Positions 1-64,000 of a DNA stretch of 64,000 nucleotides are shown here, one piece after another; positions within the stretch are counted from its first letter, which is position 1, and every line of letters begins with the position of its first letter. Both the position numbers and the translations under genes were made by a program. The stretch is from assembly GCA_963777505.1 (NCBI GenBank), contig CAVZQN010000004.1, positions 1,312,001 through 1,376,000 of the forward strand. The letters run 5' to 3'. The notes beneath the pieces are model-generated. The model ran no database searches and was not told where the DNA came from. It saw only the letters and a list, made by a program, of their open reading frames with translations. The DNA comes from an uncultured bacterium (GTDB taxonomy: Bacteria > Acidobacteriota > HRBIN11 > JAKEFK01).

Positions 1-5
1 TTCTG

Positions 6-542
6 ATGAGAGTGATTGCAGGACGTCTCCGCGGCAGAAGCTTAAAGTCTTCAGATTCATACCGCCCTACCTCAGATCGTGTGCGCGAAACACTCTTCAA
101 TGTGCTGCAGAATGAAATCGAACAAACAGTTTTTGTAGATGCATTTGCAGGCAGCGGTGCTGTTGGAATTGAAGCGATAAGCCGTGGCGCAGCCAAAGTA
201 TATTTCGTCGACTCCGGACGCAAGGCTTTGAACTCACTGGAAGAAAATTTGAAAATTGCAGGCGATGAAACACAATGGCGTATTTATTCACTTCCGGCTT
301 TGAAAGCACTTGAAGTCATTCATGGAACTGGAGAACGTGCCGATATTATTTTTCTTGATCCGCCATATAATTATCAAGATTACCCTGAACTTTTGGCTGC
401 AGCATCAGAGTTATTTCCCGACGCATTGATGATCCTTGAAACTTCTTCCCGCGTAAACTTCAAAATCCCAGAAGGACTTCATGTCTCAAAGCAAAAGAAG
501 ATCGGTGAAACGTTGTTAACGTTTTATCAACGCGCTCAGTAG
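6..542 (+). CDS. rsmD: 16S rRNA (guanine(966)-N2)-methyltransferase RsmD
   Basis: MRVIAG start, RPTSDRVRETLFNVL, SAM motif DAFAGSGAVGIEAISRGA, DPPY catalytic motif. Confidence 0.95.
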   Translation: MRVIAGRLRGRSLKSSDSYRPTSDRVRETLFNVLQNEIEQTVFVDAFAGSGAVGIEAISRGAAKVYFVDSGRKALNSLEENLKIAGDETQWRIYSLPALKALEVIHGTGERADIIFLDPPYNYQDYPELLAAASELFPDALMILETSSRVNFKIPEGLHVSKQKKIGETLLTFYQRAQ

Positions 543-548
543 GGAAAG

Positions 549-650
549 CCTCAAGGACACGCAGACACCAAGTCACAAAGGTTCACTATTCTTTATTTTG
601 TGATGCTTCGTGTCCGTAATGCGGACGGGACTTCGTGCTGCACCTTGAGG
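549..650. repeat. Long imperfect inverted repeat between convergent rsmD and yidD
   Basis: CCTCAAGG...CCTTGAGG flanks; inner GGACACG..TCACAAA pairs with TTTGTGA..CGTGTCC. Confidence 0.5.
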
Positions 651-653
651 CTC

Positions 654-971
654 TTAAGGAAAGTCTTCTCCGCGATCACTTGTAAATGGCGAACATCTTA
701 GCAGCCTTAATCCGGTTAAACCTGCACCTTTGGCAATCCCATATTTTTGTAAAGCCAATCGCGAATAGTTGGAGCATGTAGGCGTGAATTTGCAAATCTT
801 CGAATTCTTTAACAGCAAGCCGAAGGAATGCTGATACACCCAGATTCCCGCGAGCGCAAATCGCACGCTAACCTGTTGATGCGGAGGCATAGCGGCATCA
901 ATCACAAACAGCGTAAGGATCAGAATAAGGCCGATCTTTAGAACGGATTTAAAGTTTAAGCTGATCGACAT
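654..971 (-). CDS. yidD: Membrane protein insertion efficiency factor YidD
   Basis: CKFTPTCSNY...KYG..KG..L...RLLRCSPF signature; has an N-terminal hydrophobic segment. Confidence 0.85.
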   Translation of the reverse strand: MSISLNFKSVLKIGLILILTLFVIDAAMPPHQQVSVRFALAGIWVYQHSFGLLLKNSKICKFTPTCSNYSRLALQKYGIAKGAGLTGLRLLRCSPFTSDRGEDFP

Positions 972-1353
972 ACTGGCTGAGGCCTGGAATCATCAAGCGC
1001 TCGCCTTTTGTAGCTTTTACAATCCCCAGTATCCGGATTACAAGAAATCCGATCCAGATGATGGAGGGAAGGAAGCAAGTAACGCAGCCTAAAATGCCTG
1101 AAATGCTGGAAAGGATCCAGGACGCAATATACAGGCCGAACTGCAAAACAGCCTCAGCAATTGTCAAAATCATTCCGTGTTTCGCGTGCCATTGAACTTG
1201 TGGATCATTTTTTTCCGTCAGCAATGGAACAAGAAACAAGATGTAAAGATAGGAAAGCACAAGCATTAAAGTGTTGTCTTTTTTGGGTGGAGGAGTGCCT
1301 GGTAATTCTGTTGGAACTGGTGGTACATCCGTTGGATTATAACCGTTGCTCAT
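949..1353 (-). CDS. DUF4870-type small membrane protein
   Basis: Pro-rich N-terminus, LSYL..LFLVPLL...QWHAKHG, KA.KGE...IP pattern, three hydrophobic segments. Confidence 0.75.
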   Translation of the reverse strand: MSNGYNPTDVPPVPTELPGTPPPKKDNTLMLVLSYLYILFLVPLLTEKNDPQVQWHAKHGMILTIAEAVLQFGLYIASWILSSISGILGCVTCFLPSIIWIGFLVIRILGIVKATKGERLMIPGLSQYVDQLKL

Positions 1354-1468
1354 GCTGTGACCTCCGGCTGAGTTTTAACGAACGCTTTTAAACGCCAGTC
1401 TATCATACGATAGGGTCATATCAATTAAAGTGCAACCCGGAATGCCTGAAGTTATAATCACGTCATCT

Positions 1469-1936
1469 ATGGACCTAAGGTCATCTGTAATTCGAGCATC
1501 AAACTATCTGGATGAAAAATATTATCCGGCACAACATCATTTGTTTCATGCAGTTTTGTTCATGGTAATTTTGATTGCTGCATGGTTTAGTTCTGTTCAG
1601 TTCAGCCATATTGTTATCTCCGGCCACACGATCCCATCACTTTGCATGTTCAAAAACATTACAACTCTGGATTGCCCCGGATGCGGCATCACACGATCTT
1701 TTGTCTATGCCGTACATGGAGAGTTCTACAAGTCATACATCATGCATTTTTGGGGAATTCCGCTGGCAGGTTTTTTAGTATTTCAGGTGTTTTACAGAAT
1801 CTGGCGGTCTTTGGGAGGTTTGGCCATTAAAGTAAACCCTGTTGTCGCCCGATGGTTCCGCATTTTCGTGGTTCTTTCCTTCCTGCTGCCTTGGGTCCTT
1901 AAAACTACATTGAGGCTAATCGAACACTCTTATTAG
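1469..1936 (+). CDS. DUF2752-domain membrane protein (start uncertain)
   Basis: CMFKNITTLDCPGCGITRSF motif typical of DUF2752. Confidence 0.8.
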   Translation: MDLRSSVIRASNYLDEKYYPAQHHLFHAVLFMVILIAAWFSSVQFSHIVISGHTIPSLCMFKNITTLDCPGCGITRSFVYAVHGEFYKSYIMHFWGIPLAGFLVFQVFYRIWRSLGGLAIKVNPVVARWFRIFVVLSFLLPWVLKTTLRLIEHSY

Positions 1937-2031
1937 TCGTCGATTTCAATCAGCCATCAACTAATCTGCTCGGCGCTTTCGGCGTTTAAAAGACCTGGCC
2001 TATTTTGGTTTGACATCAAATCGCCTAACTC

Positions 2032-2060
2032 TTGCATTTTCAACCACATTGTGTTAAATT
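2032..2060 (+). promoter_or_regulatory. Putative sigma70 promoter of the rpsP operon
   Basis: TTGCAT-17 nt-TAAATT with TG extension. Confidence 0.5.
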
Positions 2061-2148
2061 TGGCATCATTTTCATGTATTGGAAGTAGTGTCTCTTTTAG
2101 ATGGAAGTTCCATGAGGAAGAGGTGCATGCTGAGAAGGAGGAACATGC

Positions 2149-2406
2149 ATGGTTAGTATACGGTTAATGCGGATGGGAGGAAAGAAGCGCCCCCTCTACC
2201 GGGTTGTTGTGACCGATTCCCGGCGATTTCGTGATGGTCAGTGTATTGAACGGTTGGGATCCTACAATCCGAAACCCGAAAATCCAGAGATTAAATTAAG
2301 AATGGATCGCGTTGATTACTGGATGAATCGGGGGGCACAGCCTTCGGACACCGTGAAAAGCTTGATTGCCCGAATCCGCAAGTCCGCCGCTACTGTTTTA
2401 TCCTAA
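2149..2406 (+). CDS. rpsP: 30S ribosomal protein S16
   Basis: [35 protein letters not shown]; strong AGGAGG SD. Confidence 0.98.
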
Positions 2407-2458
2407 TAATCCATTCCCGTTCATAAACGCCTGTTCGCAAATTAGGAGGACACACGTC

Positions 2459-2689
2459 ATGAAAGAATTACTCGAATCGATGGCAAAAGCTCTTGTTGAT
2501 CATCCTGATCAAGTGGCAGTGACGCTGGTTGAAGGAGAGCAGACAACAGTACTCGAATTGAGAGTCTCCCACGAGGATCTTGGGAAGGTAATTGGCAAAC
2601 AGGGAAGGACGGCTCGCGCGATACGAACGATTTTAGGTGCGGCTGGAATGAAATTGCGAAAACGATTTGTTCTGGAGATTTTGGAATAG
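2459..2689 (+). CDS. khpA: KH-domain RNA-binding protein KhpA
   Basis: [17 protein letters not shown]...[20 protein letters not shown]; AGGAGG SD before ATG 2459; lies between rpsP and rimM. Confidence 0.93.
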
Positions 2690-3220
2690 ATGCAGACATC
2701 TTCTACACCTGTGATTGTTGCACGAATTTTGCGCCCGCATGCTCTTCAGGGCGAAGTTGTGCTTCAATCACTAACAGATGTAGAAGGGCGGCTGGAAAAT
2801 ACAGATGTTTTTCTATTGCTGAATAAAAATGAAGAATCTGTCAGAAAACTTGAAGTCGAATCTCGAAGATTTTTTCAAGGGAAGCCTGTCTTCAGATTTT
2901 CAGGATTTCCTGATAGGACTTCGGCGGAAAGCTTGAGAGGAATGATGCTCGCAGTCGATGCAGAAGAAATCGGTGAGCTTCCACCGGATACATTTTTTAT
3001 TCACGATTTAGTAGGAATGCAAGTTCAGCTGCAGGATGGAAGTAAAGTTGGACAAGTTTCTGGAATTCTGAAAACGGGCGGAGTGGATTTATTAGAAGTT
3101 GGTGAAAAGGGACAAATCTTGATCCCTTTTACGGATGAAATTTGTAAGAATGTTGACCCGCAGCAAAAGGTGATTACAATTGATCCGCCTGAAGGGCTGC
3201 TTCAATTGAATGCGAATTGA
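2690..3220 (+). CDS. rimM: Ribosome maturation factor RimM
   Basis: [31 protein letters not shown] motifs; operon context. Confidence 0.95.
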
Positions 3221-4379
3221 TTTTCTTACAATTTTTCCGGGTCTAATTTCTGGTGTTCTTGAGTTTAGTTTGTTGAATCAAGCCCGCAAAAAGGGTTTGT
3301 TAGATTTTCATGTTCATGATTTAAGGGACTACACGCACGATCGCCATCGGAGTGTAGATGATATAGCGTATGGTGGTGGTCCTGGAATGGTATTCAGGCC
3401 TGAACCAGTATTTGAGGCGATCGAAGCAATTCGGCAAACGGGGGCGAGGTTGATATTACCAAGCCCACAGGGTGAAGTTTTTAACTCAACGATTGCAGAA
3501 GAGCTTGCAAAGAATGCACAACTGATTTTCTTGTGCGGAAGGTATGAAGGGATTGATGAGAGAGTAAGAGAAGCACTTGTAGATCGAGAGATCTCAATCG
3601 GAGATTTTGTCACAATGGGTGGCGAACTGCCGTCTCTGCTGATGACAGAGACGATTGTTCGCTATGTTCCAGGAGTGATTGGCGATGAGGAATCAGTAGA
3701 GCTGGATTCATTTCAACAATCTCTACTTGATTATCCTCATTACACACGACCTTCTGAGTTTCGTGATTTGCATGTTCCGGATGTGTTACTGTCCGGAAAT
3801 CATGAACAAATCAGATTGTGGCGGAGAAAAATGATGTTGCGCCGCACTCTTGAAAGACGTCCGGATCTTCTTAAGAAAGCGAACTTAACGAAAGAAGATC
3901 AAAAGTTAATGGACGAAATCGAACGAGATTGTGCCAATAGCGAGAAAGAAGGCTATTTAAAAAATGAGGATAATACTATGAATATAGTAGATTCGGTTGC
4001 AAAGAAATACTTGAAGTCGTCGAAACTGCCTGAGTTTAAGCCAGGTGACACGATTCAGGTTCACGTACGAGTAAAAGAAATTGAGAAAGCAACGGCCAAG
4101 AAAAAGGAAGCGGAAAAGGAAAAAGAACGTATCCAGGTTTTTGAAGGCGTTGTGATTGGAATGCGTGGACGTGGAATTGAGAGTTCGTTTGTCGTTAGAA
4201 AAATTTCATTTGGGGTTGGAGTGGAGCGAATTTTTCCATTTCATTCACCCAGTGTTGATAAAATTAAAATTTTGAAAAGAGGGAATGTTCGCAGAGCGAA
4301 GTTATATTATCTTCGCGAGAGAACTGGGAAAGCAGCAAAAATTAAGGAGAAGCAGCACCAGCAGACGACACAGTCTTAA
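3210..4379 (+). CDS. trmD: tRNA (guanine37-N1)-methyltransferase TrmD; as sequenced it reads in frame into rplS (TrmD domain ends near 3930)
   Basis: [46 protein letters not shown] motifs. Confidence 0.92.
3978..4379 (+). CDS. rplS: 50S ribosomal protein L19
   Basis: [57 protein letters not shown]; GAGGA SD 7 nt before ATG 3978. Confidence 0.95.
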
Positions 4380-4380
4380 T

Positions 4381-5046
4381 ATGTCGAGCGTGAAGAAGTC
4401 AAAGCGCCGCAAGTGTTCATTCCGATACGAAAGAAAATTGCAGAAACAAGGATTTCTTCGGATTGCTGGAGTTGATGAAGTTGGACGCGGTGCCCTATGC
4501 GGGCCTGTTGTCGCCGCTGCAGTTCTTCTGGATCGTAGACCGGCTATCCGTGGAATTCGTGATAGCAAGGCACTGACTGCAAATCAACGAGTTCGATTAA
4601 GACCGCGAATTCTTCGCGTTGCTGTTAGTTACGGAATTGGAATTGTTTCGGCCGAGGAAATTGATCGTTACAATATTTATCAAGCAACCCTTCGCGCAAT
4701 GCATATCGCGCTCTCACAGCTATCCCCAGCTCCGGATTTTATTTTAATTGATGGTAGCCCCGTACGAGGGCTGGCAATTCCTCATTTAAATGTAGTTAAA
4801 GGTGATGCTCGCTGCATCAGTATTGCAGCTGCATCAATTGTCGCTAAAGTCACTCGAGACCAGCTCATGAAAAGCTATGCTAGCATGTATCCGATGTATG
4901 ACTGGGTGCGGAACAAAGGTTATAGCTGTAAGAGTCATTTTGCAGCTTTAAAGAATTATGGTCCTACATCCATCCACAGGCGGTCTTTCCGGCCTGTACT
5001 AGTAGAACCGCAATTGAGCTTGATCGACGACGGAAATTCGACATAA
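4381..5046 (+). CDS. rnhB: Ribonuclease HII
   Basis: IAGVDEVGRG.L.GPVVAAAV, DSK, LIDG, VKGD...SIAAASIVAKVTRD, NKGY, HRRSF. Confidence 0.96.
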   Translation: MSSVKKSKRRKCSFRYERKLQKQGFLRIAGVDEVGRGALCGPVVAAAVLLDRRPAIRGIRDSKALTANQRVRLRPRILRVAVSYGIGIVSAEEIDRYNIYQATLRAMHIALSQLSPAPDFILIDGSPVRGLAIPHLNVVKGDARCISIAAASIVAKVTRDQLMKSYASMYPMYDWVRNKGYSCKSHFAALKNYGPTSIHRRSFRPVLVEPQLSLIDDGNST

Positions 5047-5080
5047 ACAATCGTGGGTTCCTGAAATACAATAGAGAGTT

Positions 5081-8000
5081 ATGGCAGTCGACAAGGCAAA
5101 AATCTTAAAATCTGCTGAAAAGTTCGTCGCAGGGGGGAAAATTCAGCAGGCTGTCGATGAATATTTAAAGATTCTTAAAGAGAATCAACGCGACTGGAAT
5201 CTCATGATTCAGGTCGGGGACCTTTACCTAAAAATCAATAAAACTGCAGAAGCGATCCAGCATTTTCAAAAAGTTGCCGATCACTATTACATTGACGGAT
5301 TTTATTTAAAAGCAATCGCTATTTATAAGCGGATCAATAAGCTCGATCCGAACCTGACAGATATTTGTATTAAGCTTGCCGACCTCTATTTGAAACAGGG
5401 ACTATCCATGGATGCGAAGTCCCAGCTTCAGGTTGTGGCGCAGCATTATCTTTCCAAAAATCAAAACAGGGATGCGATTCAAACACTGAAAAAACTGGTT
5501 GAAATTGAACCAGAAAATCTCCGTACGCGTAATGAGCTTGCCAAAGCATACAAAAGCGAAGGCATGATCGGCGAAGCGGTTAATGAATATTTGGAAATCA
5601 GCGACGAATTGCTGCGGAAGAATTTAGTGAAAGAAAGCCTCACCGTTTTAGAAACAGCTCATAAACTGGATTCACGGAGTGCTGCAATTCTTCGAAAAAT
5701 CCTGGCAATCTATAACGAACAAAATGAACAGGATAAAGCGACTGCGCTTTTGGAAGAGTCACTCCGATCCGATCCTACAAATCCCGATGTGCTTGCTCTT
5801 CTTGCTGAATCGTACGCTGATGAAGGTGAATATCCACGGGCGCATGAAACGATTGACCAGGCAATTTCCAATACCGGCAATAAAGAGCCATTCTGGATCC
5901 TCAAAGGTGATCTGTATCTAAAAGAAGGGGATCTTGATAAAGCATACTCACAATTTGAACCGGCAATTGATCGACAAATAAAAAGAAAAGATCCAGAGAA
6001 AGCAATCGGATTGCTTCAGAAAATCCTGAAGCTTGACAGTTCTTTTCATAGCGCACTTCAACGATTAACTGATATTTATTCTTCTCTTAAGCAGACTCCA
6101 AATCTTGTGACTACCTACAACCAGCTTGTAGACGCTTTAATTTCCAAGACTCTTTACAGTGAGGCTTCAACGGCTCTTGAGAAGCTGATGGAATTAGAAC
6201 CGGATAACGAACAACATCAAGAAAAACTCGATTTCGTTCGTTCATTTCTTGCAAAACAGCCAAAAATTGAAGAACCTATTTCTCCGCCAGAACCTGTTGA
6301 AGAACCAGTCACAGAACCTGAAGGTGAAGAAGTTAGCAGTGAAGAAGTCAGTAATGAAGATTTCGATATCAGCATTGATCTGGATGCTGTAAATGAACCT
6401 GTTGCTATAGCCGAGGAAATTACTCATGCAGCGGCAAAAAGACCAACGCCTCCGCCGATGCCTTCTTTGCCACCTGTGCCTCCTGCTCCAGTAGCTGGAG
6501 CGGAAAGTCCTGAGGAAGAACGCGATTTCGTGTCCGAACATCTCATTGAAGCCGATGTTTTTACAAAATATGGACTCATCGATAAGGCGATCGAACAGTT
6601 GCAGATCATCACTGGACGTTACGCTAACTCAATTGTGGCGCATCAAAAGTTGAAAGAAATTTATATTGAGAAAGGAGAGCGTAGCAAAGCGGTAGAAGAA
6701 TGCGTAATCATGTCGAAGATTCTCCGTAAGAAAGGTGACATGGATCAGGCGGAAGATCTATTAAGCGAAGCAAGACAAATTGATCCAAACCATCCTTCGC
6801 TTGAAAAGGCATTTAAGGAAATGCCGGCAACGACTTCAGCAACAGATGTGTTGAGTGAAATAGAACGGCTTGCACAGAGCTTGAAGAAAATGCCTTCCAA
6901 AGCGAAACAGGCAAAGCCGAAAGTTAAAGCACCTGCTCCGCCGCCCGAACCTGAACCTGAAATCGCAATCGAACCAGAACCTGAAAGGGAACCCGAAATC
7001 GCAATCGAATCTGAATCCATACAGGAACCTGAAATCGAGATCGAACCTGAAATCCGACACGAACCTGAACTCGTAAACGAACCTGAAATTGTATCTGAAC
7101 CTGAAATCATAAACGAACCGGAAGTTGTACCCGAACCTGAACTAACAATAGAACCTGAAATACAGATTCACTCCGAAACTGTTCCTGTTCCTGAACCTGT
7201 ATCTGAACCTGAAATTCAAATTGAAGAACTTTCGATTGAAGTAGAAGAATCGGTAAGTCCTGAGGTGCTTTTCGAGAAAACTCCTACCGGTATTTTAGAT
7301 CGTGAAAAGTTTGACGAAGTCGATTTTTATGTTGATCAAGGACTGTTTGATGAAGCGGCACGTCTGCTGGCTCAAATGAACCAACAGTTCCCTAATGAAG
7401 CAGGCATTATGAGCCGGATATGGAAGTTGAAAGAAAAAGGAATTGACGTACCGGATAAAGTTGATGAAGAGGTTAAAGAAGAGGTACTTGAAGAACTGAC
7501 GCCAGCAGCACAATTGGAAATAAATCGGGAGAGTTTGCCATCAGAGAATACGGATAGCAATAATATTGCAGGAGATCTGCAGCTTCCTGAAGAGCTTTTG
7601 CCCGAAAATATGGTGACAGAAGAAGTAGTCGCAGCAGATTCGTTTGGATCTTTTGATGAGATTGAGGAACCTGAAGAAGCCGCAGAAGAAATTTTTGAAA
7701 CACCACTTCCTGAAACAGTTGACGATCCGCATGATGCTGAGACACCCGTTGGAACATGGGCCGACCTTGAGGCTATAAGCGGAATCAAACCCGAAACAAT
7801 TCAGGAAGAAGATGCTGAATCCTTGTTTGAACCAAATCAAAAAGAGGAAGGCGAACACGCATGGGATCTTGGAGATCTAAATGAACTCTCCGATAACGTG
7901 ATGCTTCCTGAACAGGAAGAAGATTCATACTTTGATAAAGCGATGGGAGCTGCAATCGATCTCACTTCAGGTGATCAAATTGAAGAAGATGAGGATGAGG

Positions 8001-8794
8001 AAATAATTGATCAACGATTTCCACATGTTCAGGAAAAAGAGAATACTTCATTTGATGAATTGGAACCTGACTCAAGCTTTGGTGAAACGGAAACTGACGG
8101 AGACGTTGAGGTTCCCTACATTCCTGCTGAGAGCGAAGTGGAATCAGCTTTAGATGCGGCATTCGCTGGTGAATTGGGGGGTGGTCTTGAAGACGAGGAT
8201 GAAGAGGTTGAATCCAAACCAGTCCAAGCGGCGCCTGAACTTTTTGAGGAAGAAGAGGATTATTTCGATCTTGCTGCGGAACTTGAAGAAGGTTTTCTGA
8301 GTGTTCAAAGCGCGGTTGAAGAAAAGCCTGCAGATGGACAGAATTATTCCCTTGAAGAAATCCTGTCTGATTTCAAGAAAGGTGTCGATAAACAATTAAG
8401 CGCTGAAGATTATGACACGCGTTACAATCTTGGAATTGCTTATAAAGAAATGGGATTAATTGATGAAGCAATTGCAGAATTTCAAATCGCGTCAAAAGAA
8501 CCGAAACGCTTTCTTGAATGCTGCAGCATGCTTGGTATTTGTTTTGTCGAGAAAGGAATGCCAAAGCTTGCTGTGAAGTGGTACCAGCGTGGCCTCGAAA
8601 CCGGTGGTTTTACAGAAGAAGAATACCAGGGATTAAAGTATGAAATGGGGCAAGCCTGTGAAATGTTGGGCGACCTGGAAAAAGCACTTGAATATTATCA
8701 AGAGGTCTATGTCGTCAATGCCGGTTACCGGAATGTTACTAAGAAAGTAAAAGAACTTACCGATCATTTCAGGAGCAAAGAGCGGCCTTCATGA
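5081..8794 (+). CDS. Large TPR-repeat protein with acidic linker, SgmX-like (type IV pilus polarity factor family)
   Basis: Many N-terminal TPRs, central EADVF.KYGL..KA TPR, long Glu/Pro-rich region, C-terminal D.DTRYNLGIAYKEMGL..EAI.EFQ TPR block. Confidence 0.7.
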   Translation: MAVDKAKILKSAEKFVAGGKIQQAVDEYLKILKENQRDWNLMIQVGDLYLKINKTAEAIQHFQKVADHYYIDGFYLKAIAIYKRINKLDPNLTDICIKLADLYLKQGLSMDAKSQLQVVAQHYLSKNQNRDAIQTLKKLVEIEPENLRTRNELAKAYKSEGMIGEAVNEYLEISDELLRKNLVKESLTVLETAHKLDSRSAAILRKILAIYNEQNEQDKATALLEESLRSDPTNPDVLALLAESYADEGEYPRAHETIDQAISNTGNKEPFWILKGDLYLKEGDLDKAYSQFEPAIDRQIKRKDPEKAIGLLQKILKLDSSFHSALQRLTDIYSSLKQTPNLVTTYNQLVDALISKTLYSEASTALEKLMELEPDNEQHQEKLDFVRSFLAKQPKIEEPISPPEPVEEPVTEPEGEEVSSEEVSNEDFDISIDLDAVNEPVAIAEEITHAAAKRPTPPPMPSLPPVPPAPVAGAESPEEERDFVSEHLIEADVFTKYGLIDKAIEQLQIITGRYANSIVAHQKLKEIYIEKGERSKAVEECVIMSKILRKKGDMDQAEDLLSEARQIDPNHPSLEKAFKEMPATTSATDVLSEIERLAQSLKKMPSKAKQAKPKVKAPAPPPEPEPEIAIEPEPEREPEIAIESESIQEPEIEIEPEIRHEPELVNEPEIVSEPEIINEPEVVPEPELTIEPEIQIHSETVPVPEPVSEPEIQIEELSIEVEESVSPEVLFEKTPTGILDREKFDEVDFYVDQGLFDEAARLLAQMNQQFPNEAGIMSRIWKLKEKGIDVPDKVDEEVKEEVLEELTPAAQLEINRESLPSENTDSNNIAGDLQLPEELLPENMVTEEVVAADSFGSFDEIEEPEEAAEEIFETPLPETVDDPHDAETPVGTWADLEAISGIKPETIQEEDAESLFEPNQKEEGEHAWDLGDLNELSDNVMLPEQEEDSYFDKAMGAAIDLTSGDQIEEDEDEEIIDQRFPHVQEKENTSFDELEPDSSFGETETDGDVEVPYIPAESEVESALDAAFAGELGGGLEDEDEEVESKPVQAAPELFEEEEDYFDLAAELEEGFLSVQSAVEEKPADGQNYSLEEILSDFKKGVDKQLSAEDYDTRYNLGIAYKEMGLIDEAIAEFQIASKEPKRFLECCSMLGICFVEKGMPKLAVKWYQRGLETGGFTEEEYQGLKYEMGQACEMLGDLEKALEYYQEVYVVNAGYRNVTKKVKELTDHFRSKERPS
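6945..7220 (+). repeat. Coding GAACCTGAA (EPE-I/L/V) degenerate repeats within the TPR protein
   Basis: Repeated EPEIAIEPE, EPEIEIEPE, EPEIVSEPE units in the translation. Confidence 0.8.
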
Positions 8795-8858
8795 TTTTTT
8801 GGTCAAGAAAACTGGCGCTCCGTTGCTTCGACCGTTTAATTCCGATCTTCATTATCGA

Positions 8859-9113
8859 ATGTTGAAAAAGATTTCTTTCTATTTTTATGTTTTTTATTGC
8901 TTTGAAGTAGGAATTTTTTTACTTGTTGCGCCGTGGTGGCTTCCACAGATCTGGGAACAGAATTTCTTCTTCTTTTTTGTACCTTCCTTGAAAGAAGTAT
9001 TTCTAAATGGTTATTTTCGTGGAGCAGTCTCGGGCCTTGGAGTGTTAAATATTTTGCTTGGTGTCATTGAGATTTTTGAAAACGAACGATCGAAACAATT
9101 CGTCCAGCCATGA
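8859..9113 (+). CDS. Small hypothetical membrane protein
   Basis: Two hydrophobic segments (FEVGIFLLVAPW...W..N; RGAVSGLGVLN); ATGA overlap with the next gene. Confidence 0.7.
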   Translation: MLKKISFYFYVFYCFEVGIFLLVAPWWLPQIWEQNFFFFFVPSLKEVFLNGYFRGAVSGLGVLNILLGVIEIFENERSKQFVQP

Positions 9114-9715
9114 ATGCAGTTTCTGAAAGGTTTCTATATCATTTAATTACGGACCACAATCAATATAAACAGTCTTTGCATGAAGCAGCTCGTCTTGCTG
9201 AATTAAATCATGTAACACACTTTCAATTGCGTGAAAAAATGATGCAGAAAAGAGAATTGCTGGCTTTAGCGCAACATATTCGTCCAGCACTCCAGCATAC
9301 ACTGTTCATTATCAATGGCCATTTGGATGTTGCGCTTGCAAGTGAAGCCGATGGCATTCATCTGCAGGCCGACAACCTTCCGATCGCGACAGTGCGAAAA
9401 AAATATCCAGATTTAATTATTGGTTATTCTGCTCATTCGCGTGAAGAGGTTCTTCAAGCTGAATCCTCCGGAGCCGATTATGTTTTCCTTGGCCCTGTGT
9501 ACAGACCCCTTTCCAAAAATATTAGCAATTCACCGATCGGCCTTGAAAGATTTAGCGAATGGATTGCAGGAACGAATATTCCTGTTTTTGCTCTAGGTGG
9601 ACTCTCTGCATCAAATCTTCAAAGCGTTGCAAAAACCGGCTGCCGTGGAGCAGCGGGTATCTCGCTTTTCATACACGAGGGTCAGTTCACCGCTTCAGGG
9701 ATGGTGATTCAATGA
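9110..9715 (+). CDS. thiE: Thiamine phosphate synthase ThiE/TenI family protein
   Basis: FQLREK, IIN..LDVA....ADGIHL, IGYSAHS, DYVFLGPVY, PVFALGG motifs. Confidence 0.75.
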   Translation: MNAVSERFLYHLITDHNQYKQSLHEAARLAELNHVTHFQLREKMMQKRELLALAQHIRPALQHTLFIINGHLDVALASEADGIHLQADNLPIATVRKKYPDLIIGYSAHSREEVLQAESSGADYVFLGPVYRPLSKNISNSPIGLERFSEWIAGTNIPVFALGGLSASNLQSVAKTGCRGAAGISLFIHEGQFTASGMVIQ

Positions 9716-11229
9716 TCTCATCACTTGATTACAAGATGCAGCAAGGAGTTCTGGTTTTTGTTCTGATGGTGGCAGTGCTGCTGGCCATTTTCAGGTTGAC
9801 TCGCCATCACAAAAATATTCGACAAAAGATACAGCTTCCTTTGATCGCACTTTTCCTGCTTTTAGTTGCAAAGATTGTGTTGTACGTTACAGGCGTTCAA
9901 CTGCCCGCTCTCATTGAAAATTATTTCAAGGCGATTCTTTATTTATCGATCGCCGTTCTTGTGATCCGCGTTGCAGTGTTTGTTTTATTTACCTCGATTG
10001 AGAAAAAGAAACGATACCGAATACCAAAACTGGTCGAAGAAATTACAAAAGTTCTTTTATATGGCATTACTGCAATTGCAATCATTCAAAAGACGTTGAA
10101 TATTCAGGTAACGACCGTTCTTGCAACATCAGCGATCATCACAGTTGTACTGGGGCTTGCGCTGCAGGAAACTCTCGGAAATTTATTCGCAGGGTTGGCA
10201 TTGCAATTGGATCCTGCGTATCAAGTTGGCGACTGGATTCGCGTCGGTGAACGGATGGGCAAGGTTGAAGAAATCACCTGGCGCGCCACGAAGTTAAGGA
10301 CAGTAAACAACGATTCAGTAATCATTCCGAATGGTAGTATTGCAAAGGACACCTTGATCAACCTGAGCAATCCCATTACTCCTCATGCAGCGAGAATGAT
10401 GATTCGAGCTAGTTTTTCGACACCACCAAACAGAGTCGATCGTGTTACCCGAGATGTTCTTGCTGAAATCCCAAACGTGACTCTTGATCCTCCTCCGGAG
10501 ATTCGTGTCAGCGATTTTAAGGATTACTGGATCGAATACGATTTAAAATTTTATTACAAAGATCCTGGCTTGCTGGAAGCAATGCTTGCTGCTGTTCGCA
10601 AAGGGCTCTGGTATCACTTTCGCAGGGATGGAGTTGAAATTCCAGTCCCGGTCAGAGATGTTTTTGTTCATGACCGCCAGGAAAGGGTCGAAAGCGGCGA
10701 GGCAATGCTTCATCGTCTCAGTGATTCCTTGAAGAAGGTTTACTTATTTTCCTCACTTGCGGCCGATGAGCATCAACTCATTGCGGAAAATCTTGAAGAA
10801 ATGAGATACGCAAGAAATGAATTAGTTATTCGTGAAGGTGAAGCCGGGGATTCTTTTTTTATTGTTGAACAGGGTGAAGTCGAAGTTTTTGTAACCTCTC
10901 CGACAGGTACAAAAAAATCGCTAACGATACTTTCCGTTGGCGATTTCTTTGGAGAAATCGCATTATTAACTGGTGAACGAAGAACTGCTAGTGTTCAAGC
11001 ACTGACTGAAGTTCGTGTTTTTCGTTTGAAAAAGGAGAGTTTCAAGACAGTTCTTGAAACACGGCCTGATATTTTGGATCAGATAAGCGGTATTTTAAGC
11101 CGGCGGAAAGATCAAATTGCATCTCTTCTGGCTGAAAGTACGGGAAGTGATGGTAAATTGATTTCGATTAATACGGATCAGGCTAAAAGTAAAATTCTTG
11201 GTAGGATTCGAAGTTATTTTGGTCTTTAG
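9712..11229 (+). CDS. MscS-family channel with C-terminal cyclic nucleotide-binding domain (bCNG-like)
   Basis: VLGLALQETLGNLFAG, VGDWI, IIPNG MscS motifs; IREGEAGDSFFIVEQG and FFGEIALLTGERRTASV cNMP motifs. Confidence 0.92.
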   Translation: MISSLDYKMQQGVLVFVLMVAVLLAIFRLTRHHKNIRQKIQLPLIALFLLLVAKIVLYVTGVQLPALIENYFKAILYLSIAVLVIRVAVFVLFTSIEKKKRYRIPKLVEEITKVLLYGITAIAIIQKTLNIQVTTVLATSAIITVVLGLALQETLGNLFAGLALQLDPAYQVGDWIRVGERMGKVEEITWRATKLRTVNNDSVIIPNGSIAKDTLINLSNPITPHAARMMIRASFSTPPNRVDRVTRDVLAEIPNVTLDPPPEIRVSDFKDYWIEYDLKFYYKDPGLLEAMLAAVRKGLWYHFRRDGVEIPVPVRDVFVHDRQERVESGEAMLHRLSDSLKKVYLFSSLAADEHQLIAENLEEMRYARNELVIREGEAGDSFFIVEQGEVEVFVTSPTGTKKSLTILSVGDFFGEIALLTGERRTASVQALTEVRVFRLKKESFKTVLETRPDILDQISGILSRRKDQIASLLAESTGSDGKLISINTDQAKSKILGRIRSYFGL

Positions 11230-11262
11230 AATACTTACACCGCTCCGTTTTGATTCCATTCT

Positions 11263-11583
11263 ATGAATACACGAGAAATTGAGCAGGAAATCGGCGAGTT
11301 GATGCCGGTTGATGACTTTTTGCAGATTCAGCGCCGTCTTCGAGACTTACGATTTGAAGAGGATGCAAAATTGCGGGCACTTGCTGAACTGCAACAAGTG
11401 TATCTTAGCGCCAATACAGATGAAGAACGTGATCTCGTGAAGGACGCTGTAGCGAAGATTCGTGACCTTTCTCGCGCCACAAGACAGGAAATCCGCGATC
11501 TGAACAATCGCATTGTCGCGTTCATGCCACTGGATGTAGCACGCGAACTGTTTGAGCGGTACGAGAAGTCAGCGAAAGGTTAG
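11263..11583 (+). CDS. Hypothetical helical/coiled-coil protein
   Basis: 106-aa ORF with ATG start, rich in E/R/L/A; no recognisable motif. Confidence 0.65.
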   Translation: MNTREIEQEIGELMPVDDFLQIQRRLRDLRFEEDAKLRALAELQQVYLSANTDEERDLVKDAVAKIRDLSRATRQEIRDLNNRIVAFMPLDVARELFERYEKSAKG

Positions 11584-11643
11584 AGCTTGTGGTGAGTGGA
11601 TAGAGCAGGGGAGCTAGCTCCCTTGCACCCCTGCACCCCTGCA

Positions 11644-12103
11644 CCCTTTCATCATCAATGTCCCCACCAAGCCACACCCCTCCACTCAACTAATCCTATC
11701 CCAACGAATCATTGTGGTATGTCACCCCTGCTCCTTTCTCCCTTTCATCATCAATGTTCCCACAAATCACACCCCTCCACTCAACTAATCCTATCCCAAC
11801 GAATCATTGTGGAATGTCACCCCTGCTCCCTTTCTCCCTTTCATCATCAATGTCCCCACCAAACCACACCCCTCCACTCAACTAATCCTGTCCCAACGAA
11901 TCATTGTGGAATGTCACCCTGCTCCCTTTCTCCCTTTCTTCATCAATGTCCCTACCAAACCACGCCCCTCCACTCAACTAATCCTGTCCCAACGAATCAT
12001 TGTGGAATGTCACCCCTGCTCCCTTTCTCCCTTTCATCATCAAGGTTCCCACCAAACCACACCCCTCCACTCGAATAATCCTGTCGCAACGAATCATTGT
12101 GGT
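11644..12103. repeat. Tandem array of about five near-identical 96-97 bp units
   Basis: Units start at 11644, 11740, 11836, 11932 and 12029; core CCCCTCCACTCAACTAATCCTRTCCCAACGAATCATTGTGG; no unique spacers. Confidence 0.95.
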
Positions 12104-12114
12104 AATGGGAGGGG

Positions 12115-12147
12115 ATGCCTGCAGGTGGGGGAACCTGCAGGCATTTT
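12115..12147 (+). terminator. Perfect 12-bp hairpin, possible terminator
   Basis: ATGCCTGCAGGT-ggggga-ACCTGCAGGCAT followed by a short T run, between convergent genes. Confidence 0.6.
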
Positions 12148-12191
12148 CAGGGGAGAGACAAGGGAACTTTTAAAATTTCAAATACCTACGT

Positions 12192-14219
12192 TTAATCTTT
12201 TTTCTTTATCTGTTTTGAGCTCGAAGAAGAAGATGGACGGCTTGATGAGCTCTTTGATGAAGATGAAGAACGTGGTTGAGATGGTTTGTTATAACCTCCT
12301 GAGCTTTTCGGTTCATAACGAGGTTGAGTCGATTTCGGCTCATACCGAGGCTGACTGGTGGAGGACTTTGGATCAGACCGTTCTTCGAATCTTTCATACA
12401 TTTTTCGCGCTCCTTCATAGTAGCGCGGACTAACTTCCGACTCCCTTCGGCTCTCTTCAGAAGATTTCGGATCGCGATACCATGGGGTGCTCGTCGATCT
12501 TGAATCATTATTGTCTCTTCTTATATATGGACTCCTGTAAGAGTCATAAGGCCTTGAAGTTTCTTTCCGATACCGCTCATATTGAGAATCGCGGTCCCAA
12601 TAATTTGGTGGCGCCGGTTTTGATGTCTTATTATCGCTGGAACCATATTTGCTGCTGCTCGTGCTTCGATTGTTGTCGTAATTCTTGTTCGTGGTCGAAC
12701 CGGGCGATTTTGTTACAGGCTTGCTGTTCGAATCATTACTGTTTTTGCTATTGCCTGGATCTTTATCAACCGATTTGCTTTTCGAATCGTTCGAAGGCGG
12801 CTTTGTTGTTGGATTAACCGGTTTGGGTGTAGTTGTAGGCCGCGTTTTCTCCCAGCTTTTTGTCGAACTTCCTGGATTCACATCCTTACGACCGTTCTCA
12901 ACGTTCTTCGAATTGCTTGGATTAACGGGCTCATCACGATGTTTCACTCCAACAGGATTGTCAACATCAGGTCCTTTAGCGGGTGCAATCCTTTTGTCGT
13001 TAACGTAGGCCGGTGTTTTTACGGTTTTTGGAATAACGTAGCTCGTAAGTTCCTTCTTTGGTGAGCGTGCAAATTTTGTTTCATCAAACCGGATCTTCTT
13101 AACATCATTTGAACCCACGCTGATGTGTTTGATGCTCTTGGTGCCGACATCATGTTTTTTTACAAATGTCCATGAATTCCCGACATCGATAGTCTTTTGT
13201 TTCTGGATTGGATTGTGATAATTCCAATTGTCATAGATTGGTCTATTGTAATAATTCAGCGGGCACCAGCCGACATAATCGCCATAGTCATACCAGCTTA
13301 CCCATGAAGGGCCGAATGAATAACCGGGAATCCAGTACCATCCAAAATCAAGACCCCAGCCCCATCTTCCATAATGGTACGGAGCCCAACCCCACGGTTC
13401 AGATGAAACCCAGAACCAACTGCTGTTTGAATATGACCATCGTCCATCGTAGTAAGGTCGCCAGCCATCATAAACTCGTGGAACCCAAACGTTTCCATAG
13501 TCTCCATATTCGCGCCAATCGCCATACTGTTCCAGTTCGTATGTATCATAACGAAGGCTCTCATCAACATATTGATCTTCGTCATAGTCATCCCGATAAG
13601 CGAGTGAATCCATTCGGGATGAATTCCAATTATCAAGTTCGTCATAGGCGCCGTTAAAAGCTTCAGGTTTTACAGGACTTGAGCCCGGGTCCACGTAGGT
13701 GCGTTCATTTGCGCGGAGTAGAATGCGCTGTCCATTTGCGCGGATTTCCGCTTCGCCTTGAATTGTCGTTACACGGATACCGCCTTCGTTTCCTAAATCG
13801 ACGCGCATATTACCTTCATCGATCAAGTAAATCTCAGATTCACCTGCTCTTACCTTCAATTCTTCGCGGAAAGAATCAATGAGATGCGAATCTACGAAAA
13901 GACTTCCCTGGAGAAGTTCAATAACCATGGGGGAATATGTGGAATCTACTTTTGCGGAGGAATAATCTCCTAACCGGACGAGAATGCCATTACGAAATGA
14001 AAGTTCGGCACGCCCGTTTTGTGTTTCAACGACATCGCCATCGAGAATTGGCGAGTTGATCGTCGCATCGTTCGGTCTTTGTGCGTCCGTAGGATAAATA
14101 CTAACGTCCCCCTCAATATGACGTAAACGAACGACTCGATCATTTGCGGCATCGGCCGGCAACGAGACTAAGAATAGTGCTAAGAAACAACCGAAAGCAG
14201 CTAAAATCCTGTACTTCAT
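12192..14219 (-). CDS. Exported FecR-like + DUF6600 domain protein with a long low-complexity Ser/Pro/Lys tail
   Basis: Signal peptide MKYRILAA..ADA after GGAGG SD; L..YGDW....YG.VW.P, W.PY..GRW, WVS.EPWGWAPYHYGRW motifs. Confidence 0.85.
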   Translation of the reverse strand: MKYRILAAFGCFLALFLVSLPADAANDRVVRLRHIEGDVSIYPTDAQRPNDATINSPILDGDVVETQNGRAELSFRNGILVRLGDYSSAKVDSTYSPMVIELLQGSLFVDSHLIDSFREELKVRAGESEIYLIDEGNMRVDLGNEGGIRVTTIQGEAEIRANGQRILLRANERTYVDPGSSPVKPEAFNGAYDELDNWNSSRMDSLAYRDDYDEDQYVDESLRYDTYELEQYGDWREYGDYGNVWVPRVYDGWRPYYDGRWSYSNSSWFWVSSEPWGWAPYHYGRWGWGLDFGWYWIPGYSFGPSWVSWYDYGDYVGWCPLNYYNRPIYDNWNYHNPIQKQKTIDVGNSWTFVKKHDVGTKSIKHISVGSNDVKKIRFDETKFARSPKKELTSYVIPKTVKTPAYVNDKRIAPAKGPDVDNPVGVKHRDEPVNPSNSKNVENGRKDVNPGSSTKSWEKTRPTTTPKPVNPTTKPPSNDSKSKSVDKDPGNSKNSNDSNSKPVTKSPGSTTNKNYDNNRSTSSSKYGSSDNKTSKPAPPNYWDRDSQYERYRKETSRPYDSYRSPYIRRDNNDSRSTSTPWYRDPKSSEESRRESEVSPRYYEGARKMYERFEERSDPKSSTSQPRYEPKSTQPRYEPKSSGGYNKPSQPRSSSSSKSSSSRPSSSSSSKQIKKKD

Positions 14220-14344
14220 AGAACCCTCCACAAACACCCCACGTAAACCACACCTCCCATACAGCAAATCACGTGCCATCTCTCCTCGAGAAAGTATCAA
14301 ATTTCCGAGGACAAATTCTGTCCCCTAATCACGACAACTGTACT

Positions 14345-14491
14345 TCAGACAACCCCTTTTCTTTTCTCGTCGAGCCGTTTGGAGACCGACTCTAACGCCC
14401 TCTCCATATTTTTTAGCCGGGTCATCAGGGTGAACAAATAAAGAAACAATAGAATCCATACGGCAATGTACGCTGCAATTAAGTAATTCAT
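14345..14491 (-). CDS. ccmD: Heme exporter protein CcmD (not in the ORF track)
   Basis: 48-aa ORF MNYLIAAYIAVWILLFLYLFTLMTRLKNMERALE... with one TM helix and a charged tail, directly after ccmC. Confidence 0.8.
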   Translation of the reverse strand: MNYLIAAYIAVWILLFLYLFTLMTRLKNMERALESVSKRLDEKRKGVV

Positions 14492-14497
14492 ATAAGT

Positions 14498-15171
14498 TTA
14501 GTCATCTTCAAGCTTATCTTGCAAGGAATGTACATGTTCCTTCATACGCTCCAGACGGATCCGGAAACGCATCAGAATCGTGTACAGGATTAAGAATGTC
14601 ATAAAGCAAATCAAGACGGAGTACCACATTCTGGGGTCAAGATCTACTTTGTCGGGTGAAATTACACGCGGGTGGATTGTTCGCCACCAGTAAATCGACA
14701 GATACACAATCGGCACATCAACAAAACCGATGATTCCATACACTGAGGCATAAGTGCGGACTGATGGATGATGTGCAAGCGAGGATCTCAGAATCAAATA
14801 TGCTACGAAAATCAGCCATAAAACAAAGGTGCTCGTTAGCCTTGGATCCCAGGTCCACCAAACATTCCACACAGGCTTGGCCCAGATCGGTCCTGTGACA
14901 AGCACAATTGTACAGAACAAAACTCCCAGTTCTGCAGCTGCGTGAGCAAAATGATCATAACGTTTGTCTTTTTTTAACAAATATAAAATGCCGCCGGCAA
15001 ACACGAAGAAAAAGAAAGCAAACTTGTCCACGCGCTGGATACATGAAAATAAAAAATACGCTGGACAACACCCATGACACGTTCCTGAGGGGCATAAATA
15101 AAAGCTGCATACAGAGCAATCGGCATCATTGCGAATACAAGAAAAAGCAGCAACCGATCCAAACGAGACAT
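14498..15171 (-). CDS. ccmC: Heme exporter CcmC, split by a single-base frameshift near 15010
   Basis: QRIFYFHV..AW in one frame; TGPIWAKPVWNVWWTWDPRLT (WWD domain) and WRTIHP in another; one extra base in the A5 run at 15009-15013 joins them. Confidence 0.88.
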
Positions 15172-15173
15172 CG

Positions 15174-15845
15174 TTAGGCGTCCTCCAATATCCATTGATA
15201 TGACCAATACGAAAGTACGACGTAAATCACATCAAACGCGATTAATAACTTTAGCCAGTTAAAGAATTGTTCCATCCTTAATTGGTTCAATAGAATTATC
15301 GAGGCCTTGACCGCCATAATTAAAACAGGAATCAAGATCGGAAATAGTAAAACAGATAATAAGATCTCACGATTTTTTACATCCAGTGCCATTGTTGCAA
15401 GCAATACACCAATCGAGCAATAGCCGATGGCCGCAAGGATGATGATGAGATATAACCAGAGAGAATTGAGAGTAAATTGAAAATTAAAAAGAATATGAAA
15501 AACGGGGAAAAGAATCGTTTCAAGAGCTACAAGAAAAATTGTGGCAGAAAGCATTTTTCCTAAGAAAAGTTTTCCTGGCGATGTAGGGCTGATTAAAAGA
15601 CCTGCGAGTGAATTTTCTTCTTTTTCAGATGCGAGAGTATGGTTTAAAAACAAAAGACCTGAAAATAAAAATGAAATCCAGAGAATTCCGGGAGCGATTA
15701 TGCTTTGTTGATCGCCGGCGACAGAAAGCGAAAAGTTTCCAACAACGAGAACGAGCAACCCGAAGAAGAGTGTTGGCAGAAAGGTTTGCCTGCTTCGATA
15801 TTCGACAATTAAGTCTTTTCGAATGATGGCTGAAATCACATTCAT
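15174..15845 (-). CDS. ccmB: Heme exporter permease CcmB
   Basis: KDL..E.RS, PGILW, EKE...L.GLL, LF.GK, REILL..LLFP...PV motifs. Confidence 0.92.
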   Translation of the reverse strand: MNVISAIIRKDLIVEYRSRQTFLPTLFFGLLVLVVGNFSLSVAGDQQSIIAPGILWISFLFSGLLFLNHTLASEKEENSLAGLLISPTSPGKLFLGKMLSATIFLVALETILFPVFHILFNFQFTLNSLWLYLIIILAAIGYCSIGVLLATMALDVKNREILLSVLLFPILIPVLIMAVKASIILLNQLRMEQFFNWLKLLIAFDVIYVVLSYWSYQWILEDA

Positions 15846-16546
15846 GCAATTACCTTCCTGTAAAATTCTTCAATTTCAGGGGCAATTTCGGAACGAGATC
15901 CGTAAAAGATTTGTCTTCCATTTTTTAAGATCAGAAATTTATCAGCAATTTCATACGCTCGATGAAGTTCATGTGTAGTCAGGATGATTGAACATATCTT
16001 CTTTTGCTGAGCGACAATGTCCTCTAACAATAAAGTGGCATCTATATCCAGGCCGGTGAAGGGTTCATCCAAAAGCAAGAGTTGAGGCGTCGCAAGCATC
16101 GCGCGAGTGAGCGCTAATCTTTGTTTCATTCCACGGGAAAATGTCTGAACAAGTTGGTGCTGGGCCTCTTGCAGCTGAAAGGAAGCAAGCAATGAATCGA
16201 TGGAGGGCGATGCATCATACAGTTCTGCGAAGAACTCCAGATTTTCACGTGCAGTCAGTTTATCGTACAAAAATGTTTCATGCCCGAGATATCCAATTTG
16301 CTTTTTGATCGAAGCTTCCCGCTTTCCGGAACCTAGAATGATGCACTTGCCATCAACTTTGAGCAGACCTGCGATCAGTTTTAGGATTGTACTTTTGCCA
16401 GCTCCATTCGGTCCTAAAATTGCAAGGACTTCGCCTCGTTTGAGTTCAAAATGAATATCGCGAAGGATCGTAGTGAGGCCGATCTTATAACGCTGAAATT
16501 CAAGTTGTAATGCGAGCTCAGGAGTGTAGTTTTGTTGTGTCTGCAT
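15842..16546 (-). CDS. ccmA: Heme exporter ATP-binding protein CcmA
   Basis: Walker A GPNGAGKST, FSRGMKQRL signature, LLLLDEPFTGLD; ccm operon context. Confidence 0.9.
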   Translation of the reverse strand: MQTQQNYTPELALQLEFQRYKIGLTTILRDIHFELKRGEVLAILGPNGAGKSTILKLIAGLLKVDGKCIILGSGKREASIKKQIGYLGHETFLYDKLTARENLEFFAELYDASPSIDSLLASFQLQEAQHQLVQTFSRGMKQRLALTRAMLATPQLLLLDEPFTGLDIDATLLLEDIVAQQKKICSIILTTHELHRAYEIADKFLILKNGRQIFYGSRSEIAPEIEEFYRKVIA

Positions 16547-16844
16547 TGACGGCTATTGTCGGAGAGGCTTCCGTTAATTGATCCGCTTGTTTCATTAATT
16601 CAATCGCTTCAAGGGAAAGTTTTTCTTTAATCTGCAGATAATCAGGTTCCCCAATTTTCTTCAAACGGAAATCATATTCAAGATCATTCAATGCGGAAAG
16701 TGTTTCTTCTTTGCGATGCAGGATATTTTCAAGTTCCTGGCCGCCGGATGTGAGCTGCCGGTTTCGGTAGGCTTTATCAAAGAAAGGAAGAATTGCATAA
16801 AGAGCAAATAAGACTGCAAGCAGAATAAACAAAAACCAGATCAC
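16518..16844 (-). CDS. Small membrane-anchored ccm-cluster protein (CcmI N-terminal-like)
   Basis: N-terminal TM helix; L.DLEYDF...KI...DY...K motif; within the ccm operon. Confidence 0.6.
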   Translation of the reverse strand: MIWFLFILLAVLFALYAILPFFDKAYRNRQLTSGGQELENILHRKEETLSALNDLEYDFRLKKIGEPDYLQIKEKLSLEAIELMKQADQLTEASPTIAVNADTTKLHS

Positions 16845-17314
16845 TTCCGTTTCTCCAGCTCTTCATCCAGAAGTTTCCTGTAATGTTCATCATTTTCTTT
16901 TTCTTGAGAGTTCGGATCCACAGGCGGGGTATTTTCAGGTTTTTCTTGCTGTCTCTTGAGGAATGCAAACAAAAAGATTGCCCCAACAAGAAATCCAATG
17001 GGAGTAATCATCCAGGCTGTGAGATGAAAGCCTTTTTTAGGCGGCGCAGAAAGAACTGTGTCGCCGTATTGTGCAACATAGGATTTGATAATCTGATCCT
17101 CGTTCATCCCTTGATCAATCATTTTCTGAATGTCCGATTTGATCTGATCCGCCGTGCTGCACCCACATTGACTTACAACAAGATGAGGACATGTGCCGCA
17201 ATAACAAGATAATTTCCCGGCAACGCTTTCCATAGTGGTCGCAGCTTCGAGAAGTCTCGTGAAAAGAAATAGTACTATGATTATAGTATTACAAACGCTG
17301 AAAGGCCGGTTCAA
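16841..17314 (-). CDS. ccmH: Cytochrome c biogenesis protein CcmH-like
   Basis: LSCYCGTC...CGC, I..MI.QG...DQI....VAQYG..VL.APPKKGF...AW..P; TTG start overlaps the ccmF stop. Confidence 0.8.
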   Translation of the reverse strand: MNRPFSVCNTIIIVLFLFTRLLEAATTMESVAGKLSCYCGTCPHLVVSQCGCSTADQIKSDIQKMIDQGMNEDQIIKSYVAQYGDTVLSAPPKKGFHLTAWMITPIGFLVGAIFLFAFLKRQQEKPENTPPVDPNSQEKENDEHYRKLLDEELEKRK

Positions 17315-19299
17315 CTTGATACCTCTGACGTCGCTTCTTGAACCGTGCTGAAAACACGTTCTTTTCCGAAACTCGGGGATAAAACGATGATTCCGCCAAA
17401 CAACATAATAAAACCGCCCCACCAGAGCCAGCTCACAAGCGGATTTACATAAACCTTAAAGGTGGCTTGTCCTTGTTCATCCCAGCCTGCAAGAATGATG
17501 TAGAGATCTTCATTCCAAAAGGAACGGAGTGCAACTTCGGTTGTTGGCTGATCAGAATTTTTATAAAAATGGCGTTCAGGAATCAAAAATCCCGCTGGTT
17601 TACCGTTTCGAATTACTTCAATCTTGGCACGAACCAGTTCCTTATGTGAATCTTTATGGAATTCAATATCTCTGTAAATCAGTTGATAACCTCGCGCCTG
17701 AAAGGATTGGTTTAGTCGCACCATTGCATCTTTTTCAAGACTGAAGAATGAACTTGCAGCAATTCCGATCATTAAAACAGCCATTCCTGTATGGATAATA
17801 AACCCGCCATATCTGCGGCTGTTACGCTGTACGAGATTATAAAAAGCGACGGGCGCATTTTCACGAATCATTGCCATTCGTGCTTGAGTCCCTTTGCTGA
17901 ACTCAAAATACACAGTCGCCATCACAAAAACGGTAGAAAAGAAAAAGAGCAATGCTACCCAGTGTCTGATTCCAAATGCAATCAAGACAACGACTGCGAG
18001 TGTGCCCATGAGTCCTGGTACAAGGAAACTTCTTTTCAAATTGTTAAGTCCTGCTTTCCGCCAGGCGATCAACGGGCAAATTCCTGTTAATAGAATTAAT
18101 CCAATCGCAAACGGCGTCACAACCTTATTGAAAAACGGAGCACTTACAGTCACCTTACTGCCTGTAACCCATTCAGACAAGATTGGAAATGTTGTTCCAA
18201 GCAAAACTGCAAGGCAGATCACAAGAAAGAAAATGTTGTTAAATAAAAAACTACTCTCACGGCTTACGAACGATTCAAGTCTCGCTTCTGGCTTAAGTTC
18301 TTTTCTGCGATACATAAGGAAAAAGACGCTGATTGCAATTTGAATTCCAAGAAAAATCGCGAAATATTTTCCGATTGGCGATTGAGCAAACGAATGGACT
18401 GATGAGACTACGCCGCTGCGTGTCAGAAATGTTCCAAAAATCGAAAGTGTAAATGCTGTAATGACAAGCACCATATTCCAGAACTTCAACATCCCTTTCT
18501 TTTCTTGAACCATGACTGAATGTAGAAATGCAGTCGATGCAAGCCATGGCATCAGCGAAGCATTTTCAACTGGATCCCATGCCCAATAGCCACCCCAACC
18601 GAGCTCAATGTAAGCCCAGTAAGAACCTTGTAAAATTCCCAGCGTTAAGAATAACCAGCCAAACAAAGTCCATTTACGGATTGCTTTGAGCCAGCTCACA
18701 TCCAGGCGTCCGGTGATTAGGGCAGCCATTGCAAAAGCGAATGGAACAGAAACGCCAACATAACCGATATAAAGCGAAGGCGGATGGGTAGCCATCCAGT
18801 AGTTCTGAAGTAAAGGATTCAGGCTTTGACCTTCGATCGGGATCGGTGAAAGTTTGCTGAAAGGATCCGCCGCAAAAAGAACCAGACTTAAAAAGAATAA
18901 TGTGATGCCCATCATCACTGCTGTTACATATGGCATCAGTTGCCGATTCTTGTTTTGGTTTTGCATTACGGCGACGAGCGAATACATGGACAGAATGAAT
19001 AGCCAGAACAGAAGTGAACCAGCCTGACCACCCCACAGCGCCGTGATCTTATACGGCAGCGGAAGCGTCGTGCTTGTGTAATGAGCAACGTATTCAAATT
19101 GGAAATTGCTCGTAATGAGGGCATGAATGAGGATTCCGCAAGCTGTTACGACGAGAAAGACGACTCCAAGAACAGCACGTTCCCCGGCTTCAACAAAGTC
19201 GGCTCGACGAAATCGAGCTCCTAAAATTGATGAAACGATACTGAAAATACAAAGTGCGAAGGCACTCAGCAATATAAAGCGTCCAATTTCAGCAAGCAT
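17311..19299 (-). CDS. ccmF: Cytochrome c synthase CcmF
   Basis: WGGQAGSLLFW, LNPLLQN..MATHPP, WAYIELGWGGYWAWDPVENASLMPW, RSGVVSSVHSFA. Confidence 0.97.
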   Translation of the reverse strand: MLAEIGRFILLSAFALCIFSIVSSILGARFRRADFVEAGERAVLGVVFLVVTACGILIHALITSNFQFEYVAHYTSTTLPLPYKITALWGGQAGSLLFWLFILSMYSLVAVMQNQNKNRQLMPYVTAVMMGITLFFLSLVLFAADPFSKLSPIPIEGQSLNPLLQNYWMATHPPSLYIGYVGVSVPFAFAMAALITGRLDVSWLKAIRKWTLFGWLFLTLGILQGSYWAYIELGWGGYWAWDPVENASLMPWLASTAFLHSVMVQEKKGMLKFWNMVLVITAFTLSIFGTFLTRSGVVSSVHSFAQSPIGKYFAIFLGIQIAISVFFLMYRRKELKPEARLESFVSRESSFLFNNIFFLVICLAVLLGTTFPILSEWVTGSKVTVSAPFFNKVVTPFAIGLILLTGICPLIAWRKAGLNNLKRSFLVPGLMGTLAVVVLIAFGIRHWVALLFFFSTVFVMATVYFEFSKGTQARMAMIRENAPVAFYNLVQRNSRRYGGFIIHTGMAVLMIGIAASSFFSLEKDAMVRLNQSFQARGYQLIYRDIEFHKDSHKELVRAKIEVIRNGKPAGFLIPERHFYKNSDQPTTEVALRSFWNEDLYIILAGWDEQGQATFKVYVNPLVSWLWWGGFIMLFGGIIVLSPSFGKERVFSTVQEATSEVSS

Positions 19300-19334
19300 A
19301 AATTCGGTTCGACCGGGGCGATACGATTAATCTA

Positions 19335-19760
19335 TTAAAGGCTTGTATTCTTTGCCCTTTCACCCTTTTGTTCTTGAGGTTCATATTTTGTTGGGCATTT
19401 CGCAAGCAGAGTCGTGGCATGAAAAATCCTGCGCTCAGAGTCATATTTACCTTCTACTACTACATCGGAACCATCTTTGAAAGTATCCGGAACAACGCCA
19501 TGATATTCCACATTAACTGTATTCGCCGGCGTATGTCCATGAATACCGAAACTATAATCAAGCTGCGCTTTTTGAATGGTTCCTTCGATTACTTTCCCAT
19601 TCACTTTGATGGTTTCTCCATTCAAAGAGCTTGCTTTAGGCAGAAACTCATCTACATGGTAGTAATAAACCATATTCGAATTTAATCCAGTGTAGACGAG
19701 AAACCCTAAAGAACTGACTACAACAGCGATACTGAGCAATAGTGCGGTTTTTCCATTCAT
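19335..19760 (-). CDS. ccmE: Heme chaperone CcmE, CxxxY (System I*) type
   Basis: Y.GVVPDTFKDG..VVVEG, LLAKCPTKY heme-binding motif. Confidence 0.93.
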   Translation of the reverse strand: MNGKTALLLSIAVVVSSLGFLVYTGLNSNMVYYYHVDEFLPKASSLNGETIKVNGKVIEGTIQKAQLDYSFGIHGHTPANTVNVEYHGVVPDTFKDGSDVVVEGKYDSERRIFHATTLLAKCPTKYEPQEQKGERAKNTSL

Positions 19761-19834
19761 GAAAGTCCTATTTTAACACACGCTTAAATATATATAGAGT
19801 CTGCAGTCGAGGGAAAGATACAAATAAGAAAGAT

Positions 19835-19859
19835 CGGGATGCGGGATTCAGGATGCAGG
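19835..19859. repeat. Heptamer tandem repeat (CCTGMAT family) overlapping a stop codon
   Basis: Minus strand reads CCTGCAT CCTGAAT CCCGCAT CCCG; same family as 40025-40069. Confidence 0.55.
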
Positions 19860-21677
19860 CTTTATGCCTGGCAGTTCTAAACTCACGAATACGCCGAGAT
19901 AACGCTCAGACATTTTGTCAACTTTGGTAATTTTGCCTTGCAAAGATCGAATCTTGAGGCGGTACAAATAAGTCACTCCGGTATTATCACGATCGTAAGG
20001 AACCGGGTCAGACATATAGACTTCACCAGAATAGAAAACTGGCTCCTTAAGCTCAATTTTTGTCTTCTCTCCGCCATCAACAATCACCGTAGTCCCTGAC
20101 ATGGCTGGTTTCAGTTTCAAGTGCAAACGTGAAATCTTTTGAGTTGTCCTCACAATGATTTCACATTCGCGCTCTCCTTTCACCCAAAATCCGATTCTAC
20201 GATCGTAGGTCTCGCGGAAATAAGTGTTGTTATCAGCGAAATATAACAAGTATGTTGGCGGATCATCAAATGCGACTCGAACAGCATTCCGATTGGTATT
20301 GAATGGAAGATCGGCAAGCAGAGTTCGCTCTAACGGTAGTGCTTTAAATATTCCAGCTTTTTGATGATAAGAGTTATCAAACGAACTCAAAATGGGTGTA
20401 AACAAAAATGGCGCTGAAAATAATAAAGATCCTGCGAATGCCAAAATAAGGAGTTTCTTTGAAGGTTCTTGCGTTAGGCAAAACAAAAGTACCGCAAAAC
20501 AATTCATCAAATATCGATTTCCAATGGTTCCAGAGCCTCCAAAATAATTCCATGGCAGCCCGATCATGTAGGACAAAATTCCCACCCAGCCGGCAGCATA
20601 GACGGCAGTAGCAATTCCACTTTTTTTGGAAAAGAAAAAATAGAGAAGTGAGAAGAACATCGGGAAAAAGTACACAGCCAATCCGGAATAGCGTCCAACA
20701 AAGAAATACCCAAGGTTATAAAACATGGATTTAGGAACATAATTGAGCCGGTCAAACCAATCCCAGGGACTAATGTTCAACTTTGATTCTGTTTTTTCGC
20801 CTGTTTGCCCGCCGAACTTTTGAGTAAACGGTGCAAATGGAGATGCTCCAGCCCGACCGTACGGAAAATTGTCATAAAAGACAGCTCGCTTTCCACCCTG
20901 ATAATTCCATTCTCCTGAGTAATGATTGTTTAAAGCAAAAAAAGCTGCTGTTCCCAGAATGAAAATCCCCAGGCAGATGGCTGCAGGCACAAACTTTCGT
21001 TTCCATAACAACCAGATTCCAAGTGGTGCAACTAATGCGGCATTCGTAACCTTGGAAAATGTTGCCATCGCAAAAAGAATTGCCGCGATCGCATAGTTCC
21101 ATGGCGACTTGAACAATTGGAATTTCGATTTCAATTGCTCATCTGCTACAAAAAAGAAAAATCCATAACAAACAAGACTCATATTGAAATATTCAGGAGT
21201 CATCCAAAACATGTAAATAAGGGACGCATTCGCCAGGAAATAAAAGAAAGAAAACATTGCAGCCGTAGATGGCTTCATAATGGAAATGCAGAAACGATAT
21301 GCGCAAAGCAAATTCAACCAGAGCAATACGCCATGAAAAATGAAAAACCCGTTCGTGCCGAACACCTTTACAAACGGAGCAGCAGCCATTGAGTACAGAA
21401 ATGCTTTCGCGAAAACGATTGTGTTCTGTTCCTCGTTTATTTTCAGAACGATCCCTTGCGGACCTGCAGCGAACTCGCGATAAACGCGGATCAAATCATT
21501 TTGCTGAAAAACCATGTCGCCATCTTCAGCAAAGCTATAAGCCATTGTGTAATACACCGATTCATCGCTGAAGAAAGCTCGCGTTAGTGCCAGTGGATTG
21601 GTCGCAAACCCCGCTGCAATGAACAGCAACCCAGCAAGGTGAATCGCCCACACAGGGGATAGAAACTTCTTAGTCAT
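19848..21677 (-). CDS. Polytopic membrane protein, probable GT-C fold glycosyltransferase (family 39-like)
   Basis: SDE..Y motif after the first TM, many TM segments, late RY motif, C-terminal soluble domain. Confidence 0.55.
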   Translation of the reverse strand: MTKKFLSPVWAIHLAGLLFIAAGFATNPLALTRAFFSDESVYYTMAYSFAEDGDMVFQQNDLIRVYREFAAGPQGIVLKINEEQNTIVFAKAFLYSMAAAPFVKVFGTNGFFIFHGVLLWLNLLCAYRFCISIMKPSTAAMFSFFYFLANASLIYMFWMTPEYFNMSLVCYGFFFFVADEQLKSKFQLFKSPWNYAIAAILFAMATFSKVTNAALVAPLGIWLLWKRKFVPAAICLGIFILGTAAFFALNNHYSGEWNYQGGKRAVFYDNFPYGRAGASPFAPFTQKFGGQTGEKTESKLNISPWDWFDRLNYVPKSMFYNLGYFFVGRYSGLAVYFFPMFFSLLYFFFSKKSGIATAVYAAGWVGILSYMIGLPWNYFGGSGTIGNRYLMNCFAVLLFCLTQEPSKKLLILAFAGSLLFSAPFLFTPILSSFDNSYHQKAGIFKALPLERTLLADLPFNTNRNAVRVAFDDPPTYLLYFADNNTYFRETYDRRIGFWVKGERECEIIVRTTQKISRLHLKLKPAMSGTTVIVDGGEKTKIELKEPVFYSGEVYMSDPVPYDRDNTGVTYLYRLKIRSLQGKITKVDKMSERYLGVFVSLELPGIKPAS

Positions 21678-21718
21678 AGGCTACTCATTGTATCAGGCAG
21701 TTTGTGCCCTTTCGCGAT

Positions 21719-21863
21719 TGCAGGGGAGCAGAGGTGCAGAGGGCAGGGGTGAAAGAAGCAATTAACGGTTGATGCATAGAATCAAACAACTAATCCTGCT
21801 TTCTCCCTCTCCCCTGCACCCCTGCCATAGGAAGGGAGAAAGAGGGAAGGGGAGATAGGGAGG
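21719..21863. repeat. Degenerate octamer G/C-rich repeats in alternating orientation
   Basis: GGGGAGCAGAGGTGCAGAGGGCAGGGG ... CCCTCTCCCCTGCACCCCTGCC ... GAAGGGAGAAAGAGGGAAGGGGAGATAGGG. Confidence 0.6.
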
Positions 21864-21885
21864 CCCGAAGAGCCACTGATTGTGA

Positions 21886-24252
21886 TTAAGCGATTGAGTC
21901 TGGGTCAATGTCGATCGAATACTGTGAGTGTCGTTTTGGATTTTGTTCATAGTGACGAAGTGCTTCACGAATGCAATGCCGCAATTCTTTTCGAGATGCG
22001 CTTTTAACCAAAATCTGAAAGCGGTTCAGACCCGAAATTTTTGCGATCGGCGCAATCGCCGGACCAATTGTTCTCATGGTTTCAGTCTTCATCGCCAGCA
22101 GCAGTTTTGCAAACTCACGAGCTTCTTCCAAGGTTGCTCGCGGATCTTTGCCTGAAAAAACTATATTAGCGAGCGAAACATAAGGCGGATAATTCATCAA
22201 TCTACGGAATCTGATTTCTTTCTCGTAAAATCCTTCATAACTCTGATTCATCGCGCAACGGATTGCATAATGATCCGGATGAAAAGTCTGCAATATAACC
22301 TGTCCTCGATCACGTCCTCTTCCACTACGGCCGGCAACTTGAGTTAAGAGTTGAAATAATTTTTCGGAAGAACGGAAATCAGGAATTCCTATCGATGCAT
22401 CGGCTCCCGCAACACCAACGAGGGTGACATCCGGGAAGTCATGACCTTTAGCCAGCATTTGTGTGCCTACAAGTATGTCAATTTCCTTTTTTGCAAAATT
22501 CGAAAGGATCCTTGAAATGCTTCCACGTTTGCGGGTTGTATCGCGATCGAAACGTTGAATTCGTGCTTCTGGAAAACGTTTCTCCAGTCCCTCAACAATT
22601 TTTTCCGTTCCGCTTCCAAATAAATGTAAAAGTGGACTCTTACATTCTTCGCATCTAGTTGGTGAGAGGCGTGCGTAATCACAATAGTGGCAACGCATGC
22701 GATTCGCGCTTTTGTGATACGTCAAAGTAACGCTGCAATTCGGACAATCGAGAACGTTACCGCATTCCCGGCACATCAATAATGATGCATATCCACGGCG
22801 ATTTTGAAGAACTATAACCTGATCCTTTTTCGCAAGTCGATTTTCAATTTGTTCCAACAGATATCGTGAAAAAACTGGATCACCTGTAAGCCTGTATTCT
22901 TCTTTCATATCTACAAGATGAACTTTAGGTAGTTGTCGTTCTTCGACGCGGTATGGAAGCGACAGATATTCAGATTTTCCGTTGCCTGAATTGAAAAACG
23001 ATTCGATGGAAGGTGTTGCTGATCCTAAAAGCACCGGGCATTTTTCATAAAGCCCTCGCATGATTGCAGTTTCGCGCGCGTGGTAGCGCGGATATTCTCT
23101 TTGCTTGAACGATGAATCGTGTTCTTCATCCAGGACGATCAAACCAAGATTTTTCAAAGGTGCAAAGACTGCGGATCGTGTTCCGATTACTATACGAACA
23201 TCACCCCGCCGCGCTTTTTGCCATTCTTCTACACGCTCGCGATCGGTGAGTTCACTATGCAAGATACTGAGATGCTGTCGCAGGGCATGTTCTGCGCGAT
23301 GGACGAATAACGGAAGCAATGCAATTTCCGGAACAAGAATCAAAACCGATTGGCTTTTGGATAAAACCTCTTTTGCAATTCGCAAATAAACTTCAGTTTT
23401 TCCAGAACCAGTCACGCCATGAATCAAGAAAACTCCGAAGTCTCCCAGTCCATTCCGCAGTTTTTGTAAAGCATCCGTCTGAGCTTCATTCAACTCTTTT
23501 ACTGGATTTACGTTCGGCCAAATATTTTGCGGCGAAGCAGGAAGCCAGAAACAGCGAATAATATTGTTTTTCGCCATTGATCGGATCGCAATAGGGGCAT
23601 TCTTAAATTGATTGCGAAGGTCTTCCACCCAGACGGCTCCCGGCTGATTTTGAAGATACTCAAAAATTTCTCGCTCTTTTGGCTTTTGCGGAGGAATGGC
23701 CGTTTCAATCAGTTCTACCATGTTATAGCCGCGTCGTTTTTCCTTTTTTGAAGCTGTGATTTCTACTTTGCCTTGCTCTTCTAAACTTCTCAGCTGCGAA
23801 AAGGTCCCTTTATGACCGAAGAGTTCATAAAGTTTTTTTAGTGGAAGAGATTTTTTATCTGAGAGTACCTGGAGTAATGCGTGCTGGCCTGCGTTAAATT
23901 CACCCGTTGCTGTTAGTGTTACCAAAGTTTCAGGCCGCACATCCAAACCGGGAGGCAGTGCCGACTTTAAAATATCTCCCCAATCCGCAATATAGTAATC
24001 CGACATCCAGCGCGTTAGCTTGAGCATTTCATCGGAAAACAAATTCTCACGATCCAATACATCTGCAACGGCTCTAACATCGAAATCAGATGGAACTTCT
24101 GATTCTTCGCTTTCCACAAATCCAGAAACAAATCGTGAGCCAAGCGGCACAAGAACACGCATGCCCGGCTCGAGACTCTTCATATCATCCGGGACAGAGT
24201 AGGTTAAATCTTGAAGCGGAGAGCGTGGGATTGTGACACGAACGTATTGCAT
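21886..24252 (-). CDS. priA: Primosomal protein N' (replication restart helicase PriA)
   Basis: GVTGSGKTEVY, LVPEI, DEEH, SATPS, NRRGY, four CxxC pairs, GTQMLAKGHDFP, QVAGRSGR. Confidence 0.97.
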   Translation of the reverse strand: MQYVRVTIPRSPLQDLTYSVPDDMKSLEPGMRVLVPLGSRFVSGFVESEESEVPSDFDVRAVADVLDRENLFSDEMLKLTRWMSDYYIADWGDILKSALPPGLDVRPETLVTLTATGEFNAGQHALLQVLSDKKSLPLKKLYELFGHKGTFSQLRSLEEQGKVEITASKKEKRRGYNMVELIETAIPPQKPKEREIFEYLQNQPGAVWVEDLRNQFKNAPIAIRSMAKNNIIRCFWLPASPQNIWPNVNPVKELNEAQTDALQKLRNGLGDFGVFLIHGVTGSGKTEVYLRIAKEVLSKSQSVLILVPEIALLPLFVHRAEHALRQHLSILHSELTDRERVEEWQKARRGDVRIVIGTRSAVFAPLKNLGLIVLDEEHDSSFKQREYPRYHARETAIMRGLYEKCPVLLGSATPSIESFFNSGNGKSEYLSLPYRVEERQLPKVHLVDMKEEYRLTGDPVFSRYLLEQIENRLAKKDQVIVLQNRRGYASLLMCRECGNVLDCPNCSVTLTYHKSANRMRCHYCDYARLSPTRCEECKSPLLHLFGSGTEKIVEGLEKRFPEARIQRFDRDTTRKRGSISRILSNFAKKEIDILVGTQMLAKGHDFPDVTLVGVAGADASIGIPDFRSSEKLFQLLTQVAGRSGRGRDRGQVILQTFHPDHYAIRCAMNQSYEGFYEKEIRFRRLMNYPPYVSLANIVFSGKDPRATLEEAREFAKLLLAMKTETMRTIGPAIAPIAKISGLNRFQILVKSASRKELRHCIREALRHYEQNPKRHSQYSIDIDPDSIA

Positions 24253-24267
24253 GAATTGACGGATCCG

Positions 24268-24999
24268 CTATGCACTTTCCTGCAGAGTTTTCCGGACAAG
24301 TTTTAAATCTTCCCATGCTTCCGGTTTTTTTTGCGGTGACCGCAAAAGAAAAGAAGGGTGATACGTCGCGATTACCCTACCAAACGGCATTTCATAAACG
24401 CGATTGCGAAGAAATGAAATGGAAGATTTTGATTCCAACAGTAGTTGCGCAGAAAATGTGCCCAGCGCAAGAATGATTTTCGGTTTGATAATTTCAATCT
24501 GCTTGAAAAGAAATGGCGAACAGGTATGAACTTCATCCGGCTCAGGCGGACGATTGTTTGGCGGCCGGCATTTCAACACATTCGCTATGAATACGTCTTT
24601 TCTTTCAAAATGAATCGCCTTAATCATTTGCATGAGCAATTGTCCGGCACGGCCTACAAACGGACGCCCTTGAATATCTTCATCTGCGCCTGGTGCTTCA
24701 CCGATCAGCATTAACTCGGCCGAAGGATTCCCTTCGCCAAACACGATTGTCTTTCTGCCGCGATGTAGTTTGCAGCGTGTACAATTTCCAATCTCCTGAA
24801 GCCGTAAAGTTTCTAAAAGTTCCTGATTCTGTGAAATACCTGCAGAAAGCTCCACGCTGTTTGAAGATACATTGGAAGGAAGAAAGACTTCAGTTATTCC
24901 AAGATCACGGAAGAGATCGAGCCAGTCTTGTAGTGCATTTTCAGGCGTGACTGACGATTGGACGGCTTTTGAGTTCTGTTGTTCGTTCAATGATGACAT
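24268..24999 (-). CDS. udg: Uracil-DNA glycosylase family 4 (start uncertain)
   Basis: CTRCKL Fe-S motif, GEAPGADED..GRPFVGRAG, NVLKCRPPNNR, TYHPS. Confidence 0.9.
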   Translation of the reverse strand: MSSLNEQQNSKAVQSSVTPENALQDWLDLFRDLGITEVFLPSNVSSNSVELSAGISQNQELLETLRLQEIGNCTRCKLHRGRKTIVFGEGNPSAELMLIGEAPGADEDIQGRPFVGRAGQLLMQMIKAIHFERKDVFIANVLKCRPPNNRPPEPDEVHTCSPFLFKQIEIIKPKIILALGTFSAQLLLESKSSISFLRNRVYEMPFGRVIATYHPSFLLRSPQKKPEAWEDLKLVRKTLQESA

Positions 25000-26152
25000 C
25001 CCAGATTCCCGCTGCAATCACCCTTTTGTCGCGACGTTCAAAACTGGTTTTGTTTCCAAGACGATCCAGGATTACAACTTCATTCTGATCGGATTGAAAG
25101 GCGCTCTCGTTGCCTCCAACATTGTTTGCAACGATTAAATCCAGTTTTTTTCTAGTGAGTTTTTCTTGCGCATTCTTTTCAAGATTTTCTGTTTCAGCGC
25201 AAAAACCAACCAGTATTTGATTTTCTCTTTTCTCTGCCAGCAGTGCAAGAATATCATCAGTTGGATTTAAAGCCAGCGTTTCCGATCTGCCGGTTTTCTT
25301 CTTTTTATTCGTGAAAACATCGGCAGGCGTAAAATCTGAAACAGCAGCGCTCTTGATTACATAGTCTGCGGTTTCAAATGCCTCGAGTACTGCATCTCGC
25401 ATTTGTTGTGCGCTTTCAACACGGATCAAATTCACTCCAAGCGGTGGAAGAATTTGTGTAGGACCGCTGATTAAAGTTACGCGCGCACCTCGCATTACAG
25501 CTTCTTCTGCCATCGCATAACCCATTTTGCCGGAGGAACGGTTCGTCAAAATTCGAACCGGATCCAATGATTCCCACGTTGGCCCTGCGGTCACTACAAC
25601 GTGTTTTCCAAAGAGTGACGAGGTTGCGTTCAGCATCATCAGTGCCCGTTCAGCGATTAATTCAACAGGAGCAAGTCTTCCAGCGCCTTCGTCCCCGCAA
25701 GCAAGATAACCTTCATCCGGTTCTACAAAATGAACGCCTGTAGAACGAAGCTTTGCGATGTTTTCTTGAACCATCGGATTGCGATACATGTAAACATTCA
25801 TTGCAGGAGCAATCAAAACAGGGCAGCGTCTCGCCAGGAAAAACGTGGACAGAAAATCATCGGCAACCCCGGAAGCAAATTTACCGATGACATTCGCAGT
25901 TGCCGGCGCAACTACAAGAAGTTTAGTTTCGCGAGCCAATTCAACATGCATCACTTCGCCATTTCGTGCTTTGAATTCGTCCAAATAGACAGGATGCTGG
26001 CTCAGGCTTGCGAAGGTGATCGGACGCACAAATCGTGTAGCATTGCGGGTCATAACCACACGAACAGTGTGTCCTGCTTTTTGAAGGAGGCGCAGAATTT
26101 CAGCCGCTTTGTAGGATGAAATAGAACTTGCTACGCCAAGCGTTACGTTCAA
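24941..26152 (-). CDS. coaBC: Bifunctional phosphopantothenoylcysteine decarboxylase/ligase CoaBC
   Basis: APATAN, APAMN, LACG..G.GRL, TAGPT.E.LDPVR..TNRSSGKMG, AAVSDF, VGFCAET. Confidence 0.96.
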   Translation of the reverse strand: MNVTLGVASSISSYKAAEILRLLQKAGHTVRVVMTRNATRFVRPITFASLSQHPVYLDEFKARNGEVMHVELARETKLLVVAPATANVIGKFASGVADDFLSTFFLARRCPVLIAPAMNVYMYRNPMVQENIAKLRSTGVHFVEPDEGYLACGDEGAGRLAPVELIAERALMMLNATSSLFGKHVVVTAGPTWESLDPVRILTNRSSGKMGYAMAEEAVMRGARVTLISGPTQILPPLGVNLIRVESAQQMRDAVLEAFETADYVIKSAAVSDFTPADVFTNKKKKTGRSETLALNPTDDILALLAEKRENQILVGFCAETENLEKNAQEKLTRKKLDLIVANNVGGNESAFQSDQNEVVILDRLGNKTSFERRDKRVIAAGIWDVIIERTTELKSRPIVSHA

Positions 26153-26155
26153 GGG

Positions 26156-26374
26156 TTATTTCCGTGATTTCTTTTCTTTCAAACGATCCGGAAGTTCAAA
26201 TTGAACTTTGTGTTCGAGGCTTTCCAGCATCGCAACAACTGTCGGTTTTCTGATGCCTATGTCCGTACGCGGTTTGGCGCCTCTTTGAAGCTGCAACGCC
26301 CGTTTGGCAGCTATCATTACAAACAAAAATCGATTGTCGATCTTATCTAACGAAACTCGAGTCACATAATCCAT
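26156..26374 (-). CDS. rpoZ: RNA polymerase omega subunit
   Basis: NRF..V.IAAKRALQL..GAKP...KPTVVA..E; between gmk and coaBC. Confidence 0.9.
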   Translation of the reverse strand: MDYVTRVSLDKIDNRFLFVMIAAKRALQLQRGAKPRTDIGIRKPTVVAMLESLEHKVQFELPDRLKEKKSRK

Positions 26375-26413
26375 TGATTCACATTCTCCAGCTTGATTTA
26401 AATACGGCCTCCT

Positions 26414-26443
26414 ATTATACGGAAAGGTTGTGGGGGGTGGCAA
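26414..26443 (-). promoter_or_regulatory. Putative internal sigma70 promoter for rpoZ-coaBC
   Basis: Minus strand TTGCCA-18 nt-TATAAT. Confidence 0.45.
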
Positions 26444-26448
26444 CCGGT

Positions 26449-26548
26449 GGGGAGCAGAGGGGCGAGGAGCAGAGGAGCGGGGAGCGGAGGAGCAGAGGGG
26501 CGGGGAGCGGAGGAGCGGAGGAGCGGAGGGGCAGAGGAGCGGAGGGGC
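26449..26548. repeat. Octamer tandem repeat (about 12 x GGRGCRGR) between gmk and rpoZ
   Basis: GGAGCAGA/GGAGCGGA/GGGGCAGA units directly adjoining the gmk stop codon. Confidence 0.85.
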
Positions 26549-27174
26549 TAGTCGTTTGCGGAGAAGTCGTTGAGGATAGAGTCGATTCGGTCGGTCTGCA
26601 GCTCGCGTTTGCTTTCGGTGCTATGAATGATTCCGGAAAGGCTTTTGGAAGCATTATGCAAATCATCATTAATAATGATGTAATCAAATTCCCCAAATCG
26701 TAGAATTTCTTTCTTCGCATTTTCAAGACGTTTCAACATCACTTCTTCCGAATCTTTTTGACGAGCGAGTAATCTTCGTTTCAGCGCTTCATAGGATGGA
26801 GGCAAAACAAAAATGCTGATGGCATCAGGCATTCTTTCGCGAACTTGTCCGGCGCCTTGAACATCGATATCCAGAATCAGATCGCGATTTTCACTTTTTG
26901 CCCGATCAACAATTTCGCGGGATGTTCCATAAAAATGACCATGAACATTGGCCCATTCCAGAAAGCGATCTTCCTTGATCATCTGCAGAAAGCGCTGTTC
27001 ATCGATGAAAAAATATTCGACGCCATCGCGTTCGCCTGGCCGTGGTGGGCGCGTTGTATGGGATACAGAAAACAATAAGGAAGGATTTTCCGAAAGCAGC
27101 AGATCAATCAGAGTTGTTTTGCCGCTGCCCGAAGGCGCGGAGATGATGAAGATATTATTTTGCTGTTTCTTCAT
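26548..27174 (-). CDS. gmk: Guanylate kinase
   Basis: [45 protein letters not shown]. Confidence 0.97.
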
Positions 27175-27445
27175 CTTCTTCGGCTTCGCTCCTGACTTCT
27201 TCCTCCTCGCGATTTTCTAATCGAGCTAGCAATGTGGATGGCATTACCGCAGAAAGAACTACATGACCGCTGTCAGTTACAACAACTGCACGAGTTTGAC
27301 GTCCGGATGTCGCATCAACAAGCTTTCCATTCTGTCGAGCCTCTTCTTTCAACCGCTTAATCGGTGCAGACTTCGGTGAAACGATCGCAATGATCCGGGA
27401 TGAGATTACAGTATGTCCAAATCCAATATTGAGTAATTCGCGCAT
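27155..27445 (-). CDS. remA: RemA/DUF370 family regulator
   Basis: LLNIGFG.....[15 protein letters not shown]...A...GKLVDAT.GR.TRAV..TDS.HV.LSA; yicC-remA-gmk synteny. Confidence 0.9.
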
Positions 27446-27557
27446 ATTCCCTTGGTGAAGATCGAGGAGATGAGTCTAAGATATCGAGAATTTTGAATAA
27501 AATCAATGAAAATAGAAGAAATAAGGCGTGATTTTCGCTTTTTCTTGAAATTTGGCG

Positions 27558-28439
27558 TTATTCTACGTTCTGGCTTTGCTCTCGGACTTTTTCAACTTCT
27601 GTTTTCATCTCGATCACAGTTTGAGAAATTGGGAGCAAATCGCATTTTGAGCCAATCGTATTGATTTCCCTCAAAATCTCTTGAAGTAGAAAATCGAGCT
27701 TTCGACCCGCAGCCTCTGCTTTTTGAAACAAAGTTTCACATTGTGAAATGTGGCTTCGGAGCCGCACGAGTTCTTCCGTAATGTCCGAACGTTCCGCATA
27801 ATAGGCAATTTCTTGAAACATACGTCCTGTATCTATGTTCTGGCCATTTAACAATTCTTTCATCTTTTCTTCTGTGACTTTTCGAACCATTGCAGGATAT
27901 TCATGCGCATTTTCTTCGATACGAGTCGTCATGCTACGAAGATTATTTAAACGTTCGTGAAGATCTCGCTGAAGGATCTGACCTTCTTGAAGTCTCATTT
28001 GAACAAGCGACTTCAAGCATGTTTCAACCATGGTTTTGATTTCATCAAGCACATCTTTACTGATTTTTTGAACATCGGTCTGAACTTCGATTAGGCCGGG
28101 GATTCTTAGTACAGCAGCTAAATCGATTTCGCCAGGCACACCAAAATCATCCTGAATAGATTTCATTTCAGAGATGAGGCGTCCGACTAAACCGCGATTC
28201 ACGATTACGTGATAGATCCCTTCTTTGAGGAATGTTGTACGTAAGGTAATTTCAACGCGGCCACGCGATAGATGGCGTCCAATGAGACTGCGAAGTTCAC
28301 CTTCAATCGTCATGAGTTCAACTGGGAGTTTTAAGTTGATGTCAAGGAATCGATGGTTGTATGTTCGGATAAAAACATCCAACGTGAATTCTTTTCCTTC
28401 GTAACTACTTTTTGCAAACGCTGTCATGCTTCGAATCAT
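27558..28439 (-). CDS. yicC: YicC/YloC family endoribonuclease
   Basis: MIRSMT, N.RFLD, RG.V, DITEELVRL.SH, GRKLDFL.QE..RE.NTIGSK, EKVREQ.QNVE. Confidence 0.95.
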   Translation of the reverse strand: MIRSMTAFAKSSYEGKEFTLDVFIRTYNHRFLDINLKLPVELMTIEGELRSLIGRHLSRGRVEITLRTTFLKEGIYHVIVNRGLVGRLISEMKSIQDDFGVPGEIDLAAVLRIPGLIEVQTDVQKISKDVLDEIKTMVETCLKSLVQMRLQEGQILQRDLHERLNNLRSMTTRIEENAHEYPAMVRKVTEEKMKELLNGQNIDTGRMFQEIAYYAERSDITEELVRLRSHISQCETLFQKAEAAGRKLDFLLQEILREINTIGSKCDLLPISQTVIEMKTEVEKVREQSQNVE

Positions 28440-28476
28440 ATTTTCATTTTAACCGCAGAGTCTCAGAGTTCAAAAA

Positions 28477-30207
28477 CTATAAATCAATGATGCCGTATTG
28501 AAGTTCGTGGAATTTGCGATACAGCCCTTTAGAGTCCAGTAAATCTTCATGAGTACCGATTTCCTGAATCTGTCCATGTTCAAGCACGATAATTTTATCA
28601 GCTTTACGGATTGTGGAAAGCCGATGGGCAACAATGAAGGTAATTCGATTCTTAAGTAGATTTTCCAAGGCTTTTTGTATTGCGATTTCGGATTCAGCAT
28701 CCAATTCTGAGGTTGCTTCATCCAGGATCAAAATTGCAGGATTGCGCAAAATTGCGCGAGCCAGAGCGATCCGCTGCCGCTGTCCTCCTGAGAGACGATG
28801 GCCGCGCTCACCGATTTCGGTTGAATAACCTTTGGGTAGAAGCGAAATGAAATCATGTGCGTATGCAGCGCGTGCTGCTTCCTCAATCTCTTCCTGGATT
28901 GCTTCTGGTTGGCCGCAGGCAATATTCGCCGCTACCGTATCGTCAAACAAAATAATTTCTTGAGAGACGAGTCCGATTTGGGAGCGCAATGAATCTAAGG
29001 TGCCCTCTCTTAAATCATGTCCATCCACTCGAATCGAACCGGAGGAAACGTCATAGAGACGCGGAATGAGATTCACAAGAGTTGATTTTCCTGCACCGCT
29101 GGGTCCAACAAGCGCGATGACTTCGCCGGCCTGAACAGTAAAATCAATCCCTGTGAGCACAGGTTCATCTAAATAGCGGAATGAAACATCACGGAATTCA
29201 ATGATGTTGCTGACGCGTGGCAACTCAACAGCATTGGGTTGCTCAATAATCCGTTCGTTACGATTCAGCACCGCCTGAATCCGTTCATAACTTGCAACAG
29301 CTTGCTGAATTGTTTGATTCGATTTGCTCAGTTTCTTAATCGGTGTATACATGAAAAAAAGCGCTGACAGGAATGCAGTAAAGTCTCCAGCTGTTAGCGT
29401 TCCGGCCTGAATTTGACGGCTGCCGTACCACATGACTAACACCGCTGCGACGCCGCTCAATAATTCCATAAAGGGCGATAAGAAAGACACAATTCGCGAG
29501 GATCGAAGTCCTTCCTCAAGAAGCTTTTGGCTCGTTTGTTCAAACTTTTTTGCTTCCCGATCTTCCATCTGATATGCCTGAACGATTCGTGATCCGGTAA
29601 TCGATTCAAAGAGGATTTGAGAAAGACGGCTGATACTTTCCTGAGATTTTCTGCTTGCGTGGCGGAGCCGGCTCGAGAATCGCGTAATGGGATATACAAC
29701 AACTGGAAATAGTGTGAAAGAGATAAGCGCTAGTTTCCAATCTAGGTAAAAAATTACAATTAGAAGTCCCGCCAATGTGAAGGTTTCTTTAACAAGGTCG
29801 CTTAACGCTTTCGAAACAGCATCTTGAATGCGATCGGTATCGCTGATTACACGTGCTGTAAGGTCTCCTGTTTTTTCAGCTGAGAAGAAGGTGAGCGATT
29901 GATACATGATGTGGCTGTAAAGTTTGTTCCTCAGATTCCGGACAATCTTTAGCCCGATTGAAGTCATCAAATATGAAGAGAGGAATGAAAAAATGCCTTT
30001 TCCTGCGTAGAAAAAAATCAGCAGAATTGAAACACGGAAAAGTGCATCAGGCTTTGTTTGAATCAAAACGTCATCAAGGATTTGCTTAACAAGCAAGGTC
30101 AATTGAGCTGTGAAGATTGCGACAGCAATCATGCTGATTACTGCCAGTATCCATTCTTTGCGATATGGCTTTATCTGCGCAATCAGCGTCTTGATGGTTG
30201 GATTCAT
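28477..30207 (-). CDS. msbA: MsbA-like ABC exporter (fused permease/ATPase)
   Basis: Six-TM domain; GPSGAGKST, LSGGQRQR, ILDEATS, AHRLSTI. Confidence 0.75.
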   Translation of the reverse strand: MNPTIKTLIAQIKPYRKEWILAVISMIAVAIFTAQLTLLVKQILDDVLIQTKPDALFRVSILLIFFYAGKGIFSFLSSYLMTSIGLKIVRNLRNKLYSHIMYQSLTFFSAEKTGDLTARVISDTDRIQDAVSKALSDLVKETFTLAGLLIVIFYLDWKLALISFTLFPVVVYPITRFSSRLRHASRKSQESISRLSQILFESITGSRIVQAYQMEDREAKKFEQTSQKLLEEGLRSSRIVSFLSPFMELLSGVAAVLVMWYGSRQIQAGTLTAGDFTAFLSALFFMYTPIKKLSKSNQTIQQAVASYERIQAVLNRNERIIEQPNAVELPRVSNIIEFRDVSFRYLDEPVLTGIDFTVQAGEVIALVGPSGAGKSTLVNLIPRLYDVSSGSIRVDGHDLREGTLDSLRSQIGLVSQEIILFDDTVAANIACGQPEAIQEEIEEAARAAYAHDFISLLPKGYSTEIGERGHRLSGGQRQRIALARAILRNPAILILDEATSELDAESEIAIQKALENLLKNRITFIVAHRLSTIRKADKIIVLEHGQIQEIGTHEDLLDSKGLYRKFHELQYGIIDL

Positions 30208-30254
30208 GCGCTTATCATACTATTAACCGCAGAGACGCAGTGACGATGCCTGAA

Positions 30255-32213
30255 TTACTGTTTGTGCTGCGAGAGGAGTTGCTGAATCTCCGGCTGACTT
30301 GAATCCAGAGCGAGTGATTTTTCCCAAAATTCAACAGCACTCTGTTTGTTTCCGAGTTGCAATTCGGCAGTGGCAAGAGTATTGAGCAGATCGGTTGTGT
30401 AGAATCCAAGCTCCATCGCCTTCTTCAACATTCCGGAAGCTTTTTGCGCATCTTTTTGTTCGAGAGACCACTTGCCTATGTAGTAATAAGCTTCACTGTC
30501 AGATGGCGCTTCTTGAGCTAACTTTTCATAGGCAGAGATTGCTTCGGGAATGTTTCCTTTCGCTTTTTCGATACGGGCTAATAATCCACGCGCGACATAA
30601 GAGTTTGGCGCAAGATCGATAGCAATTCGAGCATGGCGTACTGCAGACTCCAGATCGTTCCGCAAGAAATATTGCAGCGAAAGATTTGTATGCAGCGCTT
30701 CAGGAGGATTTGCTGATTGAGCCTGAATTCTTAGTCTGCCTAACATTTCTTCATTTGTATTGATACGAACAGGGGTCTCGCCTTCGATGGCTACCTCGCC
30801 CCGTGAAAGGCGCATGTATGCAGTGTAAGCGCCGGGAACCAGCGATTGAAGACGGATCAATCGTCCGATATCTTGTTCAGCTCTTTGGGAAACTAAAACC
30901 GATTCACTCAGCTCCAGTACGTTCTGATTTTCCTTCTTAAGGCCAAATTTTAGATCCCATGTCCCGGCGATGTTTTCTCCTTTCGGATTCAACATCTTTG
31001 TATAAAGGATGAGGACTTGATTAACGCTTAAGGTCAAATTTTCTTTGGGTGAAAACTGCTGATTCGCGTAAAGAAATGGCTTGTCACCTGGCTCAACCTG
31101 GCTGACTTTAAAGGAAATTAATGGGTCCAAAAGCTCGAGTTCTTCACCAGGTGCTTTTACTTCGAAAGTGCGTTCCAAATTCCCTGCGCTATTGGAAGCA
31201 TAATCGCGGAACACAGAGTTCAACGTGTACTTTCCGGGAAGCAGATAAGTGTCGAATGTATAGCAGAAGTAAAATGCTTTTGCTTTTGCAAATTCAGCTT
31301 CTTGCATTCTCAAAGCAGGACTGTCATTAATTCGAATAATTTCATTTTTCTTTTCATCAACGATGCTTCCGATTAAATCAACACGGCCTTGATACAACGT
31401 TTCCGATTTTTCAAATGTGACGTACTTCGGCGGGATCGCAATAGCAATGCTCGTCCGTAATACACCATCCCTGTGAGGAACCGAGTAAGTCGTTACATCA
31501 GCTTCAAAGCCTTCATACACAACGGTGGTTTCAACTGTTGGGCGCTTCTTTTCTATGCGGCGGATGGCTCCAGGATCTTGTAATGTCGCGCGGACGATCT
31601 CAGATTCATTTGGACTTGAACCTACTGAAAGTCTTTCTGCCGCTTCAACAATTTGCGGATCGAAAAGGGTCTTCATCTGAGAACGCGTCCTCGGATTATC
31701 GAAATCCATCGATGACGGAGTTAGCGATTTCATTCCATCAAACAAAGGACTATAGAGACGAAAATCCCCAGCGCCGTGACGCTTAAAGAAAATAAGTTCC
31801 AGTGAAGGCGGAAGTCCTGGATATCCAAGACTGTAATATGACCAGAGTTCCAGCGGAAAGTATTTGTCTGAATTGTGATGGCCTTCCACTGAGTTCGGTT
31901 TTCCAAGCAGAAGATAAATTTTTGCCCGGTCAGATGGAATGCGGTAATGCTTTTTCGCATACTCAAATCGCTTCATGTATTCCTTCTGATATTCGTTTTC
32001 TGGCGTAATTGGGTTTGGATCAAGCGCCGACCATAAGTTCCGTATATAGAGCTCTTTTTGAACATCGCTCATAGCACGGAATTTTTCCTTCTCTTGTTCG
32101 GAAAGCAGATAGTACCCTTCGTTCTTGAGCCATAGATCATATTGACCTTGGGCAATTAAAAGTCCTGGGACAACAAGCAGAAGTAAGACGAGTAATTTGA
32201 ATAATAATTTCAT
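30255..32213 (-). CDS. Exported GWxTD-domain-like protein with C-terminal TPRs
   Basis: Signal peptide; WL..E..YL....EKE.F, W...DPNPITPENEY..EY..R..YA, SDRAKIYLLLGKP, ELW.Y; TPR tail. Confidence 0.75.
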   Translation of the reverse strand: MKLLFKLLVLLLLVVPGLLIAQGQYDLWLKNEGYYLLSEQEKEKFRAMSDVQKELYIRNLWSALDPNPITPENEYQKEYMKRFEYAKKHYRIPSDRAKIYLLLGKPNSVEGHHNSDKYFPLELWSYYSLGYPGLPPSLELIFFKRHGAGDFRLYSPLFDGMKSLTPSSMDFDNPRTRSQMKTLFDPQIVEAAERLSVGSSPNESEIVRATLQDPGAIRRIEKKRPTVETTVVYEGFEADVTTYSVPHRDGVLRTSIAIAIPPKYVTFEKSETLYQGRVDLIGSIVDEKKNEIIRINDSPALRMQEAEFAKAKAFYFCYTFDTYLLPGKYTLNSVFRDYASNSAGNLERTFEVKAPGEELELLDPLISFKVSQVEPGDKPFLYANQQFSPKENLTLSVNQVLILYTKMLNPKGENIAGTWDLKFGLKKENQNVLELSESVLVSQRAEQDIGRLIRLQSLVPGAYTAYMRLSRGEVAIEGETPVRINTNEEMLGRLRIQAQSANPPEALHTNLSLQYFLRNDLESAVRHARIAIDLAPNSYVARGLLARIEKAKGNIPEAISAYEKLAQEAPSDSEAYYYIGKWSLEQKDAQKASGMLKKAMELGFYTTDLLNTLATAELQLGNKQSAVEFWEKSLALDSSQPEIQQLLSQHKQ

Positions 32214-32337
32214 GTTCTTTATCAATCAGACGCGCATAAGCGCGTGTTGGTTTTGTTCCGGCAGATTATAGACCCGCCCCTAAAATCTAACAATGCTTGT
32301 TTGTATTGGCAATGGCCTTTGTGTTAATGTGCACGGC

Positions 32338-33426
32338 ATGCTTCCGTGGCTTGCTTTAAATATGGTAGAGGGTTTGCGTTCAGCACAACGGGCTGCTTTG
32401 CTCAACGCATTTGAAACTCCCGACAATGTTTTTCGGCGGTCGGAAATGGAATTGCGCTCTATCCGCGATATCAAAGCGGAGGTGGCCCATCGTATTACTC
32501 ATTTTGATATGAGAGATGCTGAACGGGAACTAAAGGCGGCCGAACGAGCGGGCATCACTGTACTTTGTTTATCTGATGATTCGATGCCTATCCTATTGAA
32601 ATCGATTCCCGATCCACCCCTGGTCCTATATATACGAGGGGAGATCAGGCCTGAAGAACTTTGCATTGCTTTGGTAGGTTCAAGAAAAGCAACTACGTAT
32701 GGTTTGAATGTTACTCATGCCCTGGCAAGAGATCTTGCGAATGCAGGATTGACAGTTGTGAGCGGACTTGCGCGGGGAGTCGATGCGAGAGCACATTCGA
32801 CAGTTCTCGAAGAAGGAGGACGTACAATTGCGATTCTCGGCAGCGGTGTCGATGTCGTCTATCCTTCGGAACATCGTTCACTTGCTGATCGAATTGCCGC
32901 TTCAGGAGCACTTATATCAGAGTTCCCTTTAGGTACTCCGCCGAATCGAGAAAATTTTCCCGTACGTAACAGAATTATTAGTGGACTCTCAGTGGCAGTT
33001 GTCGTTGTTGAGGCTTCCCGTAAAAGCGGATCGCTGATCACTGCTCGAATGGCGGCTGAACAAGGAAGGGAAGTCATGGCAGTTCCAGGAAGTATTTTTA
33101 ATGAGTCGAGCCAAGGATGTCATGCATTGATTAAGGATGGAGCGGCATTAATTGAAAGTTGGAGTGATGTTATTGCAGCACTCCCGGAAGAAATCGCAAA
33201 AAGTCTTTCTTTGCCTTCTGGCATAAATGAAACGTCCTCGGAAGACTTGACGGAAACCGAAAAGAGTATTATTGCCTTATTATCATTTGATCAGCCAAAA
33301 CATATTGATCAACTCGCAGGACTCGCGGGGATTCGGCCTCAGGAGCTGCTTGGAACTTTAGTCGATTTAGAACTAAAGAGTCTGGTCAGCCAAATGCCAG
33401 GTAAACATTTTGTCCGGCTGAGATAA
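32338..33426 (+). CDS. dprA: DNA-processing protein DprA (start uncertain)
   Basis: DPP..LY.RG, VGSRKATTYG, VSGLARGVD..AH, F..RNRIISGLS, SGSLITA..A.EQGREV.AVPG. Confidence 0.95.
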   Translation: MLPWLALNMVEGLRSAQRAALLNAFETPDNVFRRSEMELRSIRDIKAEVAHRITHFDMRDAERELKAAERAGITVLCLSDDSMPILLKSIPDPPLVLYIRGEIRPEELCIALVGSRKATTYGLNVTHALARDLANAGLTVVSGLARGVDARAHSTVLEEGGRTIAILGSGVDVVYPSEHRSLADRIAASGALISEFPLGTPPNRENFPVRNRIISGLSVAVVVVEASRKSGSLITARMAAEQGREVMAVPGSIFNESSQGCHALIKDGAALIESWSDVIAALPEEIAKSLSLPSGINETSSEDLTETEKSIIALLSFDQPKHIDQLAGLAGIRPQELLGTLVDLELKSLVSQMPGKHFVRLR

Positions 33427-33487
33427 GGAGAAAATAACGGAACAGGATTGACAGCTTTGCTTAAATACCTGTGGTTGAGGAAAACAA

Positions 33488-35893
33488 ATGGCGAAATCTC
33501 TAGTGGTCGTGGAATCACCAGCGAAAGCAAAGACCATCAATAAATATTTAGGATCGGACTATCTCGTAAAGGCCTGTCTCGGTCATATTAAAGACCTTCC
33601 TAAATCTAAATTAGGGGTCGATGAAGAAAATAATTTCGAACCGCAATACACAATTATTCGAGGAAAGACAGATCTTGTTAAAGAACTGAAGAAAGCGGCA
33701 TCGAAAGCGAAGAACATTTATCTTGCGGCTGATCCGGACCGTGAAGGCGAGGCTATCAGTTTTCATCTCTCCGAAGAACTCGGAAATGGCAAACCTATTC
33801 ATCGCATTATTTTGAATGAAATTACGAAGGATGAAGTTCGGAAAGCATTTGAAAATCCAACACAAATTGATCAAAAGAAAGTTCAAGCTCAGCAAGCTCG
33901 CAGAATATTAGACAGACTTGTCGGCTATAAGATCTCACCTTTACTCTGGCAAAAAGTGAAACGAGGACTCAGTGCGGGTAGAGTGCAATCAATTGCACTT
34001 CGATTGATCTGTGACCGTGAGAAAGAAATTCAAGCTTTTGTGCCGGTAGAATATTGGATTCTTACCGCGTTTTTGGAAGGTTCAGAGCCCCCGATATTTC
34101 CAGCAAAATTAACTCGGCACAACGGAAAGAAAATTGAAGTTTCAAATCAGGAAGCTTCCGATCGAATTTTGTCCGATTTGGATCGTGCACTATTTACCGT
34201 TAAAGATATCGAAAAGAAAGAGCGAAAGCGCAATCCCGCTGCGCCGTTCATCACAAGCAAACTTCAACAGGAAGCTTCACGCAAATTCCGATGGCCCGTT
34301 AGAAAAGTAATGATGGTTGCACAAGGTCTTTATGAAGGAATGGAAGTAGGTGAAGAAGGTGCAGTTGGTTTGATCACATACATGCGTACGGATTCGGTTC
34401 GCATTTCGCAAAGCGCATTACAAGAAGCGCGAAAATTTGTTGCGGATGAGTATGGCGCCGACTTTCTTCCGGATCAACCAAACTTTTACAAAAACAAAAA
34501 ATCGGTTCAGGATGCACATGAAGCGATCCGTCCAACTTCAGTAGCTCGCACACCTGAATCGGTCCAACAATATTTAGGCCGCGATGAGTTTAAGCTCTAT
34601 ACATTGATATGGAATCGATTTGTCGCTTCTCAAATGAAGCCTGCACTGTTTGATGAAACCATCATTACAGTTGAAGCAGCAAAATATGAATTTGAAGCAA
34701 GCGGACAAGTCATGACTTTTCCTGGATTTATCCGGGTTTATCAGGAAGAAACTTCCGATCAACCTGCATCAACAGAAGAAGGCCCTACATCTCTGCCTGT
34801 CGTTGAGAAAGGGCAAGAACTTCGGCTTGATCGCCTGGAACCAAAACAGAATTTCACGCAGCCACCTCCCCGTTTTACGGAAGCAGCGCTCGTGAAGGAG
34901 CTTGAAGAGAAAGAAATTGGACGTCCTTCAACGTACGCCACGATCCTATCTGTAATTCAGAATCGCAGCTACGTCATTAAGGAAGACAATCGTTTTAAAC
35001 CAACTGATCTTGGATTTTTGGTAACAGATATTTTGGTTCGACATTTCGATGAAATCATGGATTTCAAATACACAGCTCATCTTGAAGATGAGTTGGACGA
35101 AATTGAAGAAGGCAGCAAACAGACTGTTGAAGTATTAAAAGAGTTTTATGGCGATTTCTCACGCGACTTGAAGCGCGCTTATGACGAAATCGGAGAAATC
35201 AAAATAACCGGTGTTCCGGTAGACACGAAATGTCCGCAATGCCAAAGCGCAATGGTGAAACGTTGGGGAAAATTCGGTGCATTTTTAGCCTGCACAAATG
35301 AAGAATGCAAATACACCCAGAATCCTGATGAAAAGCCAGATGAGGCTATGGGTGGTGTTGGAACTGAAACGGAACATACGTGTTTGAAATGTGGGAAATC
35401 ACTTGTAGTAAAAGTGGGTCGATATGGAAAATTCCTTGCCTGCTCCGGCTATCCTGAGTGCAAATTTACTGCAACATTAAACAAGAAGCAGGATGAAGCT
35501 GGATCCGTAGAAGTACCCAACGAAAAATGTCCGCAAGATGGAAGCGAGCTTGTTATAAAGCACGGAAAATATGGACCATTCATAGCTTGTAGTAATTATC
35601 CGGAATGCAAATATATCAAGCCTAAGACTATAGATGTGAAGTGTCCTGAAGATGGCGGCGATCTCGTTGAAAAGCGTACGAAGGGTAGAAAGATATTTTA
35701 TGGTTGTGCTAATTATCCTGAATGTACATTTGCGCTTTGGAATAAGCCAGTTGTCCGCAATTGTCCGGCATGTAATGCGACGTTTATGTTGGAAAAATTC
35801 AGGAAGAATGGCCCCTCTTATCTAGAGTGCAACAATAAAGAATGCAAGTTTCAGATCGAATTGGAACAACAACCAGCCGAAACTGCTCAGTAA
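33488..35893 (+). CDS. topA: DNA topoisomerase I
   Basis: VVESPAKAKTI, DPDREGEAI, SAGRVQS, ITYMRTDS, GRPSTY; C-terminal C4 zinc ribbons. Confidence 0.98.
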   Translation: MAKSLVVVESPAKAKTINKYLGSDYLVKACLGHIKDLPKSKLGVDEENNFEPQYTIIRGKTDLVKELKKAASKAKNIYLAADPDREGEAISFHLSEELGNGKPIHRIILNEITKDEVRKAFENPTQIDQKKVQAQQARRILDRLVGYKISPLLWQKVKRGLSAGRVQSIALRLICDREKEIQAFVPVEYWILTAFLEGSEPPIFPAKLTRHNGKKIEVSNQEASDRILSDLDRALFTVKDIEKKERKRNPAAPFITSKLQQEASRKFRWPVRKVMMVAQGLYEGMEVGEEGAVGLITYMRTDSVRISQSALQEARKFVADEYGADFLPDQPNFYKNKKSVQDAHEAIRPTSVARTPESVQQYLGRDEFKLYTLIWNRFVASQMKPALFDETIITVEAAKYEFEASGQVMTFPGFIRVYQEETSDQPASTEEGPTSLPVVEKGQELRLDRLEPKQNFTQPPPRFTEAALVKELEEKEIGRPSTYATILSVIQNRSYVIKEDNRFKPTDLGFLVTDILVRHFDEIMDFKYTAHLEDELDEIEEGSKQTVEVLKEFYGDFSRDLKRAYDEIGEIKITGVPVDTKCPQCQSAMVKRWGKFGAFLACTNEECKYTQNPDEKPDEAMGGVGTETEHTCLKCGKSLVVKVGRYGKFLACSGYPECKFTATLNKKQDEAGSVEVPNEKCPQDGSELVIKHGKYGPFIACSNYPECKYIKPKTIDVKCPEDGGDLVEKRTKGRKIFYGCANYPECTFALWNKPVVRNCPACNATFMLEKFRKNGPSYLECNNKECKFQIELEQQPAETAQ

Positions 35894-35910
35894 AATCTCT
35901 TTGAGTCTCT

Positions 35911-37248
35911 GTGGTTAACAAAAAGATTCGTGTCATTGGTGGCGGTCTTGCCGGAACAGAAGCGGCGTGGCAGATAGCACGTCATGGTCTGGACGTCGAA
36001 CTTTACGAAATGCGTCCGGTACGCAAAACTCCTGCGCATGTAACAGACAATCTTGCAGAGCTGGTTTGCAGCAATTCATTGAAATCAAATGATACTTTTC
36101 ATGCACCGGGCTTATTAAAAGAAGAGATGCGGATCCTCGATTCGCTTGTCATCAATGCTGCAGATCGTAGCGCAGTGCCCGCAGGGATGTCCCTTTCAGT
36201 AGATCGTGTGGTTTTTGCGCAGAACATTCAATCGAAATTACAGGAACACCCACGGGTGCGGATTGTGCGCGAAGAAATAACATCGATTCCGGAAGATGGA
36301 ATTAACATTGTTGCTACCGGACCTCTTACATCCGAATCGTTAGCTGAGTCGATCAGGCAATTTACGCAGTCTCCGTATCTGTATTATTACGATGCGATTT
36401 CGCCGATAGTGGATTCGGATTCAATCGATCGTTCCATCGTATTTGCTGCATCACGTTATGGAAAAGGGACCGAGGATTATTTGAATTGTCCTCTGACTAA
36501 AGATCAATATGACAGCTTTTACGATGCCGTGATTACAGCAGAAGTTCATCCGATGAAAGAATTTGAAAAGGCTATATTTTTTGAAGGATGTCTGCCCATT
36601 GAAGAGCTGGCCCGAAGAGGAAAAAAAACACTCTGTTTTGGGCCGATGAAACCTGTTGGTTTGACGGATCCTGTGACGCAGCGAAGACCTTTTGCCGTAG
36701 TTCAGCTTCGTCAGGATAACCTTGCAGCATCACACTATAATATGGTGGGATTTCAAACGAGCATGCGGTTTTCTGAACAAGATCGCGTGTTTCGCATGAT
36801 CCCAGGTCTCGAAAAGGCGGAGTTCATTCGCTATGGGTGGATCCACCGGAATACATACCTGAACGCTCCTGCGCTCCTGTTGTCCAGTTATCAAACGAAG
36901 ATAAACCCAGCACTGTTTTTCGCAGGACAACTTTCCGGCGTCGAAGGGTATGTCGATTCTGCTGCATCCGGATTGCTTGCAGGAATCAATGCAGCTCGGG
37001 TTGCGCTTGGACTTCCTGTGAAAGTTCCACCGCCACATACCGCTATGGGCGCATTGGCAAACTATATTGCAAATGCTGATCCGAATCACTTTCAACCCAT
37101 GAATATTACTTTCGGACTTCTTGATGCTCCGGATCTTCAAATCATCAGAGACAAAAAGCAAAAAAAAGAGATGCTTGCAACGCGGGCATTGAATTCTATT
37201 CGGCAATTTGCTGAAGAGATTTCCATTAGCCAACCATCAGTTGTCTGA
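35911..37248 (+). CDS. trmFO: FAD/folate-dependent tRNA m5U54 methyltransferase TrmFO (Gid)
   Basis: GGGLAGTEAAWQ, AELVCSNS, FFEGCLPIE, GPMKPVGL, GVEGY.DSAASG. Confidence 0.96.
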   Translation: MVNKKIRVIGGGLAGTEAAWQIARHGLDVELYEMRPVRKTPAHVTDNLAELVCSNSLKSNDTFHAPGLLKEEMRILDSLVINAADRSAVPAGMSLSVDRVVFAQNIQSKLQEHPRVRIVREEITSIPEDGINIVATGPLTSESLAESIRQFTQSPYLYYYDAISPIVDSDSIDRSIVFAASRYGKGTEDYLNCPLTKDQYDSFYDAVITAEVHPMKEFEKAIFFEGCLPIEELARRGKKTLCFGPMKPVGLTDPVTQRRPFAVVQLRQDNLAASHYNMVGFQTSMRFSEQDRVFRMIPGLEKAEFIRYGWIHRNTYLNAPALLLSSYQTKINPALFFAGQLSGVEGYVDSAASGLLAGINAARVALGLPVKVPPPHTAMGALANYIANADPNHFQPMNITFGLLDAPDLQIIRDKKQKKEMLATRALNSIRQFAEEISISQPSVV

Positions 37249-37283
37249 GTTAGTTTAACGACACTTGTAGTATTATAAATGTC

Positions 37284-38192
37284 GTGAAAAAATACGTTAA
37301 CGAATTCGAATCGCATCTTAGATTCGAAAAACGCTACTCAAACCACACTGTAATTTCCTATCTCAAGGATCTTGAACAGTTCTGCCTTTTTCTTGGGGAA
37401 TATCTTGGGAAGGAGATCGATGAAGATCCATCTGTGCTTCAGAATATAGATCTGCTTGCGGTTCGCGGGTTTATCAATCATTTGTACAGAAAGGGCTTTA
37501 GCAAGTCCAGCATTGGACGGAAACTGGCTTGTCTGCGTTCATTTTTCCGATTCTTGTGCCGCCAAAATTATATGTCGCAGAATTTTGCAAAAGCGATCAA
37601 GAGTCCAAGACTTCCCAAAAAACTGCCTGGCATTCTGCAGATTGATGAAATGAATGGCTTTTTGAATTTTCCTTTTGATGATTCTGTTATCGGCGATCGC
37701 GATCGTGCAATTTTCGAATTATTGTATGCAACAGGAATGCGTGTCAGCGAAATTTCTTCTTTAAAGATGAAAGAAGTAAAAGGCGCTTCGGGCATGCTGA
37801 GAATTACAGGCAAAGGTTCAAAAGAGCGAACAGTCTTTTTCGGTTCTAATGCAACATCCGCCATCAATGACTATTTGGAAAGGCGACATGAGTTGGCACA
37901 AGAGAAAGATACGGAATGGTTGTTTCTAAATACTCATGGAAACCGATTGTCTGAAACAAGAATCAGACAAATTCTGAATCAGTATTTATTGAAATTGGCA
38001 ATGCAGAAGAAAGTCTCACCACACGCCTTCCGGCATAGCTTTGCTACGCATCTCTTGAGTGCCGGAGCCGATTTGCGATGGATTCAGGAACTTCTGGGAC
38101 ATAGCAGCCTCTCCACAACACAAAAATACACACACCTCAACGTCCAACAGCTGCTGGCGACTTACAACCGTGCCCACCCAAGAAAGACTTAA
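37284..38192 (+). CDS. xerC: Tyrosine recombinase XerC
   Basis: RDRAIFELLYATGMRVSE, GKGSKER, HAFRHSFATHLL..GADLR.IQELLGH.SLSTTQKYTH; topA-trmFO-xerC synteny. Confidence 0.9.
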   Translation: MKKYVNEFESHLRFEKRYSNHTVISYLKDLEQFCLFLGEYLGKEIDEDPSVLQNIDLLAVRGFINHLYRKGFSKSSIGRKLACLRSFFRFLCRQNYMSQNFAKAIKSPRLPKKLPGILQIDEMNGFLNFPFDDSVIGDRDRAIFELLYATGMRVSEISSLKMKEVKGASGMLRITGKGSKERTVFFGSNATSAINDYLERRHELAQEKDTEWLFLNTHGNRLSETRIRQILNQYLLKLAMQKKVSPHAFRHSFATHLLSAGADLRWIQELLGHSSLSTTQKYTHLNVQQLLATYNRAHPRKT

Positions 38193-38226
38193 CCGCAAAG
38201 ACGCAAAGCTTTGTGTCTCTGCGGTT
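38191..38226. repeat. AACCGCARAG-family hairpin repeat (other copies at 28451, 30225, 35897, 52906, 57977)
   Basis: AACCGCAAAGACGCAAAG paired with CTTTGTGTCTCTGCGGTT. Confidence 0.75.
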
Positions 38227-38235
38227 GTAGTGCTA

Positions 38236-38264
38236 TTGACATAGTGCTACGTGGGTTGTATGAT
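38236..38264 (+). promoter_or_regulatory. sigma70 promoter of the amidase gene
   Basis: TTGACA-17 nt-TATGAT. Confidence 0.7.
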
Positions 38265-38324
38265 CGAAACCATTGAATACATTGAGGTAAGCTCCGTCTA
38301 GACCTAAAAAAGGCTGCGGAGTGT

Positions 38325-40022
38325 GTGCTGGAGATGATGGGTACGATTCTCCTGAGGGTGTTCTTTCTATTTACATTCACGCTGTTGCTCTGCCCGGAGC
38401 TTGTCTCTGCTGCTCCCAATTCCAAACAACTCTACGATCAGGCTGTAAAGCTTGAAGAGGCTTTGAAGAAATCCGGCGAAAAGCAGAAACAAATTTCAGA
38501 GTGGAAAAAAGTCGTAGAAGCTTATCGCAAGGTTTACTACACACATCCTACATCTGGTTACTGTGACAATTCGCTGTTTCATGTCGGCGGTTTATATTCC
38601 GAGATGGGACGGCGTTTTAATGACGATCTTTATTTGCATCGGGCTTGCAGCACATTTGAGTTCCTTATCGATCAGTACGGTTCGAGTTCACTTGTTGAAG
38701 AGGCAATGCTTGAATACATCCGGATCATGCGGGATGAGTTGAATAAAGATCAGGAACTAAAGGCGATGGAATCCCGCTTTCGAGTGAGAGCGCCAAAGAT
38801 GGCAGCTACCGTATTAAAGGAATCGAATGCAACAGCGACTCAGCCTGCATCTTTAAAAACACTTCGACATTATACAAGCACGGATTACACACGCATTGTG
38901 CTTGATTTCGATAAAGAAGTTTCTTTCAAACGGAACCGCCTGATGAATCCGGATCGGTTGTATCTGGATTTCGATAACACAGTCGCATACAAGGATCTTG
39001 TTGATCAGGAGTTTTCCGTAGACGATGGCTTTTTGAAGAAAGTACGAGTCGGTCAAAATACGTATCGCAAAGCGCGCGTCGTTTTGGACTTAAAGAGCAT
39101 TGAAAATTTTGAAATCTTTGCTCTCTATCATCCGTACCGGGTTGTGATCGACATTCAAGGAAAGAAAGTAGCCGAAGTAATCGAACAGCCGATTCAACCT
39201 CAAATCATCCCTGAGAAAACGGTAGATCCCGAACAACCATCCACACCCGCCATTTCCCCTGAAATGGCCAAAGCAAACACAAGTGGACAGTACTCCCTGG
39301 CGCGACAACTTGGCCTGAAGGTTCGAAGAATTGTGGTTGATGCTGGACACGGCGGACATGATCCAGGAGCAATGCGAAGTGGAATGAAAGAAAAGGATAT
39401 TACGCTGGATGTTTCCAGAAGATTGAAAAGTATCCTCGAAGACCAATATGGTTACGAAGTCTTAATGACAAGGGACGAAGACGACTATGTTGCGCTGGAA
39501 GAGCGGACAGCGTTTGCGAACAGCAAATCCGCCGATCTCTTTGTTTCTGTGCATGTCAATTCAAGTAGAAATAAAAAAGCAAAAGGCATTGAAACATATT
39601 ACTTAAATTTTGCGACGACACCTGAAGCAATGGAAGTTGCCGCACGTGAAAATGCAATCTCTGAAAAAAATATGGGCGAGCTTCAAAAATTAACTACAGC
39701 AATTGCATTAAATACAAAAATTGAAGAATCACGTGATTTTGCAAAATTAATACAAACCAGTCTGGTCGGGCATCTTCAAAAGGGGTACGCACCCAGTAAT
39801 TTAGGAGTTAAACAAGCTCCATTTTATGTCTTGATCGGCGCGCAAATGCCTTCCATCCTTGCCGAAATTTCATTCATCAGTAATGAACGCGAATACAATC
39901 TTCTCGAAACTTCGAGCTATAGAGATTCACTTGCGCAAGGACTCGCACGCGGCATTCGTAACTATGTAGATACACTCGCAGAAAGCCGCCTCACTAAAAA
40001 CCTGCCTGCAGATGGGAATTGA
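38325..40022 (+). CDS. N-acetylmuramoyl-L-alanine amidase (Amidase_3) with N-terminal TPR-like and AMIN domains (start may be ATG 38334/38337)
   Basis: Signal peptide; TRIVLD, NPDRLYLD, RVVIDI AMIN motifs; VVDAGHGGHDPGA, EKDITL, LFVSVHVNS, APFYVL..A.MPSILAE. Confidence 0.92.
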   Translation: MLEMMGTILLRVFFLFTFTLLLCPELVSAAPNSKQLYDQAVKLEEALKKSGEKQKQISEWKKVVEAYRKVYYTHPTSGYCDNSLFHVGGLYSEMGRRFNDDLYLHRACSTFEFLIDQYGSSSLVEEAMLEYIRIMRDELNKDQELKAMESRFRVRAPKMAATVLKESNATATQPASLKTLRHYTSTDYTRIVLDFDKEVSFKRNRLMNPDRLYLDFDNTVAYKDLVDQEFSVDDGFLKKVRVGQNTYRKARVVLDLKSIENFEIFALYHPYRVVIDIQGKKVAEVIEQPIQPQIIPEKTVDPEQPSTPAISPEMAKANTSGQYSLARQLGLKVRRIVVDAGHGGHDPGAMRSGMKEKDITLDVSRRLKSILEDQYGYEVLMTRDEDDYVALEERTAFANSKSADLFVSVHVNSSRNKKAKGIETYYLNFATTPEAMEVAARENAISEKNMGELQKLTTAIALNTKIEESRDFAKLIQTSLVGHLQKGYAPSNLGVKQAPFYVLIGAQMPSILAEISFISNEREYNLLETSSYRDSLAQGLARGIRNYVDTLAESRLTKNLPADGN

Positions 40023-40024
40023 AA

Positions 40025-40069
40025 CCTGCATTCTGCATCTTGAATCAGCCTCCTGAATCCTGAATCTTG
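40025..40069. repeat. Heptamer tandem repeat (CCTGMAT family) just after the amidase stop
   Basis: CCTGCAT TCTGCAT CTTGAAT ... CCTGAAT CCTGAAT. Confidence 0.6.
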
Positions 40070-40122
40070 TAGTAACTTTCCAATGGAGTAGTACGCTCAT
40101 AGTACTACCATGTGTATTGTTC

Positions 40123-40151
40123 TTGACATCTCACTATGCTTGTAGTAATAT
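40123..40151 (+). promoter_or_regulatory. Upstream putative sigma70 promoter (P1) before pilM
   Basis: TTGACA-17 nt-TAATAT. Confidence 0.55.
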
Positions 40152-40308
40152 CCCCGCTGATCCAGGAGGTTCCAGATTGCCTTTTTCTGCCTCAGGGGCG
40201 TATTTGTGGGGATGCTGAGATCCGCAATGGGAGCGGGTTTCCTGCATAGTACGATGGGCAAGAACCGCATGGGATCTGGATTTCGACCGAGTTTGTGACG
40301 ACCTTTCC

Positions 40309-40337
40309 TTGACAAGCAAGGGAGTTTTTGTTAACGT
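40309..40337 (+). promoter_or_regulatory. Proximal putative sigma70 promoter (P2) of pilMNOPQ
   Basis: TTGACA-17 nt-TAACGT with TG extension. Confidence 0.55.
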
Positions 40338-40368
40338 ACCGGAGAAATCCTGAAATAAGGAGAGACAA

Positions 40369-41430
40369 GTGGGGCTGTTCGGCAAACCCAAGGACCTGGT
40401 GGGACTCGACATCGGTTCACACTCCATAAAGCTCGTTGAATTTAAACAACGAGGCAAAGCCTTTGAACTAGTCAGCTTTGGCATTCAACCACTTCCACCC
40501 GATTCAATCGTTGAAGGCGCAATCATGGATTCATCTGCAGTAGCAGATGCAATCGACAGCCTTTTCGTAAATAACAACGTTAAAAGAACAGATGTTGCGA
40601 CATCTGTTTCCGGTGGTTCGGTTATTGTCAAAAAGATTTCACTTCCTTCAATGAGTGAAGGTGAACTGGCGGAATCGATCCGTTGGGAAGCCGAACAATA
40701 TATTCCCTTTCCGATTGATGAAGTGAATCTGGATCATAAAATCCTCCGTTCGAATGCCGGCCAGGGTGGCATGATGGATATCGTTCTGGTGGCAGTTAAA
40801 AAAGACATGATCGGATTTTATGCCAATGTTATTACTCAAGCAGGAAAGCGTCCTCTCGTTGTCGATGTAGATTCGTTTGCACTACAAAATGCGTTTGAGC
40901 TGAATTACAAATCGGATGTTCGTTCCGATGAAGTCATCGCATTGATCAATGTTGGTGCAAGCCTCATTAATATGAACATCATTCAGGGAGACATTTCCCT
41001 TTTCACTCGTGATATCGGCACAGGCGGAAATCTGTACACTGAAACAATTCAGCGTGAACTCAACCTGAGCCGCGAGAATGCAGAAAATATTAAGAAGGGA
41101 ATTGCTACTGATGGAATCGAACCTTCCTCCGCCGCATCCATCATTCAAGGAGTAACAGAAGACATCGCAGTGGATGTGCAGCGTACTCTTGATTTCTTTA
41201 AGGCAACCTCAACAGAAGAGCGGATCGACCGCATTTATATTGCCGGTGGATCTGCAAAGATACCAGGACTGCAGCAATATTTCCGTGAGAAATTTAACGC
41301 ACAAACAGAACTTCTAAATCCGTTTAAAAACGTGAAGTTGACCAATATTGATGCTGATTATCTACACGAAGTTGCGCCTGTTGCTACAGTTGCTGTGGGA
41401 TTGGCTTTAAGAAAGGCAGGAGATTCATGA
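40369..41430 (+). CDS. pilM: Type IV pilus assembly protein PilM
   Basis: VGLDIGSHSIKLVE, WEAEQYIPFPIDEVNLD, VDVDSFALQN, GGSAKIPGL, AVGLALR. Confidence 0.96.
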   Translation: MGLFGKPKDLVGLDIGSHSIKLVEFKQRGKAFELVSFGIQPLPPDSIVEGAIMDSSAVADAIDSLFVNNNVKRTDVATSVSGGSVIVKKISLPSMSEGELAESIRWEAEQYIPFPIDEVNLDHKILRSNAGQGGMMDIVLVAVKKDMIGFYANVITQAGKRPLVVDVDSFALQNAFELNYKSDVRSDEVIALINVGASLINMNIIQGDISLFTRDIGTGGNLYTETIQRELNLSRENAENIKKGIATDGIEPSSAASIIQGVTEDIAVDVQRTLDFFKATSTEERIDRIYIAGGSAKIPGLQQYFREKFNAQTELLNPFKNVKLTNIDADYLHEVAPVATVAVGLALRKAGDS

Positions 41431-42062
41431 TCAAAATAAACCTACTTGAGGTTGAAAAAGAACGCCGCCCATCGAAACCCGGAATTGCTTCAGCGGGAGT
41501 CGGTGGACCGACTGCGTTAATTGCCGCATTAATGATCGGGCTGGCAATCGGAGCATTTCTCCTGCACTACTTTATTAAAAAATCTCAACTCGCAACGCTT
41601 ACTAAAGATGTAATACAAAAACGAGAAAGAAAGAAGGAATTAGAACCGTATATCAAACGTGTTGATGAGTTGGAAAGACGAAGGAATGAGCTGGCCAAGA
41701 AAAATTATGCAATTGAAGAGTTACGCAGTCAGCGCACAATACCAGTTCATATTCTCGATGAAGTCAGCCGATCCATTCCTGAATATCTCTGGCTGACGAA
41801 CCTGACTTTGAAAGGCGCAGTTTTAAGTATTGATGGGGAAACTTTACAAGAACAAGCGATCCCCACACTTATGAAAACATTGGATTCTTCTCAGTTTATT
41901 GGAACGCCAAGGTTGATCGAAACGAAACAAAGAGCTACAACCGGTCAGCAAGCGGGTTCGAGTACACAGTTTAAACTTTCGGCGGCAATTACAAATCCAT
42001 TTAAACCAAAAGCGCCGGAAGTGAAAGAAACGACAACTAAGAAGCGCAAGAGCGCATCGTAG
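41427..42062 (+). CDS. pilN: Type IV pilus assembly protein PilN
   Basis: MIKINLL PilM-binding motif, TM helix, coiled coil, IPE.LWLT. Confidence 0.9.
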   Translation: MIKINLLEVEKERRPSKPGIASAGVGGPTALIAALMIGLAIGAFLLHYFIKKSQLATLTKDVIQKRERKKELEPYIKRVDELERRRNELAKKNYAIEELRSQRTIPVHILDEVSRSIPEYLWLTNLTLKGAVLSIDGETLQEQAIPTLMKTLDSSQFIGTPRLIETKQRATTGQQAGSSTQFKLSAAITNPFKPKAPEVKETTTKKRKSAS

Positions 42063-42075
42063 AGGAAACAGAACT

Positions 42076-42699
42076 ATGGCAATGTCAGATACCATTAAAG
42101 GTTGGCCCTGGTATGGGCAAGCTTTTCTGTTTCTACTAATCGGTGCAGCCTTGTTTTATGGCGGTCATCGTTTGTTGGTGAAACCGATTAACGAAGAAAT
42201 GTCACGCTTAAATATCGAAAGGGAAGAACTCATCGCTGAGATCAATAAAGGTGAAACTTTAAAAGCACGATTTATTGAATTTGAAGCTGAATTGAAACGG
42301 TTGGAAGGGCAGCTTGAATCTCTAAAAAGAATTCTGCCATCCACTGAAGAAATTGCTGATCTTTACAGCAGAATTCAGCAAGAAGGAACTGAATTGGGTT
42401 TGAATATCATGTTGTTCAAGCCAGGAAATCACGTTCCTAAGGAATACTATGACGAATGGCCGATTGCGATGACTTTAAGTGGTAACTACCACATTCTGGC
42501 CAAGTTTTTTGAACGGATCGGGAAATTGTATCGAATTATTAATGTGAATGATTTTGCTGTGAAGACCTCAACTGGCAGAGCAGCAGGAGTGGCGTCAAGC
42601 ACTACTATCCAAGCCACTTGTGTAGCGACTACCTTCATATATAAAGAGGGTACACCAGATGCCAAGACAACGACTAAGAAAAGGGGAGGTAGAACATGA
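42076..42699 (+). CDS. pilO: Type IV pilus assembly protein PilO
   Basis: TM plus coiled coil, LP..EEI..L, Y.E.PI.....GNYH....FF..I..L.RIINV. Confidence 0.92.
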   Translation: MAMSDTIKGWPWYGQAFLFLLIGAALFYGGHRLLVKPINEEMSRLNIEREELIAEINKGETLKARFIEFEAELKRLEGQLESLKRILPSTEEIADLYSRIQQEGTELGLNIMLFKPGNHVPKEYYDEWPIAMTLSGNYHILAKFFERIGKLYRIINVNDFAVKTSTGRAAGVASSTTIQATCVATTFIYKEGTPDAKTTTKKRGGRT

Positions 42700-43214
42700 A
42701 GAATCGTGGTCTTTTGCTTTTTCTTGTCCTTATTACTTTAACATTTGGGACTTTAACGGTGGCTCAGGCTCAAACTGCTGAGCCGGTTCCACCAGCTTCA
42801 GAACCTCCGTCACAAGTACCAAGCCTGACCTCATCAGTTGAGAAAAAGGCAGACTCACCAGAAACATACGATATCAGTTATAACTACGATCCGGCGAACC
42901 GTCGTGATCCTTTTATCAGTTTACTTACTGGAATCAAAGGTAAGAAAACACCACAAGGGCAGTTAACAGTAACAGATGCTAAAGTGGTAGGGATTACGCG
43001 GAACCGTGACGGCTACGTTGCAATCATCATGGGAGCTGATAAAAAGGCTCGATTTATGAAGCCTGGAGACAAGCTTTATGACGGAGCGGTGATCGCAATT
43101 GAAGCTGATCGTGTTATCTTCCGTCAGGACTTAACGGAAGATACACTCACTGCACCGGGTTTGAAATCAAAGGAAGTCGTTAAGAGGTTACATCCCGTCC
43201 AGGAGGGGACATAA
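42696..43214 (+). CDS. pilP: Type IV pilus assembly protein PilP-like
   Basis: Signal peptide, Y.YDP..RRDPF motif, beta domain with K.GDK..DG.V..I; between pilO and pilQ. Confidence 0.8.
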   Translation: MKNRGLLLFLVLITLTFGTLTVAQAQTAEPVPPASEPPSQVPSLTSSVEKKADSPETYDISYNYDPANRRDPFISLLTGIKGKKTPQGQLTVTDAKVVGITRNRDGYVAIIMGADKKARFMKPGDKLYDGAVIAIEADRVIFRQDLTEDTLTAPGLKSKEVVKRLHPVQEGT

Positions 43215-45820
43215 TGAGCAAACTTCATCCATGTTTGTTGTCCTTTCTGTTGATCCTTTCGTTTTTTGCGCCAGCTTTTGTACTGGCTGAGGATCTAGTA
43301 GGCATCAAAAACTTATCGTGGGAGGAACAGAAGAACCGTACGAAGATTGTGTTGGAAACATCACAACCACTCGTTTATACGGTCACCTCACCGCAATCCA
43401 CTTCGGAAGTTCATATTGAATTGGCGAATCTGGATTTGCGAAACATGCCTCAAGAGCTGTTTATAAATACAAGTGAAGTCGTTTCCCTCCGAACATTTCC
43501 TCAAACGGAAGGCCAGAAAGCAAAGATAATTCTGAAACTGGCATCGATACTTCCATATGAAGTGAAAACGGATGGCGCAAATCTCTATGTAGAGATTAAT
43601 GCCAAGGGACAAGGTGATGGTTTACTTGCCCCTGCTCCTACAATGACGTCACAGCCGGCACCAAAACAGGAAGAACCTGTAAAAGTGGAACCGATTCAGG
43701 AAGCAACACTTGCTCCAATTGAAGAGAAGCAATCGGAACCGGAAGTGAAGGCAGCTCCAACACCAGCGCCAGAGGAAATTGCAGAACTAAAAACTCTTGA
43801 ACCAGCTACAGAAGTACGTAGTGTGCGTATTGAAGAGCTGGAAAATAGAGTTGATGTTGTGCTGGTTGGAAATGGCTCGTTCCGATATGACGTTTTTGAG
43901 CTTTCTAATCCAAATCGCATTGTTATCGATTTGAAATCGGTCACAGTTGCAGCAGGAATTAAGAACGTTGTAGAAGGAAGCAATGAGATGCTTTCACGCG
44001 TGCGTGTAGCACAGTTTCAACAATCTCCTAAAATCGCGCGCGCGGTCATCGATTTGAATTCAAAAGTTCCATATACAATCAAACCAAAAGGTGCAGAACT
44101 TTTAGTTCATATTGGTGCAACTCCAAAGGATGATGCTGCTGCAATAAATCCAGAGCCATCCATTGCGAATTCTTCAGAACCTGCAATTGAAACACAACAG
44201 GAAGAGCAAACCGAAGAAGCTGTTCCAGAGCCAGTTCCAACAGAACCAGCTGCGATGGAAACAGAACCGGCTCCGGTTGAAATCTCTTCACTTCCTCCTG
44301 CTTCAATTGAACCAGTAAAGTTGGCCGCGAAAGATTCAGTTCCATCAGTGGAAAGCGCGGCAAAAACTGAAGAACCCATTACACAGGACAATGAACAGTT
44401 TTTTACTTTTAAGCCTGATACATCACTCTTCGCACAGGAAGGCAGCACCACTGGCAGTTCGACGACGGGTTCGTCGGGTACCGGTACGACTGGCGAAGGC
44501 GCTGGTGGATATGGGATGGGATCTTTTGGTGATAAAACACTTCGAAGTGGAGAAAAACAATATACAGGTGAACCATTCTCCTTCGATTTCAAAGATATTG
44601 ACATAAAAGATCTCTTCAGATTTATCGCTGATATTTCCGGACTCAATGTAATCCTGGATCCTGCTGTTAGAGGATCCGTAACTTTGAAACTTACTGAAGT
44701 ACCCTGGGATCAGGCTTTAGATCTGATCACAAAAAACCAGGGCCTTGGTTACACAATTGAAGGAAATGTCATTCGAATCGCACCGATTCAAAAGATCGCC
44801 GATGAAGAAAAGAAACGTGCTGATGCTGAACGTCAGCAGATGTTGAGCGCTCCTCTTGTTACAAAAATAAAACCGCTTAGCTATGCAAAAGCAAATGATG
44901 TAGACCGTGTAGTCAGGCGTTTGTTAACACCGAAAGGCAGCGCTATTGTTGATCCACGTACTAACACAATGATTATTACCGACATCAATACAAATATTGA
45001 TGCGATTATTAACTTGATCGATACGTTAGATTCCAGAACGGCTCAAGTTTTGATCGAAGCTCGTATTGTTGAAACAAACAAGAACTTCTCACAAGCTTTT
45101 GGTATTCAGTGGGGTTTCCGTGGAATCGTAGATCCTACATTTGGTAACAATACGACCTTGCAATTCCCGAACAATATTCTGGTTACTGGAAACAATTTGA
45201 CTCCAACAGCCGGAATAACAGGGAATCCATTGGGTGGATACGCAGTCAACCTGCCAACAGATCAAGCTCCGAATTCAGCGATCGGACTCTCGCTCGGAAA
45301 CATTCTTGATACGTTCAGGTTAGATCTTGCATTAATGGCATTGGAACAAAGCGGTAATGCACGCATCCTTTCATCGCCAAAAGTGGCTACCCAGAACAAT
45401 GCAAAGGCGGAAATTCTTCAAGGTGCACAAATTCCGTATCAAACAATTGCAAACAATACAATTACTACAACCTTCATCAATGCTGCACTCCGTATGTCCG
45501 TAACACCGCAGATTACTTCAGAAGGAACGATCATTATGGACATCGAAGTTGAAAACAACAGGCCAGATTTTACGCGATCTGTTGGAGCAGCTGGTGGAAC
45601 ACCGCCAATCAACATCGAACGCGCTACAACAACGCTTCTGGTTGAAGATGGCGGAACAACTGTGATTGGTGGAATTTTCCAAGCACAGGAACAATACACC
45701 CAAGGTCGAACGCCGGTCCTTCATCGCATTCCGCTTCTCGGCTGGCTGTTTAAGAACCAGAATGTCATTAGAGAAAACCGCGAACTGTTGATCTTTATCA
45801 CACCGCGGATCTTGCGTTAG
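43214..45820 (+). CDS. pilQ: Type IV pilus secretin PilQ with AMIN domains
   Basis: AMIN repeats; YTGE..S.DFKD.DI, V.L.L..VPWDQALD, D.RTN..II.D, QVLIEARIVE, IP.LGWLFK, ELLIFITPRI. Confidence 0.96.
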   Translation: MSKLHPCLLSFLLILSFFAPAFVLAEDLVGIKNLSWEEQKNRTKIVLETSQPLVYTVTSPQSTSEVHIELANLDLRNMPQELFINTSEVVSLRTFPQTEGQKAKIILKLASILPYEVKTDGANLYVEINAKGQGDGLLAPAPTMTSQPAPKQEEPVKVEPIQEATLAPIEEKQSEPEVKAAPTPAPEEIAELKTLEPATEVRSVRIEELENRVDVVLVGNGSFRYDVFELSNPNRIVIDLKSVTVAAGIKNVVEGSNEMLSRVRVAQFQQSPKIARAVIDLNSKVPYTIKPKGAELLVHIGATPKDDAAAINPEPSIANSSEPAIETQQEEQTEEAVPEPVPTEPAAMETEPAPVEISSLPPASIEPVKLAAKDSVPSVESAAKTEEPITQDNEQFFTFKPDTSLFAQEGSTTGSSTTGSSGTGTTGEGAGGYGMGSFGDKTLRSGEKQYTGEPFSFDFKDIDIKDLFRFIADISGLNVILDPAVRGSVTLKLTEVPWDQALDLITKNQGLGYTIEGNVIRIAPIQKIADEEKKRADAERQQMLSAPLVTKIKPLSYAKANDVDRVVRRLLTPKGSAIVDPRTNTMIITDINTNIDAIINLIDTLDSRTAQVLIEARIVETNKNFSQAFGIQWGFRGIVDPTFGNNTTLQFPNNILVTGNNLTPTAGITGNPLGGYAVNLPTDQAPNSAIGLSLGNILDTFRLDLALMALEQSGNARILSSPKVATQNNAKAEILQGAQIPYQTIANNTITTTFINAALRMSVTPQITSEGTIIMDIEVENNRPDFTRSVGAAGGTPPINIERATTTLLVEDGGTTVIGGIFQAQEQYTQGRTPVLHRIPLLGWLFKNQNVIRENRELLIFITPRILR

Positions 45821-45833
45821 GAGGAGGGAAACA

Positions 45834-46469
45834 ATGAGCATCAAAACTTTAAGACTAAAACCAGCGTTTTTGGTCCTCCTGGCTGTGGCTCTTATGAGCT
45901 ACGCTTGTTCGCGCGTGGAAGACAATACACGCTCCGGTTCGCTGCTTGTCGTAGAAAGCGTGGTTGGATCAGCCGGATCAGATGAGCAAGAACAGACGCC
46001 ATTGCTTTCAGATCTTTGTGAAGCGGAACCACCAGAATGTGATCAATGTTTCAGATTCAATGACAACGCTGTTGTTACATTCGCAAATGAATTTCTGCAA
46101 ATCGGACCTGGCTCAGGCGTGGGAAATGGTAGCTTCCTGAATGACATTATTGTAAATCGCTATCGTGTTGATTATTTCCGGCCTAATAACCGGAATACTC
46201 CTGGCGTAGACGTCCCATATGGGATCGATGGCACAATGAATGTTCGTATAACGCTAGGTGGAAGTGCCTCAGCTCCGATTATTGTTGTTCGGCATGTTCA
46301 AAAGAGAGAACCACCACTTTCTGATCTGATTCAATTGGGTCCTTTTGAAGATGTCATTACAACGCAATCTGAAATTAAGTTCTTTGGACAGGATGTAGCC
46401 GGTCGCACCGTGTCTGCATTTGGGTTCTTAGAAATCCATTTTGCGAACTTTGGGGATGAGGGGTGTTAA
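45834..46469 (+). CDS. Uncharacterised beta-rich lipoprotein directly downstream of pilQ
   Basis: AGGAGG SD; lipobox-like MSYAC; C-terminal LEIHFANFGD strand. Confidence 0.75.
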   Translation: MSIKTLRLKPAFLVLLAVALMSYACSRVEDNTRSGSLLVVESVVGSAGSDEQEQTPLLSDLCEAEPPECDQCFRFNDNAVVTFANEFLQIGPGSGVGNGSFLNDIIVNRYRVDYFRPNNRNTPGVDVPYGIDGTMNVRITLGGSASAPIIVVRHVQKREPPLSDLIQLGPFEDVITTQSEIKFFGQDVAGRTVSAFGFLEIHFANFGDEGC

Positions 46470-46498
46470 TCATGGTCAGGAAGGTGTCGGAGGGAATT

Positions 46499-47989
46499 AT
46501 GAGAGCGAAATTCAGCTCGCGTACGTTTAAAAATGCGATGATTTTGCTTGTTCTGCTTACAGGCGCTATTGTTGTGAGCAGTTGTCGTAGCGATGAGGTA
46601 GAAATACCACCGCTTACCGGGCCAAGCGGCGCACGATTATTCTTACAGATTCAGGCAAATCCCGACCATTTAGTAATGCATGAGCCCGGGCGTCCCCGCG
46701 AAACATCAGAAATTACAATTCAATTGAAGAATCATCTTGGACAAGGAGTCCCTGGTGAGAACTTAAAACTTCGTATCTTAAACCGTACATTTAATGAAGT
46801 AAATATCGGACGGCTCAGTGATTTCAATGTACGGACCGATGGATCTGGTTTTGCGCGCGTGATCTATACAGCTCCCGATACAAGCGAATTATTTGACGCA
46901 ACAAGGATCATTATTCGTGCAGTTCTCACGAATGCTGCGTATCCAGATGAAGTAACGGATAATCATGAAATTGAACTTCAACGCTCTTCCGTTGATCCTG
47001 GAGAATGCGCAGGAGATCTATTCCCGCAAGGTGAAGTCTCCGTAAGTCCGTCCAGCCCAGTGGTAAATGAAACTGTCTGTTTCAATGCAACGGCAGTCTT
47101 CCCAACGGCTGAAGAATTCTTCTGGGATTTTGGAAATGGTGATACAGCCCAAAGTGGTAGCGGCCAAACCGTTTGTACTTCTTTTGGTAGTGATGGAACA
47201 TTCACTGTCAGCTTATTGGCTAGAAGCAATGATCGTGATTGCGGTGAAATAAGTTTCGCCGTTGTTGTAGAAGAAGGTGAACCGGCGACATGTACAATTA
47301 CATTCTCACCGTCCCCAGTGCTTGAGGGTCAGGATGTGACATTCATCGCAACGACAACTGACAATGATGGTGACGTAAGACGGTTCAGTTGGAACTTCGG
47401 CGATGGGTCGACGCAAAACACAAATAGTGGGACCGTTACGCATGATTATGATGAAGCGGGCACCTACACCGTCGTGTTAACCATTACGGATGATCAAGGT
47501 AATATCTCGACGTGTACAACCACAGTCACTGTATCGGCGGAGCAGGAAGGAGATCCTATTTGCTCGTTCACAGTCAGCCCGACGAACATACTGGCAAACA
47601 CTACACCTGTATCAGCCAATGCTACGGCGAGCGACGACGATGACGGTGAAATTGTCACGTATTTCGTTGATTGGGGCGATGGCTCAGCGCCAGATACGTT
47701 GAACTGTCCGAACGGCGTATGTCCGGGCACATTTGCGATCATCAATAAGTCAAGTGGACCGTACACATCGGAAGGAAGCTTCACGGTTACACTGTTAGTA
47801 GTTGACGATGATGGCAACGACTCAAGCTGTACGCAGCAGGTCACAGTGTGTCCGTCCACAGGATGTCCTACAGGGGATGCCCAGTGTTCGGATGGAATCG
47901 ACAATGATTCCGATGGTTTCACTGACTTTAGCCCGACGCCAGGAATCGGTGATCCTCAGTGCTCAAGTGCCACGGATGACACTGAGTAG
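46499..47989 (+). CDS. Lipoprotein with an invasin/Big_1-like domain, three PKD domains and a C-terminal Cys/Asp calcium-binding motif
   Basis: Lipobox-like VVSSC; TDGSGFARVIYTAP; WDFGNG, WNFGDG, DWGDG; CSDGIDNDSDGFTD...DPQC. Confidence 0.8.
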   Translation: MRAKFSSRTFKNAMILLVLLTGAIVVSSCRSDEVEIPPLTGPSGARLFLQIQANPDHLVMHEPGRPRETSEITIQLKNHLGQGVPGENLKLRILNRTFNEVNIGRLSDFNVRTDGSGFARVIYTAPDTSELFDATRIIIRAVLTNAAYPDEVTDNHEIELQRSSVDPGECAGDLFPQGEVSVSPSSPVVNETVCFNATAVFPTAEEFFWDFGNGDTAQSGSGQTVCTSFGSDGTFTVSLLARSNDRDCGEISFAVVVEEGEPATCTITFSPSPVLEGQDVTFIATTTDNDGDVRRFSWNFGDGSTQNTNSGTVTHDYDEAGTYTVVLTITDDQGNISTCTTTVTVSAEQEGDPICSFTVSPTNILANTTPVSANATASDDDDGEIVTYFVDWGDGSAPDTLNCPNGVCPGTFAIINKSSGPYTSEGSFTVTLLVVDDDGNDSSCTQQVTVCPSTGCPTGDAQCSDGIDNDSDGFTDFSPTPGIGDPQCSSATDDTE

Positions 47990-48031
47990 AAAGTGTTGAT
48001 CTAGATTTTAGGATAGGGTAGAATTTGTTTG

Positions 48032-48059
48032 GGGCCAGGTGATGAACCTGGCCCTTTTT
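48032..48059 (+). terminator. Rho-independent terminator
   Basis: GGGCCAGGT-gatga-ACCTGGCCC followed by TTTTT. Confidence 0.8.
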
Positions 48060-48087
48060 CTGTTTGTTACTAATGTAGTAGTTGAAA

Positions 48088-49293
48088 ATGATGAAAGTTG
48101 CTCGGCGCTTGTTGATACTCCTGGGTGTTGTTCTTTTCATTGCCAATTGTGATCAAGTTGATTTCACGGCGCCGCAGGGTTCAACTTTAACCATCACAAT
48201 TCAGCCGCCGGCAGTAGCGACATTTGGCAATGCCAACATCACTGTTATTGGAACACGTGGTACCGGTGCTCCGTTGCCGGATGGAACGGTGATTCATTTC
48301 ACTTCAAATCTTGGAACTATTACTCCCAACCCGGCTGAAACAGATAATGGTGTAGCTACCGCTCAATTCCGCTCTGGCAGCCGTTCAGGCACAGCTACCA
48401 TTACAGCCACTTCTGGGGATTCAGAAGAATCGAGTGTAGAAGTTATCATTGGCGAAGCACGCCCGGCGCAGGTCATTCTCATTTCAACGCCATCCGATTT
48501 GCCATTTGGTGGAGGATCGGTGAGGCTCACTGCGCATGTCACTGATGAAGATGGAAATCCACTCGCAGGAATTGCGGTATTTTTTGAATCGACTTCGGGA
48601 GAATTAGCTTCAGGCGGACGTACCGTCCGCACAAATGATGCTGGAATTGCGACCGATACATTGACAACAAGCATTGATGCAGAAGTCACTGCTACAACAG
48701 CAAACGGAATTTCATCAGAGGCTCAAGCAATTGATGTATCGCCTGGCGAAGGTCCGGAATGTAGTTTTGTATTCTCACCGCCTAATCCAGAGCCTGGAGA
48801 AACAGTTACCTTTACAAGCACTTCAACGAATCCGGATAATCCAATTGTCGATTTCTTCTGGGATTTTGGTGATGGCGAAACGGCTGAAGGGCCTATTGTT
48901 ACACATGAATTCGAAGTTGCCGGCACCTATACAGTTGTTCTTACCGTTGTAGATGAGTTCGGATTCAGTTCAATCTGTACTGAGGAAGTCGTTGTTGAGA
49001 TTGATCTGCCAGATTGTTCATTTGAAATTACTCCTGATTTACCCGATGAAGGTGAGACTGTCGCGTTTGATGCGTCACAATCCACAGATGAAACGGGAAT
49101 TGCATCGTTCGAATGGTCCTTTGGTGATGGATCACCCACCGTTGAAGAAACCGATCCATTCACGACCCATGTTTACAGCTTCCCTGATTGCAGTGGTGGC
49201 GCAGATCGAACCGTACAGGTCAGCCTTATCGTGACCGATAACGAGGGTGCGACAAACTTCTGTTCTTTACCTCTGACAATCGCGTGCCAGTAG
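48088..49293 (+). CDS. Lipoprotein with two Big_1-like and two PKD domains
   Basis: Lipobox-like FIANC; P.PDGT.I.F.S.LG, DGNPLAGI.V.F, TNDAG.A; WDFGDG, WSFGDG. Confidence 0.8.
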   Translation: MMKVARRLLILLGVVLFIANCDQVDFTAPQGSTLTITIQPPAVATFGNANITVIGTRGTGAPLPDGTVIHFTSNLGTITPNPAETDNGVATAQFRSGSRSGTATITATSGDSEESSVEVIIGEARPAQVILISTPSDLPFGGGSVRLTAHVTDEDGNPLAGIAVFFESTSGELASGGRTVRTNDAGIATDTLTTSIDAEVTATTANGISSEAQAIDVSPGEGPECSFVFSPPNPEPGETVTFTSTSTNPDNPIVDFFWDFGDGETAEGPIVTHEFEVAGTYTVVLTVVDEFGFSSICTEEVVVEIDLPDCSFEITPDLPDEGETVAFDASQSTDETGIASFEWSFGDGSPTVEETDPFTTHVYSFPDCSGGADRTVQVSLIVTDNEGATNFCSLPLTIACQ

Positions 49294-49321
49294 GGTCGAA
49301 CACAATTTATCCTCGTGAAAT

Positions 49322-49350
49322 TTGCAAAAACAGCGTGATGCAAGTATAAT
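49322..49350 (+). promoter_or_regulatory. sigma70 promoter of the TPR-roadblock-accBC unit
   Basis: TTGCAA-17 nt-TATAAT. Confidence 0.75.
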
Positions 49351-49404
49351 TCCGCTGATTAATGCTGCCTTTTAAAGAGCTGAAAAATCGAGGTTTACGC
49401 GTTC

Positions 49405-50562
49405 ATGTCCACCCCCGCTATCGATAAATTACTCAGAAAATTGGAGAAAGAGCCTACTTCGTTAATTTTCCTCCAATTGGCGGAGGAGTATCGTAAAGAA
49501 AGCTATTATGATGATGCGCTTTTCGTGTGTCAGGAAGGTCTCAAAAGACATCCAAATTATTGGTCTGCAAGGGTTGCACTGGGCCGGATCCACAAAGAAA
49601 TGGGCCATATCGATCTTGCACGGGAAGAACTTGAAAAGGTCATTAAGGCAGTTCCCGACAATTTATTAGCAAATAAATTGCTGGGTGACATTTATATGGA
49701 ATTGAATTTGAATCCGGAAGCTTTAAAACGGTATCAACTTGTACAGATGTTGACGCCCGCAGATGCAGAAGTTATCAATAACATCCAAAAACTTGAGATG
49801 CGTATTACAGGCGTTACTGCGCCGGTTGATCCGCCAACACTGGTGGAAGAACTAAAGATAGATCAAAATATGATGCCTCCTACTACAGTAGAAATGCTGA
49901 TTCCACGCAATCCAGGTTCTGAAATAAAAACAGAAGAGTTTCCTCAACTTACATTTCAGAATGATTTACCGCCATTTACGGATGATCTTCCGGGCTTTCT
50001 TGAAAAAACTTCACCGGGCACAGCATCACCTGCAGTTTTACAAGAATTTTTTGATTCGACAAATATTGAGCCATCTTCTTCCAATGAGCAGGCTCACGCA
50101 GTTGCGTTTGAGGAATCCCGATCCTATTCAGAGGTGGCCGTAGAATCGAGCGCTGATGGCTTTGACTTTCCTGAACTTGAACCTGTTCCTCAAAAAGTTG
50201 ATCAAACTCAACCGATGGAAGATGGTGAAGCAGATGAGTTAACGACTCAGACGCTTGCAGATTTATACGTTCAGCAGGGATTAATCGACAAAGCGACAAA
50301 GGTCTACCAAAAGCTGTTGCTAAACGATCCTGGAAACAACGAGATTATTCAACGCTTAAAAGATCTCAATCCAGCTGATGCACTTCTTTCGGCAGCGGCT
50401 GCGCAAGAACAAAAATTACGAGTAGCCTCTTCGAAGCCGAAAACAATGGACCGTTCAGCCGGCAATTCATCACGCATGCCGGATCGACTCAGTGAAGAGC
50501 GCAGACGGAAAATCAGCACTCTTGAAAATTGGCTTGCTGCGATTCGCAGAGAACGTTTATAA
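49405..50562 (+). CDS. TPR protein with acidic linker
   Basis: F.QLAEEYRK, GLKRHPNY.SARV.LG TPRs; T.TLADLY.QQG..DKA..VY..LL; C-terminal LENWL..I. Confidence 0.8.
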   Translation: MSTPAIDKLLRKLEKEPTSLIFLQLAEEYRKESYYDDALFVCQEGLKRHPNYWSARVALGRIHKEMGHIDLAREELEKVIKAVPDNLLANKLLGDIYMELNLNPEALKRYQLVQMLTPADAEVINNIQKLEMRITGVTAPVDPPTLVEELKIDQNMMPPTTVEMLIPRNPGSEIKTEEFPQLTFQNDLPPFTDDLPGFLEKTSPGTASPAVLQEFFDSTNIEPSSSNEQAHAVAFEESRSYSEVAVESSADGFDFPELEPVPQKVDQTQPMEDGEADELTTQTLADLYVQQGLIDKATKVYQKLLLNDPGNNEIIQRLKDLNPADALLSAAAAQEQKLRVASSKPKTMDRSAGNSSRMPDRLSEERRRKISTLENWLAAIRRERL

Positions 50563-50578
50563 GGCATAGGGCAGGGAT

Positions 50579-50935
50579 ATGTTTGCAGTCACCTTAAAAG
50601 AAATCGCAAATCGCATGGATGATGTTGAATGTATTTTATTGATGGGAACAGATGGCCTGGCCATTGAAAAAGTAGTAAAAAGCGAATCAGTAAATACTGA
50701 GTTATTGATTGCAGAATTCACAACCATCCTTCGGAATACCGCACAGACAGCCGCAGAAGTGAATGCCGGTGATTTAGAAGAGTTCATCCTGTTAACCGAT
50801 CGTCTGATTGTTATGCTAAAAGCAATCACTCAGGAATATTTCTTAGTACTAATATTATCTGGTGGCGGGAACATCGGCAGAGCGCGGTTTGAACTGAAAA
50901 AAGCCAAATATATTCTTGAAAAGGAATTTGTATAA
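50579..50935 (+). CDS. Roadblock/LC7 domain protein, MglC-like
   Basis: MF...LKEI......LMG.DGL.IE; YFLVL.L..GGN.GRARF.LKK; pilQ-TPR-roadblock-accBC synteny. Confidence 0.75.
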   Translation: MFAVTLKEIANRMDDVECILLMGTDGLAIEKVVKSESVNTELLIAEFTTILRNTAQTAAEVNAGDLEEFILLTDRLIVMLKAITQEYFLVLILSGGGNIGRARFELKKAKYILEKEFV

Positions 50936-51432
50936 TGTCAGACCGTCAAATGGATATAAATCTCGAGGAATTAAGAGAACTCATCAGATTGCTTCGCGAA
51001 AGCAATGTCAGCGAATTTGAGTTACAGAAAGCAGATTATCGTGTTCGAATTAAACATGGCGTTATTGTTGAAACGACGCAAGATGTAATCACTCAACAGG
51101 TAGGGGTTGCGAAACCTTCGAACGGACAGGATGCAACTTCCACACAAACGGAACAAACGCCTCCGGAGACCGCTGCAGCGCCCGAAGAAGCAACTCAAGA
51201 AGTGCGCTCGCCTATGGTTGGCACGTTTTATAGATCATCAAGTCCTGGTGCTTCCGCTTTTGTTGAAGTCGGAGATGTAATTCATAAAGGTCAGGTAATT
51301 TGCATTATTGAAGCCATGAAAATTATGAATGAAATTGAATCAGATATTGAAGGCGAAGTTCTCAAAGTCCACATCTCAAACGGCCAGCCTGTTGAATTCA
51401 GCGAAATTCTTTTCACAGTTAAGTCAGCTTAA
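50935..51432 (+). CDS. accB: Acetyl-CoA carboxylase biotin carboxyl carrier protein
   Basis: SPMVGTFY, IIEAMKIMNEIE biotinylation motif. Confidence 0.96.
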   Translation: MSDRQMDINLEELRELIRLLRESNVSEFELQKADYRVRIKHGVIVETTQDVITQQVGVAKPSNGQDATSTQTEQTPPETAAAPEEATQEVRSPMVGTFYRSSSPGASAFVEVGDVIHKGQVICIIEAMKIMNEIESDIEGEVLKVHISNGQPVEFSEILFTVKSA

Positions 51433-51505
51433 GTAGGGGCGGGTCTGAGACCCGCCCGAACCAAGAGATGTGATAATAACGGGCGGGTCTCAGACCCGCC
51501 CCTAC
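51433..51505. repeat. GTAG-type REP doublet (REPIN-like)
   Basis: GTAGGGGCGGGTCTGAGACCCGCCC...GGGCGGGTCTCAGACCCGCCCCTAC. Confidence 0.9.
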
Positions 51506-51519
51506 GTAATGATAAACAT

Positions 51520-52905
51520 ATGTTTAACAAAGTTTTAGTTGCGAATCGCGGTGAAATAGCACTTCGCATTATCATTGCATGCAAAGAATTAGGGATCCGC
51601 ACAGTCGCGGTGTTTTCGGAAGCTGACAGACATTCGTTACCCGTGCGTTTTGCAGATGAGGAAGTTTGTATCGGTCCCTCAGAAAGTGTGAACAGTTATT
51701 TGAACATTCCTAATATCATTTCCGCTGCGGAAATTACCGGTGCTGATGCAATCCATCCTGGTTATGGTTTTTTATCGGAGAATGCGAATTTCGCAGAGAT
51801 TTGTGAAACGTGTCACATAAAATTCATTGGACCAGCGCCCCATGCAATTCGCATGATGGGTGATAAAGCAATGGCACGCAAAATTGCTCAGGAGGCTGAT
51901 GTCCCGATCATTCCTGGTTCGGAAGGAATTGTGGACACTGAAGACGATGCCCTGAAAGTGGCTGAGCAACTCGGTTTTCCAGTCATTTTAAAAGCAACAG
52001 CGGGTGGCGGCGGTAAAGGGATGCGAGTTGTTCACAATCCTGCTGAGCTTGCAACCGCTTTTCGCATGGCGCAACGTGAAGCAGCAAACGCGTTTGGTGT
52101 CCCGGAGATCTATTTAGAAAAATATTTGGAACGTCCGCGTCATATTGAGTTTCAGATTCTGGCAGATGAACACGGCAACATTATTCATCTTGGTGAACGG
52201 GAATGTTCGATTCAGCGCCGTCATCAAAAAATTATGGAAGAAGCTCCATCACTTAGATTGGATCCCAATCTTCGGTTAAAGATGGGTGAAGCAGCCATAA
52301 AAGTTGCACGCGCGGTAAATTACCAGAACGCAGGGACTGTCGAATTCCTGTTGGATCGTCACGGCAAATTTTATTTCCTCGAAATGAATACTCGAATTCA
52401 AGTCGAGCATCCTGTTACTGAAATGATCACCGGTCTGGATCTTGTTTATTTACAGATTCGAATTGCAGCAGGCCGTGAGCTTGCCATCCGGCAGGAACAG
52501 GTAGAGTGGCGCGGTCATAGCATTGAGTGCCGAATCAATGCTGAGGATCCATTAAGTTTTATGCCATCTCCCGGACGTGTTACTGCGTTTCATCCTCCTA
52601 GCGGCCCAGGAGTTCGTGTTGATACAGCAGCTTATGCAGAAGGTGTGATCCCTCCTCATTACGATTCCATGATTGCAAAGGTCATTGTGCATGGACCGAA
52701 TCGTAAAGCTGCGATTTCCCGGATGAGACGTGCATTAGAAATGATGATCGTTGAAGGAATTAAGACGAACATTCCGTTGCATCACAGGATTTTGCACGAT
52801 GAAGATTTTGTTCGCGGCAATATCGATACAAATTTCATGCTTCGATATGATCTGAGACAGCGTTCCCGTTCTGCAGTCTTTTCTGAACCCGCCATCCGCA
52901 CCTAA
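51520..52905 (+). CDS. accC: Acetyl-CoA carboxylase biotin carboxylase subunit
   Basis: [53 protein letters not shown]. Confidence 0.97.
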
Positions 52906-52926
52906 CTCTGCGTCTTTGCGGTAAAA

Positions 52927-53545
52927 ATGAATTTTGAAACACCATTTCTCTATCCTGTTCTCGATGACACTCGAAGCGTTAACCTAAAGCAGGATGCTCT
53001 GGAAATCATTCGTGCAGGCGCTAAAATTTTTCAGATCCGTGCAAAAAGGTTAACCAATCGCGAAATGTTTGACGTTGTGCAAAGCATTCTCCCGCATTGC
53101 ATCGAGCCTGGCGTTTCCCTCATTGTAAATGACCGTGTAGATGTTTGTCTTGCAAGTCGTGCATCAGGTGTTCATTTAGGACAGGATGATTTTCCCGTTC
53201 CGGAAACAAGGAAACTGTTGCCAGATGCAATCATCGGACTCTCAACACACAATCTGAATCAGGTCACGTGCAGCAAACGATTTACCGGTGGATTACATTT
53301 CAATAGGACCTGTTTTTCCAACTACCTCGAAAATGAATCCCGATCCTGCTGTTGGAATTTCATTCTTGCAGCAAGCCCGATCGATGACTACCAAACCAAT
53401 CGTTTGTATTGGGGGAATTCAAGCAGCGACTATTCCTGATCTTATAAATGAAGGCGCAAATGGTATCGCGGTGATTGGAGAAATCTACAATGGCAATGAT
53501 ATTTTCAACTCAACCAAACGATTGCTACAATTGATAAAAAAGTAG
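52927..53545 (+). CDS. thiE: Thiamine phosphate synthase ThiE, split by a frameshift near 53268
   Basis: [27 protein letters not shown] in one frame; [22 protein letters not shown] in the +1 frame. Confidence 0.85.
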
Positions 53546-53614
53546 GGGCGGGTCTAAGACCCGCCCGCGGTGCCCATATTTAATTAAACGGGCGGGTCTA
53601 AGACCCGCCCCTAC
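53542..53614. repeat. GTAG-type REP doublet; supplies the thiE TAG stop
   Basis: GTAGGGGCGGGTCTAAGACCCGCCC...GGGCGGGTCTAAGACCCGCCCCTAC. Confidence 0.9.
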
Positions 53615-53620
53615 AGGCTT

Positions 53621-54157
53621 ATGAAGAAATTTGATGTTCCGCCTCCAGTGAAACTAGTTTGCGGAATTCTTTACCATGACGAAAAATGGATTGAACCAGC
53701 TCTTTCGGATCTTCAGCTGAATTTTGGAGCCCTGGACTTTCGTTCAGAACCGATGCCATTTCAGTTCACAGACTATTATTTTGATGAAATGGGACAGCCT
53801 CTTTTTCGCCGCATGATAAGCTTCGAAAAATTAATCGATCCTTCTTCGCTCGCTGAAGTTAAAGTCGAAACAAATACTCTCGAAGAGAAATACGCATCTC
53901 AGGGTAGTTCGCGAGTCTTAAACCTTGATCCGGGTTATCTCACCGCAGCAGCGTATATTCTTGCAACTTCGAAGAATTATGCTCACAGAATCTACTTAGG
54001 ACAGGGTGTTTTTGCGCAACAAGAATTGTTGTTCGAACGCAAGCGGATATTAACACTCGAATGGACTTATCCGGATTACAGGTCCTTCGAATATCAGGAA
54101 ATCCTCCGCAAGATTCGGAGGAGGTATTTGGAGCAATTAAGAGAACTCACCAGGTAA
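53621..54157 (+). CDS. DUF4416 family protein
   Basis: F..TDYY..EMG..L.R, K.ETN.LE, R..NLDPGY, LATSKNY.HRIYL..G, WTYPDY. Confidence 0.85.
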   Translation: MKKFDVPPPVKLVCGILYHDEKWIEPALSDLQLNFGALDFRSEPMPFQFTDYYFDEMGQPLFRRMISFEKLIDPSSLAEVKVETNTLEEKYASQGSSRVLNLDPGYLTAAAYILATSKNYAHRIYLGQGVFAQQELLFERKRILTLEWTYPDYRSFEYQEILRKIRRRYLEQLRELTR

Positions 54158-54192
54158 TTTAAGTTTCGTCATCCCGTGGCCACCAAACTCTG

Positions 54193-54435
54193 TTAACCCT
54201 GTAGACGTGTGGACAGCGTAACTGGTGTCATAGATGATAGGATGACATGACCGCTATCGGTGATTATGACAGCACGGGTTTGTTTTCCTTCAGTTGCATC
54301 AATTAAACGTCCTCGTGTACGAGCTTCATTCTTGAGTCTTCGAATGGGAGCAGAATTCGGATAAATCACACAGACGATTCGAGATGCTAAAATGGCATTG
54401 CCCCCTCCAAGATGCAATAATTCTTTGACGCCCAT
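54193..54435 (-). CDS. Second RemA/DUF370 family paralog
   Basis: SAPIRRLK.EA...G.LIDAT.G..TRAVIITDSGHVILS, clearly similar to 27155-27445. Confidence 0.85.
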   Translation of the reverse strand: MGVKELLHLGGGNAILASRIVCVIYPNSAPIRRLKNEARTRGRLIDATEGKQTRAVIITDSGHVILSSMTPVTLSTRLQG

Positions 54436-54752
54436 ACAATAAAATTGCGCCCATTCATTTTTTTGACAAGTCTCTGAGAGAGAGAATGGAACTTTTACCA
54501 GAATAATGTGTCGATATCATTCATCAAGAGGTAGAAGTACGTGTTGTTTTTAGCAAGAGTAGATATTGACAATTCACCTAGCTCGAGTATAAATATGATA
54601 CGGCGTTCTAAAAGCCCTTGCCGTACTAACAGTGGGCCAGAATCTCGAATAGTAGGAGCTACACTTGCCGTTCCTGTCGACCGGTATCAGCCTGTATCCA
54701 CCAATTGGCAGACCGGCGGCACAACGTTGCCTTCCAAAGTAAGGAGTAATCT

Positions 54753-55592
54753 ATGAAGCGTACGTTCTTCGTACCAGTCCTGATTGTCGTTTTTTTCTCA
54801 CTGACACTTGTTTCCTGTGGACAATTTAAGGCAAAGATGGAGGTCAAGAAAGGGAACGAACTCTATGGTGCCAAAAAGTACGAGGAAGCGATCAAACATT
54901 ACAAGCAGGCACTAAAATACGACAAAGATATGGATACAGTTAATCTAAATATGGCCCTCAGCTATATGGCTTTATATGTGCCAGGCTCTACCCACCCCAA
55001 AGATGTTGAATACGCCAACCAGGCAATCGCGCAATTCAAAGAGTATCTTAAGAACAAACCCGATGATCCAAAAGTAAATGAATATTTGATCACAATGTTT
55101 TTGAACGCAGAGCGCACCGATGACGCAATTGCATATTTTGAAAATCACTTAAAAAAGAATCCAACTGATGTAAGCACGATGCAAAAGCTAGCATTTATCT
55201 ATGCGAAATCGGGGAAATTTGACGAGGCATTGAGATGGTATCAACGTCGAACAGAAGTTGAGCCAAATAATGCTGAGGCATTTTACGTAATCGGCGTGAT
55301 TTGTTGGGAAAAGTCGTATAAGTTTGCTGATGTCACTCCGGAGGAACGGGAGCGCTTAATCAAACTCGGGATGGATTCTCTGGATCGAGCTATGCAGTTG
55401 AATCCTAAATATTCGGAAGCGTACCTATATATGAATCTGTTATATCGTGAAAAAGCAAAAATGATTTCACCAGATCCAAATCTATTTCCTGTACCGGACG
55501 AAAAGATTGATGAATATAACGGTTATTTGCAGAAGGCGAAAGAACTTCAGGACAAAGCCGTTGAAATTCGCAAGCAGCAAACTCCGTCTTAG
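54753..55592 (+). CDS. TPR-repeat lipoprotein
   Basis: Lipobox LVSC; multiple TPRs; AAGGAG SD. Confidence 0.8.
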   Translation: MKRTFFVPVLIVVFFSLTLVSCGQFKAKMEVKKGNELYGAKKYEEAIKHYKQALKYDKDMDTVNLNMALSYMALYVPGSTHPKDVEYANQAIAQFKEYLKNKPDDPKVNEYLITMFLNAERTDDAIAYFENHLKKNPTDVSTMQKLAFIYAKSGKFDEALRWYQRRTEVEPNNAEAFYVIGVICWEKSYKFADVTPEERERLIKLGMDSLDRAMQLNPKYSEAYLYMNLLYREKAKMISPDPNLFPVPDEKIDEYNGYLQKAKELQDKAVEIRKQQTPS

Positions 55593-55605
55593 GAGGATAT
55601 GAAAT

Positions 55606-56352
55606 ATGTGGGATGACACACTTATAGAATCGAGAGGTTCAAAAGAAGGTAAAGGGAAGAAATATACACTCGCGGGTGCGATGGCACTGCATGTACTCGT
55701 AATAGCGGTTATGATTGGTGCTTCGTACTGGTTTGTTGAAGCGGTTCAACCGCCTCCAATTCCAGTCACATTGTTATCAGCGCCGCCACCCCCGCCACCC
55801 CCTCCTCCTGCGGCCCCAAAGAAAAAGGCTCCTGAAACGCCAAAAGAAGAAGTAAAACCAATTGAACCACAAGAAGAATTTCAGCCGACAGAAGTACCAG
55901 AAGAACTCCCGACTCCTGAAGATATACAAGAAGATACAGGTGTTGACGGTGGAGTTGAAGGTGGTGTTGAAGGCGGTGTCGAAGGTGGTGTTCCCGGTGG
56001 AGTCCTTGGAGGAGTTCCGGGCGGAGTCATCGGTGGAGTACCCGGAGGTTTAGGTGATGAAACTCCAATGCGGATTACCGCTGAGGTAAAACAACCTGAA
56101 CTTGTAAAGAAAGTAGAACCCCAGTATCCAGAAATTGCGCGTAAAGCAAGAATCCAGGGTGTCGTCATTCTGGAAGCTGTTATTACAAAAGAAGGAACAG
56201 TTGAAGGTGTAAAAGTCTTAAGAGCTTTACATCCGATTCTTGATCAAGCAGCTGTGAATGCTGTACGCCAATGGAAATATAAGCCCGCTTTATTAAATGG
56301 CCGTCCAGTAAAAGTATACTTTACGGTCACTGTAAAATTTACGTTACGCTAA
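55606..56352 (+). CDS. tonB: Energy transducer TonB
   Basis: TM helix with His, poly-Pro, GGVxGG repeats, YPEIARKARIQGVVILEAVI..LDQAA..AVRQWKYKP TonB_C domain. Confidence 0.92.
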   Translation: MWDDTLIESRGSKEGKGKKYTLAGAMALHVLVIAVMIGASYWFVEAVQPPPIPVTLLSAPPPPPPPPPAAPKKKAPETPKEEVKPIEPQEEFQPTEVPEELPTPEDIQEDTGVDGGVEGGVEGGVEGGVPGGVLGGVPGGVIGGVPGGLGDETPMRITAEVKQPELVKKVEPQYPEIARKARIQGVVILEAVITKEGTVEGVKVLRALHPILDQAAVNAVRQWKYKPALLNGRPVKVYFTVTVKFTLR

Positions 56353-56375
56353 CAGTTGATTAGGAGGAAATTGTC

Positions 56376-57071
56376 ATGGATTTTGGAGTACTAGGCCTGT
56401 GGAATGCAATGGGTTACATGGGTAAAGCAGTAGTTATACTTCTTGCCCTGATGTCCATTTACTCGCTTGGCTTGATGATAGAGCGTTATCTTACGTATAA
56501 CGCCGCCAAGAAACAATCCTTGAAGTTTGCGACACAAGCAACTCAATTATTGAAACAAAATAAGCTGAAAGAAGTCATTCAGCTTTCTAAAACCTATAAG
56601 AAAAGCCATCTCGCTAAAGTGGTATCGGCTGGTTTATATGAATTTACATATGAACAAGAAAATCCCGGTGCGCAAGCGGGATTTGATGTCATTGAAGCCG
56701 CTAAAAGGGCAATTGAACGTGCAACGGCTATGACAGGTGCGGAATTAAAACGCGGAATTGGAGCTCTTGCTACAATTGGTTCAACTGCTCCTTTCGTTGG
56801 ATTATTCGGAACGGTTTTCGGGATCATCCACGCGTTTGAAACAATGGCAGTTGCCGGCGGCGGTGGATTGGGTACAGTTTCAGCTGGTATCGCGGAAGCT
56901 CTTTACACGACTGCGTTCGGTCTTCTAGTGGCTATCCCCGCAGTTTGGGCTTTTAACTATTTCACGAACAGAATCGAACGATTTAACATCGAGATGTCGA
57001 ATTCCGCGAATGAATTGATTGATTTCTTCATCAAACAACGCGGAGGTACACATGCAAACAGGGTCAGCTGA
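56376..57071 (+). CDS. exbB: MotA/TolQ/ExbB proton channel protein
   Basis: LATIGSTAPFVGLFGTVFGI, GIAEAL.TTA.GL.VAIPAV..FNYF. Confidence 0.9.
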   Translation: MDFGVLGLWNAMGYMGKAVVILLALMSIYSLGLMIERYLTYNAAKKQSLKFATQATQLLKQNKLKEVIQLSKTYKKSHLAKVVSAGLYEFTYEQENPGAQAGFDVIEAAKRAIERATAMTGAELKRGIGALATIGSTAPFVGLFGTVFGIIHAFETMAVAGGGGLGTVSAGIAEALYTTAFGLLVAIPAVWAFNYFTNRIERFNIEMSNSANELIDFFIKQRGGTHANRVS

Positions 57072-57477
57072 AGCTGGTGATGTCCGATCGGACATAAACG
57101 TAACACCTCTTGTCGATGTCGTTCTCGTTTTGTTAATCATCTTTATGGTGGTTACGCCGATGCTCCAAAAAGGAGTACCTGTTGAATTGCCGGTAACAAA
57201 GAATCCGGACAAAAAGCCGGATAGTGAGAATCAATCTATTGTTTCGGTAAAGTCAGACGCAACCATCTATATTGAACAAAACTGGGTACCAAAAACAGAA
57301 CTTGTTACGCAATTGAAAGAAATGCATGATCGAAATCCAAGCAAAGAGATTTTGATTAAAGGCGATTCAAGATTGATGTACAAAGACATTAAAAAGGTGA
57401 TGGATATGATTAACGAGGCAGGGTTTGAAAACGTTGGTCTCATCACTGATAAAGTCGAAGACGGTACCGGCGGTTAA
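57052..57477 (+). CDS. exbD: ExbD/TolR family protein
   Basis: DINVTPLVDVVLVLLIIFMV; GGAGG SD before ATG 57052. Confidence 0.9.
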   Translation: MQTGSAEAGDVRSDINVTPLVDVVLVLLIIFMVVTPMLQKGVPVELPVTKNPDKKPDSENQSIVSVKSDATIYIEQNWVPKTELVTQLKEMHDRNPSKEILIKGDSRLMYKDIKKVMDMINEAGFENVGLITDKVEDGTGG

Positions 57478-57491
57478 GTCGAGGTGTAATT

Positions 57492-57914
57492 ATGGCAATG
57501 GCAACAAGTAGTAAAAGCCATCTGAATGCGGATATCAATGTAACTCCCCTAGTTGATGTTGTGCTGGTGCTGCTGATCATTTTTATGGTCCTAACTCCGT
57601 TGATGCAACTGGGCTATGACGTGAATGTTCCCCCCAAGAAAACTGCATTAGCATCGGAAGTTACTTCCAAACAGCAGCTCATTGTTACCCAGATAGAACC
57701 TGGTAAGGTTTATCTAAACAGGGAACAAATCGACGTTGGCCAGTTGCCGATTCGATTAACTGAGATTCTAAAAACCCGTAATGATAAAACCGTATTTTTT
57801 TCGGCGGATGATGAATTGAATTATGGTGCCGTCATGGCAACCATGGATATCATTCGTAATTCAGGCGCTGAAAAAATCGGAATCATTACTGAAAAAGTGT
57901 CTATCCCTTCGTAA
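57492..57914 (+). CDS. exbD: Second ExbD/TolR family protein
   Basis: DINVTPLVDVVLVLLIIFMV, ADD...YG.VM..MD. Confidence 0.9.
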   Translation: MAMATSSKSHLNADINVTPLVDVVLVLLIIFMVLTPLMQLGYDVNVPPKKTALASEVTSKQQLIVTQIEPGKVYLNREQIDVGQLPIRLTEILKTRNDKTVFFSADDELNYGAVMATMDIIRNSGAEKIGIITEKVSIPS

Positions 57915-57936
57915 TCAACTAAAGCGTTTATTATCG

Positions 57937-57964
57937 GGGCATCCGTTTCCAGGATGCCCTTTTT
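57937..57964 (+). terminator. Rho-independent terminator
   Basis: GGGCATCC-gtttcca-GGATGCCC followed by a T run. Confidence 0.8.
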
Positions 57965-58071
57965 CTATGTAAGATTAACCGCAAAGGCGCCAAGGAAATC
58001 TTTGTGTCTTTGCGGTTCAGAATTCTTATGGTAGAATCGGGCACTTCAAAAATTCCAATCGGAGCGACAAC

Positions 58072-60490
58072 ATGCAATTGCCACGGATGCGCATTGCCCT
58101 AATACTGACTGCACTTATATTTTTAGCCCCTTGTTCACTTTTCGCGAGTGAAGCAGACTTAATTATTCCGGAATTAAGCTCCGTTAAGTTTCAAGGCGTA
58201 TCTGGATACGATCTTCTGCTTGCCGGTTTATTCGTTTGTGTTCTTGGAATGTTATTTGGATTCATGATGTACAGGCAATTGAAAGCAATGCCAGTTCATA
58301 GTTCAATGCGTGAAATTTCAGAGCTGATTTACGAGACCTGCAAAACATATCTCATTACTCAAGGAAAATTCATTTTGCTCCTTGAGATATTGATCGGGAT
58401 TATCATCCTGTTTTATTTCCGCGCGCTTCGTCATTTCGCATGGGACCGAGTGCTGATTATTCTGGCCTTCAGTCTTGTTGGTATTGCCGGAAGTTATGGT
58501 GTTGCCTGGTTCGGAATTCGAATCAATACATTTGCAAACTCCCGCGCAGCCTTCGCCTCTCTTACTGGCAAGCCCTATCCGACTTATGACATTCCATTAA
58601 AAGCCGGGATGAGCATCGGCATGCTTCTGATTGCAACTGAACTTGTAATCATGCTTGCGATTCTGTTGTTTATCCCGCGTGATTATGCGGGACCTTGTTT
58701 CATAGGATTTGCAATCGGGGAATCGCTGGGCGCTGCTGCATTACGTATCGCAGGTGGAATCTTTACGAAGATCGCCGATATCGGTTCAGATTTAATGAAA
58801 ATCGTCTTCAACATTAAAGAAGATGATGCTCGAAACCCTGGAGTCATTGCAGATTGTACGGGTGATAATGCTGGAGATTCAGTGGGTCCTACTGCCGATG
58901 GATTTGAGACTTATGGAGTTACCGGAGTCGCACTGATCACATTCATATTGCTCGCAGTCAACGAAAGAGTTGCAGGAGTCAATTACGAATCGATCCAGGT
59001 CCAACTGTTGGTTTGGATCTTCGTAATGCGCATCATGATGATTCTGACAAGCGGAATTTCGTATGGAATCAATCAAATCATCGCAAAAGCACGATTTGGA
59101 AATGCCGATCACATGAATTTTGAAACGCCTCTGACGACACTCGTTTGGCTTACTTCAATTGTTTCGGCAGTCGTTACCTATGCCGTTTCGTACGTTCTGA
59201 TTCCGGATCTTGGTGATGGAACATTATGGTGGAAGCTTTCCACAATCATTTCATGTGGTACCCTGGCTGGAGCTATCATTCCAGAATTGGTAAAGGTCTT
59301 TACATCGACAGATTCAGGGCATGTGAGAGAAGTCGTTATTGCATCCCGTGAGGGTGGCCCTTCGCTCAACATTTTGTCAGGATTTGTAGCTGGCAATTTC
59401 AGCGCATACTGGATGGGTATTGCAATCGTCATACTGATGGGAATTGCATACTGGATCAGCACTCTTGGACTGAGTATGAATGTGCTCATGGTAGCACCTG
59501 CCGTATTTGCCTTTGGTCTGGTTGCCTTTGGTTTTCTTGGTATGGGCCCTGTCACGATCGCTGTGGATTCCTATGGCCCTGTTACGGACAATGCTCAATC
59601 TGTCTTTGAACTCTCCGTCATTGAACAGCTACCAGGCATTGTAGAAGAAATCAAAAAAGATTTTGGTTTTGAACCAAAATTCGAAAAAGCCAAAAAATAT
59701 CTGGAAGAAAATGATGGTGCTGGCAATACATTCAAGGCAACTGCAAAGCCCGTATTAATTGGGACCGCTGTGGTCGGCGCAACAACATTGATTTTCTCGA
59801 TCATCATGGTGTTAACGAATGGACTCACTGCCGATCTGGAAAAGCTTTCTTTATTGTATTCGCCGTTTCTTCTTGGACTCGTCACCGGCGGCGCCATTAT
59901 TTATTGGTTTACGGGTGCAGCAACACAGGCTGTCGCAACTGGCGCTTATAGGGCGGTCGAGTTTATTAAAAAGAACATAAGGCTTGATTCTGACGCCCCA
60001 AAGGCCTCGGTTGAAGATAGCAAAAAGGTCGTTGAAATTTGCACACAGTATGCCCAGCGCGGCATGTTCAATATTTTCTTAACCGTCTTTTTTTCGACTC
60101 TAGCTTTTGCATGTTTAGAGCCTTACTTCTTCATCGGTTATCTGATTTCAATTGCATTATTCGGTCTTTATCAGGCGATTTTCATGGCCAATGCAGGAGG
60201 CGCCTGGGATAATGCAAAAAAGATTGTGGAAGTGGAACTCAATCAGAAAGGTACGCCGCTTCATGCCGCCACAGTCGTTGGAGATACCGTTGGAGATCCT
60301 TTCAAAGATACATCTTCAGTTGCGATGAATCCGGTCATAAAATTCACGACACTCTTTGGATTGCTTGCGGTTGAACTTGCAATCGAGATGCCGCAAGAAT
60401 ACAACAACTATAATGGCTGCGATTTTCTTTCTCATTTCTGTCATCTTTGTATGGCGTTCCTTCTACGCAATGCGTATTAAGACCGCCTGA
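58072..60490 (+). CDS. hppA: Membrane-bound cation-translocating pyrophosphatase; C-terminal frameshift near 60394
   Basis: GGIFTKIADIGSDL, EDDARNPGVIAD..GDN.GD, DSYGPVTDNA, GNTFKA, GGAWDNAKK, GDTVGDPFKDTS; last TM helix (AAIFFLISVIFVWRSF) lies in the +1 frame and ends at TGA 60490. Confidence 0.93.
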
Positions 60491-60522
60491 TCATTCACCT
60501 TACGTAAATCGTCCCTAAGTTC

Positions 60523-60556
60523 TTGACATCAGTTAACCTGTTGTCATAATAACAGG
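60523..60556 (+). promoter_or_regulatory. Putative promoter with an overlapping palindromic operator
   Basis: TTGACA-16 nt-CATAAT; CCTGTT-gtcataat-AACAGG inverted repeat spans the -10. Confidence 0.5.
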
Positions 60557-60592
60557 CAGTTCACGGTCATCTTCCATTTCTAAGAGGAGCAC

Positions 60593-62446
60593 ATGGCTGA
60601 AAAAGAACGGTGGGGTTCTCGACTCGGTCTGGTCCTTGCCGCTGCCGGAAATGCTGTAGGCATCGGTAATCTTCTTCGTTTTCCATCACAGGCCGCCAAC
60701 AATGGCGGTGGCGCCTTCATGATTCCATATCTTGTTTCTCTTTTGGTTTTTGGATTGCCCATGATGTACGTTGCATGGTCAGTCGGCCGATTTGGAGGGA
60801 AGCATGGTCATAGTACTTTGCCAGGAATGTTCGATAAGATGTGGAAAAACCGTTCATCGAAATATCTTGGCGTTCTTGGGCTGGCTCTGCCCCTTCTGTT
60901 TTGTCTCTATTACACATATATAGAAGCATGGTGTTTGGGATATGCATGGTTTTCTCTGACCGGTGCATTTGTTAACAAGCCCGGTCATACAGTTGATCTT
61001 GCAGTATTTTTCAATGAATTTCTCGGAAACGCAGCATCTCACTCTTATTTTTCTGGGTTACAAGTTGCTCTGGTATTTCTTCTCATAACGATTGCGTTAA
61101 ATATCTGGGTGTTGGGCCGGGGAATCGCAAGAGGAATTGAACTTCTTGCGAAAATCGCTATGCCGGCACTGTTAGTTTTTTGCCTTCTTCTTTCAATCCG
61201 CGTCCTAACGCTGGGAAAATTGGAAGGCACCGCAATGGATGGTTTGAATTTTCTATACACACCCGACTTCAGCAAGTTAACAAATTTCAATACCTGGATG
61301 GCCGCTGCAGGACAGATTTTCTTTACGCTTTCCATAGGATTTGGATCGATGGAATGTTACGCCAGTTATGTGCGGGCAAAAGAGGATATCGCATTGGCCA
61401 GTACTACAACAGCCGCTACAAATGAATTCGTCGAAGTTATTTTCGGAAGCATGATCGCAATTCCGGCTGCAGCAATTTTCTTTGGCCCTGCAATGATTAC
61501 AACTATTGCAAGTACCGGATCATTTTCAATCGGCATGATCTCAATGCCTGAAATTTTAAGAAATTTTCCATTTTTGCAGTTCTTTGGAACAATCTGGTTC
61601 TTGCTGCTTTTCTTTGCCGCTTTCACAAGCTCTGTTGCGGTCGCTCAACCGATCATTGCTTTTCTTGAAGATGAAGCAAAACTCAGCAAAAAAGTAGCAT
61701 CGGCCATCGTAGGGATGATCTGGTTTCTTGGAACAATTCCAATCATCTATTTCTACAAATATGGTGTATTTGATGAATTCGATTACTGGGCCGGAACAAT
61801 CGGACTTGTTGTGGTCGCAATTGTAGAAATATTTATTTTTTCTTACATCTTCGGGGTGGACCGCGGCTGGAAGGAATTACATGAAGGTGCGCTGATTAAA
61901 ATTCCGCGTTTTTTCAAGTTCATAATGAAGTATGTTACACCGGTTGCGCTGCTGATTGTTTTTATTGGATGGGCGACCAATCCGAGCATGCCAGCAGACA
62001 AGGCCTTGATTTGGAATGTTGCGGACAGAGCCTCTTTTCCCGGAAATTTCATACATAAACCAACCGATAAAACACAAGAAATTCAGTCAAAGATTTATGA
62101 AGCAGTAGGAAAACAGAAACGTGATTTGACTGGATGGGCCGAAGCCGACTTAAGCGCAGATGGAAGTGTTCGTGTGACTGGGTTTACAGGTGATTCAGCT
62201 TTTCATGGTGTTTTAGATGCGAAAGTTCTGGAAGATTGGTTACTTTCACAGAATTTCCGGTATGAAGAAAGTCGTCAGCCAGCGTCCGCAAAGGTTACAA
62301 TTGGAATTGAAGCGATTTATCGTACTCCATATATATGGCTTGCGCGAATGATCATGGTTTTCTTTTTCGTGCTTTTCCTTGTGCTTATAGGAACGATATG
62401 GAAACAGCATCATTCCTCTAAGCCTGCTACCGGAGGTGTTCAATGA
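60593..62446 (+). CDS. Sodium-dependent transporter, neurotransmitter:sodium symporter (NSS/SNF) family
   Basis: ERWGSRLG..LA.AGNAVG.GN..RFP..A..NGGGAFMIPY, AAGQIFFTLS.G, FFAA.TSS. Confidence 0.93.
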   Translation: MAEKERWGSRLGLVLAAAGNAVGIGNLLRFPSQAANNGGGAFMIPYLVSLLVFGLPMMYVAWSVGRFGGKHGHSTLPGMFDKMWKNRSSKYLGVLGLALPLLFCLYYTYIEAWCLGYAWFSLTGAFVNKPGHTVDLAVFFNEFLGNAASHSYFSGLQVALVFLLITIALNIWVLGRGIARGIELLAKIAMPALLVFCLLLSIRVLTLGKLEGTAMDGLNFLYTPDFSKLTNFNTWMAAAGQIFFTLSIGFGSMECYASYVRAKEDIALASTTTAATNEFVEVIFGSMIAIPAAAIFFGPAMITTIASTGSFSIGMISMPEILRNFPFLQFFGTIWFLLLFFAAFTSSVAVAQPIIAFLEDEAKLSKKVASAIVGMIWFLGTIPIIYFYKYGVFDEFDYWAGTIGLVVVAIVEIFIFSYIFGVDRGWKELHEGALIKIPRFFKFIMKYVTPVALLIVFIGWATNPSMPADKALIWNVADRASFPGNFIHKPTDKTQEIQSKIYEAVGKQKRDLTGWAEADLSADGSVRVTGFTGDSAFHGVLDAKVLEDWLLSQNFRYEESRQPASAKVTIGIEAIYRTPYIWLARMIMVFFFVLFLVLIGTIWKQHHSSKPATGGVQ

Positions 62447-62580
62447 ACCTGAGCGCTATTCTTTTCATTGTTGTATTTTGGGGAGCACTCATTCTATTGA
62501 CGTTCTGGTGTTTTTATAAAATGCTAAAAGCACCAGCTATGGGTATTGAAGATGAACCTGAAGTGCCCTTTACCCCATGA
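62443..62580 (+). CDS. Small single-TM protein coupled to the NSS gene (MetS-like small subunit; not in the ORF track)
   Basis: 45-aa MNLSAILFIVVFWGALILLTFWCFYKML...; GGAGG SD; ATGA overlap with the NSS stop. Confidence 0.7.
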   Translation: MNLSAILFIVVFWGALILLTFWCFYKMLKAPAMGIEDEPEVPFTP

Positions 62581-62589
62581 GGTTTTATA

Positions 62590-62654
62590 GTAGGGGCGGG
62601 TCTAAGACCCGCACTCGCAACATTTGCGCGCGCGGGTCTAAGACGCGCCCCTAC
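62590..62654. repeat. GTAG-type REP doublet (degenerate)
   Basis: GTAGGGGCGGGTCTAAGACCCGC...GCGGGTCTAAGACGCGCCCCTAC. Confidence 0.85.
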
Positions 62655-62663
62655 TTCAAATAA

Positions 62664-64000
62664 ATGTCATTACTCAGGCTTCCCGCTCAGATAGCTCTTC
62701 GCCTCAACAACTGGACATCACGCTGGATTCCCAGCGCATTTTCAATTGCCGTTCTGCTGACACTTTTCACTCTTGCCTTCGCTGTTGTTGCAACCGATAA
62801 AAGCCTCACTGATTGCATCCGCTTTTGGGGTGATGGATTTTGGGAACTTCTTGCTTTTAGCATGCAAATGACCTTGATCATGGTTACCGGTTACATCATG
62901 GTTGTGTCGCCAGTCATGAATCGTTTACTTCGCTGGGTTGCGTCCATTCCAAAAACACCGACCGGTGCAGTTGCGCTTACTGCTTTTGTGTCTATGATGC
63001 TCGCCTGGCTCAACTGGGGTTTGAGCATCATCGGATCTGCGATTCTAGTAAAGTACATGGCACGTCAACACAGAGATGTTGATTACAGGCTTCTTGTAGC
63101 TGTCGCGTATTTTGGGATGGGATGTACCTGGCATGCCGGACTCTCCGCTTCAGCTCCTGTGCTTGTAGCAACGCCCAAACATTTTATGGAAGCTGAAATC
63201 GGAATTATTCCGCTATCCCAAACTATTTTTCATCCATTTAATCTTGTTTCTGCTGTGATTGTGATTGCAACAATGACTATAGTTGCGGCGATGCTTCACC
63301 CGAAGAATATTCATGAACGGAGGTTAATAGATCCGGAAAAACTGGAGAGCGTTGGGGTATTTGTACCACCTGAACTTGAAAAGAAATCGAGGTTTAATTT
63401 TGCAGATTTTATCGATTACAAATATCTTCTGAATTTCATTCTTGGCATTTTGGGAATTGTTTGGCTGTTCTTGAATTTCTCGGCGCGAGGCTGGCAAGGA
63501 ATCACGATCAATACTGTAAATTTTTGTTTTCTAACACTTGGTATTTTGCTTCACCCATCGCCTGCTTCTGTTTTAAAAGCTGCAGCCGAATCAGGATCGA
63601 CAATTTATAACATCGTTCTGCAGTTTCCTTTCTACTCTGGAATGTATGGAATTATCAAAGGCTCAGGCCTATCGGATGTTATTGGAGATGCATTTGTAAA
63701 GATTGCCGGACCAAAAACTTTTCCGTTAATTGTTTATTGGTATTCGGGGATTGTTAATTATTTTGTTCCGTCAGGTGGTTCTAAATGGGCCGTTGAAGCC
63801 CCTTACATTGTAGATGCTGCCAAGAGTCTCGGAGTTTCTTTCAATCAAGTTGTTATGGCTTATGCATGGGGAGATATGATGACCGATTTATTGCAACCTT
63901 TTTGGGCGATTCCATTGTTAACCGCAGCTGGAATTGAATTCAAAGAAATCCTGGGTTACGAAATGATCGCCTTCTTGATATATGCTCTGCTGGTTTCTGT
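62664..64000 (+). CDS. atoE: Short-chain fatty acid transporter AtoE/TIGR00366 family (3' truncated by the window end)
   Basis: WGDGFWELLAFSMQM, DYRLLVA, WHAGLS.SAP, QFPFY.G, N.FVPSGG.KW.VE.P, AYAWGD..T.LLQPFWAIP. Confidence 0.88.
   Translation, partial: MSLLRLPAQIALRLNNWTSRWIPSAFSIAVLLTLFTLAFAVVATDKSLTDCIRFWGDGFWELLAFSMQMTLIMVTGYIMVVSPVMNRLLRWVASIPKTPTGAVALTAFVSMMLAWLNWGLSIIGSAILVKYMARQHRDVDYRLLVAVAYFGMGCTWHAGLSASAPVLVATPKHFMEAEIGIIPLSQTIFHPFNLVSAVIVIATMTIVAAMLHPKNIHERRLIDPEKLESVGVFVPPELEKKSRFNFADFIDYKYLLNFILGILGIVWLFLNFSARGWQGITINTVNFCFLTLGILLHPSPASVLKAAAESGSTIYNIVLQFPFYSGMYGIIKGSGLSDVIGDAFVKIAGPKTFPLIVYWYSGIVNYFVPSGGSKWAVEAPYIVDAAKSLGVSFNQVVMAYAWGDMMTDLLQPFWAIPLLTAAGIEFKEILGYEMIAFLIYALLVS

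What the first reader, a model, noticed from the sequence alone, without database searches (positions are those of the whole stretch)
45834..49293. Three uncharacterised lipoproteins appended to pilMNOPQ: candidate secretin-associated surface module
Seen: three ORFs with lipobox-like Cys (MSYAC, VVSSC, FIANC) follow pilQ directly. The first has a strong SD a few bases after the pilQ stop, and the first terminator comes only after the second gene, so two of them appear co-transcribed with the secretin. Two carry invasin/Big_1-like and PKD domains; the first is a beta-rich unknown ending in an amphipathic strand. Known: canonical pilMNOPQ operons lack such genes, and the characterised type IVa pilus pilotins (PilF/PilW/Tgl) are TPR proteins. 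Bacteroidia type V pili polymerise from beta-sandwich lipoprotein precursors. Inference: these could form an outer-membrane cap or adhesin on the secretin, or a separate lipoprotein-derived fibre.
Basis: partly seen in the sequence, partly recalled or inferred. Interest (0 to 1): 0.75.

Follow-up and report, generated by a model that had tools for sequence, protein, structure and literature searches.

The report
Conserved lipoprotein pair behind pilus secretin
In a group of soil and sediment bacteria (Acidobacteriota), two undescribed membrane-anchored proteins are encoded directly behind the gene for the pilus exit pore and probably form a collar or cap on that pore, while the third protein flagged here is a local add-on.

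The parts
40123..40151 (+). sigma-70-like promoter candidate upstream of pilM
   Evidence: 10 of 12 matches; promoter-like sites in the region are no more frequent than chance (16 vs 20), so a candidate only
40369..41430 (+). pilM
   Evidence: PF11104 E 1e-79
41427..42062 (+). pilN
   Evidence: PF05137 E 8e-16
42076..42699 (+). pilO
   Evidence: PF04350 E 2e-30
42696..43214 (+). pilP-like
   Evidence: position in operon; weak PF11356 T2SSC hit E 1e-4
43214..45820 (+). pilQ secretin: 2 AMIN, N0/STN, N3, secretin domain; ends a few residues after the last strand (no S domain)
   Evidence: TIGR02515 above cut-off; Pfam; closest solved relative 3jc8 PilQ, E 3e-58; tail of 3-6 aa in 78 relatives
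45820..45828 (+). ribosome-binding site of Lp1, overlapping the pilQ stop (translational coupling inferred)
   Evidence: sequence; gap pilQ stop to Lp1 start -11 to 34 nt, median 10, in 79 loci
45834..46469 (+). Lp1: lipoprotein (Cys25, codon 45906), single Ig-like beta-sandwich, undescribed family; core component, candidate secretin cap or belt
   Evidence: no Pfam or NCBIfam family; 632 clusters; AlphaFold2 pLDDT 91; behind pilQ in 80 of 80 loci
46499..47989 (+). Lp2: lipoprotein (Cys29, codon 46583); conserved tether with GPS motif and Big_1 domain (46583-47002), then 3 PKD domains and an acidic disulfide repeat; core component
   Evidence: family follows Lp1 in 78 of 80 loci
48031..48065 (+). 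intrinsic terminator closing pilMNOPQ-Lp1-Lp2
   Evidence: z -4.6
48088..49293 (+). Lp3: lipoprotein (Cys codon 48148), 2 Big_1 and 2 PKD; accessory, adjacent only in this lineage
   Evidence: no separate gene in 80 loci; 7 shared contig lengths with Lp1 relatives among its closest relatives

Best explanation
In Vicinamibacteria, Aminicenantes and the window's lineage the type IVa pilus operon has seven genes: pilMNOPQ-Lp1-Lp2. Shown: both extra genes are lipoprotein-type, tightly spaced behind pilQ, inside the unit that the terminator closes, and Ig-fold. Inferred mechanism: Lp1 is made in step with PilQ, lipidated and sent to the outer membrane. It docks one per protomer on the secretin through the conserved loops at its lipid-anchored end, forming a ring that caps the outer face of the pore (the beta-lip), as GspT does in Deinococcus. 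Lp2 docks on the same assembly through its fixed-length tether and first Big_1 domain. Its variable PKD/Big_1 tail is a lineage-tuned stalk or spacer. The likely role is to stabilise or shield the pore and give it an outer interaction surface during pilus extrusion or DNA uptake. Lp3 is a related Big_1-PKD surface lipoprotein that sits next to the operon in this lineage only, probably with its own or read-through transcription. Probability that Lp1 is a secretin-bound subunit on either side of the membrane: about 0.75; the confidence given is for the outer-cap version.
Confidence: 0.45

Rival explanations
1. [quoted passage not shown]
For: Same linkage data. Pilotins are periplasmic outer-membrane lipoproteins of varied folds (PMC12531336; PMC10653833). 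No Tgl/PilW-family gene lies in the operon: the downstream TPR protein has no signal peptide and is far below cut-off. GspP is an Ig lipoprotein belt on a secretin lacking an S domain. The P0390 fusion points the same way.
Against: Lp1's only secretin-associated fold match among the 50 rows shown is the cap subunit. Lp2 and Lp3 tails (PKD arrays, invasin-type domains, acidic disulfide repeat) are typical of exposed proteins (recalled). P0390 is a single short contig, and the second apparent fusion, P0391, is frameshift debris. A true Tgl/PilF may be encoded elsewhere; genomes could not be surveyed.
Confidence: 0.3
2. Lp1 and Lp2 are cargo or pilus-associated adhesins that use the PilQ machine to reach the surface and are not stable parts of the pore.
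For: Invasin/intimin-type and PKD domains; variable tail length in Lp2, 131-588 aa mature; one Lp1 relative carries a C-terminal PKD-like domain (P0267, read by eye).
Against: Lp1 is nearly constant in size and strongly conserved, single-copy in each of the 80 loci, and tightly coupled to pilQ. This fits a stoichiometric subunit better than an adhesin.
Confidence: 0.13
3. The genes are operon passengers: envelope lipoproteins kept behind pilQ by inherited gene order, with no link to the pilus machine. This probably holds for Lp3.
For: The 80 loci come from two or three related classes and are not independent. Lp3 is lineage-restricted and lies beyond the terminator.
Against: The genes on both sides of the seven-gene block were replaced several times while Lp1-Lp2 stayed; overlapping or near-zero spacing to pilQ.
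Confidence: 0.09
4. The lipoproteins polymerise into a type V-like fibre by protease-triggered donor-strand exchange.
For: Lipoprotein precursors with beta-sandwich folds; the N- and C-terminal strands of Lp1 both belong to the sandwich.
Against: Type V pilins have two transthyretin-like domains (PMC13655056). Lp1 is one Ig-like domain with its last strand built in at pLDDT about 97. No FimA/Mfa family is hit by any of 121 members. Lp2 and Lp3 are Big_1/PKD arrays.
Confidence: 0.03

Closest known systems
Deinococcus radiodurans secretin complex DR_0774 with cap GspT (DR_0940) and belt GspP (DR_1364), PDB 8CO1
   Different: No sequence similarity detected. The Deinococcus genes are not in the secretin operon. 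GspP is IPT/TIG-type, Lp2 is Big_1-type and often carries PKD tails; GspP is not among the 50 rows shown for Lp2. Binding is shown there and untested here.
Thermus thermophilus PilQ crown
   Same: Separate extracellular module on a type IVa secretin (PMC5745081).
   Different: The crown protein was unidentified in that paper, so no comparison was possible.
Myxococcus-type type IVa pilus machine (pilMNOPQ, AMIN-bearing PilQ, Tgl pilotin)
   Same: Closest solved PilQ is 3jc8 (E 3e-58, shared beta-lip motif); AMIN domains; SgmX-like and Roadblock genes in the window.
   Different: Its pilotin Tgl is a TPR protein acting transiently; no Lp1 locus from Myxococcota among the 80 examined.
Other secretin partners: TsaP, BfpG, AspS, PulS, MxiM, InvH, TadD
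   Same: Dedicated accessory proteins around a secretin (PMC12531336).
   Different: None appears among the 50 best fold matches of Lp1 or Lp2; TsaP and BfpG are not lipoproteins.
Invasin/intimin Big_1 stalk domains and PKD-repeat surface proteins
   Different: No beta-barrel anchor and no lectin-like tip domain; lipid-anchored instead.

Membership tests
Type IVa pilus pilMNOPQ operon | pilM, N, O, P, Q in order with a PilQ-type secretin | tested here: met
   (TIGR02515 404.8 vs cut-off 284); pilP only by position and a weak hit
GspT-like secretin cap (Lp1) | Lipoprotein of about 200 aa | tested here: met
   211 aa, Cys25; lipobox in 110 of 116 relatives; own pattern, not SignalP
GspT-like secretin cap (Lp1) | Same fold as GspT | tested here: inconclusive
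GspT-like secretin cap (Lp1) | Sequence homology to DR_0940 | tested here: inconclusive
   no PDB hit to 8CO1 at E up to 10 with three profiles; no profile-profile comparison was possible
GspT-like secretin cap (Lp1) | Ring bound to the extracellular rim of the secretin | not tested
   no complex prediction was obtained; needs modelling or cryo-EM
GspP-like belt (Lp2) | Single Ig-fold lipoprotein domain on a short tether | tested here: met
   (Big_1 rather than IPT/TIG subtype)
GspP-like belt (Lp2) | Periplasmic ring on the secretin wall | not tested
   no complex model; GspP not among the rows shown
PilF/PilW/Tgl pilotins | TPR (all-helical) lipoprotein | tested here: not met
   Lp1 and Lp2 models are beta-sandwiches; no TPR or pilotin HMM hit for any of the three
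Pilotin in the functional sense | Needed for secretin targeting or multimerisation | not testable with these tools
   needs a deletion mutant
Type V pilins (FimA/Mfa1) | Lipoprotein precursor | tested here: met
Type V pilins (FimA/Mfa1) | Two transthyretin-like beta-sandwich domains | tested here: not met
   Lp1 is one 187-aa Ig-like domain; Lp2 and Lp3 are Big_1/PKD arrays; definition from PMC13655056
Type V pilins (FimA/Mfa1) | Protease-triggered donor-strand exchange | not tested
   no oligomer model; the C-terminal strand is integral in the monomer model
   0 of 80 loci hold a separate Lp3 gene; the Lp3 profile hits only Lp2 genes; indirect linkage only in the window's own lineage

The most novel reading that the evidence does not exclude
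Lp1 is a distant homologue of the Deinococcus GspT cap. A separate lipoprotein cap on the secretin would then be an old, overlooked part of type IV filament machines shared by very distant phyla. In Acidobacteriota it would be operon-encoded and joined by Lp2, which would ring the pilus exit with a multivalent crown of Ig/PKD stalks of lineage-specific length. This would also suggest what kind of protein the Thermus crown is.
Probability: 0.2. Interest if true: 0.8.

Novelty: new variant of a known kind. Interest (0 to 1): 0.6.

Why it matters
Lp1 is a large family (632 clusters at 50% identity) with no Pfam or NCBIfam entry and, in the loci examined, a fixed place behind pilQ. It can now be given a testable role. 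If the reading holds, the pilus secretin of abundant, little-cultured soil and sediment Acidobacteriota has two dedicated Ig-fold lipoprotein subunits not in the standard type IVa model. Extra rings on secretins outside Proteobacteria (Deinococcus cap and belt, Thermus crown) would be a recurring design. Luteitalea-type strains make it testable by a single cryo-EM preparation. I found no description of this gene pair in three library searches aimed at it (listings and abstracts only) or in a follow-up search on GspT; subscription journals are not covered.

Tried and rejected
PilQ-Lp1 complex prediction: not obtained, so the interface is untested. Mutual-information coupling between PilQ and Lp1 on 71 paired rows (effective number 50): scattered pairs, uninformative. 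Sequence searches of the PDB with three Lp1 profiles: nothing below E 0.1. Foldseek on PDB: no match at E 0.001; viral library: one unnamed match, TM 0.34. ESM Atlas: only unnamed Acidobacteriota clusters, and no usable named cluster. Lp1 and Lp2's first domain are not paralogues by hhalign (probability 0.4); Lp2's first domain matches Lp3's second Big_1 domain (97%), which is domain-level only. No type V pilin, TsaP, BfpG or GspP among the 50 rows of the fold searches; unlisted families are not excluded. Apparent PilQ-Lp1 fusions: 2 of 8000 candidates scored; P0391 rejected as frameshift debris, P0390 kept only as a weak lead, with its sources unchecked. No Lp1 on plasmids. No Rfam family in the window at gathering thresholds, so no known riboswitch before pilM. 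Record titles naming Bacillota (8), Actinomycetota (7) or Betaproteobacteria (1) were rejected as evidence of wider range: they nest among Aminicenantes or Vicinamibacteria in a quick PilQ tree of 71 rows (the careful tree did not finish). The reading of Lp1's last strand as a barrel or BAM signal was rejected. Metagenome and viral contig neighbourhoods stayed unchecked.

Full report
Observation. The three ORFs exist as described. pilQ (43214-45820; TIGR02515 above cut-off) is followed 13 nt later by Lp1 (45834-46469) behind a strong ribosome site overlapping the pilQ stop. Lp2 most likely starts at 46499, and Lp3 at 48088 or 48091. Each has a hydrophobic stretch ending in a lipobox Cys (my own pattern). 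The one convincing terminator is 48031-48055 with its U-run (z -4.6, 0 of 200 shuffles), so pilMNOPQ-Lp1-Lp2 reads as one unit. Promoter-like sites lie before pilM, before Lp3 and before the downstream TPR gene, but such sites are no commoner than chance.

Lp1 is a large undescribed family. It hits no Pfam or NCBIfam model, and no Pfam family is shared by more than 1 of 121 relatives. A profile finds 632 representatives at 50% clustering, of which the best 150 were listed. Of 116 full-length listed hits, 110 have a lipobox. AlphaFold2 on 121 sequences gives one Ig-like beta-sandwich, pLDDT 91, with the last strand built in. Conservation is concentrated in loops 59-77, 116-130, 153-174 and 203-208 (16 positions at 90% or more) against 1 in loops 47-56, 88-104, 140-143 and 186-191. 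By strand alternation the conserved set lies at the end where the lipid tether enters; this is inferred from the secondary-structure order, as I had no coordinates.

Linkage. The genome scan confirmed 514 matches and returned the best 80; the pattern used would miss variants like the window's own. In 79 loci pilQ ends -11 to 34 nt (median 10) before Lp1, and the 80th shows the PilQ C-terminus at its contig edge. All 57 loci with enough room hold pilM, N, O and Q, and 55 hold a detected pilP. An Lp2-family gene follows in 77 loci by lipobox filter plus L039 by BLAST, two of them broken in the assembly; the last two contigs end 33 and 196 nt after Lp1. The flanks vary: rplM-like 20, rpsB-like 18, coaD-like 12 and other 3 of 53 upstream; TPR gene 49, convergent priA-like 15, peptidase-like 4 and other 1 of 69 downstream (labels recalled from the translations). 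The window's amidase and xerC are in none. Sixteen records carry titles from other phyla, but all nest among Aminicenantes or Vicinamibacteria in a quick PilQ tree of 71 rows (10 loci left out for incomplete or unmatched domains). The range seen is therefore Acidobacteriota. The loci are related and not independent, and since the search started from Lp1 it does not say how many pilQ operons lack it.

Lp3. Its N-terminal part finds no separate gene in the 80 loci; a profile of 120 relatives hits only Lp2 genes. That is indirect evidence that Lp3 sits beside the operon in this lineage only.

Verdict. Shown: a conserved seven-gene operon with two Ig-fold lipoproteins, and Lp3 as a local extra. 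Inferred: Lp1 binds the secretin as a ring (about 0.75), on the outside as a cap (0.45) or inside as a belt or pilotin (0.3). Cargo or adhesin (0.13), passenger (0.09) and type V fibre (0.03) are less likely. No interface was modelled, and the side of the membrane is unknown. Novelty: a new variant of the type IVa pilus machine with a precedent in Deinococcus. No description of the pair appeared (listings and abstracts; bioRxiv supplements and subscription journals unseen). Interest 0.6.

Noticed in passing
window 5081-8794 +: 1237-aa TPR protein matching the SgmX model (NF052243, E 1e-89, below cut-off), suggesting Myxococcus-like pilus regulation in this lineage.
   Followed up: no
window 49405-50935 +: TPR gene without signal peptide and a Roadblock/LC7 gene (MglB/MglC-like by recall) between the operon and accBC; a TPR gene directly follows Lp2 in 49 of 69 loci. 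PMC4719450 passages gave no neighbourhood data.
   Followed up: partly
window 11626-12107: Five tandem copies of a 96-bp unit (92% matches) between convergent genes; no Rfam match.
   Followed up: no
window 52927-53545 +: thiE-like gene split over two overlapping frames (52927-53439 and 53288-53545), a frameshift or sequencing error; a second thiE-like gene lies at 9110-9715.
   Followed up: no
window 54753-57477 +: TPR lipoprotein ahead of tonB-exbB/tolQ-exbD/tolR; weak PilW and Tgl hits far below cut-off, no BLAST match in the 80 loci, so not treated as the pilotin.
   Followed up: partly
window 40023-40368: 346-nt leader between the amidase gene and pilM with a good promoter match and several hairpins; no Rfam family.
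   Followed up: partly
L004, L007, L009, L010, L015, L023, L026, L040, L030, L032, L033, L035, L054, L073, L076, L077: Record titles name Bacillota, Actinomycetota or Betaproteobacteria, but PilQ and gene order place them with Aminicenantes or Vicinamibacteria: probably mislabelled genomes.
   Followed up: yes
proteins P0390, P0267: P0390: PilQ joined to Lp1 without its signal peptide, single contig. P0267: Lp1 with a C-terminal PKD-like domain. Both unverified.
   Followed up: partly
window 26451-26545: Short G/A-rich tandem repeat (period 8 or 23) just beyond the end of the gene at 26548-27174 on the minus strand.
   Followed up: no
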